Shown: positions 1-54,899 of the stretch, in pieces
How the letters are laid out: the number at the start of each line of letters is the position of its first letter
How positions within the stretch are numbered: the stretch's first letter is position 1
Notes under the pieces: model-generated
What the model was told of the DNA's origin: nothing
Seen by the model: the letters and a program-made list of their open reading frames with translations, nothing else
The model's database searches: none
IMG/VR virus record: IMGVR_UViG_3300021963_000160
Location: 1 to 54,899 of that record
Origin: a virus
Lineage: Duplodnaviria > Caudoviricetes
DNA length: 54,899 bases
Reading direction: 5' to 3' (one strand)
Made by a program: the position numbers and the translations under genes

Positions 1-1
1 A

Positions 2-442
2 TTCATAAGGACTTCCTGCCACTAATCCGCAATCTGATGAGGTTTGCCCTATGTATGTAACCAACCCTTGAGTATCGGCAGCTAAATAACCTTCTGATGG
101 TGAACTAAGTTCGTTGTATGCCACATTGTTATATGTAGCAATAATTCCTTTTGGGACCGTATAGGGTGATATATAAACAATAACAGCACCAATTCCTGCT
201 GTTAAATTTATATTCATTATAAAATTTCCTTGACCACCCGAGTTGTCTATTGTAACTCCACAAGGGAAAGCGCATGCCGGGCAATCTTGTTGTGGCAATA
301 ATACACAATCTACCAATTCGCGAACAATACTATCTTCTTGATAATACCCATTCGGTGCGCAAATAGTCAAACCTTCATCAATGTATACCCCTGTTGCGGT
401 TGCTAATGTTGGTGCGTTTAAATAATATGTAGCTAAACTCAT
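2..442 (-). CDS. Cys-rich putative tail/structural protein, runs off the left edge of the window
   Basis: Read manually: ATG at 442, MSLATYYLNAPTLATATGVYIDEGLTICAPNGYY...CPACAFPC..., open to the window edge; follows the nozzle gene on the same strand. Confidence 0.7.
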   Translation of the reverse strand, partial: MSLATYYLNAPTLATATGVYIDEGLTICAPNGYYQEDSIVRELVDCVLLPQQDCPACAFPCGVTIDNSGGQGNFIMNINLTAGIGAVIVYISPYTVPKGIIATYNNVAYNELSSPSEGYLAADTQGLVTYIGQTSSDCGLVAGSPYE

Positions 443-452
443 GTTTTAATAA

Positions 453-3400
453 TTAAGAACAACCTCCGCATTGAATAAATGTAATGCTAATAACACCTGA
501 CTCTCCGATTGGAGCATCGCCATCCGTACAAAACTCATATATCCCAGGTAAGAATACAACAGATATTGGAACACCTCCGCATGGGGTATATCCAATACTT
601 GCCTCTGATATAACCTCTACACTAAATGTAACACATTGCCCGTAACAAGTATCACATCCGCAAGCATTAACTGAAGCGATAGTTGCTGCCCCTGTTTCTA
701 TCGTTGGGATATAATTCATATCAGAACAAACGAAATACCCGTTATACGGTTCAATGTTCATTACTGTTATTTCCCCAGTGTAACAATCCCTATAACTTAA
801 TGTAGTGTTACTGCTACTATTTGATACAAAGTATTCTGCACAACTTTCTACACATGGAGTAGCACAATCGCAACACGCATCATCGATATTAGTTGAATAA
901 CATAATGAAGCGGATTGAGGTGTTCTGTAATCCCAAATAAGATATAAGTATTCTTTAATCGAACTTAGTGTAAATTCAGCGTAATTAAGTGTTCCGCCAC
1001 CTTGATTAGGTGTAGCCTGAAATGATTCTGCAAGTAACGCCCGAATATCAGTAGGCGTATTTGCATACAATGTATCTGACGAAAAGTATCTAAATTTATT
1101 TTTTGCGGGATTAAAATTAAATGTATCAAAACCAAACTTATTACAAATTAAACTTACAGTTGAATTTATATTAGGAATGCTTCCTGAGCTTATATACCCT
1201 GTTGTTGCATTATACCTTGAAACTAGTGGGTTATCAACACCAGAATTAAATGTAACTAAATTAGATGTAAGAGGAGATATATATGCTCCATTAAAATACC
1301 TATATTGATTATGGATATAACTTCCCGAATCAGAATCATCGGTAACACAAACCTCCACAACAGTCATTAATTGAGCGGCAGGGCAAGCTACTGTTATTTC
1401 AAGCACTATTGCGCCTGTAGCGACAACTTCTATATCTACGGTTTTTACAGTTTGTAAATCCTTATTTACATAAATAGAACCATCGGTCACCACCTCATTT
1501 GATGTTGTTGTCGTTCCGTTATATATGCCGTTTACAATAAATCCAAATGGATAGCCTACTGGTGTTACTTTCCAACTTACAATTACTTCCCCGACAAACT
1601 CTCCTACATTAACACAAAAATTTAACGTTTCATCTTCTGCAATATTGAACGTTTGGTTTATACCACAATTAGTACATAGAGTTTCTATAGGTAAAAGTAT
1701 ATCGTTAGAACTTAAAACGTATTCATCCATGTACGGATCATAACCTCCAATCTTTTGATAGTTTAAGTTAGTTATAAAGTCATCTCTAAACCAAGTTCTC
1801 ATACCTAAATCAGAAACTACTATTAATTGATCGCTACTGTATGAGTTACCTTTTAATTGAATTACCGCACCACGTTTCGCATCGGTAAAATACCTATCGT
1901 ACCCCCAATTAGCATAACTTTCAGGATTGGCGCTGATACCATATTTTTCTACTCTTGCTATTTGCGTTCCTAATACCTCGGGAGTTGATGTAATTGCACC
2001 ACCTGCTGACGCATCTGACAATAAATTCTTGCCTGCTAGCACATACGATATTCTATCTTCTTGTAAAACTAATATATCAGTTTCTCTTCCATCAAGTAAA
2101 TATATAGGACCAAATGAATCTTCTAATGGTTTAAAATTTACTAACCCTAAATTAAATTCATTTAATTTATTAAGGTTTGACTCATCGTTATAAACTCCAC
2201 TATATGTAAGGTCGGCAAAACGATTGGCTTGTTTATAGTCTTGAGCAGATACAGATGTAACTTTATTTCCAAGGTTAAATGTATTTCCTCCTATAGAGTC
2301 TCTTATTCTATAACTTTCTGCACCATTCCCAAATGTATAACAATTGAAAAAGTTAGTATCAATTATTGCAGGAGTTCCCGTGTAGAAACTTTGGTCTTGC
2401 ACATTGCCTTGATGGTCGCCATCTATTATTGCAAATGATAATTCATTTTCATAAAATATATCAGGTAACGTTTCAATAGGTTGGGTTTCAAATATAAATA
2501 GAGAATTTGCTCTAAACACCTCAATAGATACCGACACTTTAGACCTTCTATTTTTACTACTTCCGCAAGGGCGAACTCCACCTATCATAAGATACATCTT
2601 TCCATTGGCTCCATCAAGTTGAAATTGATAATGGTTAGATAAGTCGCATGGTAAATATGTTATATAGGTTCCTGTAATTGGGTTATAATAATTTTCTTTA
2701 TATGTACCTGTTCCTGTGTTAAGTATATTTTCAATATCATCGCCATCCCACCAAGCTTTAAAACTATCATAATTTGAGTTAGACGTTAAAGTTCTATCAA
2801 GGTTATAAACTCGTTTTTCACAAGCTGACCCTGAACCTATTCTTTCAAAATTAAAATTTAAACGTATTTGGCTTCCTTGCGGAATAGTATAATCTTCCCA
2901 CGTAATCCCATCTGGGCCAAGAATACTTACAGGATAGGGCACGTATGGGCACGATGTCGGTGTTACCCAAATTGCAGTAATTGTCCCATAAGACACAACA
3001 GCATCTTGTTCAAATACTGTTGCAAAGCTATTTGGGTTAACTTTTACATATACTCCAGCAGGTACAGGAATTATAACAGTTGGGTCTACCGGGCTTGGAA
3101 TATTTATAAAATTCAACTCCTGAACTTTCTTTTCTAGAATAGTAGCATACGCACAATTACTAAGCACTCCGTCTGTATCGGCTTTTACTATTAATCTATC
3201 TCCTTGTTCTACCTTTTGAGCATTTTCTCCCTCTAACAAAAAGTAAACCGAATTAGAATTTGGGTCTTTAAAAAATATTGAACAATAAATTGTTTCGTAA
3301 TTCTCCCTATCGGATTTTATTACAAACTTATATCGTGTTGCCCATTCAGGAGCAATTTGAGTATAAGGAATAGTTACTTGTATTGAGTTTTGTTGTCCTG

Positions 3401-5249
3401 AGTTACCACAAGGGACAAAAACTGTATTATTTTGACTTACTAGGGCAGTTGTTGAACGATTGTAGTCATCCATATAAACTATCCCTATTTCATATCCTCT
3501 ATTAGAATGTAAAGATTTTGGGTTAGAAATTTTTTGATATGTTACTTGAGCAAATGTTATTTTATAGTATTCGTATACAGTATTTGGACCAACATATTTC
3601 ATTGCCACAAACTGCAATCCAATTAATTGGCTCGCGGGGCTTGATATTATTTTGATAGGTTGTCCAACTAAAGAAATACCGCTTCCTGACTTAACGTATG
3701 AGTCTAGGTTGGTAGGGATTTCACAGTTAATTAAAGAGGTTAAATCTTGTCCATCGCAATAATCGGCCACTGTTGTTATAACTGGATTCCCATGAATTGC
3801 ATTCTGAAATTCAACACTTGAAGCAAGCGCAAACACAGATGTGTAAGACTGCTGCATAAAGAAAGGAAATGTTATTTCGATATTATCTGTAACTTCATCT
3901 GGTACTGGAGACCCTGAAAATGAATGGTGTGACAATGTAACCTCAATGGTTATAGAACCACCCGCAGGCAAAGGTGTGCCTGCTGTTATTCCTAATCCCT
4001 CTAAATTAATATTTAAAATAGAATCAGGAATTGCTTGAGCATTGTCTATACTATATGTACCGGTACCTGTTGTGTCTGGTAAATTTTCTAATCCTATTTC
4101 AGTTTCAATAGGATTTGCTATATATTCTAAACTCACAGGGTTGCCAAATGAGTCTACCATGTTATACCCTTCGATGTAATTCCCATAAACAAGCCTATTG
4201 CCCATTAATGTTTGGGCTTTTGCAAGTAATGGGACATTATCATAAAGTCTAAATATTTCAGAATCTGGCAATACTGTAAATATTTTACTGTTATCGAATA
4301 TGTATTCTTGAATTGAATTATCTACTAATCCGTTTTCAGCTTTATTTATATTTTCAATTACCCTTATTAAATTGGTTGCCGCTTCTTTAAATAACAAATC
4401 TATTGATTTAACAAGTGGCCCGCCTGTATTGTATTCTATTTTAACAGCATTGTTAACATTTACCATTCCTTCATTTAGATAACTATCGGTACTGAAACTA
4501 AATGAACTTGGCGTAAATGCAGGCTCGCTGAATTGAGACACTGCCGAATACTCGCCATTTTCGTATTTATACCTATATGCAAAACAAATAAATCTTGTTT
4601 CAATAAAATTCATTTGCCCCGATGTAGGGAAAGTGCTTATTGATGGAGATTCTGTTGGCGGCTTTTTAATAACTAATATTGATTCTGCTGTAAATTGGTC
4701 AACGTTAGCTACTGGGAATGGATAATTTTTTGTTGTATTGAAAGACCTTGGAGGGTTATAGTAGTCTGTAAAAAACACCAATCCGCTATTGCCTGAAATT
4801 CCTGTAATTTCAACCATATTAACTCCGGTTATTAGATATTGCGGATTAAAGTTTAATGTGGTATTTCCTATATCGTCAGGATTACTTATACTGATTATAT
4901 GGTAAGTTAGTAAATCTGTAAATACATTATACGATACAATCATATCTAGTTTCCCCGTTGAACCTACTGAAAATTCAGGGTCGTGAACAAACCAATAAAT
5001 CGTTTCTTTCGCGCTATCTTCCAATGCGCCGATACAAACCGCATGTATGCTTAATGGTGTGCCATCGGAATATTTTAATGTGGTTAAAGATGTGTTTCCA
5101 TTAGTGTTTTCAATAACTCCAATTTCAGAATTTTCTGTTGACCCCATTCTGATATTCATAGCATTGATATATTCACCATTTGGAATAAGGCGTTGGTCTA
5201 CTACCTTATTCATTTTACCTGCTATAAAATTCCTTGTGTTTTTTGCCAT
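453..5249 (-). CDS. Tail stabilization/nozzle-like protein with Cys-rich C-terminus
   Basis: 1598 aa; N-terminus ..FIAGKMNK..DQRLIPNGEYINAMNIR.., FAYRYKYENGEYS, GNRLVYGNY, YFTDAKRGAVIQL, GGYDPYMDEY, as in Bacteroidota podophage stabilization proteins; downstream of ring proteins. Confidence 0.7.
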   Translation of the reverse strand: MAKNTRNFIAGKMNKVVDQRLIPNGEYINAMNIRMGSTENSEIGVIENTNGNTSLTTLKYSDGTPLSIHAVCIGALEDSAKETIYWFVHDPEFSVGSTGKLDMIVSYNVFTDLLTYHIISISNPDDIGNTTLNFNPQYLITGVNMVEITGISGNSGLVFFTDYYNPPRSFNTTKNYPFPVANVDQFTAESILVIKKPPTESPSISTFPTSGQMNFIETRFICFAYRYKYENGEYSAVSQFSEPAFTPSSFSFSTDSYLNEGMVNVNNAVKIEYNTGGPLVKSIDLLFKEAATNLIRVIENINKAENGLVDNSIQEYIFDNSKIFTVLPDSEIFRLYDNVPLLAKAQTLMGNRLVYGNYIEGYNMVDSFGNPVSLEYIANPIETEIGLENLPDTTGTGTYSIDNAQAIPDSILNINLEGLGITAGTPLPAGGSITIEVTLSHHSFSGSPVPDEVTDNIEITFPFFMQQSYTSVFALASSVEFQNAIHGNPVITTVADYCDGQDLTSLINCEIPTNLDSYVKSGSGISLVGQPIKIISSPASQLIGLQFVAMKYVGPNTVYEYYKITFAQVTYQKISNPKSLHSNRGYEIGIVYMDDYNRSTTALVSQNNTVFVPCGNSGQQNSIQVTIPYTQIAPEWATRYKFVIKSDRENYETIYCSIFFKDPNSNSVYFLLEGENAQKVEQGDRLIVKADTDGVLSNCAYATILEKKVQELNFINIPSPVDPTVIIPVPAGVYVKVNPNSFATVFEQDAVVSYGTITAIWVTPTSCPYVPYPVSILGPDGITWEDYTIPQGSQIRLNFNFERIGSGSACEKRVYNLDRTLTSNSNYDSFKAWWDGDDIENILNTGTGTYKENYYNPITGTYITYLPCDLSNHYQFQLDGANGKMYLMIGGVRPCGSSKNRRSKVSVSIEVFRANSLFIFETQPIETLPDIFYENELSFAIIDGDHQGNVQDQSFYTGTPAIIDTNFFNCYTFGNGAESYRIRDSIGGNTFNLGNKVTSVSAQDYKQANRFADLTYSGVYNDESNLNKLNEFNLGLVNFKPLEDSFGPIYLLDGRETDILVLQEDRISYVLAGKNLLSDASAGGAITSTPEVLGTQIARVEKYGISANPESYANWGYDRYFTDAKRGAVIQLKGNSYSSDQLIVVSDLGMRTWFRDDFITNLNYQKIGGYDPYMDEYVLSSNDILLPIETLCTNCGINQTFNIAEDETLNFCVNVGEFVGEVIVSWKVTPVGYPFGFIVNGIYNGTTTTSNEVVTDGSIYVNKDLQTVKTVDIEVVATGAIVLEITVACPAAQLMTVVEVCVTDDSDSGSYIHNQYRYFNGAYISPLTSNLVTFNSGVDNPLVSRYNATTGYISSGSIPNINSTVSLICNKFGFDTFNFNPAKNKFRYFSSDTLYANTPTDIRALLAESFQATPNQGGGTLNYAEFTLSSIKEYLYLIWDYRTPQSASLCYSTNIDDACCDCATPCVESCAEYFVSNSSSNTTLSYRDCYTGEITVMNIEPYNGYFVCSDMNYIPTIETGAATIASVNACGCDTCYGQCVTFSVEVISEASIGYTPCGGVPISVVFLPGIYEFCTDGDAPIGESGVISITFIQCGGCS

Positions 5250-6172
5250 TACTTGATTATTTTATCGATGCCTCGTAAATTCATAAGTAACTTTCCTGGA
5301 TGTATTTTGCTTATTCTTATTTTTGCATTTAAGTATGCTGCACGCTTATCTTTTCTTGCCCGTGTTACAATATATTCTTGAACTCCTAATTTCTTATCAA
5401 GTATCTCATAATTGATATAGGCGTATATGTATTTCTCAAATAGTTTGTTTACAGAAACCGAAGTATCATCTCCGCCTTCCATTCCATCTGATATGTACTC
5501 TAAAATACATGACTCTTCCCTCATGTCTGAAGAAAAATTAATTACACCTGCTTTATTATCTACCCTAAAAGTAGGATTAAAGTTTGCAGTTTCTGTATTA
5601 AGGCCATATCTCGCACCTATTGTGTAAGAAAAATACCACGCACCATCAATATTCCATCCTAAATTTCCGTTTTGTGGATTTGAAGAATTTAAGTAAATGC
5701 TCTTTTGAACTCCATCTAATCTATCTTCATTTAATCTTGACGGGTCTATATAAACTACATTATCATTTATATCAAATATAACAGTTCCGTTAATGTCTTG
5801 TTCGTACTGAATCGTTGACATGACTTGTATATTTTCAGTAAGCGGTCTAATATAACCGTCTTTATACATGGAAATTCTAACCCAATTTACATAGTTTGAA
5901 GGAAGTATAAATCTAAGGTCGTCAGCTACTGTTAATTGAAGCGTTTTAACTTCTCTAAAAGCATCGTAATTTAATTCCTGTATTGCACGTTTAGCGTGGA
6001 ATAGAATCTTAAATCTTTCTTCGTTATTAACTAAGGAGTGATTTCCGTTATACATCAACATAAAGTTATTTACAATGTCAAATAAACTTACATATTGATA
6101 TGAGCCAAAATTAGCATCTGTTGGTGCAACTCCGTTATTAGTATAATATTTAAACTGTGATATGTATGCCAT
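5249..6172 (-). CDS. Putative tail ring/head-tail adaptor protein
   Basis: 307 aa; FHAKRAIQELNYD, LPSNYVNWVRIS, ILEYISDG motifs; lies between MCP and nozzle. Confidence 0.6.
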   Translation of the reverse strand: MAYISQFKYYTNNGVAPTDANFGSYQYVSLFDIVNNFMLMYNGNHSLVNNEERFKILFHAKRAIQELNYDAFREVKTLQLTVADDLRFILPSNYVNWVRISMYKDGYIRPLTENIQVMSTIQYEQDINGTVIFDINDNVVYIDPSRLNEDRLDGVQKSIYLNSSNPQNGNLGWNIDGAWYFSYTIGARYGLNTETANFNPTFRVDNKAGVINFSSDMREESCILEYISDGMEGGDDTSVSVNKLFEKYIYAYINYEILDKKLGVQEYIVTRARKDKRAAYLNAKIRISKIHPGKLLMNLRGIDKIIK

Positions 6173-6196
6173 GGTTTTTATTATAATGTATTCATA

Positions 6197-7135
6197 TTAC
6201 TTTGCGTCATTTTCGCGTTCTTCTAATTTAGCAAACTGATAAACCTCTGTTTCTCTAATTGATAATCCACAGTACGCAAGTATTTTAATAATTAAATTAG
6301 GCTCCTCCTCTAACGGCAATTCAAAATCTTGATAATCGGGTTGAGATTGGTCAAAACTTGGTTCGCCTCCACTTAATGAAACGTAAGTCCACTTAGGGTC
6401 TAACGGGTAACGTGTGTATTGTGCCAAAACTTTACCTTTGTCGTCTATTGTGCTAGGATACACTGTAATTAAACTGCCTTCTAATGTGTATGCCGGGAAA
6501 GTGTTATTTGGCATTGTTAAATTAGAAGTGTTTAGCATAGTCACTTTGCCATGAGTTACTTTTTCTGCTTCTTTTACAGACGCTGATTCTAGGATTAAAT
6601 AATCTTCAGGAGCATAAGTAAATATATCTGCTGTTAATGAAATGACTGTTGCACTTACTACTGAAATTACTCTCGCAATATCTCCTGTGCTTACACTTAC
6701 AACTATATCATTTGCTACAATTCCTTTTGATGTAAACGCTCCAGCTGTATCTACTAATTGGTTAACTACAACTGATGAAGTATTCCCTGTAGCTAATTCA
6801 TTTGTATAACAAAGAATTTTACCTGTCACATACCAATTATCTCCTGTTGTAGATAAGCTTGGCATGTAAAATATGTTATTTGCGAAGTGTGAAAGGAAAT
6901 TAGTAGATGAAAAATACTCTATACCTTCAGATATTATTTTTACTAAGTTCGCATAATCTGTTCCTGATTGTCGAACATTTTCAAGGTTTATTTGCTTATT
7001 TATATTAGAAAAATAATCTTCAAATATTTCTAATTGAGCTTGCTTAGCAAAAGAATTAAAATCTGCTGGGCTTACGTAACCGTAATTGTTTTTATTAAGT
7101 ATTGATAATACTGTTGACCTTACTGAGTTTATCAT
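6197..7135 (-). CDS. Putative tail tubular/ring protein with inserted beta-rich domain
   Basis: 312 aa; LSILNKNNYGYVSPADFNSFAKQAQLEIF..., YTRYPLDPKW, QDFELP, IIKILAYCGLSIRE. Confidence 0.6.
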   Translation of the reverse strand: MINSVRSTVLSILNKNNYGYVSPADFNSFAKQAQLEIFEDYFSNINKQINLENVRQSGTDYANLVKIISEGIEYFSSTNFLSHFANNIFYMPSLSTTGDNWYVTGKILCYTNELATGNTSSVVVNQLVDTAGAFTSKGIVANDIVVSVSTGDIARVISVVSATVISLTADIFTYAPEDYLILESASVKEAEKVTHGKVTMLNTSNLTMPNNTFPAYTLEGSLITVYPSTIDDKGKVLAQYTRYPLDPKWTYVSLSGGEPSFDQSQPDYQDFELPLEEEPNLIIKILAYCGLSIRETEVYQFAKLEERENDAK

Positions 7136-7151
7136 CTGCTAAATCTTTTAG

Positions 7152-7159
7152 CAAAGTTA
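7152..7159 (-). promoter_or_regulatory. Bacteroidota sigma70 -7 box (TAACTTTG)
   Basis: Matches TAnnTTTG, 16 nt upstream of the ATG at 7135. Confidence 0.65.
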
Positions 7160-7188
7160 TATTAAATTTAATAAAAAATTATATTGTT

Positions 7189-7332
7189 TTATTTGACTAA
7201 CTTTATTTCGGCGTTACTCGGCAAATTGTAAATTCTCCTTTGTTCATTATCTAAAATTACCTTCCATTGTTCGGGAGTTAATTTTGACCATCTGCTTTCT
7301 TTTTGGTAGTAGTCGTTGTACATTTTGTTCAT
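7189..7332 (-). CDS. Small hypothetical protein (47 aa)
   Basis: Manual translation MNKMYNDYYQKESRWSKLTPEQWKVILDNEQRRIYNLPSNAEIKLVK*. Confidence 0.45.
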   Translation of the reverse strand: MNKMYNDYYQKESRWSKLTPEQWKVILDNEQRRIYNLPSNAEIKLVK

Positions 7333-7566
7333 ATTATTATCTGTAAGGTTAAAGGCTTTAAAAGAAAAAACAAAGGGAAAACAAACGTGTAATCACTTTG
7401 ATAAAAGGGAAACAAAAAAGAAAAACCTCCCCTCCCCGTGAAAAATAAATTGCTGCCCTTACGTCTTGGGCTTTAGGCTTGTTATACCTGTATGCTATTA
7501 AAGATGGGAGCAACGCCTCTACCCAAATCAAATAAGTGTGTTATGTTGTGTTAAATTTTATCATAT

Positions 7567-7670
7567 AAACAAAAAACCCATCAAGAGTAGAAGTCTTAAT
7601 GGGTTTTCGATATATCTTAAGAATGTGCTACGAAAAGCCTTTTTTGCATCAATACTTCTACTATTGAACA
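7567..7670 (-). ncRNA. Candidate ~100-nt structured small RNA/leader with two hairpins whose loops are complementary
   Basis: TAATTTTG box at 7674-7681(-); hairpin 7650-7666 and terminator-like hairpin 7573-7607 followed by a U-tract; loops CTTCTAC and GTAGAAG. Confidence 0.45.
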
Positions 7671-7713
7671 CTTCAAAATTACAAATACATTTTTAAATAT
7701 ACAATACTAAAAT

Positions 7714-7748
7714 AAAAAAAACTCTATCAAATTAATGATAGAGTTTTT
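7714..7748. terminator. Intrinsic terminator, possibly bidirectional
   Basis: AAAAAAAACTCTATCA-aattaa-TGATAGAGTTTTT immediately after the stop of 7768..8523. Confidence 0.7.
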
Positions 7749-7767
7749 AAATGTATAATTTATTGCT

Positions 7768-8523
7768 TTATTCTGCTGTTTTTACTTCAAGCATTTTCAA
7801 TATCTCAATCCCTTCGTCAGACTGAAGAAATGAAGCTGTTGCATCATACGGGTCTTGCCCGAATGGTATAGCAAGCATTCTTGTTTTGTTCGTTGCAAAA
7901 TTAAAATGAACCGCTGTTTGATTGTTCCTAAATGCTAAGAATTTCTTATCAAAGAATGAACGCACGCTTGATTTGTGTGTTAATTCAGGGTCATTCATTG
8001 TACTTAAAAACTCTTTTGGATAGTTCCTTGCATAAACCTTAATGTCTCTTGCAATTACTCCTGAGTCCATTGTTGAAGGGTCTCTTCCAAATAGTATACG
8101 TATAAGGTTTTCCATTTGGTCTATTTTTAACCCCTTTGCTGCAATAATAGCATCTGCCTCTAAATCTAATTTTTCAATCTCTTTATTAGCATCTTTCTCT
8201 GCATCAATTTCTTCAAATACACTTCCGTTACCTGGATGATAATGTAAAAACTCCTGCAATACAGGATTGGTTCTTCCTACATTTAAAAATCCATCTTCAA
8301 AGATAATCGGTGCGAGTATAAACTCACCATCCTGCTCATCTTCAAATGGGCTTTTTTGGTTTAATGCATATCTCAATGGACGATTAATGTTCTTTTTTTC
8401 ATCAAAATACAATAATGAAAAACTTTTAGTGTTTCTTGCTGCCAATATAAAAGATTTTGGAGCGGTTTTACTTTTAAGCCTATAGCTTTTGTCCTTAGGG
8501 CCTGTGTGTGTTACTGTTGACAT
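7768..8523 (-). CDS. Conserved phage protein downstream of MCP (possible virion protein)
   Basis: 251 aa; LLYFDE..NRPLRYALNQKSPFEDEQ, IIFEDGFL.V...NPVLQEFLHYHP. Confidence 0.6.
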   Translation of the reverse strand: MSTVTHTGPKDKSYRLKSKTAPKSFILAARNTKSFSLLYFDEKKNINRPLRYALNQKSPFEDEQDGEFILAPIIFEDGFLNVGRTNPVLQEFLHYHPGNGSVFEEIDAEKDANKEIEKLDLEADAIIAAKGLKIDQMENLIRILFGRDPSTMDSGVIARDIKVYARNYPKEFLSTMNDPELTHKSSVRSFFDKKFLAFRNNQTAVHFNFATNKTRMLAIPFGQDPYDATASFLQSDEGIEILKMLEVKTAE

Positions 8524-8548
8524 ATTTATATTTAATTAAATTAAAGTT

Positions 8549-8579
8549 AAAAAAAGACAGGGGATTTTCACCCCCTGCC
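8549..8579 (-). terminator. Intrinsic terminator after MCP
   Basis: Minus strand GGCAGGGG-gtgaaaat-CCCCTGTC followed by a T-run. Confidence 0.75.
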
Positions 8580-8593
8580 ATATAAAAAATTTG

Positions 8594-10024
8594 TTACACT
8601 CCGTAACGGAATAACATAAAGTTGTTTGCACCTAAAGTACATAAGCAACGTTCTGAAAGGAAATTAACTTCCATTGCGTCTAATGAACTTGTTGCAGCTC
8701 CACCGGCAGAACCAGTAATCCAAGTTTTGTACTTACGATTTTCGGTTTGAGATGCACGGTAACGAACGTGTAAGAACGGACGTTTTGCATTTTTACCTAA
8801 TACTTGATCGTAAACAGTTGTAGAACCAGCAGGGACCATAACTCCATTTACTGTACCAACAACACCTGCTGTTCCACCCGAAAACAAACCACCACGCATT
8901 GTAGGGTCGTTTAGGTATTTCCAGTCTTGCTTGTAGAAGTCATAAGAACCTCTACGGAAACCTGTAAATCCAAGGTCAAGAGACATTTGCTTGTCGTTGT
9001 TAAATAATCCGTAAGATGTTCCACCTGCACCATAACTATTTTGCGCTGCAAGCATATCATCAACATCCAAAGAGAATGCACGATTTAAAAACAATACGTT
9101 CTCTTGAATGCTTCCTTGTTTGTCCATACGGGAAAGGATAGTATCAAAATCAGCCATTGTGGTCGGATTACCCGCACCCCAAACGTTTCCTCTATCATTG
9201 ATAACATAGAACATACCTTCAGAACCTTTATTACCGTAAGTAGGATTCAAAGATGCGTTTGCAGCACCTGAACCAGTTTCGGCAGGAACAGCTTCAATCA
9301 TTGATGTTTCAAGATAATCATCAAAACGTAAACGTGTTTCGTGCTCTGATTTTAAATACCAAAGGAAACCTGTAGCTCCGTTTTCAGTAGTTATTTCTAC
9401 CCAACCAATTTGAGCCATATCGGAACCATTCACAGAATAGTTATCTTTAAGGATAATTGGTGAATTTTCAAAAAACTCATCTTCAGCTTCTAAAGAACCA
9501 ATCATTCCTTCGGTTCCTTTTTTAAATTCAGAACCATATACCCAAACTGTAACAGTTGAAGATACGATAAATGTTTGTCCGCCAGCTTCATAATAAGCAA
9601 CATCAAATGTGTTATAAGTAGTGTCTACTGACGTTACAATACCTTTGTTTGCTTCACCGTTTGAGTTTTTGGAGATATAAACGGTTTGTCCTGCGCGAAT
9701 TGCAATTGCTGTAACACCTGTATCGCTTACTGTGATAGTAGCCGAATCTGCATTAATTGCTCCACTTGTAGAACAGTTTGTATACTTGGTATGCAAACGT
9801 CCTTGTTCTGCCCATTTTATCATGTCAGAGTTAGATGGCATTTCGGCTCCAACCATTCTTAAAAATCCTCCTACTGTACGATTACCATAACGTTCAAATT
9901 CCTTCTCGTATGTATCAGGTAGGTACTGATTCAAAAAGTCGAAATTGGTAATATAATTTGTTGAAAGGGCTACCTGTTCAGCACTTGGCTGTAATTGGTA
10001 CCCTGGGGTTGCTAATACACTCAT
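8594..10024 (-). CDS. Major capsid protein
   Basis: 476 aa; NFDFLNQYLPDTYEKEFERYGNRT..FLRMVGAEMP, KWAEQGRLH, LGFTGFRRGSYDFYK.DWKYLND; follows portal and scaffold; followed by a terminator. Confidence 0.85.
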   Translation of the reverse strand: MSVLATPGYQLQPSAEQVALSTNYITNFDFLNQYLPDTYEKEFERYGNRTVGGFLRMVGAEMPSNSDMIKWAEQGRLHTKYTNCSTSGAINADSATITVSDTGVTAIAIRAGQTVYISKNSNGEANKGIVTSVDTTYNTFDVAYYEAGGQTFIVSSTVTVWVYGSEFKKGTEGMIGSLEAEDEFFENSPIILKDNYSVNGSDMAQIGWVEITTENGATGFLWYLKSEHETRLRFDDYLETSMIEAVPAETGSGAANASLNPTYGNKGSEGMFYVINDRGNVWGAGNPTTMADFDTILSRMDKQGSIQENVLFLNRAFSLDVDDMLAAQNSYGAGGTSYGLFNNDKQMSLDLGFTGFRRGSYDFYKQDWKYLNDPTMRGGLFSGGTAGVVGTVNGVMVPAGSTTVYDQVLGKNAKRPFLHVRYRASQTENRKYKTWITGSAGGAATSSLDAMEVNFLSERCLCTLGANNFMLFRYGV

Positions 10025-10043
10025 TTTTTTTTAATTAATTTGG

Positions 10044-11132
10044 TTAAACTTTTCTAATACTTTTAATTCTCAATCCGTTCCCGGATTCTTGGTTTACCTC
10101 CCTTACCTTAACTCCACTTTGAGAAATGCTCTGAGGAACTCTTCTTTCGCCCATATTAATGTTTTTAATATTTGCCATAGTTCCTTCTGTTGCATCCGAT
10201 ATACCTTGTTCATAAAAGAACTTAGCATACTTTTCAGGATTCATTGCCATTGATAACCCTCGGTGATAACCTGCTGCATCTTTAATCAACCCACTCTCGT
10301 CCATAAACTTATTAATAAAGTTTAATGGAGTAGATTGAAGTGATTTCAATTCTGCTGCATCACCAGGCGAAAACTTTAATGTTTTGTTATCATCAATTTT
10401 GAACTCAAAACCTTTGAATTCATTGCTGAATAACTCATTTGACTTTTGGTCAAACCATTGTGCTTTTTTCGTGTTGGCATCCTGCTCGTTTTTGGAGGTT
10501 TGGATATATTGTTTGTATAATGCAAATTCTTCTTTTTCTTCATTAGGAACAGATGCCTCACTTGACACAAGCGGCAACTTGTATTGTTCCTTTTGTTCGT
10601 TAAAGAATTTCTTTGCCTTATTTAAGGTCTTTTTTCTTTCTAGTTTCTTTTTATTTATTTCTTCATCTGTATCAATATCCTCATCGAAACTAAATTCATT
10701 CATCATTAATTCAATATCCTCAGGCTCCAACCCTTCTTCTTTTAAAGTGAAATACTCCTTTATTAAAGAGTCGCTATCCACTTTACTGAAATCACGATTT
10801 AATTTAACAAAATCATCAATCCCTCTGCCTGTTTCTTTTTTGTACTTTAAAAATGCAGATACGTCTTCTGGCAATATCTCACTTTCTTTTTCTTTAACAA
10901 GTTCATCAAATGATGTGATTTGCTTATTAAATTTTTTACCTAAATATGATAGTACATCTTCATCTTTAAGTTCAATTACATTTGGCGTGTCAATAACACT
11001 TTTTTCAGGTGTTATTACTTCAGCGGTTTCAGTTGTATCACTAGCAGTATGTTTTACTAATAATTCTTCTTCAATTTGCGCTTGACTTTTCTCTGATGGT
11101 TCTTCCACGCTTCTTACTTTAAATTCTGCCAT
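10044..11132 (-). CDS. Putative scaffolding/head assembly protein
   Basis: 362 aa, acidic and helical, between portal and MCP; AKFFYEQG motif. Confidence 0.6.
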   Translation of the reverse strand: MAEFKVRSVEEPSEKSQAQIEEELLVKHTASDTTETAEVITPEKSVIDTPNVIELKDEDVLSYLGKKFNKQITSFDELVKEKESEILPEDVSAFLKYKKETGRGIDDFVKLNRDFSKVDSDSLIKEYFTLKEEGLEPEDIELMMNEFSFDEDIDTDEEINKKKLERKKTLNKAKKFFNEQKEQYKLPLVSSEASVPNEEKEEFALYKQYIQTSKNEQDANTKKAQWFDQKSNELFSNEFKGFEFKIDDNKTLKFSPGDAAELKSLQSTPLNFINKFMDESGLIKDAAGYHRGLSMAMNPEKYAKFFYEQGISDATEGTMANIKNINMGERRVPQSISQSGVKVREVNQESGNGLRIKSIRKV

Positions 11133-11158
11133 TGGATTATATTTTATTTAATTGGTTA

Positions 11159-11166
11159 CAAAATTA
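11159..11166 (-). promoter_or_regulatory. Bacteroidota -7 box (TAATTTTG) for scaffold-MCP
   Basis: TAnnTTTG match 26 nt upstream of the ATG at 11132. Confidence 0.65.
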
Positions 11167-11198
11167 TACTTTATTTTTAATATTATGTTAAGTAGATT

Positions 11199-13634
11199 TT
11201 AAAGTGGCCCTACGTCATTAAAAGATATATCTTGTTTATTATCATAATTAGACTCAAATCTCTTTGGTGGTAACTTTAATTCTCTTTGGTTAATAAGTTC
11301 TGATTGATTTGAACTTTGGATGTTTATTCTCTTGTCTTTAGCGTCTTCTTTCTGTTTATTTATTGACGAAATTGAATTAGCTTCTATGCCAGCCAATTGC
11401 ATATTGTAACTAAACTCTTCTGCCATCAACCCTTTTTTAAGTTCCGCTTCGGCTGTAAGGGTTCTTATATCAAAGTTAGATTCCGCTTCAATGATTTGGA
11501 TTTTAGCCTGTGTTTCAAGTTGTATTTTTTGCATAGCCGTTTGAGATGCCATTTCCTGAGACTTTAATTGCTGTTGAGAAATCATTGCTTGTTTTTGCAT
11601 TTCCATCTTTTCAGCTTGATCTTGCTTTTTAAGACGTTTCATTTTTAAGAGTTGATTTGCAAGTTTAAGGTTTTTAATTTCCCTTATATCAATAGCATCT
11701 TCAATATCAATATTTTTTTGTGCAAGTGCAACTTGGATATTAGCTTCTAATTGAGCTCTTTCTTCTTCATCGGGACTTACTTCAATAAATATACCAAAAT
11801 CAGATGCGTACAAGTCTTTAATATCGTTTAAAATAGAGACATTGTATTTACCAATTTTATTAGCAAAATCATCTTTAAAATCCGAGTACTCAAGTATATC
11901 CGCAACTCTATATGTTAAAGCCTCAGACAGTGACCTGAATATAGATAAACTTGCATCTAAAATGTGTCGTGTTGCTGTGTTTGAGTTTGCTGCTGCTAAT
12001 TTTTGTACTCCAACTAATGCGTTTGAGTCAGGAGTAGAGCCGTCTCTTGCCTCATTTAATCCTGTAACATCTCTAATCATACCTAAGTAGTGATTATAGT
12101 TAGCAATAAGCATCTGTAACTTACTTGCGCCCGAATTAGATGTAAGTTGTGTTATTGGAACTCTTGCATTATTAAATTCGCCATCGGATGTATAGCTACG
12201 CCCTACAACACTACCTGTTTGAAAATACAGTCTTAATGCGTCTTCGGGAGTATATGTTCCTCCTTCGCCCATATCTACTTCGTTTATACCATCGGCATCT
12301 ATAAATACACCATCAGGAACAACTTTAGCTACAACTTGCTGTAACTTCAAGTGAGTAATTTGAATTAGGTCAGCAAATGGAATCATCCTTCCAGCTAAAG
12401 GTTCATAATTTCCTTTGTACATTCTTGGGGCACACGCTATATAATTTGATAGAGCATGTTGTGATGCGGATTTTGGTCTAACCATATTTTCAGCTAATTC
12501 CCATTTAAGAACTATATTGGTACCCATAACCATTATACCGTTATACCAAACGTCAATTACTTTTTCTATTTTAGTAAAACGACCTTCTTCCATCATTTCT
12601 ACAGGCGGATTGAACTGGTCATCTTTTTGAATTACACGAGAACCACCGCCTTCAAGTATTTTTTTCTTAAAAACTACTTTTTTTGAAGTCTTGTAATTAT
12701 AATAAAGCAGCGTGCAAGTGTCTTTTCTAAATACACTATTATCGTAATACTGAGATGAGTTATAGTAGTCGTACCAGCTTTGTGAATATTGAGATATTTT
12801 TTCAATATCCTCGGGTGTTAAACTTTGGTCTATTTTGTAAAGTTCTGTAATAGGAACCGTTTTTACTTCTCCCCAATAGAACACATCCCCAAAATTAGGG
12901 TCTTCTGTATAGCTATTAACTATATAAGCGGGGTCTACATAACACACTTCAACCCCTGCACCTGGCAGAAATTCATGCTTACATACACCTACTCCTATTG
13001 TTGTTAAATCGTAATCAATTCGCTTTCTTACGTCATACCATTTATTTTCTTCAAGTATTGTATTTATAGCCTCTTCTTCTGCTATTTCTATTGCAGGCTT
13101 ATAATGAAGTTGCATATAAAGACTTAACTCTTCATCGCTTGCAGGTAATTGGTCTGGAGGCATAACAAAAGGGTCAACCCCTGTAGTATTTTGGATACTT
13201 GTTAAAATATCTTTAGCTACCATTTGCCCCTCTACCATATCCTGATATTTGCTTCTTTTGGCTTGAGACATTGCATCTTGGGAAAATGCTTTTACTTTAA
13301 ATAACCTATCGGACATCCCATTTACAACTATATCTACAAACTTTGGTATAATTGGAACAGGTGTCCAGTCTAAGTTTAGGTGAGACAAATCACCATCAAC
13401 CGCCATTTCGCTTTTATATTTTTCTATAGACTGCTCCCCCCTTGCATACATTCTTAGTCTATGGTACCTTCCCATTCGGTCATAAAATCTACAACTTCCT
13501 TGGTCTTTTGAAAACCACTCCCACTGTATAGCATTTCCAATCATTAATCCGTATTCTACAGTTGCTTTCTCTGTGTCAGACACAAATTGATTTGGAAAAA
13601 CGGTTGTAGGAATAGTTATTTCTACCTCTTTCAT
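11199..13634 (-). CDS. Portal protein
   Basis: 811 aa; LRMYARGEQS, LNLDWTPVPIIPKFVDIVVNG, MIRDVTGLNEARDGS, C-terminal coiled coil; directly follows terminase. Confidence 0.85.
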   Translation of the reverse strand: MKEVEITIPTTVFPNQFVSDTEKATVEYGLMIGNAIQWEWFSKDQGSCRFYDRMGRYHRLRMYARGEQSIEKYKSEMAVDGDLSHLNLDWTPVPIIPKFVDIVVNGMSDRLFKVKAFSQDAMSQAKRSKYQDMVEGQMVAKDILTSIQNTTGVDPFVMPPDQLPASDEELSLYMQLHYKPAIEIAEEEAINTILEENKWYDVRKRIDYDLTTIGVGVCKHEFLPGAGVEVCYVDPAYIVNSYTEDPNFGDVFYWGEVKTVPITELYKIDQSLTPEDIEKISQYSQSWYDYYNSSQYYDNSVFRKDTCTLLYYNYKTSKKVVFKKKILEGGGSRVIQKDDQFNPPVEMMEEGRFTKIEKVIDVWYNGIMVMGTNIVLKWELAENMVRPKSASQHALSNYIACAPRMYKGNYEPLAGRMIPFADLIQITHLKLQQVVAKVVPDGVFIDADGINEVDMGEGGTYTPEDALRLYFQTGSVVGRSYTSDGEFNNARVPITQLTSNSGASKLQMLIANYNHYLGMIRDVTGLNEARDGSTPDSNALVGVQKLAAANSNTATRHILDASLSIFRSLSEALTYRVADILEYSDFKDDFANKIGKYNVSILNDIKDLYASDFGIFIEVSPDEEERAQLEANIQVALAQKNIDIEDAIDIREIKNLKLANQLLKMKRLKKQDQAEKMEMQKQAMISQQQLKSQEMASQTAMQKIQLETQAKIQIIEAESNFDIRTLTAEAELKKGLMAEEFSYNMQLAGIEANSISSINKQKEDAKDKRINIQSSNQSELINQRELKLPPKRFESNYDNKQDISFNDVGPL

Positions 13635-15892
13635 AAGTTTCTTATTATTTTAGACGATGAACCTTCATTATTATATTTAGCAAAATTAATACTTATTTTC
13701 TCATTTTTTACTTCCGGCAAATACTCGTGTTTTTGGTTTGCCATAATACATAATCCTGAGCTAATAGAGGCGTCAAACTTTGTTCTGTCATTTATATCAA
13801 ATCCTGCCCAATCTAAAAGAGTGCTATTAAAAAGCATTGAGCCTATTTGGTCACTACTTCTGTATGTTCCTGACATGTCAAATCCAACATGTTTTTCTAT
13901 GTAGGTTTCTATTGCGCTCGCGTGAGATTGCTTAATATCTTCAGACGAGTTCGGTATACCTCCAAGCTCTCTTTCTGTTGCTGATAGTTTAGCAAATTTC
14001 TTATCGGGTCTATTCATACTAAAGGCGCGATACCCTCTATTTTTAAAATGATAAAGCAGCCTTGGTTTGTTATTTTCTGAAAGTATAGGCATACCATAAA
14101 AAACACATGCCATAAGCACATCTTCAAAAAATATTTCTGCTGTTTGTGGTCTTGCTATATACTCAAGGAAAAACTCATTTACAGGTGCTTCGTCCATGTG
14201 GAACTTAGTCATTCCGTGTAGTGAGCCATTAGAACCCCTACCGCCAACTACTGCTGATATATCATAAGGGTCACACCCAAATGTTCCTAAATGCTCATTA
14301 CAAGGCATACACCTATCGCCTTTTCTAATCACTCTATTTTGTAAATGTCTTGGAGGCAACCACCCTACTAAGAACCTACCTCTAATATCGGGAGACCAAA
14401 TTACCGTTGTATCTTTAATACCATCTTTCCATGTAAACGACCCTTTTGTAACGTGATGGTCTATTATTATTGAATCGTTATAATCAATTTGTTGATAAAT
14501 TTTAGTTAAATTAAATAATGAAGCCTTACTTTCATCCCTAAAGGCATGAGAAATACTTCTTGGAAACTGTCTGTAAAATTCATTTAAAGCGTCTGAGTCA
14601 CTTTTTAATGAATCTACTTCTGCTTCCCAATAATCTATTGCTCCGTTTTTAATTAGCTTTCCATCTATTCCCATTACAGGAGTGTATGGCTTTCTAAGAA
14701 CAGGCATACCGTATTTATCAATAAACCCTTCCATATTCCACTCCATAGGAATAAACAAAGAGTATAATCCCGATTTAGTTTGTCCGTTGGCATTTCTATT
14801 AAGCACATCGGAATCTTCATACATCTTCTTAAACTCTTCTCCGCCCTTTTTGCGTGCGTTTACAGTAGAGCCCATTTTGCATTTGCCAATTATACGACTT
14901 CCTAATCGCAAACAGGTTTTGTGAACACGCCATAACCCTAAAAGGCTAATCGGTTTTAAGAATTTACCCGCTTCGTCTATTGATAAGAATATTAACTTTT
15001 CACCGTCATACGAGTTGTCATCTGTACTTTTCCAATCTATTGTAGTATCAAGCCCTTCTGTTCCGACATTACCTGCCGAATACATATTGTTTTTAGTTAT
15101 TTTACTTGCAGGTACTTTGTAGGATAATTCTGTTTTAGGTTTATCCATACCATCCATAATAGGTTTAAAATAGAAAGGCAATTTATTATTGATTGGAACA
15201 ACCTTGTCGGTAAACATTTTTTTTGCATCGGCTCCCGTTGTAGAAAGTAATCCTATACGGGCATTATTTGCTAACGTTCCTGTTTCTATTGCATCAGAGG
15301 ACGCTTCAAATGAGTGCCCCGACCTTCTTATCTTTGTGTAGATTTGTCCAAACGACCTGTCATCTGCCTTGCACGCCTCCCAGTGTATGTATTTTATTCT
15401 GTTGGCTTCACGAAAATCAGGATAACCAACATCAATGCTTGCAACCTGTAAATAAAACCAATGTTGTCCTGTTAGGTAAGTGGAAACTCCATTATTTTTA
15501 AACCAAAACCCGTGCTCTCTGCAATCAAATTGTTGGTCAATGTATGGCAACCAATTATTTTTAAATGCCGCAGGAGCATCGTTCCATTGGCTCATTGATT
15601 TTATTCTACTTAATTCAGGTGGAGGTATCTCTCTTTCCCAATACTGGTCTTCTCTTTTTTTACTTCGTGAATAAATTGATTTAGGTTCTTTTGGTAAGGC
15701 TATTATTAAGTTTTGTATTTTGTAAATTTCGCCTATTTCGCCATTTTTAGAAATTATTACAACATCGTATTTTTCATCGTATCCGAATTTCCATGAATTT
15801 GTAGCATTACGTCTTTGTATAATGCTCTTGTCTATATAATCGGGTAAAACCGAAAATATTATATTATCTTCCTTTTGAATTACGTTCTGCAA
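13631..15892 (-). CDS. terL: Terminase large subunit
   Basis: 753 aa; ATPase motifs KIRRSGHS and LSIDEAGK, nuclease motifs FGCDPYD, ENNK, KFDASISSG. Confidence 0.85.
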   Translation of the reverse strand: MQNVIQKEDNIIFSVLPDYIDKSIIQRRNATNSWKFGYDEKYDVVIISKNGEIGEIYKIQNLIIALPKEPKSIYSRSKKREDQYWEREIPPPELSRIKSMSQWNDAPAAFKNNWLPYIDQQFDCREHGFWFKNNGVSTYLTGQHWFYLQVASIDVGYPDFREANRIKYIHWEACKADDRSFGQIYTKIRRSGHSFEASSDAIETGTLANNARIGLLSTTGADAKKMFTDKVVPINNKLPFYFKPIMDGMDKPKTELSYKVPASKITKNNMYSAGNVGTEGLDTTIDWKSTDDNSYDGEKLIFLSIDEAGKFLKPISLLGLWRVHKTCLRLGSRIIGKCKMGSTVNARKKGGEEFKKMYEDSDVLNRNANGQTKSGLYSLFIPMEWNMEGFIDKYGMPVLRKPYTPVMGIDGKLIKNGAIDYWEAEVDSLKSDSDALNEFYRQFPRSISHAFRDESKASLFNLTKIYQQIDYNDSIIIDHHVTKGSFTWKDGIKDTTVIWSPDIRGRFLVGWLPPRHLQNRVIRKGDRCMPCNEHLGTFGCDPYDISAVVGGRGSNGSLHGMTKFHMDEAPVNEFFLEYIARPQTAEIFFEDVLMACVFYGMPILSENNKPRLLYHFKNRGYRAFSMNRPDKKFAKLSATERELGGIPNSSEDIKQSHASAIETYIEKHVGFDMSGTYRSSDQIGSMLFNSTLLDWAGFDINDRTKFDASISSGLCIMANQKHEYLPEVKNEKISINFAKYNNEGSSSKIIRNL

Positions 15893-16139
15893 ATCCCTGT
15901 GATGAATGTGATAATGTTCCTTCTGTTAAACTAAGTTGTTCGGCGTCTATCCGGGTAAGTATATCAAAAGCATCAAACACGGCTATTTTCTTACATTGCG
16001 CTGCGTTTTTTAACCTATCCGAACTAACATCATCTTCAGTATTTGTTATAATCGGCTCTTCGATGACTTTTATCAGTTCCTCTACGCCCTTTCTGCCAGC
16101 ATCAATAATTAACTGCTTGTACTCTTCTGTAGTTTTCAT
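15864..16139 (-). CDS. Candidate terminase small subunit
   Basis: 91 aa helical protein overlapping the terL start; DRLKNAAQCKKIAVFDAFDILTRI. Confidence 0.45.
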   Translation of the reverse strand: MKTTEEYKQLIIDAGRKGVEELIKVIEEPIITNTEDDVSSDRLKNAAQCKKIAVFDAFDILTRIDAEQLSLTEGTLSHSSQGFAERNSKGR

Positions 16140-16702
16140 AGTTTAATTACGATCTGATGGTCAAACATTCGATATAGTTTCTCTCCGTCAACTATAAAAG
16201 GATATTCAGATTCAGGCTTGAAACAAACCTTATCTCCAGCAACCACTCCCTTGGACTCTAGATACTCATTACTGTATTTTATTACGCCAATTAACGGTTC
16301 TTCGTCAATGTGTTTCTTAATGCTTAAATTATCGATAACGGGAATAGGTTTTACAAAGCAATATCTACCTTGGGCTTCCCAACCGTTCCCATTGTTATAT
16401 CCAAAAAACTGATCATCGTTAACAATGAATAAATCATCTTTTAAAAACGAACCTGAACTTTTGCGTTGACCGTACATGTCGTTATAAAACTTCATAACGT
16501 TATGGTGGACTATTAGTGTTGCACCTTTTTCAATATTACCCTTATATCCAATGGGTAATTCTATTACTTCGGCAAATCTATTAGACGCCAAGTGGTCTTC
16601 CTCAGAAACGCTTGTTATTAATTCTACACCTGCAATATTTGTAGTATTATCGTAACGTTTCCCTCCAATTGGCTTTACTATAAAATTATCAGGACTTCTC
16701 AT
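16136..16702 (-). CDS. Divergent GroES-like protein (two GroES-like halves)
   Basis: 188 aa; FIVKP...AEVIELP...GATLIVHHN, then FVKP...GVIKY...GDKVCF..SEYPFIVDGEKLYRM. Confidence 0.5.
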   Translation of the reverse strand: MRSPDNFIVKPIGGKRYDNTTNIAGVELITSVSEEDHLASNRFAEVIELPIGYKGNIEKGATLIVHHNVMKFYNDMYGQRKSSGSFLKDDLFIVNDDQFFGYNNGNGWEAQGRYCFVKPIPVIDNLSIKKHIDEEPLIGVIKYSNEYLESKGVVAGDKVCFKPESEYPFIVDGEKLYRMFDHQIVIKL

Positions 16703-16704
16703 GT

Positions 16705-16929
16705 TTAAAAGTCAATGTTAAATTCTATAGATTTGGGCACCGAGTATGTAAATTCTTTCCATAGCACAACTTCGCTTAGTTTATTTATAATCCATATCTC
16801 TACCGATAGCGTTTCAGGTTCTCTTTTTATTAAGTGAATCTTATTGCTTCCGCCAAGGACTTCTTGCCCTACCGAATAGTGCATTCCGTCTTTGTAATCT
16901 GGACCAACAGTTAATTTTCTAATTTCCAC
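16705..16929 (-). CDS. Conserved hypothetical phage protein
   Basis: 74 aa; IRKLTVGPDYKDGMHYSVGQEV...LWKEF. Confidence 0.65.
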   Translation of the reverse strand: MEIRKLTVGPDYKDGMHYSVGQEVLGGSNKIHLIKREPETLSVEIWIINKLSEVVLWKEFTYSVPKSIEFNIDF

Positions 16930-17179
16930 TTGTTACTTCGCCTGTTTGGATATTTACAACGGCATTTTCCCCGTGTTTCTTTATGATTTTCTGCTCAAAT
17001 ACTTTTGATTCGTAAACTAATTCATCATAACGCTTTATAGTGCTTTGTTTTTGTAATTCTAAATCACCGATATGAATTTTTATTCTTATTCTTTCGTTGT
17101 TTGAATTTTGCAATTGAGTTAATTCCTGCTCGGTTAATTGACCGATAACTTCTTTAGGTGTTTCTTTTGAAATTTCCAT
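16919..17179 (-). CDS. Hypothetical coiled-coil protein
   Basis: 86 aa ending KHGENAVVNIQTGEV; first gene after a promoter box. Confidence 0.6.
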   Translation of the reverse strand: MEISKETPKEVIGQLTEQELTQLQNSNNERIRIKIHIGDLELQKQSTIKRYDELVYESKVFEQKIIKKHGENAVVNIQTGEVTSGN

Positions 17180-17200
17180 TTTATTTATATTTGATTACTT

Positions 17201-17208
17201 CAAAAGTA
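17201..17208 (-). promoter_or_regulatory. Bacteroidota -7 box (TACTTTTG) for the packaging/head operon
   Basis: TAnnTTTG match 21 nt upstream of the ATG at 17179. Confidence 0.65.
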
Positions 17209-17291
17209 AAATATTTGCGTTTGATTATATGTTAATTGGTAAAAATATTTGCATAATATATGAAATAAGTTAGTAATTGCTTATTATTTTA

Positions 17292-17299
17292 TATATTTG
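17292..17299 (+). promoter_or_regulatory. Bacteroidota -7 box (TATATTTG), divergent from the one at 17201
   Basis: TAnnTTTG match 10 nt upstream of the ATG at 17310. Confidence 0.6.
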
Positions 17300-17309
17300 T
17301 AATCTGTAT

Positions 17310-17465
17310 ATGGTATACGAGCACGTAAAAAAATACCGATTAAATCAAATTATGATAGCAGAAGCTTTGGGTTATAAAAATGTTCAATCATTTAGGTGCT
17401 CTACTGCACATCGCAGAATTATGGCAGGAATAAATATTATTTTGGGAGAAATTAAAAAACCATGA
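17310..17465 (+). CDS. Small possible HTH regulator
   Basis: Start moved to ATG 17310; LNQIMIAEALGYKNVQSF resembles an XRE-type HTH. Confidence 0.45.
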   Translation: MVYEHVKKYRLNQIMIAEALGYKNVQSFRCSTAHRRIMAGINIILGEIKKP

Positions 17466-17695
17466 AAATAAAATTAGGTCAACTTAAAAAAGTATCAAAC
17501 CATAAAAGGAAATTTGGTTCAGCATTATCTTACAATGCGGTTTATGTAGAGTTTGATAACGGGATTACCGCTACGTTGTTGTTATCTGATGTTGAAATTG
17601 CTGAGGCAATAGAACGTGCAGGTAAAAACTTAGAAGACGTACCAAAGCTACATGTTCCATTGCTTAGACGCATTATAAATTACCTTAACATATAA
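17462..17695 (+). CDS. Hypothetical protein
   Basis: 77 aa, overlaps the previous stop. Confidence 0.6.
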   Translation: MKIKLGQLKKVSNHKRKFGSALSYNAVYVEFDNGITATLLLSDVEIAEAIERAGKNLEDVPKLHVPLLRRIINYLNI

Positions 17696-17696
17696 T

Positions 17697-18413
17697 ATGT
17701 CGGAAACTAAATTAAGAGTTGCTATTTGTACTGCCGTATGGAAACGCCCCGAAATATTCGAGATGTTTGCGAAAGGCATACATAATCTTATTAAAAATTG
17801 CCCCGACATCGAGTTTGAAGTTATTGTGGCCGGAAGCGAAGGCCAAAAATCTAAATCTATGGTTCTAAAACACGAATTTTGGTATTTAGAAATTGTTAAT
17901 GACCCATTATCTATAAAAATGAACTCAACCGTAATGTTAGCTAAAACATTAAACGTAGATTATATCCTTGGTGTAGGTTCTGATGATGTAATAACTCCTG
18001 AGTTAATGTATCTTTATAAAGAGTCAATGGAAAATAGGGTTGATTATATCGGTGTGTTAGATTTTTACTTTTACGATACAACAAGTGGCAAATCTTCGTA
18101 TTGGGGTGGGTATCGTGAAGCATACAGGAAGGGTCATACATGTGGCGCAGGTAGACTTATTTCTAAGCGACTTTTAAATTTATGGAACTGGCAACCTTGG
18201 GAAGCTAGGCATAGCAAAATACTTGATACGTCTATCCAAGAGAAACTTAAACATACCCCTCATACGACCAAGGTATTTTCTTTAAAGCAAAATAATGTTT
18301 ATGCCTTAGACATAAAAAGTTCTACCAATATGACACCTTTTGAATTGTGGGATAATACTATCCACATAGATACCGAAATAATTAAAATGAAATTCCCTTA
18401 TATTTTTGAATAA
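17697..18413 (+). CDS. GT-A fold glycosyltransferase
   Basis: N-terminal VAICTAVWKRP strand, GVGSDD (DxD-like), GAGR motif. Confidence 0.7.
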   Translation: MSETKLRVAICTAVWKRPEIFEMFAKGIHNLIKNCPDIEFEVIVAGSEGQKSKSMVLKHEFWYLEIVNDPLSIKMNSTVMLAKTLNVDYILGVGSDDVITPELMYLYKESMENRVDYIGVLDFYFYDTTSGKSSYWGGYREAYRKGHTCGAGRLISKRLLNLWNWQPWEARHSKILDTSIQEKLKHTPHTTKVFSLKQNNVYALDIKSSTNMTPFELWDNTIHIDTEIIKMKFPYIFE

Positions 18414-18990
18414 AATGAAGATAGCCGACCCGAAACAATTTTACGAAAACTACCAAGCCGATAATGTACTTGACAAACTTGATTTTGAATTAGTAGACGT
18501 ATTATTATCTGTTGATCCGACATCTGCCTTTGAATTTGGCTGTGGCTCAGGTAAAAACCTTCAATTATTAAAATCTCACAATATCGATATTGAAACATGT
18601 GGTTTAGACATAAGTATCATTAATGTACTCCAGTCCCATTTAAACGGTGTAGATAGTGTTATTCGCGGAGATGAAAGGCATTTCCCATTACGAAAGTTTG
18701 ATGTTGTTTTTACCTGCTCTGTACTTGACCACATAAAAGACATTAATAATATAATTGGTGCAATGCAAGTAATGGCAAATAAAGCCATAGTTTTAGCCGA
18801 AACAAATTCCTTTAAAAAGAATTTTTACTATAAGCACAATTACACTAAGTACGGGTTTGTAAAGCACGATTTTAAATATGTATCTACTGAAGACGGGGGG
18901 GTATACGAAATTTGGGTATATAAAACTCCTGAATATTTAGAATCACTTGCAGGTGAAACCGATGATTTAACCGATACTTACTCTTGTTAA
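18406..18990 (+). CDS. Class I SAM-dependent methyltransferase
   Basis: FEFGCGSG motif I, GLDIS, FDVVFTCSVLDHI. Confidence 0.85.
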   Translation: MNKMKIADPKQFYENYQADNVLDKLDFELVDVLLSVDPTSAFEFGCGSGKNLQLLKSHNIDIETCGLDISIINVLQSHLNGVDSVIRGDERHFPLRKFDVVFTCSVLDHIKDINNIIGAMQVMANKAIVLAETNSFKKNFYYKHNYTKYGFVKHDFKYVSTEDGGVYEIWVYKTPEYLESLAGETDDLTDTYSC

Positions 18991-18991
18991 T

Positions 18992-20458
18992 ATGTGTGGG
19001 CTTGCAGTAGTATATTATAAAAACAAGACAGGCAACTATCATTTGAATAAAATGCTTGATACCATGTCGCATCGTGGGCACGATTTTCGGACTATTCGTT
19101 ATTACGATAATTGCTCCGTTGGGTATAATAGGCTTGCCATTACCGACAGGGAAAATAACATACACGGATCAGACCACCAATGGAGGATATTTTTAAATGG
19201 CGAAATTTACAATTACAAAGAATTAGGTTTTGAAGGAGTTGAAAATAGTGTTTTAGCGCAAGGACTTGAAAAGTACGGAGTAGATTTCGTAAAACAATTA
19301 AATGGTATGTTTGTTATTGTCGCTATTTCTCCCGAGGACCAAGTTTATGTTTTTAGGGATAGATACGGTATTAAGCCCGCATATTACTATGAAGATAATA
19401 ATATGATAATTGTATCTTCTGAAATCAAACCAATATTACAACATCCGGCATATAAGTTTTCTATTAATGAATCAGCAAAAAAACAGTGGCTTACTTTCAA
19501 TAATGTGTTCACGAACGAAACATTGTTTGATAGAATCTGCAAAATGGATAAAGGTACTATTTGGAATCTAAACACTAATCAAACCACAAAATATTGGGCA
19601 TGGGAGTTTAAGCCTACTCCAATGGATTTTGAGACAGCTAAAAACGAAGTTAAACGACTTGTTATACAGGCTATAAACCGAATGATACCAAAGGAAGTTC
19701 CTTATGCAAGTTGTTTAAGCGGGGGGATAGACAGTAATATTATCGCATCTCAATTACCAAAAGAAATAGAAACTTTTTGCGTTGGGTACATTGGCCCGTT
19801 TATCGAAGATGAAACCGAATTGGCGATGGCATCAGGAAGAAACCCTAATTTAGTTTTACTTTCTTGGATAGAAAACTTTGAAGAAACAATTTACCACTTA
19901 GAAGACCTTAGGGTTGGTGCTTGTTGGAGTAATTATAGATTATTTTCTGATGTTTCATGCCGGCATAAAGTAGTTTTTGATGGCGCAGGTGCAGATGAAT
20001 TATTTGGCGGGTACCCTTGGAGATATTCCGAACCAAATTATTATGATGTTGTAAATCGCACAAAAAACGATTCTGAATTTTGCAAGACACTATTTAACCT
20101 TATATATGGTTACGACACTTTGGAAAATAGGTTTAAATTCGATGCTGAACACTTTTTAGAAGGCGTACTGCTTGTTACCGATAGAATGAGTATGGCGCAT
20201 ACACTTGAAGTAAGGGTTCCTTTCCTTGATAATGACTTGGTAGATTTCTGTTTAACATTACCAAATGAGTTTAAAATAGAGAAACGAATCTTAAAAGCTG
20301 CATTTATTGATGAATTACATCCTGATATATTAATGGGGAAGAAAAAAGGGTTTGGCTCACCCGATTGGTTTCCAGGCGAAGGGAATCAAGCTAATAAATG
20401 GGCAAACGAAGCATATAATCAATGGAAATTAATATTTAATAATTATGGAACTTTATAA
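18992..20458 (+). CDS. asnB: Asparagine synthetase B-family glutamine amidotransferase
   Basis: N-terminal Cys2 (MCGL), HRGHD, NRLAI, NGEIYNY, LSGGIDS, GAGADELFGGY, DRMSMAHTLEVRVPFLD. Confidence 0.9.
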   Translation: MCGLAVVYYKNKTGNYHLNKMLDTMSHRGHDFRTIRYYDNCSVGYNRLAITDRENNIHGSDHQWRIFLNGEIYNYKELGFEGVENSVLAQGLEKYGVDFVKQLNGMFVIVAISPEDQVYVFRDRYGIKPAYYYEDNNMIIVSSEIKPILQHPAYKFSINESAKKQWLTFNNVFTNETLFDRICKMDKGTIWNLNTNQTTKYWAWEFKPTPMDFETAKNEVKRLVIQAINRMIPKEVPYASCLSGGIDSNIIASQLPKEIETFCVGYIGPFIEDETELAMASGRNPNLVLLSWIENFEETIYHLEDLRVGACWSNYRLFSDVSCRHKVVFDGAGADELFGGYPWRYSEPNYYDVVNRTKNDSEFCKTLFNLIYGYDTLENRFKFDAEHFLEGVLLVTDRMSMAHTLEVRVPFLDNDLVDFCLTLPNEFKIEKRILKAAFIDELHPDILMGKKKGFGSPDWFPGEGNQANKWANEAYNQWKLIFNNYGTL

Positions 20459-20981
20459 CTTAGAAGAACACGGATTTATAAATCTAAACGGCAACTGGAT
20501 ACATTCCACTGCTATTATTTATCCTTGCGTAACGCTTGGAAGGAATAATATAATCGGGGCATACTCGGTTATTGGTTCAAATGGAGAAATGCGAAATGTG
20601 AATCCATCTGAATTTAAAGGAGGTGTGGTTATCGGAGATGACAATGTTATTTCGGAGCTTGTAACCATTCAGAGACCGTTTAATGAAGATGAATTTACTT
20701 TAATTGGTAATGGGAATATTATAATGGCGCATAGCCACTTTGGACACAATGTAACATTAGGTAATAACAGCGAAATATGCACAAATGTTGTACTTGGAGG
20801 ATATTCAAATATTGGAGATAATGTTAAAATCAAACTCAGCGCAACCGTTAGAAACCGAATAATAATTGGGAGCAACTCAATAGTTGGGCTAGGAAGTGCT
20901 GTTGTAAAAGATATACCTGGAGGGCAAGTGTGGATGGGGAATCCTGCAAAGTTTTATAAATTAAATAATCCGAACTCCTAA
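20445..20981 (+). CDS. Hexapeptide-repeat (left-handed beta-helix) acyltransferase
   Basis: IHSTAII, IGDDNVI, AHSHFGHN, IGSNSIVGLGSAVVKDIP...GNPAK. Confidence 0.85.
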   Translation: MELYNLEEHGFINLNGNWIHSTAIIYPCVTLGRNNIIGAYSVIGSNGEMRNVNPSEFKGGVVIGDDNVISELVTIQRPFNEDEFTLIGNGNIIMAHSHFGHNVTLGNNSEICTNVVLGGYSNIGDNVKIKLSATVRNRIIIGSNSIVGLGSAVVKDIPGGQVWMGNPAKFYKLNNPNS

Positions 20982-21739
20982 TGAAACTCTGTTTAGCTTA
21001 CACTGTTTTTACCCACGAATTACTTGAACAGTCTATTGCTAATCATATAGACTTAGTGGATGGAATTATTATTTGCTATCAGGAGATTTCAAATAAAGGC
21101 AACAAAACCGCATTTCCGATTGACAAGTTTACTCATGAAAAGATAACTATTGTTAAATACGAACCTAATCTTGCCCTTGGAACCAAATTAAATGAAGTAT
21201 GCAAACATAACCTAATGATTAAAACTGCAAAGAACAAGGGGTTTTCACATATTATTTTATCAGCTTGTGACCATTTTTATGATAAAAATCAGTTTGCGTA
21301 CGTTAAACAGCAAGTAATAGATAAGGATTATGATATTAGTTATACCAAAATGTTCACCTACTATAGAAATCCTATTTATCAAATTACCCCAATAGAAGAT
21401 TATTATATGCCTTTTATTATCAAATTGCATACTAATACTCAGGTAGAAAGTAATGTTAAAACTCCGGTACTTGTAGACCCGTCTGTAAAAGTAAATACTT
21501 GTAAAAATTGGAAACTATTTTCAGAACATGAAATAATGTTACACCATTACTCGATGATACGTTTAGACATAAAGGATAAGTTCAAAAATGCAGCAGCTTC
21601 TATTAGATGGAAACCTGAACAAGTGCAACGATTCATTTCTGAGTATGAAAACTTTTCTATTGAAGATAATAAGCCGATTGAGTACTTCCAAAACCGCAAA
21701 TGTAAAGTTGTCAGAAACTACTTTAATATAGCTAACTAA
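20981..21739 (+). CDS. Putative GT-A-like glycosyltransferase
   Basis: LAYTVF..ELLEQSI...VDGIII, ILSACDHFY (degenerate DxD), LHHYS. Confidence 0.55.
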   Translation: MKLCLAYTVFTHELLEQSIANHIDLVDGIIICYQEISNKGNKTAFPIDKFTHEKITIVKYEPNLALGTKLNEVCKHNLMIKTAKNKGFSHIILSACDHFYDKNQFAYVKQQVIDKDYDISYTKMFTYYRNPIYQITPIEDYYMPFIIKLHTNTQVESNVKTPVLVDPSVKVNTCKNWKLFSEHEIMLHHYSMIRLDIKDKFKNAAASIRWKPEQVQRFISEYENFSIEDNKPIEYFQNRKCKVVRNYFNIAN

Positions 21740-21833
21740 AAACGGTTATATGGATGCTGATTGGAAAGATGAAGAACCATTTGTAATAGATGAATTTTTA
21801 CAGAACTTTCTCAACGTAAAACAAACTACCCTT

Positions 21834-22478
21834 TTAACTCAATTTAGGAGTCTGAATACCATCATAAAACCAATAATCTTCCCCAGCAACCTTCTCTAAA
21901 CTAATCTTATTCTCCTTATACATACCTAACATATCAGTATGGAATCTCCCACCTACCTTACCAACCCCATGCTTAATACCCAAACAAATTATTTCCTTAG
22001 GTAAAAACGTTAACTTATTCTTAACATTAGTCCATAAATGACTATCCGTATAAGGATAATCATCAGCAGGCCAAGTCAATTCTAAATCCGCCTTAATTAA
22101 CGTACTCATCATACTACTTCTACTTGCATGACGAAAAACAAAATCCTTCCTTAAACCCAAATGATAATATATCGTATAATTAGGCCCAAATATATCAGGC
22201 CTCCCTGCCTTATCCCATTCTGTTACCATAACCTCAATATAACAAGGACTATACCAATCATCGCTTTCTATAAACAAAATAACATCTAAACCACAATTTC
22301 TAAGCTTATCATAACCATACCTATACCTAGGCGTTATATCACAATCATCACTAACAGGAGCATAATCAACAACCTCTATAACCTCAGGTCTTAAAGTCTG
22401 CCTATCCATCATCCTATAATACTGCTCCATAAACAAAGGCCTATCCCCTCTGTCTGGAGTTATAATTCCTACTCGCAT
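21834..22478 (-). CDS. GT-A fold (GT2-like) glycosyltransferase
   Basis: VGIITPDRGDRP, RQTLRP, ILFIESDDWY. Confidence 0.75.
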   Translation of the reverse strand: MRVGIITPDRGDRPLFMEQYYRMMDRQTLRPEVIEVVDYAPVSDDCDITPRYRYGYDKLRNCGLDVILFIESDDWYSPCYIEVMVTEWDKAGRPDIFGPNYTIYYHLGLRKDFVFRHASRSSMMSTLIKADLELTWPADDYPYTDSHLWTNVKNKLTFLPKEIICLGIKHGVGKVGGRFHTDMLGMYKENKISLEKVAGEDYWFYDGIQTPKLS

Positions 22479-22669
22479 TCGTCTGTAAATCTTTTTTCTA
22501 ATTCATCAAAATGGTCAAGTATGTGCTGAATTTGTATAGAGTATGTTATCTTAATAACATCACTCCCACTTGCAGATTTTGGTATATTCTCCATACTAAT
22601 CTGTGTTACACTCACCAGTACAAATTATACACTTACACTCACTATGCAATATGCTATCATTCATAACCA

Positions 22670-22677
22670 CAAATATA
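22670..22677 (-). promoter_or_regulatory. Bacteroidota -7 box (TATATTTG), leftward
   Basis: TAnnTTTG match at the edge of the non-coding region, upstream of two tiny ORFs and the glycosyltransferase. Confidence 0.5.
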
Positions 22678-22679
22678 AA

Positions 22680-23640
22680 ACACTTATATTACAAATAATT
22701 CAAGAGATAGATAAAAAAATAATGAGATAGATAGATATGTGAGGTTAACCCCCCGTATTACAAACGTGGCCCAAAAATAAAAATCAATTTTTTTTGATCT
22801 GGGGGGGGGTTCGTTTTTATCTTTTCCCTTTAAATTTTCAGGTTTTACCTTCCCGAGTGCTGTGAAGGTGCCGCGGTTCTGTTGTTGGATGGTGTTTATA
22901 TCATTACATTTTGCAAAATAATTACATACAAGCGTTTTAATAACTTATATATACCGTTCTTTATCTATGTAGGGGCAAAGGTAGATAATTGAACACGGGC
23001 CAAATAAACTACATCCTTTGCCTTGTCTCTTATTGTGCTGGATTGTTTTAATTTAATCCTAGTTAACATAATATAGATTATATAACTTTATCCGTTTGTT
23101 GTCGTTTGTTGGGTTTACTTTGTCTCCATGCGGTGACGAAATTAGCTTATGCTTATGTTTTGGGTGTTTTTAGGGGTGGTTTGCATGGTACTGGAGAGGG
23201 GTTAACCTCCTTTTAATCTCCTTTTAAACTTTCTTTTTTACTTTGATCCTGAAAATATTAAATTTCTTTTTATCTTTTTTTCTTGGCTGCTATTGGGTTG
23301 CGGGTTTATTTTGTTAAAAATTATTTTTTTTCTTTTCCGTTATGTTGTTGTTATGTAGAACTATTCTAAATAGCTTTATTGGTGGTTTTTGGTGTAGTTT
23401 GGCATGGTATTAGCAAAGGTTTTTTTATGTCCTTTTTATTGGGTTTTTGATCTCTTTTTAACCTTTGTTTGTTCCTTTGTTTTCAGGGGTTCCGGTGGTG
23501 GTGTCTATTATTGTTTATTTTAGTGTATTGTTTACTGGATTTTTAGAGTTTGGCACGGTTTGTCGGTTTCCTTTGTTTGCGGGGTTTGGCACGGTTTTTT
23601 GTTTTTGGTCTTGGGTTTGTAATGCAGTTAGTACAAAACA
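22680..23640. other. Long non-coding region with a G10 run and skew inversion (candidate genome end, pac site or origin)
   Basis: No credible ORF; C-run near 22750, G10 at 22801-22810, T/G-rich thereafter; transcription diverges on both sides. Confidence 0.5.
23400..23415 (+). promoter_or_regulatory. Sigma54-like -24/-12 element
   Basis: TGGCATGGTATTAGCA has the exact GG-N10-GC spacing; related TTTGGCACGGTTT copies at ~23549 and ~23585. Confidence 0.4.
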
Positions 23641-23650
23641 ATTAAACATA

Positions 23651-23776
23651 ATGATACAAAAAATTAAATTACATGCAAAAAAGAATCCAACCTATTTATT
23701 AGAAATTGGACTATGTTTATTTTTCGTTACTGCTATTCTGGTAACTGTCTTAATTTTAAGTTTTCAAAATTATTAA
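23651..23776 (+). CDS. Small single-TM membrane protein
   Basis: ATG 23651; MIQKIKLHAKKNPTYLLEIGLCLFFVTAILVTVLILSFQNY. Confidence 0.5.
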   Translation: MIQKIKLHAKKNPTYLLEIGLCLFFVTAILVTVLILSFQNY

Positions 23777-23778
23777 TT

Positions 23779-25071
23779 ATGAAAAGTAAATTATTTAGAA
23801 TCCAGCTAGAAAGTTATCAATTTTATTATAATGATAATTTATGCGAAGATAGGGACGAATTTAAGGACTTATTAAAAGGCGGATTAATTATTGAAGATTT
23901 AGATTTATGCAAATTAGATTCTGGTATTTTATTTGATAAAAATACTTGCGGTTATAATAAATTCGATAAAATATATTGGCTAGATTCTGAAGATATGCCC
24001 GAAAATATTGGTTATAACGATAAGGACGAATGTTATGACTATATAGAGAATTTAATTTATGGCTACTACTATAGAAATAACGAGGGATATTTTAGTTCAG
24101 ACGATAATTATCTTATCTATAGGGACGAATACTACCATGAAGATTCATTTGACTATCATAATTTAACCGACATTAGCGGAAATTTATATTCTACAGATGA
24201 CGTTTGTTATTGCGAAGATTCAGGAGATTATGAACTACAGGACAATTGTTATTATTCAGATATTGACAATTGCTATTATTCGGATTCGGATAATATGCCC
24301 GAAAATAAAAAAGGATTAAAAAACTACCATGATTCAAATATTGATTTTAAGAACGAAAATAGTAAATATAGAATAGGATTCGAGATTGAAAAAGAAGATT
24401 CAAATTTTACTAATTTTGACAAATTACGCGAAATTGGTTGGGACGCGGAGCGGGACGGCAGTTTGGATAGTCAAACGGGGTTTGAGATGGTTAGTGCAGT
24501 ATATGACTTGATGGATTTAAAAACTTTTAAAGAAGATACCAGCGAAATTAAGGACTTTATAAACGCGGATTATTCGCGTTCATGTGGCGGCCATATTAAT
24601 ATAAGTATTCAGGACTTAACAAATATTGAAGTATTCGAACTAATCAAAGGTTATGCCCCCTTAATATTTGCAATGTATTATGGACGTATTGAAAATACAT
24701 ACTGCAAAGCTAAAAAAGTAGAATTAAACGACATGGAACGATACAGCGCGTTTAATTTCACCAAAAGGAACGGTATATTAGAAATTCGTATATTTTCGGC
24801 CGTCCCTAATTTAGATACGTTAATTTTTAGGACTGAATTATTACAATTTATGTTTAAAAATAGTCGTAAGGGCAGCGCCTCCGTTATTGGTATGTTATTG
24901 AATGAAGATAGTAAATTAACAAAATTATTGAAAATTGTATATTCGGACGAAAAGTATAAAAAATTAGTAGACAGGACTATAAATTATACGGACGTTTACT
25001 CTACATTAAAAGACATTAAACAAACTGAAAACAAATTAAACAAGTTAAACAAATCAAAATTATGTGCATAG
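23779..25071 (+). CDS. Amidoligase (COOH-NH2 ligase fold) with Tyr/Asp/Cys-rich N-terminal region
   Basis: IGFEIEKE, ERDGSL..GFEMVS, SCGGHINIS, RYSAFN, LEIRIF motifs; start moved to ATG 23779. Confidence 0.8.
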   Translation: MKSKLFRIQLESYQFYYNDNLCEDRDEFKDLLKGGLIIEDLDLCKLDSGILFDKNTCGYNKFDKIYWLDSEDMPENIGYNDKDECYDYIENLIYGYYYRNNEGYFSSDDNYLIYRDEYYHEDSFDYHNLTDISGNLYSTDDVCYCEDSGDYELQDNCYYSDIDNCYYSDSDNMPENKKGLKNYHDSNIDFKNENSKYRIGFEIEKEDSNFTNFDKLREIGWDAERDGSLDSQTGFEMVSAVYDLMDLKTFKEDTSEIKDFINADYSRSCGGHINISIQDLTNIEVFELIKGYAPLIFAMYYGRIENTYCKAKKVELNDMERYSAFNFTKRNGILEIRIFSAVPNLDTLIFRTELLQFMFKNSRKGSASVIGMLLNEDSKLTKLLKIVYSDEKYKKLVDRTINYTDVYSTLKDIKQTENKLNKLNKSKLCA

Positions 25072-25811
25072 CAATATTAAATTTAAAAGGAACATTAAGT
25101 AAGGAAACTCTACAGACTTGTTGGAACTCAAATCCTCACGGAGCTGGATTAATCTATAATGACTCGAACGGGCTACAAATTTTTAAAGAACTCAAGTCTT
25201 TTCGGGTATTCTATAATGAATATATAAAGCAAAGGAAATTAAACAAAGATTCGAAATTTGCTATTCATTTCAGAATTTCAACGAGCGGCAAAATAGATTT
25301 AACAAATTGCCACCCGTTTAAAATTAATAAAGATACGGCCTTTATTCATAACGGTATGATTGACATTAAACCACTAAATAAAAAAGTAAGTGACACGTTT
25401 ACGTTTAACGAACTAATTTTTAAGAAATTAGGCAAAGATTGGCAAAGTAATAAGGCTATGATTGAACTATTAGAAAACTATATTTATGGCAGTAAAATAG
25501 TAGTTTTAAATTCAGATAACAGCCATGTAATTTTAAATGAAGATAGCGGACATTGGGACGGTGATAATTGGTATTCAAATAATAGCTATAAACCAGCGAA
25601 AATTAGTAATTTTAAAAATTATGATAGCTACAAAGATTTTTATTATTCAGATATGGACGACATTAAACAAACTTTTACGGACTTTTGCGAGTCATGTTTA
25701 GAAGAGTCCGACACCATATATCTTCGTGACTATAATATGAATTGTTGTAGCAAATGTGCGGAATTGTGGCAGCCGTCAAAAATATCTAAATATCTTCACC
25801 ATGCTATATAG
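25062..25811 (+). CDS. Class II (Ntn) glutamine amidotransferase
   Basis: MCIAI (Cys2), NPHGAG, HFRISTSG, NCHPF, HNGMI, SDT. Confidence 0.9.
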   Translation: MCIAILNLKGTLSKETLQTCWNSNPHGAGLIYNDSNGLQIFKELKSFRVFYNEYIKQRKLNKDSKFAIHFRISTSGKIDLTNCHPFKINKDTAFIHNGMIDIKPLNKKVSDTFTFNELIFKKLGKDWQSNKAMIELLENYIYGSKIVVLNSDNSHVILNEDSGHWDGDNWYSNNSYKPAKISNFKNYDSYKDFYYSDMDDIKQTFTDFCESCLEESDTIYLRDYNMNCCSKCAELWQPSKISKYLHHAI

Positions 25812-25971
25812 AAAAGAAATACTAACAAAGTTTAAAATTTACTTTAAAGAAAACAACCAAAGGTTAATAGGTGAATATGAGCAAAAATTAAATTATGCTC
25901 ATGACTTCACCCCTCACAAAGTAGAATATTATAAAGAACTATTAAACCAAGCTAAAAATTTATTCAAATGA
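25801..25971 (+). CDS. Hypothetical early protein
   Basis: ATG 25801; part of a tightly packed run of small ORFs. Confidence 0.5.
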   Translation: MLYRKEILTKFKIYFKENNQRLIGEYEQKLNYAHDFTPHKVEYYKELLNQAKNLFK

Positions 25972-26198
25972 GAAAAAAAGAAATAATTATGACAAAAACA
26001 ATGTACCTCGTAAGATACAATGATATCTACGGAAATGGGGACAATCAAAAATTAGAAGTAATAGTTGAAAATAGGAATCATTTTTTAGAATGGTTAGAAG
26101 AACACAATGAAAGTAGAGGTGGATCGGAACCGGAATCAGAAGAAGAATTTGACCTTATAGCTTTAAGTGTTTATGTATCGGAATTTAAAAATCAATAA
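25968..26198 (+). CDS. Hypothetical acidic protein
   Basis: 76 aa, ATGA-coupled. Confidence 0.6.
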   Translation: MRKKEIIMTKTMYLVRYNDIYGNGDNQKLEVIVENRNHFLEWLEEHNESRGGSEPESEEEFDLIALSVYVSEFKNQ

Positions 26199-26203
26199 TA
26201 ATT

Positions 26204-26449
26204 ATGTCAAAAGTAGAACCAAAAATTTTAAAACAATGGACTGACGAAGCAAAGAAAGTCCTTGAAGGTAAAACAATTACCGAAGTTCGTTATCTTAACG
26301 ATGAGGAAATGGAAATGATGGGTTGGTATAAACGACCTGTTTGTTTCTTTTTAAACGATGGAACAAGTTGTATTCTCTCTTGTGATGATGAGGGTAATGA
26401 TGGTGGAGTTTTATTTTACGGAAAAGATGGTGTATTACCAACCTTATAA
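26204..26449 (+). CDS. Hypothetical phage protein
   Basis: 81 aa; LEGKTITEVRYL..EE...MGW...SCDDEGNDGGVL. Confidence 0.7.
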   Translation: MSKVEPKILKQWTDEAKKVLEGKTITEVRYLNDEEMEMMGWYKRPVCFFLNDGTSCILSCDDEGNDGGVLFYGKDGVLPTL

Positions 26450-26499
26450 TTTATATTATGTCAAACAAATAGAACAAGAAATATTAAATCAAATAAAAA

Positions 26500-26763
26500 A
26501 TGGAAAATCAAGTACAAGTGGTTCTAACACCACAAGAAGAAAAAGAGCAGTTCATTTTAAATCTAATGAATAGGCTAGAGAGTCAATTAGGTGGGGGCAA
26601 TCTAACTACAAAGTTTGAGACGTGCAAAGATGCACCCTCATATAGTTGGTCAGTCGAGGAGTATATGTATATGCCACAAGTCGCATCAAGGCTAAGGGGC
26701 AAAGGATATACCGTATCTTCAAGTATTAATTGGGGAGTTACAGATTGGATAATTGCAGTTTAA
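26500..26763 (+). CDS. Hypothetical protein
   Basis: 87 aa, A-rich leader. Confidence 0.6.
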   Translation: MENQVQVVLTPQEEKEQFILNLMNRLESQLGGGNLTTKFETCKDAPSYSWSVEEYMYMPQVASRLRGKGYTVSSSINWGVTDWIIAV

Positions 26764-26766
26764 GTT

Positions 26767-26949
26767 ATGGAAAAGTATAGAGTGACGAGTAACAAAAGGA
26801 ATCGGACATTTACTATTTATAAAAATGGCAGTAAATATAGAACCTATAGGTTTAGTCTTGATGAATTTCGTGAGAACGAATATAACACCAATAACGATTG
26901 GAATCATTTTTTAACACACACAGATTTTTACGAAATAATTAAAAAATAA
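26767..26949 (+). CDS. Hypothetical protein
   Basis: 60 aa, tightly packed. Confidence 0.6.
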   Translation: MEKYRVTSNKRNRTFTIYKNGSKYRTYRFSLDEFRENEYNTNNDWNHFLTHTDFYEIIKK

Positions 26950-27719
26950 TGATAGAAATTAACAAACAAGCAGAGGCGTTAGCCATTAGACAAGCAGTGA
27001 GCTATGTTCTAACAAAAGGTCAAGAGGCGGGAGCAAGAGGCCAGCATAACTATAAGGCAACATTTAATTTGCCAAATTCAGCGTATGATGTACTTGATTT
27101 TTTAAAGTACGAGGGGATTAATTGTCAAGCAAAAGGATTAAGTACAACTCGATTAAGTGACGGCTCATATAGTTATGAGGTAAGTTTACTTCTTGTCAGA
27201 AATGTATCATTAGAGTATAGGTGCAAAGCTTTCTTCAATAGACTGATTAGGATGACTAATACATATTTCCTTTCGGACTATGTCGAAGAAATTGTAAATT
27301 ATATTACAAGTGATGGTCAAGACTATATTGCTGAGAGAGATATGTTGCGGAGTTTATGTGTGACTGAGGGATTAGATTTTCACCAAATATCTTGTGAGGT
27401 TGCAAGTAAGTTTATGGCTGACAATGGACTTGAAGATTATATCCCATATCCACCTGATAAATTACCTAAGAAGATTAAGAACACTAATTCTGGTCGAGCG
27501 ATAATAAAGTGGCGAACCAAAGTAAATGGCGAGTGGGCTACAATGTATCATAGCGATATAATTAAGTCGAAGGATTTAGGGCAAAATAATATCTATAGCG
27601 AGTCAATCTACTTAGAGAGAGATAAAGCGGCAGTATTTTATGACAAAGAAGAGGCACTAAGGGTAATTGATATGTTTACAAATGAATTTCACATAGGACA
27701 AATAATAGAAAAAAAATGA
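26949..27719 (+). CDS. Hypothetical protein
   Basis: 256 aa, no motif recognised. Confidence 0.65.
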   Translation: MIEINKQAEALAIRQAVSYVLTKGQEAGARGQHNYKATFNLPNSAYDVLDFLKYEGINCQAKGLSTTRLSDGSYSYEVSLLLVRNVSLEYRCKAFFNRLIRMTNTYFLSDYVEEIVNYITSDGQDYIAERDMLRSLCVTEGLDFHQISCEVASKFMADNGLEDYIPYPPDKLPKKIKNTNSGRAIIKWRTKVNGEWATMYHSDIIKSKDLGQNNIYSESIYLERDKAAVFYDKEEALRVIDMFTNEFHIGQIIEKK

Positions 27720-27928
27720 GAATAGTAACAACAAAATACAAGGCAACCAAAAAAAGAATCTACGAGAATAAACACTATGTTATAACTCTAGTGATTGATA
27801 CAGGAGCTTATAAAGTGTCTCCTAAAGATAGTTATAACGATAGTTATTTTACTACCTTAGATGAAGCAGCAAAGTACATCGGGACAACTTACAATAATAT
27901 AATGAATGCAGATAGTTTTACATCATGA
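27716..27928 (+). CDS. Hypothetical protein
   Basis: 70 aa, ATGA-coupled. Confidence 0.55.
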   Translation: MRIVTTKYKATKKRIYENKHYVITLVIDTGAYKVSPKDSYNDSYFTTLDEAAKYIGTTYNNIMNADSFTS

Positions 27929-28078
27929 AAACAAGAAACGAAATTTTAAATCAGTTTGGAACCTTCTTTAAAGAATCAGACCAAACAACCGAGGATGCAA
28001 CAATTAACATGCTGGACCTCGAGAGAATGAACGACAAGCAATTAACTCGTATTTATAACGCCTTTTTTAATTAATATC

Positions 28079-28264
28079 ATGCACAACGAACTAAAAAAAC
28101 AAATCATTAATTTTATTTTTGCCAACCTGAATGAATTTCAGATTAACAATGCCACAAAAGCAAAATTTGGGCCTTACATATACGATATTCAAGGAGATTA
28201 TTTAATTGGAGGCAAAGATGTAAGTGAGTTTATAAGTAAAGCAATTGAGCTAATAAAGAAATAA
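28079..28264 (+). CDS. Hypothetical protein
   Basis: 61 aa. Confidence 0.55.
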   Translation: MHNELKKQIINFIFANLNEFQINNATKAKFGPYIYDIQGDYLIGGKDVSEFISKAIELIKK

Positions 28265-28411
28265 TATGGACCTTTACCACATAATCAACACAACAACCGG
28301 AATAATATTATGCTCAGGACTCACCCAAGACGAAGCGGAAGAAATGAAGTATGAATATATTAACTTGGACATCTTTAATTCAAACAGAGAAATTTATAAA
28401 ATTATAAAATC

Positions 28412-28594
28412 ATGAAAATTAGAAACACGCAAACCGGTGGAGTAATCCTTCAAAGGAAAAAAGAGAACGAAACTTCATCCTTGTTTAAAGTTATTGATCC
28501 AAGCGGGAACAGTAGATTTAAAATTGGCGATGAATTTTGGATTAAACACTCAACAATCGGAGAGGGATTATTAAACGAACCAGTTAAAGAGTAA
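28412..28594 (+). CDS. Hypothetical protein
   Basis: 60 aa. Confidence 0.55.
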   Translation: MKIRNTQTGGVILQRKKENETSSLFKVIDPSGNSRFKIGDEFWIKHSTIGEGLLNEPVKE

Positions 28595-28598
28595 AGCC

Positions 28599-29036
28599 AT
28601 GACAGACGCAGAAAAATTACAACTCGAAGAAGATAGAACGACTTTTGAATTAAAATGCCTCCTAGATATTAAAGATTTTAAAATATTTCAAGACGAAGCA
28701 GAAAAAATATGGATTTTAGACAAGTTAAAACAAAATAATTTTAACGTCAGTAAAACTGCTATTGAAATTCGCATCCAGCGGAGTCATCTTTACAATAAAA
28801 TCATTAAATACAAAATTCCAATAAACAGAAAACTAAAACACAGTTATTTAAACGGGAGACACATGGTAATTTTCAATCCTAATGGGGATAGGTTTAATTT
28901 TATTATCAAAAATGAGCCAGAACTAACGGAAACTATAAAAAGTGGCTTACAATTCGTTTATATACGAAAATCAAATTTAGCTTACATGGCCAAAAAAATA
29001 TTCACCCGGATAGAAAATTTAACAAACGTCAATTAA
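28599..29036 (+). CDS. Fis-type (HTH_8) DNA-binding protein
   Basis: EAEKIWILDKLKQNNFNVSKTAIEIRIQRSHLYNKIIKYKI resembles the C-terminal HTH of NtrC-family sigma54 activators; no AAA+ domain. Confidence 0.75.
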   Translation: MTDAEKLQLEEDRTTFELKCLLDIKDFKIFQDEAEKIWILDKLKQNNFNVSKTAIEIRIQRSHLYNKIIKYKIPINRKLKHSYLNGRHMVIFNPNGDRFNFIIKNEPELTETIKSGLQFVYIRKSNLAYMAKKIFTRIENLTNVN

Positions 29037-29045
29037 TAAATGCAC

Positions 29046-29107
29046 CAATTTAGAAACATTCTAAATTGTAAAAAGCGTTAAACGTATTATTTGAAATATT
29101 ACTTTTG
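29046..29107 (+). promoter_or_regulatory. Palindromic operator plus -7 promoter box
   Basis: CAATTTAGAA-ACA-TTCTAAATTG (29046-29068) and TACTTTTG (29100-29107). Confidence 0.6.
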
Positions 29108-29132
29108 CCTAAACAATTAAAGAAAAATAAAA

Positions 29133-29360
29133 ATGAAAAAACTAATTAGCTTAATGTTACTCTTAACCTTGCTTAGCTGCGAAAAAGAGAAAGTAGAATG
29201 TAATTGTGGTTTAGTCCTTAGCGACAACGTAAGTGATTATTCAGTTGTAATCCGTAACGATTGCAGCAAGAAAGAAAAGAGATTTTATTTGCAGCCTGGT
29301 GATTGGATCAATGCCCATGTAGGAAGTAACTATTGTATTACAAACGTAAGCAGTTGGTAG
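29133..29360 (+). CDS. Small lipoprotein
   Basis: MKKLISLMLLLTLLS-C signal peptide/lipobox, further Cys residues. Confidence 0.7.
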   Translation: MKKLISLMLLLTLLSCEKEKVECNCGLVLSDNVSDYSVVIRNDCSKKEKRFYLQPGDWINAHVGSNYCITNVSSW

Positions 29361-29481
29361 TATGATACAGATAGCAGTAGTAGTAATTATTATAGTTTTA
29401 TTAGTAAAAATAAAACGTAATACGGAAAAGTAAGTAAACTTGACTTTTAGCAAGAATTTTAAACTCGCAATTAAACAAAAC

Positions 29482-29745
29482 ATGAAAAAGACATTAGAAC
29501 TAACATTATCCGAAAGTGAAGGTGTAAAGATAGAAGTATCCTGCGAGGTGCTACGAATTGAAACTGACAATCCTGCGATACATCCAGATGACCCGAATCA
29601 ATCCACGATAACAGAGTATTGGTGCAAGACAATTAATAAATTAAAGATAAACGGTTTTGAACTTGGAATTTATAACCATAAGACTTTGAAAGAAATCGAA
29701 AGATTAGTGGAAGAACAACTTGAAGAAAATCCTGAATTATTTTAA
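29482..29745 (+). CDS. Hypothetical protein
   Basis: Start moved to ATG 29482; ends 6 nt before the repeat array. Confidence 0.55.
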   Translation: MKKTLELTLSESEGVKIEVSCEVLRIETDNPAIHPDDPNQSTITEYWCKTINKLKINGFELGIYNHKTLKEIERLVEEQLEENPELF

Positions 29746-29751
29746 GAGAAA

Positions 29752-29878
29752 TAACGGTACTTGGCTTAGCGAAGAAGTGGAAAAGCAAGCCTAATCTTTC
29801 GGTTTAGAAACCAAAATAACAAACACAAAACCAACATTGAATTAAGCCTAAAACCGCTTTTTTGCTAAACCAATGTTA
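29752..29878. repeat. Unit A1 (attC-like hairpin, no ORF)
   Basis: TAAC-GGTAC-TTGGCTTAGCGAAGAAGTGG ... CCGCTTTTTTGCTAAACCAA-T-GTTA. Confidence 0.8.
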
Positions 29879-29892
29879 TAACTCGTTTTTTT

Positions 29893-30078
29893 ATGAAAAA
29901 ATATTTATTGCAATTAATAGAAGTAGAAATAGAAAACACAATGAAAAAGTTAATTCATTGGAACAAAATGGAAGATAGGTTTAAATCAGACCCTTATCAT
30001 ATACGTTGCAAATTAGCAATGGAACGTAAATTGGAAAAAATTAGTCGTTATAAAACTCGGGTGCAAAATGAGTTATAA
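29893..30078 (+). CDS. Cargo of unit B1 (29875-30079): hypothetical helical protein
   Basis: 61 aa; stop TAA lies within the terminal TAAC; unit ends GTTATAACTCGTTTT / AAAATGAGTTATAAC. Confidence 0.65.
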   Translation: MKKYLLQLIEVEIENTMKKLIHWNKMEDRFKSDPYHIRCKLAMERKLEKISRYKTRVQNEL

Positions 30079-30162
30079 CGGTATCGGGCTTGGCGAAGGT
30101 GGGCTTGTAGGATGCTCAATTTTAGCAGGATGTGTATGCCCACTTTTGCCAAACCCGTGTTA
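30076..30162. repeat. Unit A2 (attC-like hairpin, no ORF)
   Basis: TAAC-GGTAT-CGGGCTTGGCGAAGGTGGGC ... GCCCACTTTTGCCAAACCCG-T-GTTA. Confidence 0.85.
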
Positions 30163-30234
30163 TATGAAGTGCCGACTTATTTACGATAAAGCCCAATTGG
30201 AACACTAAACAGAAAAACAAAAAGAAAAAAAGCG

Positions 30235-30924
30235 ATGGCAATAAAAGATAAATATAATGTAAAAAGTGTATCAACCGACCAATGCAAAGAATGGCTGTTG
30301 AAGAAACACTACTTACATAGAATGACATCATTTACTTACTCATTTGGATTGTATGAAAATAATTTATTAGTTGGCGTTATTACTTTTGGAAATGCAGTTC
30401 CTTTGACAATGAAAAAATCATTATTTGGAGAAAAGTATATGGATTTGGTTTACGAATTAAATAGACTATGTACGAATGATGATTTAGATAAAAACGCAAC
30501 ATCTTTTTTTGTGGCTGAATCTTTTAAACTACTTCCAAAGCCATTGATAATTGTAAGCTATGCAGATAAATCAGTTGGACATAATGGGTATATTTACCAA
30601 GCAACTAATTTCATATTTACTGGAGAAAGCCATACTCAATTGGATTGGAAATTGAAAGGCAAAGAACATATACATAGCAGAACTTTAATGGATGAATTTG
30701 CATTTACAGAAGATAGAATTGAAAAGTTGAAAGAAAAGTATGGAGACCAATTATATCAAGTTAGGAGAGAACCAAAATACAGGTATGTTTATGTATTGGC
30801 TAATAAAAAACAAAAAAAAGAGATAATGAACAGCAAATTATTTAAATCAAAACCATACCCAAAAGGAGAAAACACAAGATATGATGCAAGTTATAAACCA
30901 AGTATTCAAACAGAATTATTTTAA
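30235..30924 (+). CDS. Mom-family (GNAT-fold) DNA adenine modification protein; cargo of unit B2 (30159-31003)
   Basis: KKHYLHR, FGLY..LVGVITFG, YELNRL, IVSYADKSVGHNGYIYQATNFIFTG, K.RY; unit ends GTTATATGAAGTGCC / GGCATTTCATATAAC. Confidence 0.75.
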   Translation: MAIKDKYNVKSVSTDQCKEWLLKKHYLHRMTSFTYSFGLYENNLLVGVITFGNAVPLTMKKSLFGEKYMDLVYELNRLCTNDDLDKNATSFFVAESFKLLPKPLIIVSYADKSVGHNGYIYQATNFIFTGESHTQLDWKLKGKEHIHSRTLMDEFAFTEDRIEKLKEKYGDQLYQVRREPKYRYVYVLANKKQKKEIMNSKLFKSKPYPKGENTRYDASYKPSIQTELF

Positions 30925-31085
30925 AAGTGCGATGGCTTTTTTCTTTTTGTTTTTCCTTCACGGAACTTCAATTGGAACACGTCAGCAAGGCATTTCATAT
31001 AACGGTATCGGGCTATATGCAGTGCGAAATAACACACAAAAGATGATACGAAGCACAACAGTAATAATTTTAAAATATTTTTAGC

Positions 31086-31748
31086 GTGGAAATTAAAAAA
31101 ATAAATCCAGTTGATTGTAAGGAATGGCTTTTGACCAAACACTATGCAAAAAGAATGACTCCAATAAATAAGGCGTTTGGATTAGTTATAAATAATTCTA
31201 TTGTAGGTGTTTGTACTTTTGCCATACCAGCATCAAGGTTTGAATTTTCATTACAGCCATACGAATTAAATAGGTTAGTGGTTAATGAAAATTTGGGCAA
31301 AAACATACTTTCTCAATTTGTAGGAATGTGTTTAAGAGAATTTGGAGAATCTGCAATAATTGTTTCGTATGCAGATGAAAATTATGGACACCACGGATAT
31401 ATTTATCAGGCTACAAATTGGATTTACACTGGTCGTTCATCTGCTGAAAAAAGAATGTTTGTTAATGGACAAGAATTGCACAGGAGAACACTATACGACA
31501 AATACGGAACATCATCAATACCAGAATTAGAGAAACTTGGATTAAATATTACTTACAATAAACAGCTTGGTAAGCATAGATATTTCCAATTTACTGGCAC
31601 AAAAAAAGATAGCAAGATACTGAAAGAAGAAGTAATATTAAAATACGGCACACAACCATATCCAAAAGGAAACAATACAAGATATGATTCTGGTAATGAT
31701 ATTAAGATAAATATAAAACCAAAAGCAGTACAAACATCACTATTCTAA
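31086..31748 (+). CDS. Second Mom-family protein; cargo of unit A3 (31000-31859)
   Basis: TKHYAKR, IVGVCTF, YELNRL, IVSYADENYGHHGYIYQATNWIYTG, KHRY; GTG start; unit arms CGGGCTATATGCAGTGC / GCATTGCATATAGCCCG. Confidence 0.75.
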   Translation: MEIKKINPVDCKEWLLTKHYAKRMTPINKAFGLVINNSIVGVCTFAIPASRFEFSLQPYELNRLVVNENLGKNILSQFVGMCLREFGESAIIVSYADENYGHHGYIYQATNWIYTGRSSAEKRMFVNGQELHRRTLYDKYGTSSIPELEKLGLNITYNKQLGKHRYFQFTGTKKDSKILKEEVILKYGTQPYPKGNNTRYDSGNDIKINIKPKAVQTSLF

Positions 31749-31855
31749 TGGCTTTGAAAAAGCCAAAGTGCGGTGGGAAAAATATTTTAAAATTATGGTC
31801 AAATTAGAACAAAACTCGATACGAAGCACGGAACTAAGCATTGCATATAGCCCGT

Positions 31856-31884
31856 GTTATAGCATCGTTTTAATGTGCTATAAC
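31856..31884. repeat. Unit B3: minimal 29-nt empty unit
   Basis: GTTATAGCA-TCGTTTTAATG-TGCTATAAC. Confidence 0.8.
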
Positions 31885-32006
31885 GTTTTGCAGCTAACCG
31901 AAGGCAGGGAATTTAACCACAAAACAACAATGGAAACACGAAACTTGAACACACCACAAAACTATCTTAGGAGCAGTAAAACCCTGCTTTTGGTTAGGTG
32001 CTGTTA
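31881..32006. repeat. Unit A4 (attC-like hairpin, no ORF)
   Basis: TAAC-GTTTT-GCAGCTAACCGAAGGCAGGG ... CCCTGCTTTTGGTTAGGTGC-T-GTTA. Confidence 0.8.
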
Positions 32007-32044
32007 TAAGAAGTAGCGAATTATTAACGATAAATTTAATTAAA

Positions 32045-32215
32045 ATGAATATAACATTAGCAAAAGTAAAAAGAACACTCGAAAAAGATTATGGGTGGAG
32101 TAATATGAATATTGAAAGTCAAAAATTTTTAATTGACGAATTGATAAAAGATACACTCAAAATTATAGATAATGAATTGCGAACTCACAAAGGGATTTCC
32201 ATTAAGAAACGCTAA
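32045..32215 (+). CDS. Cargo of unit B4 (32003-32234): 56-aa hypothetical protein
   Basis: Manual translation MNITLAKVKRTLEKDYGWSNMNIESQKFLIDELIKDTLKIIDNELRTHKGISIKKR*; unit ends GTTATAAGAAGTAGC / GCTATTTCTTATAAC. Confidence 0.6.
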   Translation: MNITLAKVKRTLEKDYGWSNMNIESQKFLIDELIKDTLKIIDNELRTHKGISIKKR

Positions 32216-32278
32216 TGTAGCTATTTCTTATAACTAATCGGTAAGTATTATAAAACTAAATATTAAACTATTAAAAAT

Positions 32279-32500
32279 ATGCAAATAACAGTTAATTACG
32301 ATTTAAAATGGCAGCTAAAAACAGCCCCGAATTATCAATTTACAGACGATGGAATATGTATTAATACATTAAGAGGTAAGATAGTAAGAAAAGTAGTTGT
32401 AAGCAGCACTAAAGGCTATTGTATAAACGGTAAATTTAGAAGTGTATTGCAACTGCGAAAAGAATTAATTAAGATTGAAAAAATAATTTGTCCATTTTAG
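32279..32500 (+). CDS. Hypothetical protein (NUMOD/HNH-associated-like fragment possible)
   Basis: 73 aa; YQFTDDGICINTLRGKIVRKVV...GYCING. Confidence 0.55.
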   Translation: MQITVNYDLKWQLKTAPNYQFTDDGICINTLRGKIVRKVVVSSTKGYCINGKFRSVLQLRKELIKIEKIICPF

Positions 32501-32512
32501 AACGTTTCTAAA
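32496..32512. promoter_or_regulatory. Palindromic operator copy
   Basis: TTTAGAA-CGT-TTCTAAA with TTTG ending 43 nt downstream. Confidence 0.5.
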
Positions 32513-32880
32513 TTACTTAAACCAACAAATAATTAAAACAATATCTCTTAATTTGAATAATGAAATTTAAAGCACTTAGGAAGTTTAGCAAGCAAGAGGT
32601 TGTGGGATACCTGAGTAAAGTTGGTAAAGTAAGAATTTATACGATTGAGGGGGTTGATTATACAATAACTGAATTTAAAAAACATTTTAATAATTTTGAA
32701 TTATGACAAAGAAAGGAAGATATTTTTTTAGAGACATACCGTCAATTACATGCAATAAACACGAAGTTATTCGAGCTACCAGAGTTTGTACTTGTTGCGG
32801 TAAATATGTGGACCCATTCAATATATTGTGCGATCCTTGTTATGCAAAGAAATAACCAACCAAGAAATAATAATTAAAAT

Positions 32881-33132
32881 ATGAACATACAAAACATTTT
32901 TAAAAGTAAACCGAAATTTGAAACATGTACCTTGGCAATAGCCGACTACTTTAAAAGAAACGGTAGTTTAAGCCAGTTAGAATGTTGTCAATTATTCCTT
33001 AATTGGAATCTTCACAAAGTAGTGGATCGTTTAAAGTTGCACCACAACATGAAGTTTGAAAAAACTAAAAAGCTTGTCAAAACTAGGTACGGCAAAACAA
33101 CCGAAATTGTAACCTATCATTTAGTAAGATGA
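32881..33132 (+). CDS. Small winged-HTH protein
   Basis: IADYFKRNGSLSQLEC.QLF....LHKVVDRLK...KTRYGKTTEIVTYHL. Confidence 0.6.
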   Translation: MNIQNIFKSKPKFETCTLAIADYFKRNGSLSQLECCQLFLNWNLHKVVDRLKLHHNMKFEKTKKLVKTRYGKTTEIVTYHLVR

Positions 33133-33320
33133 TTGAAGATTACCCGTTATTTGCTGACTTCTGGAAGCTAACCGATAAAATCGGCAGAAAAGAGTTGATG
33201 GCCAAACGATGGCAGGTATTGCCACAGTGGAAGAAGATTGAAGTTTATAACAAAGCATTAAGCGATAAAGATAAAAAGGGAGCAGAATTTTATTTAAACA
33301 TAGGAAGATGGAAGAATTAG
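33129..33320 (+). CDS. Hypothetical protein
   Basis: 63 aa; FADFWKLT.K.GRK..MAKRW resembles the C-terminus of phage initiators. Confidence 0.5.
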   Translation: MIEDYPLFADFWKLTDKIGRKELMAKRWQVLPQWKKIEVYNKALSDKDKKGAEFYLNIGRWKN

Positions 33321-33487
33321 AAAACATAAAATCAGAAATAGAAAGCATTAAAGATGAAATTGAAAATCTGTCTGACCAAATTAGAAGAGAACGTGACGGT
33401 TCTGTTGATAATCAACGAGATTTAATGAAAAAATCTATGGAGTTAAATTTAGCACGTAGAAAACTTGAATTTAAGCTAATAAAGTAA

Positions 33488-33630
33488 TTTGTTTTTGTAA
33501 TAAGTTAAACTATATTTGTAACGCTCATCACGATGAAAATATTTAAAAATAAATCCCCGTTCCTTACATTGCACTTTGCATATTCTATGCACGTGATGAG
33601 CCTTTGTATTGGACGGGGTTATTTTTATAA
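33488..33630 (+). promoter_or_regulatory. Promoter (-33 TTTG / -7 TATATTTG) with structured leader before the replication initiator
   Basis: TTTG 33488-33491, TATATTTG 33511-33518; GCTCATCACG (33523-33532) complementary to CGTGATGAGC (33592-33601) inside hairpin 33545-33626. Confidence 0.6.
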
Positions 33631-34326
33631 ATGAACGGTTACGAATTATCAAGAAATTGGTTTGACTGGTGTTTTGAAAACCCCGAAAAAATAAACCCAA
33701 ACCATACAGCTATTTACTTTTTTGCTATTGAACATTGTAATAGGATGGGATGGAAAAATAAATTCGGATTTCCATCACAAATGACAATGGAAGCATTAGG
33801 AATAAAAAAACATCAAACCTATATTAAATATTTTAGAGATTTAGTAGATTGGGGATTTATAATATTAATCCAAGAAAGCAAAAATCAATACTCTGCAAAC
33901 ATAATTAGCCTTAATAATGCTATGACAAAAAACGGCAAAGCATTGGACAAAGCAAACATAAAGCATACGGCAAAGCAAACAGAAAGCAATGGGCAAAGCA
34001 ATAGTAGTATAGATAAACAAACAAACAATATAACAATAAACAAAGAACAAGAAGAAAAGATAAATTTTGATATTTTTTATAATTTATATGATAAAAAAGT
34101 AGATGGCAAGGATGCTAAATTAAAATGGGATAGATTAGATTTACAAACTCAACAACTAATATTATCGGTAGTTCCTAAATATATTAAATCTACACCCGAT
34201 AAGCAATTTAGAAAATCACCCTTAGTTTACTTAAATAAAAAAGCATGGGATGATGAAATTATTATAGAAAAAGAATTTAACAAACCAGTACAAACATACA
34301 AAGAACCAATATCAAAATTATTATGA
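33631..34326 (+). CDS. Phage replication initiator/replisome organizer
   Basis: N-terminal wHTH-like region, low-complexity linker, FDIFYNLYDKKV...YLNKKAWDDE C-terminal domain; upstream of DnaB. Confidence 0.7.
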   Translation: MNGYELSRNWFDWCFENPEKINPNHTAIYFFAIEHCNRMGWKNKFGFPSQMTMEALGIKKHQTYIKYFRDLVDWGFIILIQESKNQYSANIISLNNAMTKNGKALDKANIKHTAKQTESNGQSNSSIDKQTNNITINKEQEEKINFDIFYNLYDKKVDGKDAKLKWDRLDLQTQQLILSVVPKYIKSTPDKQFRKSPLVYLNKKAWDDEIIIEKEFNKPVQTYKEPISKLL

Positions 34327-34547
34327 GAAAAATAAGATTAGAATACTCAAGAGAGCAAGGATGTTTTCACTTTGAAGATATTAACAAAGACAATAAAAAT
34401 ACATTTAGTTATTTTACAATTAAAAAAGAGGTTGATAGTAATATAGCTTCTGAATTTGTAAAAATGTATGATAGTAAATATCCAAAAAGAAATATATCAA
34501 TACAGGCAATGAAAGATGAATTTAATAACTTTATCAATGGAAGGTAA
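34323..34547 (+). CDS. Hypothetical protein
   Basis: 74 aa, coupled to both neighbours. Confidence 0.55.
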   Translation: MRKIRLEYSREQGCFHFEDINKDNKNTFSYFTIKKEVDSNIASEFVKMYDSKYPKRNISIQAMKDEFNNFINGR

Positions 34548-35955
34548 ATTACCACCACAGGCAATAGATTTAGAAGAAATAGTAATAGGGGCTGCAATGC
34601 TTGAAAAAACGGCATTTGGTAAAGTATCAACTATTTTAGATAAAAAAGATTTTTATAAGGAGCAACATGGTATAGTTTGGGATATTATGAGTGAACTATA
34701 TAATGAAAATTTACCAATAGATATTATGTCTGTTATTGAAAAGTTAAGGTCAAAAGGTAAATTAGATTTAATAGGTGGTGCACATTTTATAAGCCAACTA
34801 ACAATAAGGGTTGCTTCTGCTGCAAATATTGAATATCATTCTACAATTATAAAACAGTTATCACTACAAAGAAATATTATTGAACTTTCAACGGACTACC
34901 TAAATAAAGCATGGCAAAATGGAATAGACCCGTTTGAATTTAGCAAAGAATTTGCATGGAAACTTGAAAATATCACATCTTCACTTACGCCTGATATGAG
35001 AGATATAGGAAAAGTAGCTAAATTAACTTATAGCATGATGCGTGAAGCAAGTTTAAATGAAAGTGATATAATTGGGTATCCAAGTTCAATAAGTGCCTTA
35101 AATGATAAATTATTAGGTTATTCAGCACCTGATTTTACAATAGTTGCAGCAGGAACCGGAGAAGGTAAATCTACGTTTATGTTAAATGAAGTTAAGGCAC
35201 TTGCAAAACAAGGCATTCCATGTGCTGTATTTAGTTTAGAAATGAACGATTATCAACTATTATGGAAAATGTTTAGTTCTGATTTAGATATAGATGTTAA
35301 AAGTATAAGAAAGGGCAAAATGGATGAAGGTAGATGGGATAGTTTAAGTGATAATGTTAAAGAATATGCAAAGATGCCAGTTTACTTTTATGATTCAGGG
35401 GGATTAACGATAGAAAAGTTTTGTGGCATAGTTAAAGAAGCTGTAAGAAAAAACGGTGTAAAAATGGTTTTTATAGATTACATTCAACTATTGATGGTCC
35501 AGAACACTAAGGAGTTCGGCAATAGAGAAGCTCAGGTTAATTTTATATCTAAAAGGATTAAAAGATTAGCAAGGGAATTAAGTATACCTATAATGGCTTT
35601 AAGTCAATTATCAAGATTAGAAAAAGGAACTAAAAGGAAATATAAACTTTCAGATTTAAGAGAATCGGGAGCATTAGAGCAAGATTCAGATAACGTAATA
35701 TTTCTATATAATCCATCTTATCACGGAGTAGAAGAAATGGAGTTTTATGATAAAAACGAAAACGGTAATTACGAAAAACAAACTATTACATTTGACCATG
35801 AAGATTGTTTAATTTTGATAGAAAAATGCAGATTGGGAGAAACAGGAATAGTGAGATGTAAATTTAAAGGTCAATTTTCACGACATGAAGATTTACCAAA
35901 TAACCAACGAATACAAAAGACAGAAGACTTTAGTTTTACTGATAGACCATTTTAA
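34537..35955 (+). CDS. dnaB: Replicative DNA helicase
   Basis: LPPQAIDLEE, Walker A AAGTGEGKS, FSLEM, FIDYIQL, LSQLSR, DLRESGALEQDSD. Confidence 0.95.
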   Translation: MEGKLPPQAIDLEEIVIGAAMLEKTAFGKVSTILDKKDFYKEQHGIVWDIMSELYNENLPIDIMSVIEKLRSKGKLDLIGGAHFISQLTIRVASAANIEYHSTIIKQLSLQRNIIELSTDYLNKAWQNGIDPFEFSKEFAWKLENITSSLTPDMRDIGKVAKLTYSMMREASLNESDIIGYPSSISALNDKLLGYSAPDFTIVAAGTGEGKSTFMLNEVKALAKQGIPCAVFSLEMNDYQLLWKMFSSDLDIDVKSIRKGKMDEGRWDSLSDNVKEYAKMPVYFYDSGGLTIEKFCGIVKEAVRKNGVKMVFIDYIQLLMVQNTKEFGNREAQVNFISKRIKRLARELSIPIMALSQLSRLEKGTKRKYKLSDLRESGALEQDSDNVIFLYNPSYHGVEEMEFYDKNENGNYEKQTITFDHEDCLILIEKCRLGETGIVRCKFKGQFSRHEDLPNNQRIQKTEDFSFTDRPF

Positions 35956-35956
35956 T

Positions 35957-36571
35957 ATGAAGCCTAAATCTTGCCGACAATGTAAAACTAAATTCATTCC
36001 GGATAGACCTTTGCAAATGGTTTGTTCTTTTATGTGTAGTGTTGAATATACCAAAGCTAATCAGGCGAAAAAAGCTAAAAAGGATTGGGTTAAAGAAAAG
36101 GCAGAACGAAAGGAAAAGATAACCACGTTAAGCGAATGGAAAGGACTATTACAGGAAGTAATTAATGGAATAGTACGATTGATTGACAAAGACATGGGAT
36201 GTATTGCCACAGGAACTAAAACAGGCAAGATGAATGCAGGGCATTATATAAGTCGTGGCAGTAACGATACAATACGTTTTAATCTTCATAATATTCATCT
36301 CCAGTCAGAGCATTCAAATTCCTTTAATTCAGGCGATACAATACGTTATCAGGATGGAGTAGTAAGAATGTATGGCAAAGATTATTTAGAGTTATTAAAT
36401 AGCCTTAAATCAACTAAACCAATAAACTTAACTATTGAAACCATAAAGGATAAAATAATTATTGCAAAATTAATCAGAAAGGAATTAATAGAATTAGGGA
36501 ATAGATACACATCAGCCGAAAGAATCCAGTTAAGACACGATTTGAACAATAGAATAGGAATATATATATGA
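35957..36571 (+). CDS. ninG: NinG/Rap-family recombination endonuclease
   Basis: CxxC...CS..C N-terminus, VRLID, NAGHYISRG...RFNLHNIHLQ...N. Confidence 0.85.
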   Translation: MKPKSCRQCKTKFIPDRPLQMVCSFMCSVEYTKANQAKKAKKDWVKEKAERKEKITTLSEWKGLLQEVINGIVRLIDKDMGCIATGTKTGKMNAGHYISRGSNDTIRFNLHNIHLQSEHSNSFNSGDTIRYQDGVVRMYGKDYLELLNSLKSTKPINLTIETIKDKIIIAKLIRKELIELGNRYTSAERIQLRHDLNNRIGIYI

Positions 36572-37341
36572 AGAAATACATATCATTTAGTGGTGGAGTT
36601 GAAAGTTCAACAATGGCAATTCTTTATGGCAAAGGTGCTAAATTAATATGGGTAGATACTGGTGCAGAACACAAAGAACTTTATGACAGATTAGATATGT
36701 TTGAAAAATACATATTAGAACTACATAAAGGAGATTGTGAACTAATACGATTAAAAGGCTCTTATTCTACCAAAGGTGTAAAAGTAGATAGTTTGATTGA
36801 TGCAATAAGAATAGGACAATTTATGCCATCAGGGCAAAAAAGATTTTGCACATCAGCATTCAAAATCAAACCTATTGATAATTATTTAAAGTCACTTGGC
36901 GAAGTAGAACTTATGATAGGTTTTAATTTGGATGAAGAAGGTAGGACAGGAAATTTAGAAAAAATATCAAGTATTAATTACACATATCCTTTAATTAATG
37001 ACGGCTACACAAGAAAAGACTGTGAAGCTATTTTAGAATTTCACGGAATGCATCCATCCTTCCCTGTTTATATGAATAGAGGTGGGTGTAAGATGTGTTT
37101 TTATAAGTCACAAAAAGAATACAAAGCAATGTATTATTTAGATAGGGATACTTTTAACGAGATTAAAGAATTAGAAAATGATATTCAAGATAAAAGGGTT
37201 AAGCATTTTTCAATAATGGAATCAGGCAAATCAATGAATCAACTTGAGCAAGAATGCAAGGAAGAAATACCATTTGATTTTACAGAAATTTATAAAGACA
37301 GAGAAAGTAATCGTTCTTGTGGAGCATTTTGTAGAAGATAA
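36568..37341 (+). CDS. PAPS-reductase-like adenine nucleotide alpha-hydrolase
   Basis: ISFSGGVESS PP-loop, DTGAEH, RFCT..FKIKP, GCKMCF, C-terminal SCGAFC. Confidence 0.8.
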   Translation: MKKYISFSGGVESSTMAILYGKGAKLIWVDTGAEHKELYDRLDMFEKYILELHKGDCELIRLKGSYSTKGVKVDSLIDAIRIGQFMPSGQKRFCTSAFKIKPIDNYLKSLGEVELMIGFNLDEEGRTGNLEKISSINYTYPLINDGYTRKDCEAILEFHGMHPSFPVYMNRGGCKMCFYKSQKEYKAMYYLDRDTFNEIKELENDIQDKRVKHFSIMESGKSMNQLEQECKEEIPFDFTEIYKDRESNRSCGAFCRR

Positions 37342-37342
37342 G

Positions 37343-37498
37343 ATGACATACAAGGGATTTAAAATAGAACTAAACGAGTATTACAACTGGAGATACCCTA
37401 ACACTAAATATCTATATTTTAGTATTTCCGATTGTGATAGTCTTGTATTATGGGCTGCAACAATAGATGAATGTAAATTACAAATAGACACGATTTAA
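37343..37498 (+). CDS. Hypothetical protein
   Basis: Start moved to ATG 37343 (MTYKGFKIE...). Confidence 0.5.
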   Translation: MTYKGFKIELNEYYNWRYPNTKYLYFSISDCDSLVLWAATIDECKLQIDTI

Positions 37499-37517
37499 AC
37501 ATTAGGTTAGGTATCTA

Positions 37518-37577
37518 TTTAGATTAATTCTAAATTAGAAAACCCGATAAATATATGAAATAAATGAACGTATTTTG
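37518..37577 (+). promoter_or_regulatory. Palindromic operator plus promoter copy
   Basis: TTTAGAT-TAA-TTCTAAA; TATTTTG ends 43 nt later; leader TTTTGCCCTACAATTAAA resembles the one at 29103. Confidence 0.55.
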
Positions 37578-37600
37578 CCCTACAATTAAACGATAAAAAA

Positions 37601-37945
37601 ATGAAAATAACAGTAACAGACACAATCAAAAGGGAAATTGAAATAACGTTTCCATGTTTTTACAAGGTTGCCGAAACTTATTCAAAGCCAAGCTATTATG
37701 CTTTTTTTAATGAAAGGTTAGGTTTATTCCTTAGTGATGGATTTACATATCAAGCAACTCCTTCATCCTGCGATTTTAAAAAGGTTATTCCATGCGAAAA
37801 ATCAGAGGTTGCAGAAGTGTTTATTGCAAACCAAAGACTGTTTAATAATACGTTTAATCAGGTTACTATTGACCTTAATAGTAACACACCCACCGAAGAA
37901 CTTGAAAACCTAAACACTATTTTATTTGGACACGATGAAGGCTAA
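37601..37945 (+). CDS. Hypothetical protein
   Basis: 114 aa downstream of the promoter. Confidence 0.6.
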   Translation: MKITVTDTIKREIEITFPCFYKVAETYSKPSYYAFFNERLGLFLSDGFTYQATPSSCDFKKVIPCEKSEVAEVFIANQRLFNNTFNQVTIDLNSNTPTEELENLNTILFGHDEG

Positions 37946-38141
37946 AATAATAGATTACATTTTTAAATACTTCATAAAATGGAACGGGTAATTAACAACT
38001 GGATTAAATCAATCCAACGCAAACGAGCCCGGGAAAGACAGAACAATTTTTTTAGAGAAATAGTAAAACCAATAAAACTTTGAAACAATCAACATCAATA
38101 ATAATCTTATTTTTAATAGTAACAATTTTAATAATAATATA

Positions 38142-38933
38142 ATGGCAAGAACAAATCCAAATCAATCAGAGCTTCCAAAAAATCCTGCAACAATGTTTGC
38201 ACAATGGAAAGACCCAGGACTATTCCTTTATTGGGATAAAGAACAAGAAAAGAACATTGAGTTACCATCTAACTTTACGTTTATTGTATTAGATGAACTT
38301 TCAACTATCAAAGGTTGGAATGACCCAACAAGTTCAGGTATCTACGCTAATGAAATCAGAAACATTAAATCTGAAACATTAACGGTTAAATCATTTAAAG
38401 GTGGTTTGATAGCAGAAGGCACCTATGGTAACATTCACGATACTATTGTAGCGTCAGGAGGTAAATATTGTGCTTCTGTTTACATTGCCTACAAAGATTC
38501 AGAAGGCTTCAAAATAGGTAACATTCAATTTACAGGTTCATCTTTAGGCGGGTGGTTTGAGTTTCGTAAAGAAAGCAAAAACGATCTATATTCAAAAGCA
38601 GTACAGTTAACCGGTAAAACTGAAGCTAAAAAAGGGGCAACAAAATATTATGTTCCAGTCTTTAAGTTGATTGATGTAAGTCAAGAAACGGATGATATTG
38701 CAGGCAAATTACAAGAGGAATTAAAGGCCTACCACAAGGAGTATTTCAGCAAAACAATTCCCGTTGAATTAGAAAAAGAATTAGATAATGCTAAGTCAGA
38801 AGTAGAACAACAAAAGGAAATAATGGACAAGCACTTTACGCAGCATATTCCTGACGATGGCTATGTAACTAAAAAAGATGATGGACATTTAGTAAGTGCA
38901 ACAACTCCCGAAAACGATAACGTTCCTTTTTAA
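38142..38933 (+). CDS. Putative ssDNA-binding protein
   Basis: 263 aa, beta-rich core, acidic tail ending ENDNVPF. Confidence 0.55.
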   Translation: MARTNPNQSELPKNPATMFAQWKDPGLFLYWDKEQEKNIELPSNFTFIVLDELSTIKGWNDPTSSGIYANEIRNIKSETLTVKSFKGGLIAEGTYGNIHDTIVASGGKYCASVYIAYKDSEGFKIGNIQFTGSSLGGWFEFRKESKNDLYSKAVQLTGKTEAKKGATKYYVPVFKLIDVSQETDDIAGKLQEELKAYHKEYFSKTIPVELEKELDNAKSEVEQQKEIMDKHFTQHIPDDGYVTKKDDGHLVSATTPENDNVPF

Positions 38934-39017
38934 TTATGAGCCTAACAAAAGAATTTTATTTTAATCAAATTAACCAATTAGAAGAATTGGAATTACCAAT
39001 TGAATATTTAAACAATT

Positions 39018-40244
39018 ATGATAAAGAAAGTCCAAATAAAAGAATTTAAAGCCATCAAAGATTTTGATGAAAGTTTTGAGAATAATATTATCCTTTTAAA
39101 AGGAGACAACGGAGTAGGTAAGTCAAGCGTAATTCAATTTATTGAAATTGCGCTTGGCAAACAAAAGAACATACCACCAAATGCCACAGGTGAAGGTGAG
39201 GTAATAGCAGACTTTAGAGGCAACCAATACTTATTCCAGGTATCTTTTAAGGATGGCAAACCAATTGTAACCATTACAGCACCTGACGGAATGAAGGATA
39301 ATAAGAAATCAACACTTGCAGGGATAGTGGGGGCCATTGATTTTGATATTGACAAATTCGTAGAACAATCTAAATCGTTATCAGGAAGGAAAGAGCAGAT
39401 AGAGACCTATAAGAAGTTTTTAGACAAAGAAATAGTTGAACAGATTGAACGTTACGAATCAAATGTAGCTATTAATTATGAGCAAAGAACTATCGCTAAT
39501 CGTGAGTTAAAGGCTATTGATGGTGCTATTGCATTACACCCAATGAAGGGAGAAAATCTTAACATTGAACCTATAGATGTGAGCGATGTATTCCAGAAAC
39601 AAAAAGAAGCCAACGATCATAATTCAAAGATAGAAGTTGCTGAATCTACCCTATTGCAACTAAAGCAAGAAAACGAAAGGTACGATTCAGAAATTGCTCG
39701 TCTTATGGATTTGGCAAAAGTAAATAAAGACCGTATAGATAAAGGCGAAGCATTCTTAAACTCAAATACAAAAATTGATGTTACTGAGTTTGAAACTAAA
39801 CTACAAAATGCAAATGAAATTAATGCTCAGGTATCACAGGCAAAAGAACTTAAAGCTAAATTAGCTGAAAAAGAAAAGCTAACTAACGACATAGGTGAAA
39901 TGACCGCTTTAATTGATTCGACACGCCAGGTAATACAAGATGCTATTCGTGATATGGATAGCCCAATAGAAGGGCTTGGATTTGATTCAGAGCAACTACT
40001 ATACAAAGGTGTTCCTGTAAATCCTGATTCGCTTTCTAAATCTGAAATAATGGAATTAGGTATTAAGTTAAAAATAGCTGAAAATCCTGATGCCGGTGTA
40101 TTATTTATTCAAGAAGGTGAAAGTATTGGTGCGAAGCGTTTAGAAGAAATTAAAGAAATTGCAGCTAAAAATAACTTTCAAATTATAATGGAACAGGTGG
40201 AAAGAGGTAATGAAAAACTCACTGTTGAATTAGTTTCAAAATAA
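39018..40244 (+). CDS. SMC/SbcC-like coiled-coil ATPase
   Basis: IKEFKAI, Walker A GDNGVGKSS, long coiled coil, LSKSE signature-like motif, LFIQEGESI Walker B-like motif. Confidence 0.8.
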   Translation: MIKKVQIKEFKAIKDFDESFENNIILLKGDNGVGKSSVIQFIEIALGKQKNIPPNATGEGEVIADFRGNQYLFQVSFKDGKPIVTITAPDGMKDNKKSTLAGIVGAIDFDIDKFVEQSKSLSGRKEQIETYKKFLDKEIVEQIERYESNVAINYEQRTIANRELKAIDGAIALHPMKGENLNIEPIDVSDVFQKQKEANDHNSKIEVAESTLLQLKQENERYDSEIARLMDLAKVNKDRIDKGEAFLNSNTKIDVTEFETKLQNANEINAQVSQAKELKAKLAEKEKLTNDIGEMTALIDSTRQVIQDAIRDMDSPIEGLGFDSEQLLYKGVPVNPDSLSKSEIMELGIKLKIAENPDAGVLFIQEGESIGAKRLEEIKEIAAKNNFQIIMEQVERGNEKLTVELVSK

Positions 40245-40253
40245 TAATATAAT

Positions 40254-40289
40254 AAAAAGGGGGTTTACAGTTTCGCAACTAAAATCCCC
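40254..40289 (-). terminator. Terminator between convergent modules
   Basis: Minus strand GGGGATTTTAGTTGCGAAACTGTAAACCCCC-TTTTT. Confidence 0.6.
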
Positions 40290-40321
40290 GAACAATCAAA
40301 CTATAAAAAATATTATTTATT

Positions 40322-40600
40322 TTAACAATTCCACTTTTTTAATGAAAGTGCCTTTCTAGTTGGTTTCCCTTTTTCATCTTTCATAGGTCCAGGCATCCCC
40401 GACATTCTAGCACAAAAACTCTTTCTTCTTTTAGCATCTTTGCTATCAGGGTCAAGTTTTGATGGTTTGGTTGTAACCGCCATCTGAAGTTTACTGCCGG
40501 GGTTTTCTTTCCTATAAGAGGCAATACCTTTGGCGTTTAGACCGCCACTCGCTGACTTTCCTTCTTTTCTAGTCCAAGCTGCTGTTTTATTATTTGCCAT
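40322..40600 (-). CDS. Small basic phage protein (DUF6321-like)
   Basis: AWTRKEGK...GGLNAKG..SY...NPGSKL...RRKSFCARM...KW.C. Confidence 0.7.
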   Translation of the reverse strand: MANNKTAAWTRKEGKSASGGLNAKGIASYRKENPGSKLQMAVTTKPSKLDPDSKDAKRRKSFCARMSGMPGPMKDEKGKPTRKALSLKKWNC

Positions 40601-40602
40601 TA

Positions 40603-40839
40603 TTATCTATATTTTTTAGTTTTTTGTTTTATTGATTTTGGTTGAGGTACAAATTGTTTACCTTTAGCATTACCTTCTGCTTTTGCTTTATTAGTTGCAG
40701 CTTTCTCTGAGGCACTTAAAGCGTTCCATGCTGCGGAAGGCAAATACCTTTTTTTACCTTCAGACGGTTTACCATCTGAGGTCTTCCACTTCTCATTACC
40801 CCATTTTTTGAGAGACTGTTGTGATTTAGCTAGTGCCAT
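40603..40839 (-). CDS. Small basic protein (DUF5872-like C-half)
   Basis: QQSLKKWGNEKWKT...RYLP.AAW.ALS..EKAATNKAK. Confidence 0.65.
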   Translation of the reverse strand: MALAKSQQSLKKWGNEKWKTSDGKPSEGKKRYLPSAAWNALSASEKAATNKAKAEGNAKGKQFVPQPKSIKQKTKKYR

Positions 40840-41009
40840 TACTTTTTATTTATTTTGTTCTGAACAGTTTTAGACAAATCTTTTAAGTGGAATAACTTTA
40901 CACTTGTTTTGCCGTGTATTTTTCCAGAAAACAATGAGCCATCTGGCATCTTATGGTTGCCACCTGTATGCGGTGTGCCGTCTTTCTTATAGTGACTTAC
41001 ACCTTTCAT
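40839..41009 (-). CDS. Small basic His-rich protein (56 aa)
   Basis: Manual translation MKGVSHYKKDGTPHTGGNHKMPDGSLFSGKIHGKTSVKLFHLKDLSKTVQNKINKK*. Confidence 0.65.
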   Translation of the reverse strand: MKGVSHYKKDGTPHTGGNHKMPDGSLFSGKIHGKTSVKLFHLKDLSKTVQNKINKK

Positions 41010-41188
41010 CTGTATCCTCCTCCTTCTTTTTTATATTGAACAGCAAGTAGTTGTGCTTTTCTAGCCGACCACTCCCCCGGATCGCCACCTTTAGTACCAG
41101 CTTTAATTTTATTAAATAAAGATTTTCTCATAGTAGGTTTAGTATAATTACCTGCCTGATTTACTTTGCTTTTTGTTTGCTTTATCAT
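41006..41188 (-). CDS. Small basic protein (DUF5872-like N-half)
   Basis: NYTKPTMRK.LF.KIKAG.KGGDPGEWSARKAQLLA..YK..GGGY. Confidence 0.65.
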   Translation of the reverse strand: MIKQTKSKVNQAGNYTKPTMRKSLFNKIKAGTKGGDPGEWSARKAQLLAVQYKKEGGGYR

Positions 41189-41197
41189 TACTTTTTT

Positions 41198-41839
41198 TTA
41201 TTTTGTTGGTATTGGTGTTCCTACAGGATATGGTGCACCTTCTTTAGCCGCAGTAATTGAAGTCATGCCTGATTTTACAGGAATGGCTTTATGAAGAGGT
41301 ACTGCTGCTTCATTTAATGGACCATACACTTTAGCAAGAATAATACCTGTTTCAGTTGTATCAAATATAACTCCAGGCATTGCAAACATATTACTTTCAC
41401 TTGTACTTGGTTGGTTAGTATTTACAGTAAATGATCTATTGTTAGGTGGCATTAATTGCCAAGACTTTGATGCAGGATTAAATTGTGGAACTACTGTGTT
41501 TGTATCATAATACCAATATAAAGACCAAACAGTATTACCCGTTCCATCAGGTGTTTGAAAGTTATTAACAACGTTAAAATCTCCCCATGTTCCACCTGAA
41601 CCATACATAGCTAAATTAGAGATTGAAGGACCTTCTAATACAGGACAAATAGCACAACCTTCATCATAGGTTACACCTTGAATAACAATCTTTTTACCTG
41701 TTGGCACCGCACCAGAAGCACCACAAAAAGCAAATTTACCTTTGTGGATTCTTAGTACATTGGCTTCAGAAATTGTTGATTCATTGTTACAGCTAATTAG
41801 TAAACTAATTGCAAAGATTAAGAATATTGATTTTTTCAT
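41198..41839 (-). CDS. Putative lipoprotein
   Basis: MKKSIFLIFAISLLIS-C lipobox; 213 aa. Confidence 0.65.
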   Translation of the reverse strand: MKKSIFLIFAISLLISCNNESTISEANVLRIHKGKFAFCGASGAVPTGKKIVIQGVTYDEGCAICPVLEGPSISNLAMYGSGGTWGDFNVVNNFQTPDGTGNTVWSLYWYYDTNTVVPQFNPASKSWQLMPPNNRSFTVNTNQPSTSESNMFAMPGVIFDTTETGIILAKVYGPLNEAAVPLHKAIPVKSGMTSITAAKEGAPYPVGTPIPTK

Positions 41840-41841
41840 AG

Positions 41842-42114
41842 TTATTTTTTTTTAATATTAGAAGGATAAGGATTTTCCTTATGCCATTTTTTAACAGAAG
41901 ACACACCTTGTTTAATAGTTTTAGCACCTGCTTTTTTAGTAAGATTTATGGTATCCCATTTACCTTTATCAGTAGTAGGATGATTAACCATAATATTTCC
42001 AGGTTCGCCTTTGCCTTGCTTAGTAGTCTTTTTATAGACTATATGCTTTTCTCCATCTGAAGTTATCGTAACTTTTGCTTTGTTACTTTGTTTCATTTCT
42101 ATTTTCATAATCAA
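41842..42114 (-). CDS. Small basic protein
   Basis: 90 aa, Lys-rich. Confidence 0.6.
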   Translation of the reverse strand: MIMKIEMKQSNKAKVTITSDGEKHIVYKKTTKQGKGEPGNIMVNHPTTDKGKWDTINLTKKAGAKTIKQGVSSVKKWHKENPYPSNIKKK

Positions 42115-42325
42115 TATTTTTACTATTCTTTAATTTGTTAATTTCTCGTTCTAAATACCACTTCGCTTTTTCTAAATCTTCAACTATTTTATCCGATTTT
42201 TTTCCTGCCCTTGAAACGTACTTAATTACATTACCTAAGTTATAGCCAAAGCCTTTATCTTCTATATAGTCAATGACCTCTATTTTTCCATCTCTATAAT
42301 GTGCCGGGTTGATTTGGTCTATCAT
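42083..42325 (-). CDS. DUF3310 (T7 gp1.7/SaV-like) protein
   Basis: DQINPAHY...IEVIDYI.....YNLGNVIKYVSRAGKK...EDLEKAKWYLEREI. Confidence 0.85.
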   Translation of the reverse strand: MIDQINPAHYRDGKIEVIDYIEDKGFGYNLGNVIKYVSRAGKKSDKIVEDLEKAKWYLEREINKLKNSKNIDYENRNETK

Positions 42326-42330
42326 ATAAT

Positions 42331-42363
42331 AAAAAACCCGACTACATCTCTGCAACGGGTTTT
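42331..42363 (-). terminator. Intrinsic terminator after the lysis genes
   Basis: Minus strand AAAACCCGTTGCAGAGATGTAGTCGGG-TTTTTT. Confidence 0.6.
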
Positions 42364-42397
42364 GACAATTAAACTTTTAAACTTAAGCATTTCAAAA

Positions 42398-42955
42398 TTA
42401 CTTTATTAAAACAAAACTAACAAGTATCGCAGAAACTATACCTGCAAACAATCTATTCCTTTTATTCTTTGCATTAACTTTATCGTATTCATTTAAAATC
42501 TCTATTTTTTGTTTTAACAATAAATCAGCATATCCTTTGTTTAAAATTACTTGGTTTTTTAAGTTCCCGACTTGGGAATTGCAAGTTATTAAACTTCTTG
42601 ACTGCACTGATATTAATGTATCTTGACTTAAAATTACAGCATTCGCCTGTTCTACCACTTCAGAACATTCATCTGTTGTAACAACTGAATCACTCCAAAC
42701 TTGAACTATTTTAGTCTTATAAATCGTTTTAGCCGTTTTAACGTGTTTATTTAAGTATTCTATACTATCGTACAACTTTAGGATTTGGTTGTTGTATTCG
42801 GCTTCTATATGGTCGTAGATAGCATTTGAGTCCGCCACTTCATTTATAACAATCGTTCTATCTTTGTATTCAGGATTACAACCAAATTTAAAGACTATTA
42901 AAAACAATCCAACCGCTAAAAAGACATTAAGGTAATAACTAAATTTTTCTTTCAT
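42398..42955 (-). CDS. Spanin-like coiled-coil membrane protein
   Basis: N- and C-terminal hydrophobic segments flanking a coiled coil; directly after the endolysin. Confidence 0.5.
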   Translation of the reverse strand: MKEKFSYYLNVFLAVGLFLIVFKFGCNPEYKDRTIVINEVADSNAIYDHIEAEYNNQILKLYDSIEYLNKHVKTAKTIYKTKIVQVWSDSVVTTDECSEVVEQANAVILSQDTLISVQSRSLITCNSQVGNLKNQVILNKGYADLLLKQKIEILNEYDKVNAKNKRNRLFAGIVSAILVSFVLIK

Positions 42956-42957
42956 AA

Positions 42958-43422
42958 TTAATCCTTACACTCCATGTGCATCCAATCGTAATTCTTCTCT
43001 ACTCCTAAAGAAATAAAACCTCTAGCGTAAAATATATCAATCATTTTTTGATATTCAGGTCGGGCAAATCTTGCCGTTTTGCTTGTTTCTTTTAATTGGT
43101 TTCTTTCAGGGTCTAAGTCTATTGCTATTCCCCAACTATGTCGGCTGTAATCAGAACCTCCACGCATTGCACGGAAATTAAAACAACCGCCAAATAAATC
43201 TATTCCCAGTTCTACTATTTTTTCATATCCATAATGGTTTAGCAAATCTTGGAATACTAATTGGAAACGGTCTGCTGCCAATTTATGACATCGCATTGTA
43301 GTAACCTTTGTATTTTTATCCCACGCTAATCGCATAGCATATGGCAACTTAATAGAAACTAAATAAGTTCCTTGTTGATTAGGTTTGCCGTACTTTTTTA
43401 TGGCTTGTTCTGTTGTTATCAT
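42958..43422 (-). CDS. Endolysin, M15-family Zn peptidase
   Basis: GCFNFRAMRGG..YSRHSWGIAIDLD...DWMHME (SxHxxGxAxD...H). Confidence 0.9.
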   Translation of the reverse strand: MITTEQAIKKYGKPNQQGTYLVSIKLPYAMRLAWDKNTKVTTMRCHKLAADRFQLVFQDLLNHYGYEKIVELGIDLFGGCFNFRAMRGGSDYSRHSWGIAIDLDPERNQLKETSKTARFARPEYQKMIDIFYARGFISLGVEKNYDWMHMECKD

Positions 43423-43459
43423 ATTGCGTGGTCAGGGAACCAATCGTTATCTTCATCCA

Positions 43460-43723
43460 TTACTTTGTAACTCCAAACATTTTTGACAAGGTAAAAACAA
43501 ACATATCTACACCCTTTAAGTAAACCCCTATTTGAACTTTTAAGGTATCTTCAATACTTGGGTCACTTGCTATTACAAATGTTGCTACACCCGTGATGGC
43601 AAAAACTATTCTAAATGTCCATTTCGCCCAATCGGGGGTTTCTGCTACTATTGCCTTTTTAGTGAAAGGTCTCATTGTTTTATTGTTCGTTTTTAGTGGC
43701 TTTTTCAACATGGTTTTTATCAA
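43460..43723 (-). CDS. Holin-like membrane protein
   Basis: Two hydrophobic segments; upstream of the endolysin; true start may be ~43675. Confidence 0.5.
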   Translation of the reverse strand: MIKTMLKKPLKTNNKTMRPFTKKAIVAETPDWAKWTFRIVFAITGVATFVIASDPSIEDTLKVQIGVYLKGVDMFVFTLSKMFGVTK

Positions 43724-44033
43724 TTTTATTTAATATCCAAGATATTGATGAACCCAATGGATAAAGTGTTCCTTTAGCTTTGTTAATACCTAGTGCATAA
43801 CTAATTGTTTCATCGGGGTTTCCGCATCTGTGGCCATTTGGTTTTATCATAAAATCATTCAATAAAAACTGACAAACCGTATTACCTGTTTGGTCAATAC
43901 TTAAAGCACATTGCCAAAAATAATAACTTAACCCTTTGTGGAAGATTGAACGAATTAATCCGTACACTAAAGATATTGGCATTAAAATAAACGCCATTAA
44001 ACTTGCTACAATCATTAATATTAAATTTATCAT
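43680..44033 (-). CDS. Phage membrane protein
   Basis: N-terminal TM; IDQTGN...LLN...GNPDETIS.ALG...LNKIDKNH. Confidence 0.65.
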   Translation of the reverse strand: MINLILMIVASLMAFILMPISLVYGLIRSIFHKGLSYYFWQCALSIDQTGNTVCQFLLNDFMIKPNGHRCGNPDETISYALGINKAKGTLYPLGSSISWILNKIDKNHVEKATKNEQ

Positions 44034-44197
44034 CTGTTACTATTATTTTTTTTAAACCAAGTTATAATTGCCAAAACTGAAACAAGCGTTCCAGCTATAA
44101 AACATAAAAATTGAACTATGGGCATTAATGTAGAAGTTAATCCAGCTATGAATAGCAACCAAGAACTAAATACTGATTGATTAAGATTTTGGTGCAT
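44030..44197 (-). CDS. Small two-TM holin candidate (55 aa)
   Basis: Manual translation MHQNLNQSVFSSWLLFIAGLTSTLMPIVQFLCFIAGTLVSVLAIITWFKKNNSNR*. Confidence 0.55.
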   Translation of the reverse strand: MHQNLNQSVFSSWLLFIAGLTSTLMPIVQFLCFIAGTLVSVLAIITWFKKNNSNR

Positions 44198-44333
44198 CTG
44201 TCGATTCTAAGGCTTGTTTAATGCTTTGTAAGGCGTTAAGGATAGCTGATACATCAGCAAGATTATAACATCCCTTAGTTGTTGCTAAATTAAGTGCTTG
44301 TTCGATAGTTTGTAATGAGTTTTCTGTGTCCAT
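44181..44333 (-). CDS. Small helical protein (possible fibre chaperone, 50 aa)
   Basis: Manual translation MDTENSLQTIEQALNLATTKGCYNLADVSAILNALQSIKQALESTDAPKS*. Confidence 0.55.
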   Translation of the reverse strand: MDTENSLQTIEQALNLATTKGCYNLADVSAILNALQSIKQALESTDAPKS

Positions 44334-44335
44334 AA

Positions 44336-44674
44336 TTAAAATGGTAAAGGTGTGTTTACAGGTGATTTTGGTGGGTTTATTTGACTTTCTATATTTCCAT
44401 CAATTGATATATATATATTTTGAATACCATAAGTCCCAAGTATTTCTTGTACCCATCCAATAACAATTTCGTTTGTTAATTCATTATATGGAATATAATC
44501 GGGTTGGTCATAAATTACCGTTAATTCTTGTGTAAAATATAAAGAGCAATGATACTGATTATCAGTATCATTTATGCCAAGTACATCGTAATTTACTATT
44601 ACAACATAGTCTGTTTCGTTTCCTACCGTTTGGGTTAATAACGATGTGGTTGTCCAAGTGTATGTGTTACTCAT
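44336..44674 (-). CDS. Tail-fibre-associated protein
   Basis: YTWT...YIPYNELT.EIVIGWVQ..LG...INPP...PLPF; follows the fibre gene. Confidence 0.6.
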   Translation of the reverse strand: MSNTYTWTTTSLLTQTVGNETDYVVIVNYDVLGINDTDNQYHCSLYFTQELTVIYDQPDYIPYNELTNEIVIGWVQEILGTYGIQNIYISIDGNIESQINPPKSPVNTPLPF

Positions 44675-46671
44675 TATGCTAATAATATTTTTTGTGCTAC
44701 TCCATTAATTATTACATTCCAATATTGTGTTGATGAATTTACTGCTGGGGTTACTGCTCCAGCTACCGTTCCAACACTTCCTACAACAAATTGATTATTT
44801 GAAGTTGCAGTTGCATCCTTTCCAAGCAGTACATTACCACTTAAATTTGTCGCAGTCGTTCCAGAACCTAATGCTGAGTTATTTGTTCCACTTGCATTGG
44901 CAAGTAGACTCTGATAACCTATTGCTGTGTTATTAGATGCTGATGTTGTAGAAGATAACGCTTGATTTCCTACGGCTACGTTATAATTTCCTGAATTACA
45001 TGCATTTAGCGAATTACTCCCTATTGCTACATTATATTCACCCGTATTACAAGCGTTCAAACTATAATAGCCAACAGATGTATTATAACTCCCAGTAAGT
45101 GCACTTAATTGACTTGCTGCACCAAGTGACGTATTAAAAGCACCGCTGGTTAAGGCTCTTAAAGATGCATCTCCAAAAGCACAATTATTGCTTGATGTAA
45201 CATCTCTTAATGAATTTCTCCCAACCGCACAATTTTGGTCTCCACTTGAACCATTAAGCATTGACTGCCAACCTATCGCTACATTATTAACACCATAAGC
45301 ATTTGTATAATATGCCTGATGCCCTATTGCAGTATTATAGCTATTTTGACAATTATATGCAGCACCCGAACCTACTGCCGTACAACTATTATTTCCACCC
45401 CAATAAAGTGCATTTGAGCCAATAGCGGTATTATTGCTTCCAGCCATACCATTGTATTTAGCAAAATATCCAACAGAAGTATTATCTGTACCACTTGTTA
45501 ATGAGCGTTGTGAATTAGAGCCTATTGCAGTATTATATGATGCAGTAGCGGCAGTCAATGCATAAGAACCAACGGCAGTATTATTATTACCAGTAATTTG
45601 AGCTTTTAATGCCAGGTATCCGATTGCCGTACTGTTGTTGCCAGTAGTATTAGCAATTAATGAGTCAGTACCAAAAATGGTATTTGTTACTACACTCGCA
45701 AGACCACGCCCCACAAGTACAGAGTTGATGGTCATATCAGAGGTTGTGGTCTTTCTACCAGCAAAACTTTGTGCTGCCGTTGTAACCACTCCACCAAAAG
45801 ATGCATCTGCTGGTTGTAGATTTAAGGTAGAACCTACAATAGTCATTCCATTGGCATTTGGAACTGCACCTATGGTTGTTATTGCAGATAGTCCTCCTAT
45901 AACTAAATCCCCACTCCCTAAAAGTGAATTTGAATTTATAGTCTTTATATTAGTAGCAGACACTAAGGTTGCTTGTACCGCTAAATCTCCACTACCTAAC
46001 AATGTAGTAGAATTTACCGTTTTAATATTAGTAGCAGACACTAAGGTTGCTTGTACCGCTAAATCTCCACTACCTAACAATGTAGTAGAATTTACCGTTT
46101 TAATATTAGTAGCAGAAATCAATGTATCTTGCTTACTCGCTGCCAATCCTGAATATTGCGAATTTGTTGCATTATCCCCAGTATTTGTTCCCGATAAATT
46201 GGCTACCGAACTATTAAATAACATTGCGTTGGTAATTGCACTATTTGCTATTGATGTAGCATTTCCTATACTAGTAACTACTCCAGTTAAATTTGCATTA
46301 GTTGTAACTGTTGCAGCATTTCCTGTTATATTTGTTTGGTCTCCAGTATTTGTTCCACTTGTATTCCCTATAACTACTAATTGGGCATCAGTAACATATC
46401 GTTTATTGGTAGTGTCGGCTATATCTGATGTTGTGGCATCTGCCCCAGCAGTTATTAATCCTTTGACATCATAAGTAATCTTAGTCTTGGTTGCACCGAC
46501 AATAGCTGCATTCTCATCAACCTTCAAATCTATGCCTAAGCCTATTATTAACTCAGCAGCACTTATTTTCTTTGTTTCATTTGCCGAGACATCAACTATT
46601 GGCAGGACATCTAGGCTGTCTACATTTACCCCTAATAATGGGGTTAGGTCAGTTATTTTTTGATTTGGCAT
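44674..46671 (-). CDS. Tail fibre/receptor-binding protein
   Basis: 665 aa; GTNTGD repeats, 26-aa tandem repeats, many 14-aa N[TV]A[IV]G beta-roll repeats. Confidence 0.8.
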   Translation of the reverse strand: MPNQKITDLTPLLGVNVDSLDVLPIVDVSANETKKISAAELIIGLGIDLKVDENAAIVGATKTKITYDVKGLITAGADATTSDIADTTNKRYVTDAQLVVIGNTSGTNTGDQTNITGNAATVTTNANLTGVVTSIGNATSIANSAITNAMLFNSSVANLSGTNTGDNATNSQYSGLAASKQDTLISATNIKTVNSTTLLGSGDLAVQATLVSATNIKTVNSTTLLGSGDLAVQATLVSATNIKTINSNSLLGSGDLVIGGLSAITTIGAVPNANGMTIVGSTLNLQPADASFGGVVTTAAQSFAGRKTTTSDMTINSVLVGRGLASVVTNTIFGTDSLIANTTGNNSTAIGYLALKAQITGNNNTAVGSYALTAATASYNTAIGSNSQRSLTSGTDNTSVGYFAKYNGMAGSNNTAIGSNALYWGGNNSCTAVGSGAAYNCQNSYNTAIGHQAYYTNAYGVNNVAIGWQSMLNGSSGDQNCAVGRNSLRDVTSSNNCAFGDASLRALTSGAFNTSLGAASQLSALTGSYNTSVGYYSLNACNTGEYNVAIGSNSLNACNSGNYNVAVGNQALSSTTSASNNTAIGYQSLLANASGTNNSALGSGTTATNLSGNVLLGKDATATSNNQFVVGSVGTVAGAVTPAVNSSTQYWNVIINGVAQKILLA
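45947..46116. repeat. Exact 78-bp tandem repeat (2.2 copies, plus a diverged adjacent copy)
   Basis: ATATTAGTAGCAGA recurs at 45947, 46025 and 46103; encodes SATNIKTVNSTTLLGSGDLAVQATLV. Confidence 0.9.
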
Positions 46672-46811
46672 TATAGTTCTATTTTAAAATTATTTTGTTG
46701 CAACATAAACCCTCCATTTTGGACAAGTAAATAATTTATCCCGGGAGGATTCCCCCCTGAATTATCCGCTATTCCTACAGCAATACCTATTGCTAGTATA
46801 GTACTATTCAT
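46671..46811 (-). CDS. Small tail-associated protein (46 aa)
   Basis: Manual translation MNSTILAIGIAVGIADNSGGNPPGINYLLVQNGGFMLQQNNFKIEL*. Confidence 0.5.
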   Translation of the reverse strand: MNSTILAIGIAVGIADNSGGNPPGINYLLVQNGGFMLQQNNFKIEL

Positions 46812-46812
46812 A

Positions 46813-47286
46813 TTACCAAAGAGCTAAAACTAATGTTGCTGTAGTATTTGTTGAAAGTATTTTTACGACTTGAACAGGAACAAATGATCCTGCCGAAAGC
46901 CCTGTAAATAAAACAGTATCTCCAGCAGCCGTCATTACATTTAGGTTTCCTGCTCCTCCTATATATAATACAGACCCTTCATTTGGGCTTTCTGCATCAT
47001 AAATAATATATGACTTTGATCCTGCCGTAAATATATTAGCATTAAGCGTAAGCGTAGTTTGGTTATCTACGGTTAATACTGTTGCTGCTGTGGAGTCTGT
47101 TATATTATAAACAATGTCCTGTGGCTTTACGTTTGAAGTTACAAATGTAGCAGCAGAGTTTATCAGCTTCAATGCAGTTGTAGAAGTATTTGTACCTGAT
47201 GTTACTACAGCAGGAAATGGAACATTAGCGTCATCTGACGGAATTACAGCTAAGGCTCTTGATGGTTGTAATTTTTGACTTGGCAT
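46813..47286 (-). CDS. Putative virion structural protein
   Basis: 157 aa; RALAVIPSD...VLYIGGAGNL.V..A.GD.V.F..L.AGSFVPVQV...LVALW with a central beta insert. Confidence 0.6.
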   Translation of the reverse strand: MPSQKLQPSRALAVIPSDDANVPFPAVVTSGTNTSTTALKLINSAATFVTSNVKPQDIVYNITDSTAATVLTVDNQTTLTLNANIFTAGSKSYIIYDAESPNEGSVLYIGGAGNLNVMTAAGDTVLFTGLSAGSFVPVQVVKILSTNTTATLVLALW

Positions 47287-47291
47287 GATTT

Positions 47292-47519
47292 CTATTTTTT
47301 ATAAGGGAAAATTTTGTTAAGTTTTTCTTTCCTTTCGGAGCACCCGCAATCTTTATTTAGGGTTTCTGATATTTTATCGACTACAAATTTAATTCCCGTT
47401 GCTTTTGTTATCTTTTCGATTGTATCCCCTAATCCTCCACTTGGAACAGCCCGTTTAACACCTGGTGCATAATACTGAAGTTTAGTACCTGACATTTTTT
47501 TCTTTAAATTTGCATACAA
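47292..47519 (-). CDS. Small CGC-motif phage protein
   Basis: GLGDTIEKITKATGIK.VVD......DCGCSERKEKLN..FPY; start uncertain. Confidence 0.6.
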   Translation of the reverse strand: MYANLKKKMSGTKLQYYAPGVKRAVPSGGLGDTIEKITKATGIKFVVDKISETLNKDCGCSERKEKLNKIFPYKK

Positions 47520-47544
47520 AAATAATTAAATTAAATTTAATATA

Positions 47545-48009
47545 ATGCAAATTAAAAATATGGATTACTTAAAATATTATCGGGTAATCAAATTGTTCTA
47601 CAGAATCAAGCATAAATTGACCGATGATAAGATAGATATGCTTATATTTTTATACTCAGAAGTTTATTTTACAAAGGATAAATGTAAGGAATATGAAACT
47701 TTGATGATGAGCAGAAGAGTTTTTTCGTCACTTCTTAGAGATGGTTGGATAAATAAGTTTAGATCGGGTATAGCATTTAAACGCAAAACACTATATTGTT
47801 TATCAATAAGGTCTAAAAATATGGTAAACTCGTTCTATATGAAATTGAACGGAGATGAAATACCTATCGACCCTGTAAATAATAGACTATTTAGAAGAGA
47901 TGTTGCACAAGTAAATGTAGCTTACAGAGATATGATAGTAAAAATGAATTACTACATAAAAGAAAAAAAGAAAAATAAAGATTTAAATTTGGGAGGTATT
48001 TATGATTAG
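47545..48009 (+). CDS. Putative winged-helix regulator
   Basis: DYLKYYRVI...IDMLIFLYSE..FT...FSSLLRDGWI..FR...LYCLS; sole plus-strand gene in this region. Confidence 0.5.
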   Translation: MQIKNMDYLKYYRVIKLFYRIKHKLTDDKIDMLIFLYSEVYFTKDKCKEYETLMMSRRVFSSLLRDGWINKFRSGIAFKRKTLYCLSIRSKNMVNSFYMKLNGDEIPIDPVNNRLFRRDVAQVNVAYRDMIVKMNYYIKEKKKNKDLNLGGIYD

Positions 48010-48263
48010 AACACTCCAACCACTTCGCGCAATTGTATTATAGTAACGCTTAGTTTATTTATTGTCATTGTAAAACTATTTGTTCTGTCATACAAAATAA
48101 CATCACCTGACTTTACAGTTTCAACCTCATCACCAACTGCGATAACCTTCCCTTTGTAGTATCTAGATTTAGTTGAGTCATCCGCCGATAAAAGCATACC
48201 TGATGACGTTTCTTCGTTTTCAATAATGGTTTCTAGTGTTATGTACTTAGCTATTGGTTTCAT
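48006..48263 (-). CDS. groES: Co-chaperonin GroES
   Basis: MKPIAKYI...TSSGMLL...KGKVIAVG..V..VKSGDVILY. Confidence 0.9.
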   Translation of the reverse strand: MKPIAKYITLETIIENEETSSGMLLSADDSTKSRYYKGKVIAVGDEVETVKSGDVILYDRTNSFTMTINKLSVTIIQLREVVGVF

Positions 48264-49834
48264 GCTCTTTGAATGTTTATAGATGCGTTTGTACTTAAGA
48301 TTGTAATTGCTACCGATATGGCGTTCTGTAATGCTACTCTTGTTACTTTAAATGGGTCTATCACGCCCATGTCCATTAGATTACCGTATTTACCAGTTTT
48401 AAGATTATACCCTTCGCCTTTAGACATAGAACTACCGTATATAGATACAGCATCAAGGTCGGCATTTTTTAGTATTTGCATTAAAGGAACTTTAATAGCA
48501 TTCATAATAATATCGTGGGCACAAATATATTCAGATGTACCGTTTAAATCCACAGGGACAGAAACTTCCCATAACGCCTTCCCTGCTCCGCTTATAATAC
48601 CTTCTTCTATTGCAGACTTAACGGCCAATACCGCATCTTCAACCCGGTCAAATAATTCTTTCTGCTCCATGTCGGTATTCCCTCCAACGTAGATTATCCC
48701 AATACCACCTATCAATGAGGCTATTCTTTCGTTTATGAAGTCTTTTTTGTGTTTCTTATCTGCAAGGTCATAAGCAGTTCTTAATTGCGATACTCTTGCG
48801 TCAAGCAGCTCTTTGTCTCCGCCGCCTTCAAGTATTACGGTTTTGTTAGCACCTACAATAACCTTTTTTGCGTATCCTAAACTCTCAAAAGTAACTACAC
48901 TTAGATTGTCTCCTGTTTGTTCAGAGAAATATGTAGCACCTACCGAAAGGGCTATATCTTGCATAAGGTCATTCTGCTTAACCCCAAAATTAGGAGGCTG
49001 TATTACACACGCATTAATTCTCCCTGTTTTCACATTTGCCGCAAACGTATTTATGACGTTAGTGGTACAAGGGGATATTACTAAAAATCTCCTGCCTGCA
49101 TCTATCACCTCGCCTATGACTTTGTTTAATTGCTGAAAGTTGGCTATCTCTGTATCGCAAACTAAGATTGATACATTTTCCATTATGCACTCTTCCTTGC
49201 CCCAATCATTTATAAATGATGGCGAACTGTAACCTCGCGCCACCATCAATCCATTAATTATATCAGAACGGGTTTCACTGTCGTATCCTTTCTCGATTGT
49301 GATAATACCATCGTTTCCTACACTCTTATAGGCATCGGCAATTATCTTGCCTATTTCGGGGTCATTATTGGCTGAAATAGTAGCTACATCTAAAATGATT
49401 TTATCAGTACACTGAATGGCATCTTGTTTTAAGGTATTGATAACTTCCTCGGAAATATCAGACATGAATTTTAAAACATTTGTCCTATTTAATTCGGGAG
49501 TTATTTTATCAATAGCTTCCAATATCAACGCTTCGGAAAGTACAATAGCGGTACTTGTTCCATCGCCGGCTAATGATGCGGTTTTTTCTGCTGCTTCTTT
49601 TACAATACGAACCGCCATGTTTTCAACAGGATTAGGCAACTCTATTGAGCGTGCTACTGTTACACCGTCCTTTGTTACAGTTAGGCCGTGTGTTTGATGT
49701 ACTGTTTCAATAAGTACAGTTCTACCGTATGGACCTAATGTACTTTTTACTGCTGAACTTAATTTTTTAATTCCTTCAACCAAGGAATCACGGCAATCGT
49801 CACCGAATAGCAAATCTTTTGTTAGAACTTCCAT
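48260..49834 (-). CDS. groEL: Chaperonin GroEL
   Basis: VKSTLGPYGRTV, VTKDGVTVA, AGDGTSTA, VATISANND, RVEDAVLAVKSAIEEGI, GVIDPFKVTRVALQNA; lacks the GGM tail. Confidence 0.95.
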   Translation of the reverse strand: MEVLTKDLLFGDDCRDSLVEGIKKLSSAVKSTLGPYGRTVLIETVHQTHGLTVTKDGVTVARSIELPNPVENMAVRIVKEAAEKTASLAGDGTSTAIVLSEALILEAIDKITPELNRTNVLKFMSDISEEVINTLKQDAIQCTDKIILDVATISANNDPEIGKIIADAYKSVGNDGIITIEKGYDSETRSDIINGLMVARGYSSPSFINDWGKEECIMENVSILVCDTEIANFQQLNKVIGEVIDAGRRFLVISPCTTNVINTFAANVKTGRINACVIQPPNFGVKQNDLMQDIALSVGATYFSEQTGDNLSVVTFESLGYAKKVIVGANKTVILEGGGDKELLDARVSQLRTAYDLADKKHKKDFINERIASLIGGIGIIYVGGNTDMEQKELFDRVEDAVLAVKSAIEEGIISGAGKALWEVSVPVDLNGTSEYICAHDIIMNAIKVPLMQILKNADLDAVSIYGSSMSKGEGYNLKTGKYGNLMDMGVIDPFKVTRVALQNAISVAITILSTNASINIQRA

Positions 49835-49859
49835 TAAATTTAATTTTATTGAATTTTGA

Positions 49860-50627
49860 TTATGCAAAAATACCCAAAAGATTTAATATTTCTTCTGGTG
49901 TATATTTTATTTCAGGCTTACCATAATGGTTAATTTCTTTTATTTCTCCCGATTTTAGTTTTTCTATTATTTCCAGCATGTCCATTTTTAATTTTACATC
50001 TCGGTTTATATGCGTAGATAAGAATTTTTTACCCCTATATAAAGTAGGAGGTCCCCATTTATTATCAAAATCATTTTTTAAGTGAATAACAAAGTATTGG
50101 TATTCATTCACAGAAAAACGTGTAAGCATCATAGGTGTATCCAAATCAGAATTGGAAGCATCTATTACTTCTATTGGTTCTGATGTGTAGTAGCGCTCTT
50201 TAAATCGTTCGTGGATTTTATCGTTTACGCCAAGTATTTTCTCTTCTCCAGTTATCCCGTGTTTATCTACCAGAATCTTGTTTCCTATATTAAAACTTCG
50301 GCAAAGCCCATTGACGGTTGTATGTTTAGATATGTAATGAAATGTATTTACGGTGCGTATTATTTTTTCTCCATCAAATTCATATCTTTCTTCGGGTTCT
50401 CTATACCAATAATTGATATCATACCAACTTACATCAACATATCTTTTTAATCCTGCGCTTCTAAGACATTGGCTAAAAGCATATACTTTAGCTCCAGCTA
50501 CAATTACTTTAGGTTTTTTGGGGCCTATTGCCTTGCCTCTACCAAATTCCTTAGTTTTGCTGAAGCGTTTTTTTGACCGCCATACTTTTTTGCCTTTAAA
50601 ATTAAGTTCACCCCTTACTCTTGGCAT
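49860..50627 (-). CDS. Hypothetical protein with basic N-terminus
   Basis: 255 aa ORF in operon orientation. Confidence 0.6.
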   Translation of the reverse strand: MPRVRGELNFKGKKVWRSKKRFSKTKEFGRGKAIGPKKPKVIVAGAKVYAFSQCLRSAGLKRYVDVSWYDINYWYREPEERYEFDGEKIIRTVNTFHYISKHTTVNGLCRSFNIGNKILVDKHGITGEEKILGVNDKIHERFKERYYTSEPIEVIDASNSDLDTPMMLTRFSVNEYQYFVIHLKNDFDNKWGPPTLYRGKKFLSTHINRDVKLKMDMLEIIEKLKSGEIKEINHYGKPEIKYTPEEILNLLGIFA

Positions 50628-50628
50628 A

Positions 50629-53600
50629 TTATAATCCCTTTACTTCTTGAACTTCTTTTAATTCTTTTAATTCTTTTAGTTCTTTTATTGGACGGATAGA
50701 TAAAGGTTTTGTTTTTTTATCATATACGTTTACTCCACCACCAAAAAAAGCATAAAACATTAATAGTCCGTCTAGTGCTGTGGGGTCATCTTTCAATAAT
50801 TCTTTAACGGTATCCCAATAGATTGGATAAGAATTTTTCTTTAATTCTTCGGTAATACTATATGGATTTCCCCATTGATCCACGGTTACTCCATTTTTCT
50901 CGTGTGTAGTTAGGAATTTTTGAATCATAGATGCAGATGGCGCAAGTTTATTAACAGCTTGGTCTCCTATTAATCCTAGTCTAGTAGGTGCTCTATAGGG
51001 CGTTCCAAGCTTAACCACTTCACCGCTGCCATTTTTTATTGAACCTGCTATTATTCTTGCAAGGAATACTATTTGTTGTATCCTTCCACCCCAAGGGTCA
51101 ACTCGTGTGTTACCTATTTTAATTTTACCAAAATCAGAACTTGTAGGGTCGGTTTCAACTCCTGTTTCATCATCATCGTCATCGCTGTAATACATTGCCG
51201 CAGCAGTAACTAATCCCATTGTTAATCCTATAAATTTAGAATAATCTAACAGTGCTATTTTATTTGCTATTGAAACACCTGGAGTACCTGATTTATTTCT
51301 CCATTTATATAATTGTCTTGGGAATAAAATAGTTTGTTTTAATGCACTTGCCCAGTTTCTAGGAGAAAAGAATACCCTAGTTAATGTTGGTGCTATTTGT
51401 TCTAACGGACCTAAAGATGCTCTGCCTGTAAAAGTATTAACAACATCTGCTAAGTCTTTAAATGCTTGCGGGTCGTTCTCAAATCTAATACCCCTTTCGT
51501 GTAGCATTTCTCTTCCGTTTAAAAACTTTAATACCCTCATTGTATCAAGGTACCCAACTGCCGCTCTTTCAAATGCCTTGAATGGACTTGCGTTTTTCCA
51601 TTTATCAAATGCGGATTTACTTTTAAGTTTTAATGCTGAACCTAAAATATTCCAAACAAAGTTTGCTGCATCCGACAAAAATAACTCTTCTCTTGCAGTA
51701 GCCTCTCCTCGTGGTTCCGAAATAGAGAGTTTGCTTTGTCTCATCTCTGGATACCACTCTTGAGACTTAATCATATTTAGCCAATTTTCTGTCTTAGATT
51801 CACTACCAAAAAACTTCATAGCAGTCGCAAATGATTTTAATGCGTATGTAGGATTAGATATTGATAGCACTAAGCCTTGTATTCCCACAAATGAAAATTC
51901 ACCGGTTGCTCTTAATAACCTTGTCAATCCCCATGCGTTCCATAAGGCGTCTATTGTTTTTTCGGCTTTGGTTCTATTGTTTAATTTAGCTTTATAAATT
52001 TCTTTGTCGTATTCTTCGCGCAACCTTAATTTTTCGGCTTGCAGATTCAATAACTCAGAATCTTTTATTAATGGAGATTTCTCTTTTTTACTAAAATCTT
52101 TTTCTTTTAATCTTCTTCTTAAATCATTGATAGCACGTTGACTTGCTTTTTTAGTTGCATCTAATCTTTTTGCCTGTAAAAAAGACTCATCCTTAAATAT
52201 CTCATCGTGCTTGATTTTAAGTTTATCTCTTTGTTCTTTTAGATTAGTTAATTCAGCATCTTCAGCCATAGACCTTTTACTTAGCGGAACTCTCATTCCT
52301 TTGTCTATTTCTCTTTGCAAGTCCTCTATCTGATTGGTGATTCTTTGCTTTGTGGCATCAAGAGCTGTTTTTTGTTGCTTAGCTTCTAATTCTGCATCTA
52401 TAGGAAGCTCTTTCATTAACTCCCTTAATTCTTTATTTAATGCTCTTTCTTGAGCATCTAGCTTATCTCGCTGTAATCCGCTCCTTAGTGGGCGTTTCTT
52501 GTTATTTACATCTTCAAGTGCTGAAACAATTCTACCAATACGTTTTATTTTTCTAATTGATGCGAGTATTTCATCTTTACTTAAATTTTTTATTTTTCCG
52601 TATTGTGTTATAGCGTCTCGGATTTCCCTATCAGTAATATCAGGATACTCTTCTTTTATTATATCTTTAACTCCCTCAACTACCTCTTCTATAGTAGTAG
52701 CGCCTTCTTCTACCAATCTCCTTATAAGCCCACTTGGTATCTTAATGCCTACGCCTGGTATTGCTTCTTTATTAACCCAAAACTCTGAAAATTGCTTTTC
52801 TGCTTCTTTCTTATCTGAATCAGACAAAGACTTGTACCAATCACTTTTTACAATATGCTCTAATCCTTTAGCTATAGCCTCGGCACTTCTACCTGTTACT
52901 TTAATTGTACCCGCAACTATCTTGACAGCGCCATCCCAAACCAATGATGCAGGTGTGGCTGATAAGAACATACCGGGTCGATTCAACTGAGCTTCCTTTA
53001 CTCTTGATACTATCCAATCTGTTTCTGTTCTTATTTTACTTGATACAGTAGCCTTTTGTTTAGGTGTTCGTGCTGCGGCCTCTTGAATATTTTTTATTGC
53101 TAATTCACCTTCGGCTTTAATAGCACGTTCTTCTGCTTCTGCAAGTTTTTGTTTTACTTCTTTATATTGAGCATCAAGTTCTCTGAATTTCTCTTCTACC
53201 TCTTCGGATATTTGACCATTATTTGCGTCTCTGTATTCTTTAATTTTATTTTCTACATTGTATCCAATATCTGAATTTTGATATATATCTGCCAATGCTG
53301 ACGAAAAACGACCTCCACTTAATGCTTTCCTGCTAAATTCATTAAATAATCCAGCTTGTTCTTTTTCTAATTCAGCTAACTTAGTAGGGTCTTTTTCTTT
53401 AGATATTTTTCTATCTAATCTTTCAAGTATTTCGTTCCAAACATATGCACCTGCGGCATCTGAAACGTCATTATTTCTAACGGCCTCTAATGCTGTTTCT
53501 ACACCTACGGTATTTACAAATTCAATTGCTCTTTCTTTGGCTTCTTGTTGGTTTTCTACATCTCTTGTTAGACCTAGTTTTTCAAGTTCACGTTTTACCC

Positions 53601-54897
53601 CTGCTCTAACATTTCCTTCATATACTCTTGAAGTTGCTATTGTTTTCTTAACCTCTTCTGTGGTTTCATCTATAACGGTAGTAACTTTTTTGTATATTTT
53701 GTCAAACTGAGTAACTGCTAACTTTTCATTCAAATCAACACCAGGCAATTCGTCTTTAAACCTTTCAATAAATTCTTTTGCAGTAAGAATACCATCGGCA
53801 ATGTATGATTTAATCAATTCTACGAACTCAGGTAAGGCTTGGAATCCTCCTGATGACATATTCTTTGACTTTTCAATAAATGCTTTCTTGGCGGCCTCTA
53901 TTCGTTGTTTAGATTGTTCTTTTGGTGTTAATCCTTTAAATAATGGTATTCCACTTTCAACTGACTCTTTTAATTCGGGTGTTATGTCTATTGAGTGTTG
54001 TGTTGAAGTTTTACGCTTTGCAATTTCTGCATCATACTTCAGTTTTTGTTCTCTTAGATATGCTAATGCCTCTTGCTTTTGCTCTGCATCAAAGACCTTA
54101 CCTTCCCCTTCAAATGGTGAGGAAACTCCAATTCTGCCATCACCACTTTTAGAAATTGACGGAGGTGTATCTAAATTTACTTTACTATCGCTAATTTCAA
54201 TATTCACCGTTCCCACCTCTTGCTTAGTCAAACTCTTGGCTACACTACCTACTATGCCTAATTGATTTTCTGTTGGTGAACCGTAAAATCCTTTCATGCC
54301 TGTTCCCCCAACTTTTAAATCTACACCGCTAAAAGAGTTCCAAACATCATCTTTATTAACACCTTCATATTCTTTTTTAGCTTCCGTCATAAGAGTAAAA
54401 TACTTCTTACTTTCTGCTGAATTTTCATTATTAGGATGCCTTAAATAACTTTCTAAAGTTCTTACCTCTGCTTTCCCGTAGCTGTCTTGCAGTTCATTTT
54501 GAAAGTCTTGAAACTCCTTTATAGCCCCTTTTCTAAACGAAATTTCTTCATTGTGTTCATCGCTTATTTTTTTAGCTAAGTCTTTACCAACAAATTCTTC
54601 AAGTTTATTTTCAGGTACATTGTTTTGTTCAAATGCACTATTGCCATCTTTATATCCTATAATAGTATAAGTACCGTCAGGATATTTTTTTGTTGAAATT
54701 TCATCAACCTGCTTACTTAAATCGTATCTATCATTCTGTTGCTCGCCTGTTGTCCAAGCAATCTTATCAGCACCTTGTTTTACTGCTTCTTTTAATGCGA
54801 CCTTCAATGCGAGCTTAGTCCATGCGTTTGTGTCGGTTACGAATGGGGCTGATGGTGGTACTGTCTTATCATTAAAAACATCTCCCTCTTCATATAC
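50629..54897 (-). CDS. Giant internal virion/ejection-type (polyvalent-like) protein, 5'-truncated by the window
   Basis: Frame stays open beyond the TTG at 54807 to the window edge (..PSAPFVTDTNAWTKLALKVALKEAV..); long helical/coiled-coil body; DPTSSDFGKIKIGNTRVDPWGG near the C-terminus. Confidence 0.65.
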   Translation of the reverse strand, partial: VYEEGDVFNDKTVPPSAPFVTDTNAWTKLALKVALKEAVKQGADKIAWTTGEQQNDRYDLSKQVDEISTKKYPDGTYTIIGYKDGNSAFEQNNVPENKLEEFVGKDLAKKISDEHNEEISFRKGAIKEFQDFQNELQDSYGKAEVRTLESYLRHPNNENSAESKKYFTLMTEAKKEYEGVNKDDVWNSFSGVDLKVGGTGMKGFYGSPTENQLGIVGSVAKSLTKQEVGTVNIEISDSKVNLDTPPSISKSGDGRIGVSSPFEGEGKVFDAEQKQEALAYLREQKLKYDAEIAKRKTSTQHSIDITPELKESVESGIPLFKGLTPKEQSKQRIEAAKKAFIEKSKNMSSGGFQALPEFVELIKSYIADGILTAKEFIERFKDELPGVDLNEKLAVTQFDKIYKKVTTVIDETTEEVKKTIATSRVYEGNVRAGVKRELEKLGLTRDVENQQEAKERAIEFVNTVGVETALEAVRNNDVSDAAGAYVWNEILERLDRKISKEKDPTKLAELEKEQAGLFNEFSRKALSGGRFSSALADIYQNSDIGYNVENKIKEYRDANNGQISEEVEEKFRELDAQYKEVKQKLAEAEERAIKAEGELAIKNIQEAAARTPKQKATVSSKIRTETDWIVSRVKEAQLNRPGMFLSATPASLVWDGAVKIVAGTIKVTGRSAEAIAKGLEHIVKSDWYKSLSDSDKKEAEKQFSEFWVNKEAIPGVGIKIPSGLIRRLVEEGATTIEEVVEGVKDIIKEEYPDITDREIRDAITQYGKIKNLSKDEILASIRKIKRIGRIVSALEDVNNKKRPLRSGLQRDKLDAQERALNKELRELMKELPIDAELEAKQQKTALDATKQRITNQIEDLQREIDKGMRVPLSKRSMAEDAELTNLKEQRDKLKIKHDEIFKDESFLQAKRLDATKKASQRAINDLRRRLKEKDFSKKEKSPLIKDSELLNLQAEKLRLREEYDKEIYKAKLNNRTKAEKTIDALWNAWGLTRLLRATGEFSFVGIQGLVLSISNPTYALKSFATAMKFFGSESKTENWLNMIKSQEWYPEMRQSKLSISEPRGEATAREELFLSDAANFVWNILGSALKLKSKSAFDKWKNASPFKAFERAAVGYLDTMRVLKFLNGREMLHERGIRFENDPQAFKDLADVVNTFTGRASLGPLEQIAPTLTRVFFSPRNWASALKQTILFPRQLYKWRNKSGTPGVSIANKIALLDYSKFIGLTMGLVTAAAMYYSDDDDDETGVETDPTSSDFGKIKIGNTRVDPWGGRIQQIVFLARIIAGSIKNGSGEVVKLGTPYRAPTRLGLIGDQAVNKLAPSASMIQKFLTTHEKNGVTVDQWGNPYSITEELKKNSYPIYWDTVKELLKDDPTALDGLLMFYAFFGGGVNVYDKKTKPLSIRPIKELKELKELKEVQEVKGL

Positions 54898-54899
54898 AT

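Follow-up and report, generated by a model that had tools for sequence, protein, structure and literature searches.

The window analysed here, the complete 54,899 nt of the virus record IMGVR_UViG_3300021963_000160 (Duplodnaviria; Caudoviricetes), contains between positions 29752 and 32234 a run of abutting inverted repeats with genes inside them, which raises the question of whether this is a system for exchanging gene cassettes and, if so, how it relates to integrons. We consider it probable that the region holds four cassettes arrayed in the manner of a CALIN, without an integrase, and that it belongs to an integron-like, folded-single-strand system which is common in Bacteroidota and their phages. 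The phage itself is of the Flavobacterium type.

Anatomy of the array

A preliminary description of this DNA had proposed eight abutting units of alternating types A and B, and when the sequence was re-read each of the eight stems was recovered at its proposed position, together spanning 29752-32234 (Table 1). All four A units have the AAC...GTT hairpin ends of an R box; their stems have 20, 20, 18 and 20 pairs (A1, A2, A3 and A4), framed by TAAC and 4-5 nt before and by 0-1 nt and GTTA after, against a background of at most 15 pairs elsewhere in the window. The B stems (GTTATA...TATAAC) are 15 bp long in B1, B2 and B4 (14 Watson-Crick + 1 G:T), as the preliminary description had it for the whole class, while that of B3 has 10 bp. 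Among all 63 GTTATA...TATAAC pairs no more than 1.5 kb apart in the whole window, those of the array rank highest, with the exception of an 11-bp chance pair at 2682/3782. The four B stems shorten to 10, 10, 10 and 9 bp on the minus strand, because each mismatch there is a G:T pair on the plus strand. A chain detector requiring at least four abutting units with a mean score of at least 12 found a single chain in the real window, on its plus strand, the minus strand having none; 20 shuffles of the window and 200 shuffles of positions 29000-33000 yielded no chain. Plus-strand RNA folds gave z = -3.65 (A1), -4.91 (A2), -4.47 (A4) and -4.24 (B3); A2 has a good fold on its minus strand too (z = -6.16), yet one of -34.4 kcal/mol versus -41.1 kcal/mol for the plus strand.

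Table 1. Units of the array and their open reading frames (positions in the window).
Feature	Position	Strand	Description
A1	29752..29878	+	attC-like hairpin, cassette 1; ORF absent
B1	29875..30079	+	cassette 1 body; 15-bp terminal arms (14 Watson-Crick + 1 G:T)
ORF in B1	29893-30078	+	61 aa, no Pfam family; TAA of TAAC serves as stop codon
A2	30076..30162	+	87-nt attC-like hairpin, cassette 2; 20-pair stem
B2	30159..31003	+	cassette 2 body; 15-bp arms
Mom-family ORF in B2	30235-30924	+	229 aa; PF25680, 144.1 bits
A3	31000..31859	+	A-type hairpin, 18 pairs; gene inside loop, unusual
Second Mom-family ORF, in A3	31086-31748	+	220 aa, GTG start; PF25680, 96.6 bits
B3	31856..31884	+	empty 29-nt B hairpin; 10-bp stem, 9-nt loop CGTTTTAAT
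A4	31881..32006	+	126-nt attC-like hairpin, cassette 4; 20-pair stem
B4	32003..32234	+	cassette 4 body; 15-bp arms
ORF in B4	32045-32215	+	56 aa, no Pfam family

The four ORFs of the array all lie on the plus strand, one per unit, so that their single and co-oriented placement, and the use of TAAC for the B1 stop codon, stand as originally described. Both Mom-family calls exceed the Pfam PF25680 cut-off (27.1 bits), the function being predicted from this match; with two small ORFs they make up the cargo of the window, while DNA methyltransferases are the most frequent named cargo in other arrays. A1 consists of TAAC, a 5-nt spacer, the stem, an A/C-rich loop of ~70 nt, T and GTTA, and its loop (29779-29849) shares 76-84% identity with intergenic hairpin loops of Flavobacterium psychrophilum phages. 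The A2 stem recurs in near-identical form in five viral contigs (L011, L025, L028, L030 and L036) and in a Ferruginibacter chromosome (L179). Inside B2 there is a perfect 19-bp inverted repeat (30212-30230 / 30937-30955) and a 12-nt direct repeat, CAATTGGAACAC, with one copy on each side; A3 likewise has a 19-bp inner inverted repeat (31064-31082 / 31778-31796) and a direct repeat, GATACGAAGCAC. In the syntenic relative L039 the loop of B3 is kept and its stem is altered with compensating changes.

Covariation, spacers and strand bias

Unique stems were compared position by position. At each of positions 5-10 the 64 unique B stems use four different Watson-Crick pairs; a G:T pair occupies position 11 in 48/64, and positions 12-14 are paired in 49-52/64. 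The 53 unique A stems contain 824 Watson-Crick, 87 G:T, 22 T:G, 23 C:A and 4 A:C pairs, i.e. 109 G:T or T:G versus 27 C:A or A:C; position 5 is a C:A mismatch in 14/53 stems, which accounts for 14 of the 23 C:A pairs. Their 5' spacer measures 5 nt in 35/53, with G as first base in every listed spacer, while 34/53 have a lone T as 3' spacer; no extrahelical bases were seen in these 53 stems. As the 53 further A units were retrieved by a TAAC...GTTA search, they form no independent test of the AAC/GTT ends; one unit of contig L167 carries the variant ends GTTG...CAAC.

The claim that either type of unit can be empty or loaded holds for A3 and B3, but A is nearly always empty (53/57) and B is mostly loaded (60/66), with A3 and its Mom gene as an exception. 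The ORF is on the folding strand in 57 of the 69 strong viral B units, opposite in 2, with 10 empty, whereas among 26 bacterial B units it is opposite the folding strand in 21 and on it in 2, with 3 empty. This reversal between viral and bacterial units suggests that the stems are not an mRNA structure. A one-strand excess of G:T mispairs (1.24 vs 0.39) is given for attC bottom strands in the relevant passage of PMC5027507.

Exchange of cassettes at the AAC core

The A/B architecture was found in many viral contigs and Bacteroidota genomes, in arrays of up to 19 units, and in all seven F. psychrophilum phages fetched (7/7), with homologous A/B ends enclosing other cargo, as had been anticipated. 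The content of the array was also expected to vary with breakpoints at the cores, and close relatives indeed show gain, loss and reordering here, located exactly at the AAC core. In L039, which is syntenic and ~90% identical, homology stops at window position 29746 and restarts at 32229, with three other units in between, followed by the identical flank TATAAC/TAATCG (the slash marks the boundary); in the window the array ends in TATAAC/TAATCGG after B4, where homology to L039 resumes. The F. psychrophilum phages share a sequence ending in ...CCGCTAAC and then continue directly into three differing A units (F7; 2A and 6H; D15), while phage 6H is without exactly one A+B pair that 2A, D15 and F7 carry. 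Contig L030 contains a solitary A2+B2 cassette in an unrelated context, of which the non-coding parts are 94-97% identical and the homology stops at TTATAAC on both sides, and L030, L167 and L168 have the same flanks with different cassettes between them. The switch of partner falls at TAAC/G in F7, 2A, 6H, D15, L039, L030, L167 and L168, at a resolution limited to the shared TAACG. Of 125 unique ends of homology blocks, which are not independent events, 80 lie within 8 nt of a core; random placement gives an expectation of 8.9 ± 2.9, with a maximum of 20 in 2000 trials.

As related phages differ by whole A+B pairs at TAAC/G, A and B are two parts of one cassette, and the mobile unit is the A+B pair rather than two independent classes of unit as first proposed. 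A is an attC-like hairpin, with AAC/GTT ends, an unpaired spacer, a variable loop and G:T pairs on one strand, and B is cargo flanked by the cassette's own arms.

A recombinase beside the arrays

A tyrosine recombinase had been expected to accompany such arrays, and one of the Xer/IntI clade abuts arrays in five bacterial genomes and five viral contigs. The bacterial genomes were picked solely for having hairpins, and in 5/5 the best match to the integron-integrase profile TIGR02249 adjoins the array; among the 80 viral loci retained as encoding a relative of the array-linked recombinase, at least two strong A hairpins lie just upstream of that relative in 5/80. In the reverse direction the association was weak: a recombinase-first search in 41 genomes of one family returned 22 loci, of which only 4 have a hairpin in the 1.5-kb flanks and 7 are cut by a contig end. 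Taken along the folding strand, the recombinase is always at the 3' end of the array, as is intI1 on plasmid R100.

The array-linked recombinases have domains PF13495 and PF00589, and their top NCBIfam match is NF040815 ('site-specific tyrosine recombinase/integron integrase'), with scores under the curated cut-offs for both NF040815 (155-215 bits, cut-off 220) and TIGR02249 (101-207 bits, cut-off 265). They cover only positions 1-180 and 238-315 of TIGR02249, and the unmatched middle (~180-238) is presumably the IntI-specific domain; among solved structures, archaeal XerA rather than IntI comes nearest. The window genome, estimated to be 90% complete, has no candidates for PF00589, PF00239 or PF01797, which makes its array CALIN-like, possibly no longer active and a relic. 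In the F. psychrophilum phages the lysogeny integrase shares 29% identity with the array family over 141 residues (NF040815, 85 bits).

Comparison with known systems

The features shared with integron cassettes and attC sites are the imperfect AAC...GTT hairpin with its variable loop, one-strand G:T enrichment and, albeit in another geometry, an unpaired spacer, the boundary at AAC with an R-box half belonging to the cassette itself beyond the cargo, and co-oriented single-gene cassettes with a recombinase at the folding-strand 3' end; sedentary integrons likewise contain near-identical hairpins within one chromosome. The preliminary description had set the system apart from canonical integron cassettes, but the AAC/GTT R-box logic, the place of crossover, the G:T strand bias and the Xer/IntI-clade recombinase make it integron-type. 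There are also clear differences: instead of an R box with a 7-bp consensus there are cassette-specific arms of 14-15 bp with G:T at position 11, the recombinase is without the profile middle and closer to XerA than the integron integrase, and the A spacers are 5 nt versus 1 nt with no extrahelical bases, whereas the aadA1 attC on R100 (one example) has spacers of ~6-7 nt on both sides and was missed by our A-unit template. The phage ORFs are on the folding strand (4/4 in the window), an orientation that Nivina et al. state, in the passage concerned, was never observed in integrons (PMC5027507), while bacterial arrays of the same hairpin family have the integron-like orientation, mostly opposite the folding strand.

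According to a passage of PMC9024848, IntegronFinder detects hardly any integrons in the Bacteroidetes of the RefSeq complete-genome set. Phage CALINs have already been published, including one in a Polaribacter phage with the A/B architecture: the relevant passages of PMC9892861 report 17 CALINs in 10,705 phage genomes, two predicted attC sites in the virulent phage P12002L of a Flavobacteriaceae host, where attC sites flank DNA methyltransferase genes, and recombination of a P12002L attC into attI1 by IntI1. We found TAAC/G-hairpin-GTTA units and B arms around the methyltransferase and Mom genes of P12002L, not matched to the published attC2, and NinG near its array, as near that of the window. 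The main text of PMC9892861 contains neither 'Flavobacterium' nor 'Bacteroid-', and the passages concerned do not describe B arms, long regular arrays, a linked recombinase lineage or a rule for ORF orientation. Within the literature searched, we did not find this recombinase lineage, the 14-15 bp cassette-specific arms or phage ORFs on the folding strand.

The PeSLs of T4-type phages are likewise small repeated stem-loops marking module exchange in phage accessory regions: as excerpts of PMC2839356 and PMC4122927 describe them, they flank accessory ORFs in hypervariable regions and mark swap points, mini-circles have been reported, and they consist of promoter plus terminator and act by homology between similar copies. 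In contrast, junctions in the arrays described here share only TAACG, the stems vary and a tyrosine recombinase is linked; no Bacteroidota-type promoter motif was seen in A units inspected by eye. The pdif sites are 28 bp long. In pdif modules of Acinetobacter plasmids there is a similar alternation of site orientation and an implicated Xer-type recombinase, but the sites are described as double-stranded XerC/XerD binding sites (PMC13141974 and others). By eye, no double-stranded 11-6-11 site was seen at the printed junctions, and the flanks of TAAC and GTTA are not mutual duplex inverted repeats; the arms pair only via single-strand folding. Strand-specific recognition of single-stranded hairpins with a short target beside them is also known for IS200/IS605 and REP/RAYT elements, from which the arrays differ in having no linked HUH transposase and no conserved hairpin sequence.

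Proposed mechanism and alternatives

On the plus (folding) strand, each cassette runs from G through the spacer, the A hairpin and T to GTTA with its specific arm, the cargo, the complementary arm and TAAC. The A unit is the equivalent of attC, with its R box, 5-nt versus 1-nt unpaired spacer, ~20-bp stem, variable loop, and G:T pairs through which one strand alone folds well. We infer that the two B arms make up one stem: once the cassette is excised as a circle, they would lie directly below the A stem and form one long hairpin with it, and integration at AAC would part them to both sides of the cargo. The crossover would take place in or beside the invariant TAACG, as in integrons, which cleave AA/C on the bottom strand, and for this the phage would depend on a tyrosine recombinase of the Xer/IntI clade provided in trans, either by its host or by another phage infecting the same cell. 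The cargo fits a phage pool of accessory cassettes, among whose named genes those for DNA modification are the most frequent, and may have an anti-restriction role.

Alternatively, the stems may act in RNA: local and long-range hairpins would flank each early gene, as sites at which a polycistronic transcript is processed or stabilised (RNase III-like, as in T7), and cassettes would be swapped incidentally, when repeated regulatory elements recombine, in the way of PeSLs. The sense strand is the G:T-tolerant strand in 57/69 strong viral B units, plus-strand RNA folds strongly, the G:T pair keeps its place one helical turn from the stem base, the A loops keep lengths and motifs (which suggests a function beyond that of a variable loop), and regulatory stem-loops can mediate modular shuffling, according to the PeSL excerpts (PMC2839356, PMC4122927). 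Nevertheless, we judge a primary role in RNA improbable: the same hairpin family is antisense to genes in 21/26 bacterial units, homologous recombination is no explanation for junctions that have TAACG alone in common between unrelated flanks, a solitary cassette is found in a foreign context, and a tyrosine recombinase lies beside arrays, while no RNase III gene was found in the window genome and no Rfam family matched. Marginally less improbable, but still unlikely, is an inert relic or enzyme-free reshuffling, in which hairpins juxtapose TAACG repeats and slippage, template switching or relaxed phage recombination does the rest. Inverted-repeat elements are known to undergo precise deletion between short repeats at the foot of a hairpin, there is no recombinase in the window genome, and the F. 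psychrophilum phage integrase is only distant kin, yet arrays differ between near-identical phages. Slippage would account for loss, however, and not for the acquisition of unrelated cassettes or for their entry at a bare TAAC in unrelated contexts; the conserved asymmetry (5/1 spacers, fixed G:T positions) calls for a reader of structure, and in some phage contigs the recombinase adjoins the array.

The units might also be non-autonomous IS200/IS605-like (or MITE-like) elements, inserted 3' of TAAC by a host HUH (Y1) transposase, for which the strand-specific folding, the 4-nt target-like core at 5 nt from the hairpin foot and the closure of each unit by the same tetranucleotide, allowing tandem build-up, could be cited. 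This is very improbable, as Y1 transposase (PF01797) is without candidates in the window genome, the hairpin sequences vary freely whereas transposases of this type read sequence as well as shape, and what lies beside the arrays is a Xer/IntI-clade tyrosine recombinase.

Returning to the integron-like reading, it is possible, although we would put this forward tentatively, that Bacteroidota and their phages run an integron lineage of their own, with a XerA-like recombinase without the IntI-specific domain and long sites made of A plus arms, and that the phages keep a pool apart, in which the genes lie on the folding strand and which serves as an exchangeable reserve of DNA-modification and other counter-defence functions. 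Most of such a system would escape canonical finders. It would be the counterpart of bacterial integron cassettes, which are reported as stores of anti-phage defence systems (bioRxiv 10.1101/2024.07.02.601686).

If the integron-like reading is correct, integron-type exchange would reach beyond the bacterial groups usually searched, and phages themselves would carry and trade DNA methyltransferases, Mom-type and other accessory genes in this way, which would explain in concrete terms how the accessory regions of Flavobacteriia phages come to be mosaic. It would also provide a testable pair of recombinase and site, the sites being long, programmable and defined by structure, and the succession of TAACG, hairpin, TGTTA and paired arms would be a signature with which accessory and candidate counter-defence genes can be delimited in phage genomes.

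Anatomy of the array

The strict alternation of A units (attC-like hairpins, TAAC...GTTA) and B units (GTTATA-arm...arm'-TATAAC) given in the preliminary description is present in the sequence exactly as stated, and so are its single, co-oriented ORFs, one per unit and on the plus strand, two of which belong to the Pfam Mom family. The four B units all start with GTTATA and end with TATAAC, with inward pairing of 15 bp in three and 10 bp in one, and their stems are the best among the 63 GTTATA/TATAAC pairs lying at most 1.5 kb apart in the whole window, bar one 11-bp chance pair. Because every mismatch in these stems is a G:T pair on the plus strand, the minus-strand versions end at 9-10 bp. 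The four A units consist of TAAC, a spacer of 4-5 nt, a stem of 18-20 pairs, 0-1 nt and GTTA, against a background of A-type stems in the window of at most 15 pairs. A detector for chains of abutting units found the array as the sole chain in the window, and no chain in 20 shuffles of the window or in 200 shuffles of the region. Matches to TATAACGNTNT, with one mismatch allowed, were barely above chance (37 in the window vs 26.6 ± 5.1). Rfam searches gave no match in the whole window at the gathering threshold, one noise match in 29600-32400 at E ≤5 and none in seven array loci, and no Bacteroidota-type promoter motif was seen by eye in the A units read.

Positions of the array and of features discussed in the text
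Feature	Sequence	Position
Array A1 to B4	Window (+)	29752-32234
B2 and A3 units, each with a Mom-family ORF (second-level modularity)	Window	30159-31003; 31000-31859
Second-level modularity, related loci	L030; L014	12958-13920; 719-1501
A1 loop	Window	29779-29849
Loops similar to A1 loop	L003	145-210; 586-647
Methyltransferase and amidotransferase cluster	Window (+)	17697-25811
145-aa ORF	Window	28599-29036
DnaB	Window	34516-35955
NinG	Window	35885-36571
PAPS-reductase-like protein	Window	36568-37341
HNH-endonuclease-like ORF	L030	11514-12146
Cargo of bacterial arrays	L177; L175; L179	3012-3431; 4750-5586; 9776-11023
Recombinase stop to first hairpin	L195	~10290-10650
Recombinase frame next to array	L197	4255-5058

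Distribution and shape of A and B units

The units had been proposed to shuffle modules in Bacteroidota phages, and homologous A/B ends with other cargo were indeed found in viral contigs, Flavobacterium psychrophilum phages and Bacteroidota assemblies. The A1 loop matches intergenic DNA of the F. psychrophilum phages, and all seven of these phages fetched contain a TAACG-hairpin-TGTTA / GTTA...TAAC chain amid small early genes. Arrays in viral contigs, which were found by motif scans and then filtered on the stems themselves, reach 19 units (L009); other examples have 15 (L011), 11 (L036) and 10 units (L003 and L032). Since the 28 loci from a 16-mer scan of viral contigs are about the number expected by chance (a rough estimate), they were judged by their stems and not by the match; a 15-base scan of genome contigs yielded arrays in at least eight loci among the matches listed (L045-L124).

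Comparison of 64 unique B stems shows free variation at positions 5-10 with Watson-Crick pairing kept, a G:T pair at position 11 in 48 stems, and a stem end near position 15. The 53 unique A stems contain 109 plus-strand wobble pairs, G:T peaking at positions 11 and 14, vs 27 C:A and A:C pairs; the 5' spacer is 5 nt long in 35 of them and the 3' spacer a single T in 34. Either type of unit had been described as empty or loaded: both states do occur in both types, but A units are mostly empty (53/57) and B units mostly contain at least one ORF (60/66). A tblastn search with the window ORFs of at least 50 aa found no protein common to more than two of 30 array loci, and no gene linked to the arrays within 5-10 kb is evident in the phage sequences.

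The A1 loop of the window is 76-84% identical to loops in L003, L004, L005, L006, L008 and L009. Among A1-type loops of the F. psychrophilum phages and related contigs the loop is conserved and the surrounding stems differ, the opposite of what is expected for a merely variable loop. In many A loops a motif like TTGGAACAC or TAGAAGCAC occurs as 2-4 direct repeats, and the lengths of these loops stay close to 126 nt, the figure in Sphingobacteriia and Chitinophagia being about 190 nt.

Exchange of cassettes between relatives

Alignment of related phages placed gain, loss and reordering of units at the AAC core, as had been anticipated, both in the syntenic relative L039 and in the comparison of phage 6H with 2A, D15 and F7. 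Homology between L039 and the window (about 90% identical) is lost at 29746 and is back at 32229; between these points L039 has only an empty B unit, another A unit and a B unit with a different ORF, followed by the same flank (TATAAC/TAATCG). Left cassettes that are identical among F. psychrophilum phages have differing neighbours on the right, the change falling exactly after TAAC, and one A+B pair is absent from 6H and present in 2A, D15 and F7. Homology blocks in ten related loci have 125 unique ends, of which 80 lie within 8 nt of a core vs 8.9 ± 2.9 under random placement, these ends being non-independent events. The blocks begin at TAAC and stop either at TAAC or a little beyond GTTA, so that A+B is the mobile unit, with A alone sometimes shared.

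A cassette with non-coding parts 94-97% identical to A2+B2 stands alone in the otherwise unrelated contig L030, with TTATAAC on both sides and three small ORFs in place of Mom. L030 and contigs L167 and L168 have common flanks and different cassettes, one of those in L167 having GTTG/CAAC cores. About 700 nt upstream of the insertion point, these three contigs and their relative L169 have an HNH-endonuclease-like ORF (identified by eye). The ORF just before the cassettes stops on the TAA of the first TAAC in L167 and L168; in L030 and L169 that position reads TAAG and the content differs.

Cargo and inner modularity

Most of the 79 cargo ORFs are without a family; the others include nine N6_N4_Mtase, two Mom, two Dam and two PAPS_reduct proteins, one Acb2/Tad1 hairpin domain and several nuclease families. 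There is also modularity inside units. Both Mom genes lie inside an inner 19-bp perfect inverted repeat, rich in poly-A/poly-T, and between direct repeats, of which GCGRTGG adjoins the inner stem and a 12-nt repeat lies outside it. L030 and L014 contain versions of the B2 shell with 94-97% and 77-92% identity, respectively, the one in L014 enclosing a DNA methyltransferase; cargo switches right at the start codon and just past the stop codon, bounded by the direct repeat GCGRTGG.

Elsewhere in the window, genes for a SAM methyltransferase, an asparagine-synthase-like amidotransferase, a hexapeptide acyltransferase and another GATase-like protein are clustered on the plus strand, and DnaB, NinG and a PAPS-reductase-like protein are encoded downstream. 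Taken with the two Mom genes, these suggest heavy investment in DNA or surface modification. A 145-aa ORF, some 700 nt upstream of the array, weakly matches Fis-type HTH_8 (22.3 bits vs a cut-off of 22).

Bacterial arrays, strand and recombinase

The same hairpin family is found in Bacteroidota assemblies, namely in Mucilaginibacter, Chitinophagaceae, Ferruginibacter and Bacteroidia contigs. Mucilaginibacter arboris (assembly G003) has 54 copies of the A 5' motif spread over many contigs, most copies being on contigs of 1-11 kb, and in related genomes the two recombinase homologues that are closest lie about 290 nt from contig ends. Both observations fit assemblies that break at repeated hairpins, so real arrays may be considerably longer than those assembled. 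Cargo of bacterial arrays includes PIN-domain, PDDEXK_2 transposase-like, sigma-70/DUF6596 and TPR proteins and DUFs, a content which we take to resemble that of sedentary integrons.

ORFs lie opposite the G:T strand in 21 of 26 bacterial units, and on the same strand in 57 of 69 units of viral loci. A favoured strand that is sense in viral and antisense in bacterial loci is hard to explain as mRNA structure, and fits a DNA strand that folds.

A tyrosine recombinase had been suggested as something to look for in hosts, and in five of five bacterial genomes chosen for their hairpins the best match to the integron-integrase profile lies beside an array. These recombinases have SAM_4 and catalytic domains, and their best NCBIfam match is 'site-specific tyrosine recombinase/integron integrase', below curated cut-offs; the middle of the IntI profile is unmatched, which sets them apart from integron integrases, and the nearest solved relative is archaeal XerA. 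In the reverse direction, across 41 genomes of one family, a hairpin lay inside the 1.5-kb flanks of 4 of 22 recombinase loci, 7 of the loci being truncated by contig ends. Among 80 viral loci kept for encoding recombinase relatives, arrays lie directly upstream in five, one of them on the contig of the 15-unit L011 array, where the recombinase gene starts 20 nt past the last TAAC. The gene is always 3' of the array on the folding strand, i.e. the strand tolerating G:T pairs. In plasmid R100, which has a canonical integron, the aadA1 attC has ...CTAAC/G...GTTAG... as its folded bottom strand, and intI1 is likewise 3' of it. The window genome (estimated 90% complete) contains no tyrosine or serine recombinase, no Y1 transposase and no RNase III. 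As it is without a recombinase, its array is CALIN-like (an attC cluster without integron integrase). The lysogeny integrase of the F. psychrophilum phages was rejected as the array enzyme, having distant similarity only.

Between the recombinase stop and the first hairpin, M. arboris contig L195 contains about 2.5 direct copies of a 45-nt unit, each with its own inverted repeat (CAATACAAAA...TTTTGTATTG), which could be an attI-like region with recombinase-binding repeats. In L197 (assembly G005, a 1.3-Mb genome) the recombinase frame is divergent from the cargo, like in classical integrons, and has in-frame TGA codons, so G005 may use another genetic code or have a broken recombinase gene.

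Relation to integrons and alternative explanations

CALINs in phages are already known, because a 2023 screen of 10,705 phage genomes reported 17 of them, with three integrons and one In0 (PMC9892861). They include that of Polaribacter phage P12002L, which encodes DNA methyltransferases and has one attC recombined by IntI1 at G/TTRRRY (PMC9892861). In the P12002L sequence, TAAC/G-hairpin-GTTA units and long B arms surround the methyltransferase gp54 and the Mom-like gp53, and further such units lie at 29.2-32.7 kb; the genes are on the strand of the hairpins, and NinG is close by. In the open-licence papers searched, we found neither the regular A+B architecture nor the long Flavobacterium-phage arrays, the recombinase lineage linked to arrays or the rule of ORF orientation; further phages could be listed in Supplementary Table S1 of PMC9892861. 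According to IntegronFinder 2.0, integrons are almost absent from Bacteroidetes in RefSeq complete genomes (PMC9024848).

On its folding strand, a canonical cassette consists of attC, GTT half-box, cargo and AAC half-box, the same A+B order that was derived independently from the phages, and the G:T bias and AA/C cleavage point of attC bottom strands both agree with the A/B arrays (PMC5027507). The arms, however, are 14-15 bp and cassette-specific, whereas the integron counterpart is a 7-bp consensus; spacers are markedly asymmetric, no extrahelical bases were seen, and the one canonical attC examined (R100 aadA1) falls outside the A-unit template. The phage genes also lie on the folding strand, an orientation never seen in integrons according to Nivina et al. 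(PMC5027507).

Were a cassette excised as a circle, its two B arms would lie directly below the A stem and complete one long hairpin: about 15 bp of outer stem, then an internal loop (5 nt vs 1 nt) and about 20 bp of inner stem. The loop would have G:T pairs about 11 bp away on either side, an arrangement like two recombinase-binding arms round a central region, and integration at AAC would part the B arms, leaving one at each end of the cargo. We infer that the B arms are halves of one stem in such a circle.

T7-like or PeSL-like RNA processing by the stems keeps some weight, as the folding strand is the mRNA strand in phages and the A loops have conserved lengths and motifs, but it leaves unexplained the antisense bacterial arrays, the junction identity of just 5 nt and the linked recombinase. 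Enzyme-free slippage could reshuffle units and explain their losses, but not their gains, and an IS200/IS605-like mechanism would be without its enzyme. Folded-strand tyrosine recombination is the mechanism we favour, with moderate confidence. Our confidence is high that 29752-32234 is a real cassette array; borne by a phage and carrying DNA-modification cargo, it is best placed with the integron/CALIN kind.

Follow-up and report, generated by a model that had tools for sequence, protein, structure and literature searches.

A conserved nested-repeat frame around exchangeable genes in an uncultured phage, read as a possible reusable hairpin slot

The two Mom-family genes of an uncultured phage record of 54,899 nt (54.9 kb; the whole stretch is referred to here as the window) lie in a row of attC-like hairpins, and both are enclosed by a second layer of repeats that is a conserved frame, neither a product of chance nor the footprint of a transposon. 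The frame sequences recur nearly unchanged across freshwater and marine Flavobacteriia-type phages, and the genes that they enclose differ. These nested repeats are proposed to be the constant parts of a reusable slot of hairpin form, whose stems would form on the sense strand and whose sequences would provide portable homology for cargo exchange, a reading that was judged about evenly poised between right and wrong. The bracket stems would probably act in the mRNA, and the slot gives the appearance of a site into which anti-restriction genes are plugged.

An earlier note on this DNA had described direct and inverted repeats around both genes, and all of these elements were recovered, on the plus strand as are all the features given below. 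The first slot, B2, is preceded by an ordinary attC-like hairpin (A2, 30074–30164; TATAAC ... GTTATA), whose sense strand folds to –40.3 kcal/mol against –33.6 kcal/mol for the other strand. The B2 outer left arm (30159–30173; 15 nt, 93% complementary) begins with the GTTATA core and was kept in 18 of the 18 complete B2 units. It is followed by the left copy (30194–30205) of a 12-nt direct repeat, CAATTGGAACAC, which is variable in other alleles and, because it includes the palindrome CAATTG, also pairs with the right copy (30969–30980). The inner left arm (30212–30233) is an A-rich leader that ends 1 nt 5′ of the start codon of cargo 1, a Mom-family gene of 229 aa (30235–30924; Pfam PF25680). 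On the other side of the gene, the right box AAGTGCGATGGC (30925–30936) adjoins the stop codon and runs into the T-rich inner right arm (30935–30955), the partner of 30212–30233, the inner inverted repeat being perfect over 19 nt and reaching 22 nt with one A bulge. The outer right arm (30989–31003) ends in a TATAAC core that is the first core of A3 too.

The A3 outer left arm (30998–31025) is composed of this core, a 5-nt bulge and a stem, and an identical arm is present in contigs L035–L040. The left copy of the A3 direct repeat (31045–31056) precedes the inner left arm (31064–31082), which ends 3 nt 5′ of the start codon of cargo 2 and is matched perfectly over 19 nt by the inner right arm (31778–31796). 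Cargo 2 is a Mom-family gene of 220 aa and 663 nt (31086–31748), with a GTG start within AGCGTGG. Directly 3′ of its stop codon stand a small hairpin with a GAAA loop (31750–31764) and the right box AAAGTGCGGTGGG (31765–31777), and beyond the inner arm follow the right copy of the direct repeat (31818–31829) and the outer right arm (31838–31861), with a GTTATA core at its end. It is therefore correct, as the earlier note had it, that A3 is an A-type site with a gene in its loop, since the arms at 30998–31025 and 31838–31861 enclose the 663-nt ORF at 31086–31748. The statement that B2 and A3 are built from unrelated sequences was wrong, since the two units can be aligned with each other in the outer arms, the trailers and the right boxes; by these alignments, they are homologous forms of a single interrupted hairpin, in which outer arms, middle repeat and inner arms follow in order. 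A3 is adjoined by B3, a hairpin of 29 nt (31856–31884) with the constant loop TCGTTTTAATG; among relatives, this 29-nt geometry is found with five different stems and one constant loop, and B3 is possibly an unfilled simple slot.

The layer was compared with dinucleotide shuffles (n = 500) of positions 30159–31859. A direct repeat of at least 12 nt arose in 220 of the 500, so that the direct repeats, taken alone, lack significance, and a perfect inverted repeat of at least 19 nt arose in 3/500. Whole-unit folding against shuffles gave z = –4.9 for B2 and z = –5.6 for A3, none of the 20 shuffles made for each unit folding as well, and both whole units folded with outer and inner arms paired. 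Strong evidence that the layer is real comes from 44 other contigs, in which it surrounds other genes and is conserved almost to the letter. The B2 frame was found in the window and 38 other contigs; the 37 B2-frame loci in which 40 nt or more of the cargo end is present form 23 cargo-end clusters at 80% identity, and 14 of the 18 complete B2 units are distinct. The A3 arms were found in six other contigs, with a loop gene in each (7/7 loci including the window), and in four of these contigs (L037–L040) the direct repeats, GATACGAAGCAC, and the inner arms are as in the window around a different cargo. Frames with the same arms, outer and inner, and the same direct repeats do then enclose alternative genes, for which the earlier note had suggested a search. 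Moreover, L035/L036 and L166/L189 represent two further frame types, with inner inverted repeats, and a diverged frame (L004) retains both boxes. Other searches were less productive: BLAST of the region against a phage collection matched the A1 loop alone, in four F. psychrophilum phage records; a 15-mer scan for the B2 right end gave 75 matches, only 8 of them real by context; a 14-mer from the common hairpin arm, scanned against GTDB genomes, gave at least 120 chance matches in GC-rich genomes and 0 in hairpin context; and Rfam gave 0 matches over 28800–32600 at E values up to 1.

The order of the elements, with the gene inside a pair of inverted repeats and these inside a pair of direct repeats, and the similar spacing of the direct repeats (775 nt in B2, 773 nt in A3) recall a transposon-like insertion, in which terminal inverted repeats would carry the Mom gene between them as a passenger and the 12-nt repeats would be target-site duplications. 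However, direct and inverted repeats do not abut, being separated by 6–7 nt on the left and 13–21 nt on the right, and the same direct repeats surround four other cargos. Furthermore, the left and right 12-nt copies differ at 1–4 positions in other B2 alleles, the loops of ordinary hairpins contain related motifs, either single or in tandem, and no Y1 transposase was found in the window. These observations, together with the frequency of such repeats in shuffles, indicate that the 12-nt repeats are not insertion footprints, and the transposon reading is close to refuted, deserving hardly any credence.

Both window ORFs gave full-length matches to the Pfam Mom family PF25680, with E = 5.8e-42 and 144.1 bits for cargo 1 and E = 2e-27 and 96.6 bits for cargo 2 against a curated cut-off of 27.1 bits, and their proteins are 42% identical. 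Cargo 1 has 31 relatives in IMG/VR, the majority without the frame. The cargo families of the slots comprise Mom, N6_N4_Mtase, Dam, MT-A70, EcoRI_methylase-like, TAGT glycosyltransferase, GNAT and SpoU proteins, besides DUF4417 with ADP-ribosyltransferase and unassigned proteins, and by these assignments the slot cargo consists mostly of nucleic-acid (DNA or RNA) modifiers. The cargo is in sense orientation in every allele (18/18 complete B2 and 7/7 A3 units), which bears on the possibility that the inverted repeats are invertase sites flipping the gene on and off. Although perfect inverted repeats of 19–22 nt flank the gene, as they do in invertons and in the G and C segments of phages, none of these 25 units carries an inverted cargo, no strand-changing joint was present in the contigs of four sequencing runs and no serine or tyrosine recombinase was found in the window, so an invertible segment is very improbable.

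The hairpin brackets a single cistron, from 1–3 nt 5′ of the start codon to 0–32 nt 3′ of the stop codon. Cargo and frame meet no more than a few nucleotides from the codons that start and stop the ORF, on the left at RTGG and on the right immediately 5′ of GTGCGGTGG, and the cargo differs exactly between these two points in at least 13 B2-type and 5 A3-type alleles. That more than 20 cargos are fitted so precisely from start to stop may take more than selection to explain, and counts against the reusable-slot reading. A small ORF beginning in the right box was considered and discarded, its frame being broken by single-T indels in L078, L185 and L191.

The earlier note had placed a GCG(n)TGG motif at both inner borders and had proposed that genes are captured at the apex of a hairpin by crossover at this motif, which could be a step in cassette creation; each side of the captured ORF would then keep a copy of the motif. 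In the window, the motif is found at 30232, 30929, 31084 and 31770, the four ORF borders, which account for 4 of only 10 plus-strand matches; the idea that it is the general gene-start context of this phage was rejected, the other six matches not being at gene starts. In the aligned alleles, the right copy is a conserved box. The exact change of cargo between RTGG and GTGCGGTGG, the retention of both boxes in L004 and the unrelated L166 frame, in which a short repeat carrying the start codon flanks the cargo, also speak for a crossover. The GCG of the left copy is not conserved: before ATGG, other alleles read GGG, GGA, GAG or AGG instead of GCG, and in L037, L038 and L040 the GCG aligns with the Shine-Dalgarno-like AGGGAGG or AAGGAGG, so that the left motif is mainly a start codon. 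The spacer of the right box is variable too (A, G, T, GT or none), and the L035/L036 and L166/L189 types have inner inverted repeats but no GCGnTGG. In addition, some junctions lie inside the old ORF, as the non-Mom cargos of L078 and L064 end in QTxLF, as Mom does, and many cargos start with M-E/G/A-N-L/F. Such junctions, within the first or last codons of the former ORF, suggest illegitimate joining more than crossover at one set point; they misfit a fixed cut site, and no candidate enzyme for one was found.

The empty slot that the crossover predicts, with one GCGnTGG at the hairpin tip, was found neither in pattern searches nor among alleles or contigs. An IMG/VR pattern for a tip-only B2 hairpin returned 50 matches, 0 of them relevant: 49 were unrelated terminators or coding sequence, and the remaining one, L121, proved to be a related trailer that carries a tandem box and is no empty slot. 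A pattern search for B2 arms with a loop of up to 30 nt gave 0 matches. None of the 39 right-frame alleles was empty, the left arm never lying nearer than 406 nt, and among the 29-nt hairpins and slots compared no arm sequence was both empty and filled. The contigs of four runs showed no deletion joint across either cargo and no tip-only joint; since contigs drop rare variants, the absence of deletion joints says little. The proposed capture at the hairpin apex is only partly supported: alternative cargo, near-exact joins and the recurrence of genes in attC-like loops agree with it, neither an empty slot nor a constant left GCG was found, and a crossover at GCGnTGG appears decidedly unlikely. 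It is likewise doubtful that the slot is a dedicated device for ORF capture on the folded hairpin, operated by an enzyme or by template switching at the stem base. If it were, a reading frame would be installed from start to stop between RTGG and GTGCGGTGG in an attC-like loop, the 29-nt hairpins with ATG in a constant loop would be the unfilled form, and a missing step in the making of integron-like cassettes would have been found.

Several observations speak for selection on the pairing itself, among them the five stems around one constant loop in the 29-nt hairpins. The position of the inner arms is taken by five unrelated sequences (the B2, A3, L035, L166 and L004 types), and one inner-arm base pair passes from G-C through G-T (L173) to A-T (L081); within one frame type this is the only compensatory pair, and uncompensated changes occur in L176 and L195. 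The hairpin that follows the cargo 2 stop codon is the same in L039 and L040, has its stem swapped with pairing kept in L038 and has a GCAA loop in L121. GAAA and GCAA are GNRA loops, and these post-stop loops read so on the sense strand only. The gene strand folds better in 48 of 63 distinct family hairpins (Wilcoxon p = 5e-6), as does the sense strand in 7 of the 8 window units, and the stems follow start and stop codons, not DNA landmarks.

In the reusable-slot reading, it is the sense strand that would fold into the stems, most probably as mRNA, closing the cistron into a loop and occluding its A-rich translation start, and this occlusion would gate or process the output of a potentially harmful modifying enzyme. 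The frame, about 75 nt on the left and about 85 nt on the right and common to co-infecting phages, could at the same time serve as portable homology, by which general recombination would exchange whatever sits between the two sides, comparable to the PeSL motifs of T4-type phages. New cargo would come from rare illegitimate joins that survive only with the stems intact. Because of this need for intact stems, the joins would lie no more than a few codons from the start or the stop, and the surviving ones would explain both the near ORF-exact junctions and their scars, that is, the M-E/G/A-N-L/F starts and the QTxLF ends. The reading is further supported by the assembly graphs of four sequencing runs, in which breaks occur at the frame edges and the depth of the frame is about 10-fold greater than that of the cargo, by the different array of phage L317 between the same flanks and by the absence of a recombinase from the window.

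The limits of the frame point in another direction. The shared B2 frame ends sharply at the 6-nt cores on both sides, TATAAC being followed by 15 different 8-nt continuations in 18 B2 units; such an end is not predicted by short-homology recombination and hints at a core-specific DNA reaction. A contig of run X4 joins the A4 end to the B2 start through seven shared core letters, and phage L317, 90–95% identical on both flanks, has another array, with another set of units, between them. These data would fit stems that act as helpers in DNA, the outer hairpins being integron-type or core-specific sites that work as folded single strands, and the inner arms and the palindromic repeat zipping up a site with a loop of 0.3–1.3 kb, so that the cores could meet and the cargo could travel in hairpin-bounded units by means of a host or unknown recombinase. 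P12002L has the same architecture, and one of its hairpins was recombined with attI1 under IntI1 (PMC9892861). The GTTA/TAAC cores, the pairing of each cassette start with its own first core and the folding of whole B2 and A3 units with both sets of arms paired also agree with helper stems.

Nevertheless, tyrosine, serine and Y1 recombinases (PF00589, PF00239 and PF01797) were absent from the window, and PF00589 was absent from five other slot-bearing phage records, three of them at least 95% complete. NinG/Rap, present in the window and in P12002L, was ruled out as a shared effector, as it was found in 0/5 of the other slot-bearing records. The hairpin 3′ of the slot does not travel with it, unlike the attC of an integron cassette; the spacers are unequal (4–6 nt against 1–3 nt), whereas those of attC sites are equal; it is the top strand that folds better, the bottom strand being the one used by integrons; and a purely DNA-level role does not need inner arms that hug start and stop codons. 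Helper stems in DNA are accordingly held to be unlikely, with the reusable slot acting in mRNA remaining the preferred reading.

If the reusable slot holds, it would be a standard socket for DNA-modifying genes, identical across many unrelated phage backbones, into which a phage plugs the gene that beats the restriction of its current host, allowing a compact and fast turnover of counter-defence. The slot is also a case in nature where one gene replaces another almost exactly from ORF start to ORF end. How integron cassettes arise is a long-standing question, for which a gene in an attC-like loop, with frame and cargo separable, represents a testable object. Experiments are possible, since P12002L is a cultured phage with the same architecture.

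Among known systems, transposons and MITEs have direct repeats that are made by insertion and abut the inverted repeats, whereas gaps of 6–21 nt are found here, and invertons and shufflons differ from the present units in that 0 of these are inverted and no recombinase was found in the window. The com-mom operon of phage Mu offers a closer likeness: a local hairpin holds the mom start region and is opened by Com, a zinc-finger protein. In both cases, a DNA-modifying gene has its start region in an RNA structure under tight gating, which is predicted here, but the pairing partner lies beyond the stop codon in the present units. No Com-like activator was found, and a 50-aa Cys-rich ORF (32703–32855) had no Pfam match. 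The 16S and 23S rRNAs are bracketed by long-range processing stems that are RNase III sites, and there too the flanks of an RNA of about 1 kb pair in a helix of about 20 bp or more and the RNA is looped; these are, however, non-coding RNAs with a known nuclease, whereas a protein-coding cistron is enclosed here by predicted stems.

The PeSL cassettes of T4-type phages combine an early promoter with a terminator stem-loop (Arbiol et al. 2010, PMC2839356; Comeau et al. 2014, PMC4122927). As described in these papers, short conserved stem-loop motifs flank variable non-essential ORFs in hyperplastic regions and are exchange points for otherwise unrelated genes of closely related phages, in likeness to the present frames. 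Replacement break points between relatives are found here too, in the other array of L317 and in cargo that differs within identical frames. By those descriptions, a PeSL is a local stem-loop with a sigma-70 promoter on each side, whereas here the two sides of an ORF pair in nested layers and the slot units bear attC-like cores. Over 29700–32300 there were 10 promoter-like sites against 13.3 expected, by a sigma-70 consensus that may not suit a Bacteroidota host, and 0 canonical terminators.

An attC site is an imperfect palindrome bounded by the inverse cores R″ = RYYYAAC and R′ = GTTRRRY, with unpaired central spacers of equal length and with extrahelical bases between the R and L boxes. AAC ... 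GTT is present in every site here, and the 7-mers fit these cores in part (ATATAAC/GTTATAG in A3, GTTAGGG in relatives, GTTAGGC in P12002L). The spacers, counted with 0–6 nt permitted on each side, measure 4–6 nt (mostly 5) after TAAC and 1–3 nt before GTTA. An attC site is about 55–140 nt long; A1, A2 and A4 measure 91–131 nt, and A3, with a gene in its loop, 864 nt. An integron cassette runs from R′ to R′ and has its own attC, whereas the B2 frame stops at TATAAC and is variously continued.

The closest known arrangement is that of the integrase-less attC clusters (CALINs) reported in virulent phages such as Polaribacter phage P12002L (Qi et al. 2023, PMC9892861). There, as here, imperfect palindromes stand in a row with GTT/AAC cores between small genes and without an integrase, DNA methyltransferases are among the cargo, and the published sites lie "in divergent directions"; some of the hairpins described here would correspond to the published attC1 and attC2. 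The main text of that paper, in which the word "loop" occurs 0 times, does not describe loop genes, inner inverted repeats, a shared frame or cargo swapping, and the present units also differ in ending at both cores and in their unequal spacers. The P12002L hairpin was recombined by IntI1 as single-stranded DNA, the bottom strand better than the top (PMC9892861), and because this hairpin is of the same family, a DNA-level role is on record for at least the outer hairpins. In P12002L itself, the same brackets were found around the Mom-like gp53 and the methylases gp54, gp38, gp36 and gp35.

The nested repeat layer claimed in the earlier note around both Mom-like genes was confirmed. The IMG/VR record, with an estimated completeness of 90% over its 54,899 nt, carries plus-strand genes between about 23 and 40 kb, among them those for a DnaB helicase and a NinG/Rap endonuclease. 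Within this stretch, positions 29750-32234 form a row of palindromes joined at 6-nt cores, in which A hairpins (TATAAC ... GTTATA) alternate with B hairpins (GTTATA ... TATAAC): A1 (29750-29880), B1 (29875-30079), A2 (30074-30164), B2 (30159-31003), A3 (30998-31861), B3 (31856-31884), A4 (31879-32008) and B4 (32003-32234). Every ORF of the row lies in a hairpin loop, and the two large ones, in B2 and A3, both belong to the Mom family and share 42% identity. All the named repeats around these two genes were found in place, and 4 of the 10 plus-strand occurrences of GCG(n)TGG in the window lie at the four ORF borders. The 19-nt perfect inverted repeat was rare (3/500 shuffles) and the 12-nt direct repeats were unremarkable in the window alone (equal length in 220/500 shuffles). 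Outer as well as inner arms pair in the folds of B2 and A3 (z = -4.9 and -5.6), and the two copies of the B2 direct repeat pair as a third stem because the repeat contains the palindrome CAATTG.

Compared with the phage collection, the region had a single match, in the A1 loop (29780-29850), where about 70 nt show 76-84% identity to hairpin loops in unannotated intergenic DNA of the Flavobacterium psychrophilum phages FPSV-F7, FPSV-D35 and 23T. Immediately downstream of the array lies a 50-aa ORF (32703-32855), rich in Cys and resembling a zinc ribbon, for which no Pfam family was found; it is a candidate Com-like factor. Elsewhere, positions 18406-21739, 25062-25811 and 36568-37341 carry SAM methyltransferase, asparagine-synthase-like amidotransferase, hexapeptide acyltransferase, GATase-like and PAPS-reductase-like genes, which may constitute a nucleotide or DNA hypermodification pathway, and a Cpn60/GroEL-type chaperonin is encoded at 48260-49867 on the minus strand (PF00118, E 3e-52).

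Among the 31 relatives of the B2 Mom gene in IMG/VR, those with readable flanks presented a similar frame of arms and repeats only at L004, whose protein is 98% identical; therefore, the frame does not belong to the gene. The decisive search took the frame in place of the gene as query. The A3 arms were recovered in six further contigs, with a gene in the loop in 7/7 cases counting the window. Four of these (L037-L040) match the window in their 12-nt repeats and inner arms but enclose different cargo, namely an N6_N4 methylase (L039), TAGT glycosyltransferases (L038, L040) and a protein without recognised identity (L037), and two (L035, L036) share the outer A3 arms only, another inner inverted repeat surrounding an MT-A70 methylase. 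The B2 right frame was found in 7 IMG/VR and 31 metagenome contigs, and the 37 loci with enough sequence gave 23 cargo-end clusters. The left frame was also present in 18 complete B2 units, 14 of them distinct, holding cargo of 0.3-1.3 kb with one to three ORFs. The cargo families comprised Mom, N6_N4_Mtase, Dam, EcoRI-methylase-like, TAGT, DUF4417 with ADP-ribosyltransferase, GNAT and SpoU, and several further proteins matched no family. The two-ORF slot of L172 (1120-2354, B2 type) encodes the DUF4417 protein and the ADP-ribosyltransferase-domain protein.

The left-hand frame includes the A-rich inner arm and reaches as far as ATGG or GTGG, after which comes G[C/A/G]A; in about ten alleles it extends through M-E/G/A-N-L/F. 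In L039, the fourth codon of the frame stands at the position of the ATG start in the related L175 methylase, and in L194 the start supplied by the frame is dead, an ATG belonging to the cargo and lying 24 nt downstream being used instead. The triplet preceding ATGG is GCG in most alleles and GGG, GGA, GAG or AGG in others, and L037, L038 and L040 have, in place of the AGCGTGG of A3, AGGGAGG or AAGGAGG and then a spacer and an ATG. On the right side, the constant part starts at (A)GTGCGGTGG, 0-7 nt past the stop codon, and the ORFs of L037 and L038 run on into the inner right arm. The L078 methylase and the L064 cargo end in QTxLF, like Mom proteins, placing these joins inside the last codons of a former resident gene. 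Therefore, the joins cluster tightly at the ORF ends, with no single fixed phosphodiester bond. A related trailer in L121 (about 4490-4560), composed of a post-stop hairpin with a GCAA loop, two tandem right boxes (the GCGnTGG-type sequence following the stop) and a T-run, resembles a terminator.

The proposal in the earlier note, gene capture at the hairpin apex, is partly supported: hairpin loops do contain exchangeable cargo, but the evidence did not extend to a GCGnTGG crossover or to empty sites. Pattern searches and the frame alleles revealed no empty slot, and no inverted cargo was seen among the A3-arm loci, complete B2 units and assembly contigs. No tyrosine, serine or Y1 recombinase was found in the window. 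Five further records bearing the slot, of which three are at least 95% complete, had no tyrosine recombinase, and NinG is shared by none of them. In contigs from four public runs, graph breaks coincided with the edges of the frame, whose depth was about ten times that of the cargo; one contig had the A3 cargo replaced from 31100 to 31753, and another joined the A4 end to the B2 start via the core. In the close relative L317, which is 90-95% identical, the same flanks enclose another set of units. On either side, frame identity ends precisely at the core, a sharp stop that is predicted neither by integron-type exchange at R' alone nor by ordinary homologous recombination.

Joint alignment of A3 and B2 units revealed a common outer arm (TATATG-M-AGTGC with GCATT-K-CATATA), as well as a shared right box, inner-arm position and second repeat copy with the letters after it. 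B2 corresponds to the interior of an A3-type hairpin, with a GTTATA core made by one stem letter. A reading of the direct repeats as an insertion footprint was rejected because 12-mer-like motifs occur, single or tandem, in the loops of ordinary hairpins of the family (L103, second hairpin of L035) and because, in other B2 alleles, 1-4 positions distinguish the left copy from the right, making them a recurrent loop motif.

Several lines of evidence indicate that the pairing is under selection. One inner-arm position is occupied by five unrelated sequences, one arm pair passes from G-C to G-T to A-T across alleles, and the hairpin that follows the stop codon of A3 exchanges its stem and keeps a GAAA or GCAA loop; two alleles have uncompensated arm changes. 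Moreover, the 29-nt B hairpins (window 31856-31884; L036, L039, L317) present five different, fully compensated stems under one and the same 11-nt loop, which ends in ATG and also tops some A-type hairpins. The gene strand folds better in 48/63 distinct A hairpins (p = 5e-6) and in 7/8 window units, which points to the sense strand, as RNA or single-stranded DNA. Of these, RNA is favoured because the stems follow start and stop codons and have GNRA-type loops. The best account of the slot, held with about even confidence, would be an mRNA bracket combined with portable homology.

Virulent phages have been reported to carry attC clusters that lack an integrase, one example being Polaribacter phage P12002L, which has methylase cassettes and whose sites lie "in divergent directions"; one of these sites was recombined by IntI1 (PMC9892861). 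In the genome of this cultured phage (NC_028924; 37200-39000 and 29160-32300, minus strand), attC-like hairpins flank the Mom-like gp53 and each of the methylases gp54, gp38, gp36 and gp35, and every one of these genes is bracketed by inverted repeats of its own, and therefore has the same architecture as the window slots. NinG/Rap is encoded by both phages. Neither genes in loops nor inner repeats are mentioned in the main text of that report (PMC9892861), and we found no description in the literature of genes inside attC loops or of the B2/A3 frame. Functionally, the PeSL motifs of T4-type phages (PMC2839356, PMC4122927) are the closest analogue for motif-mediated gene shuffling, and the slot is rated as akin to the known phage CALIN-type cassettes and to PeSL-like shuffling.
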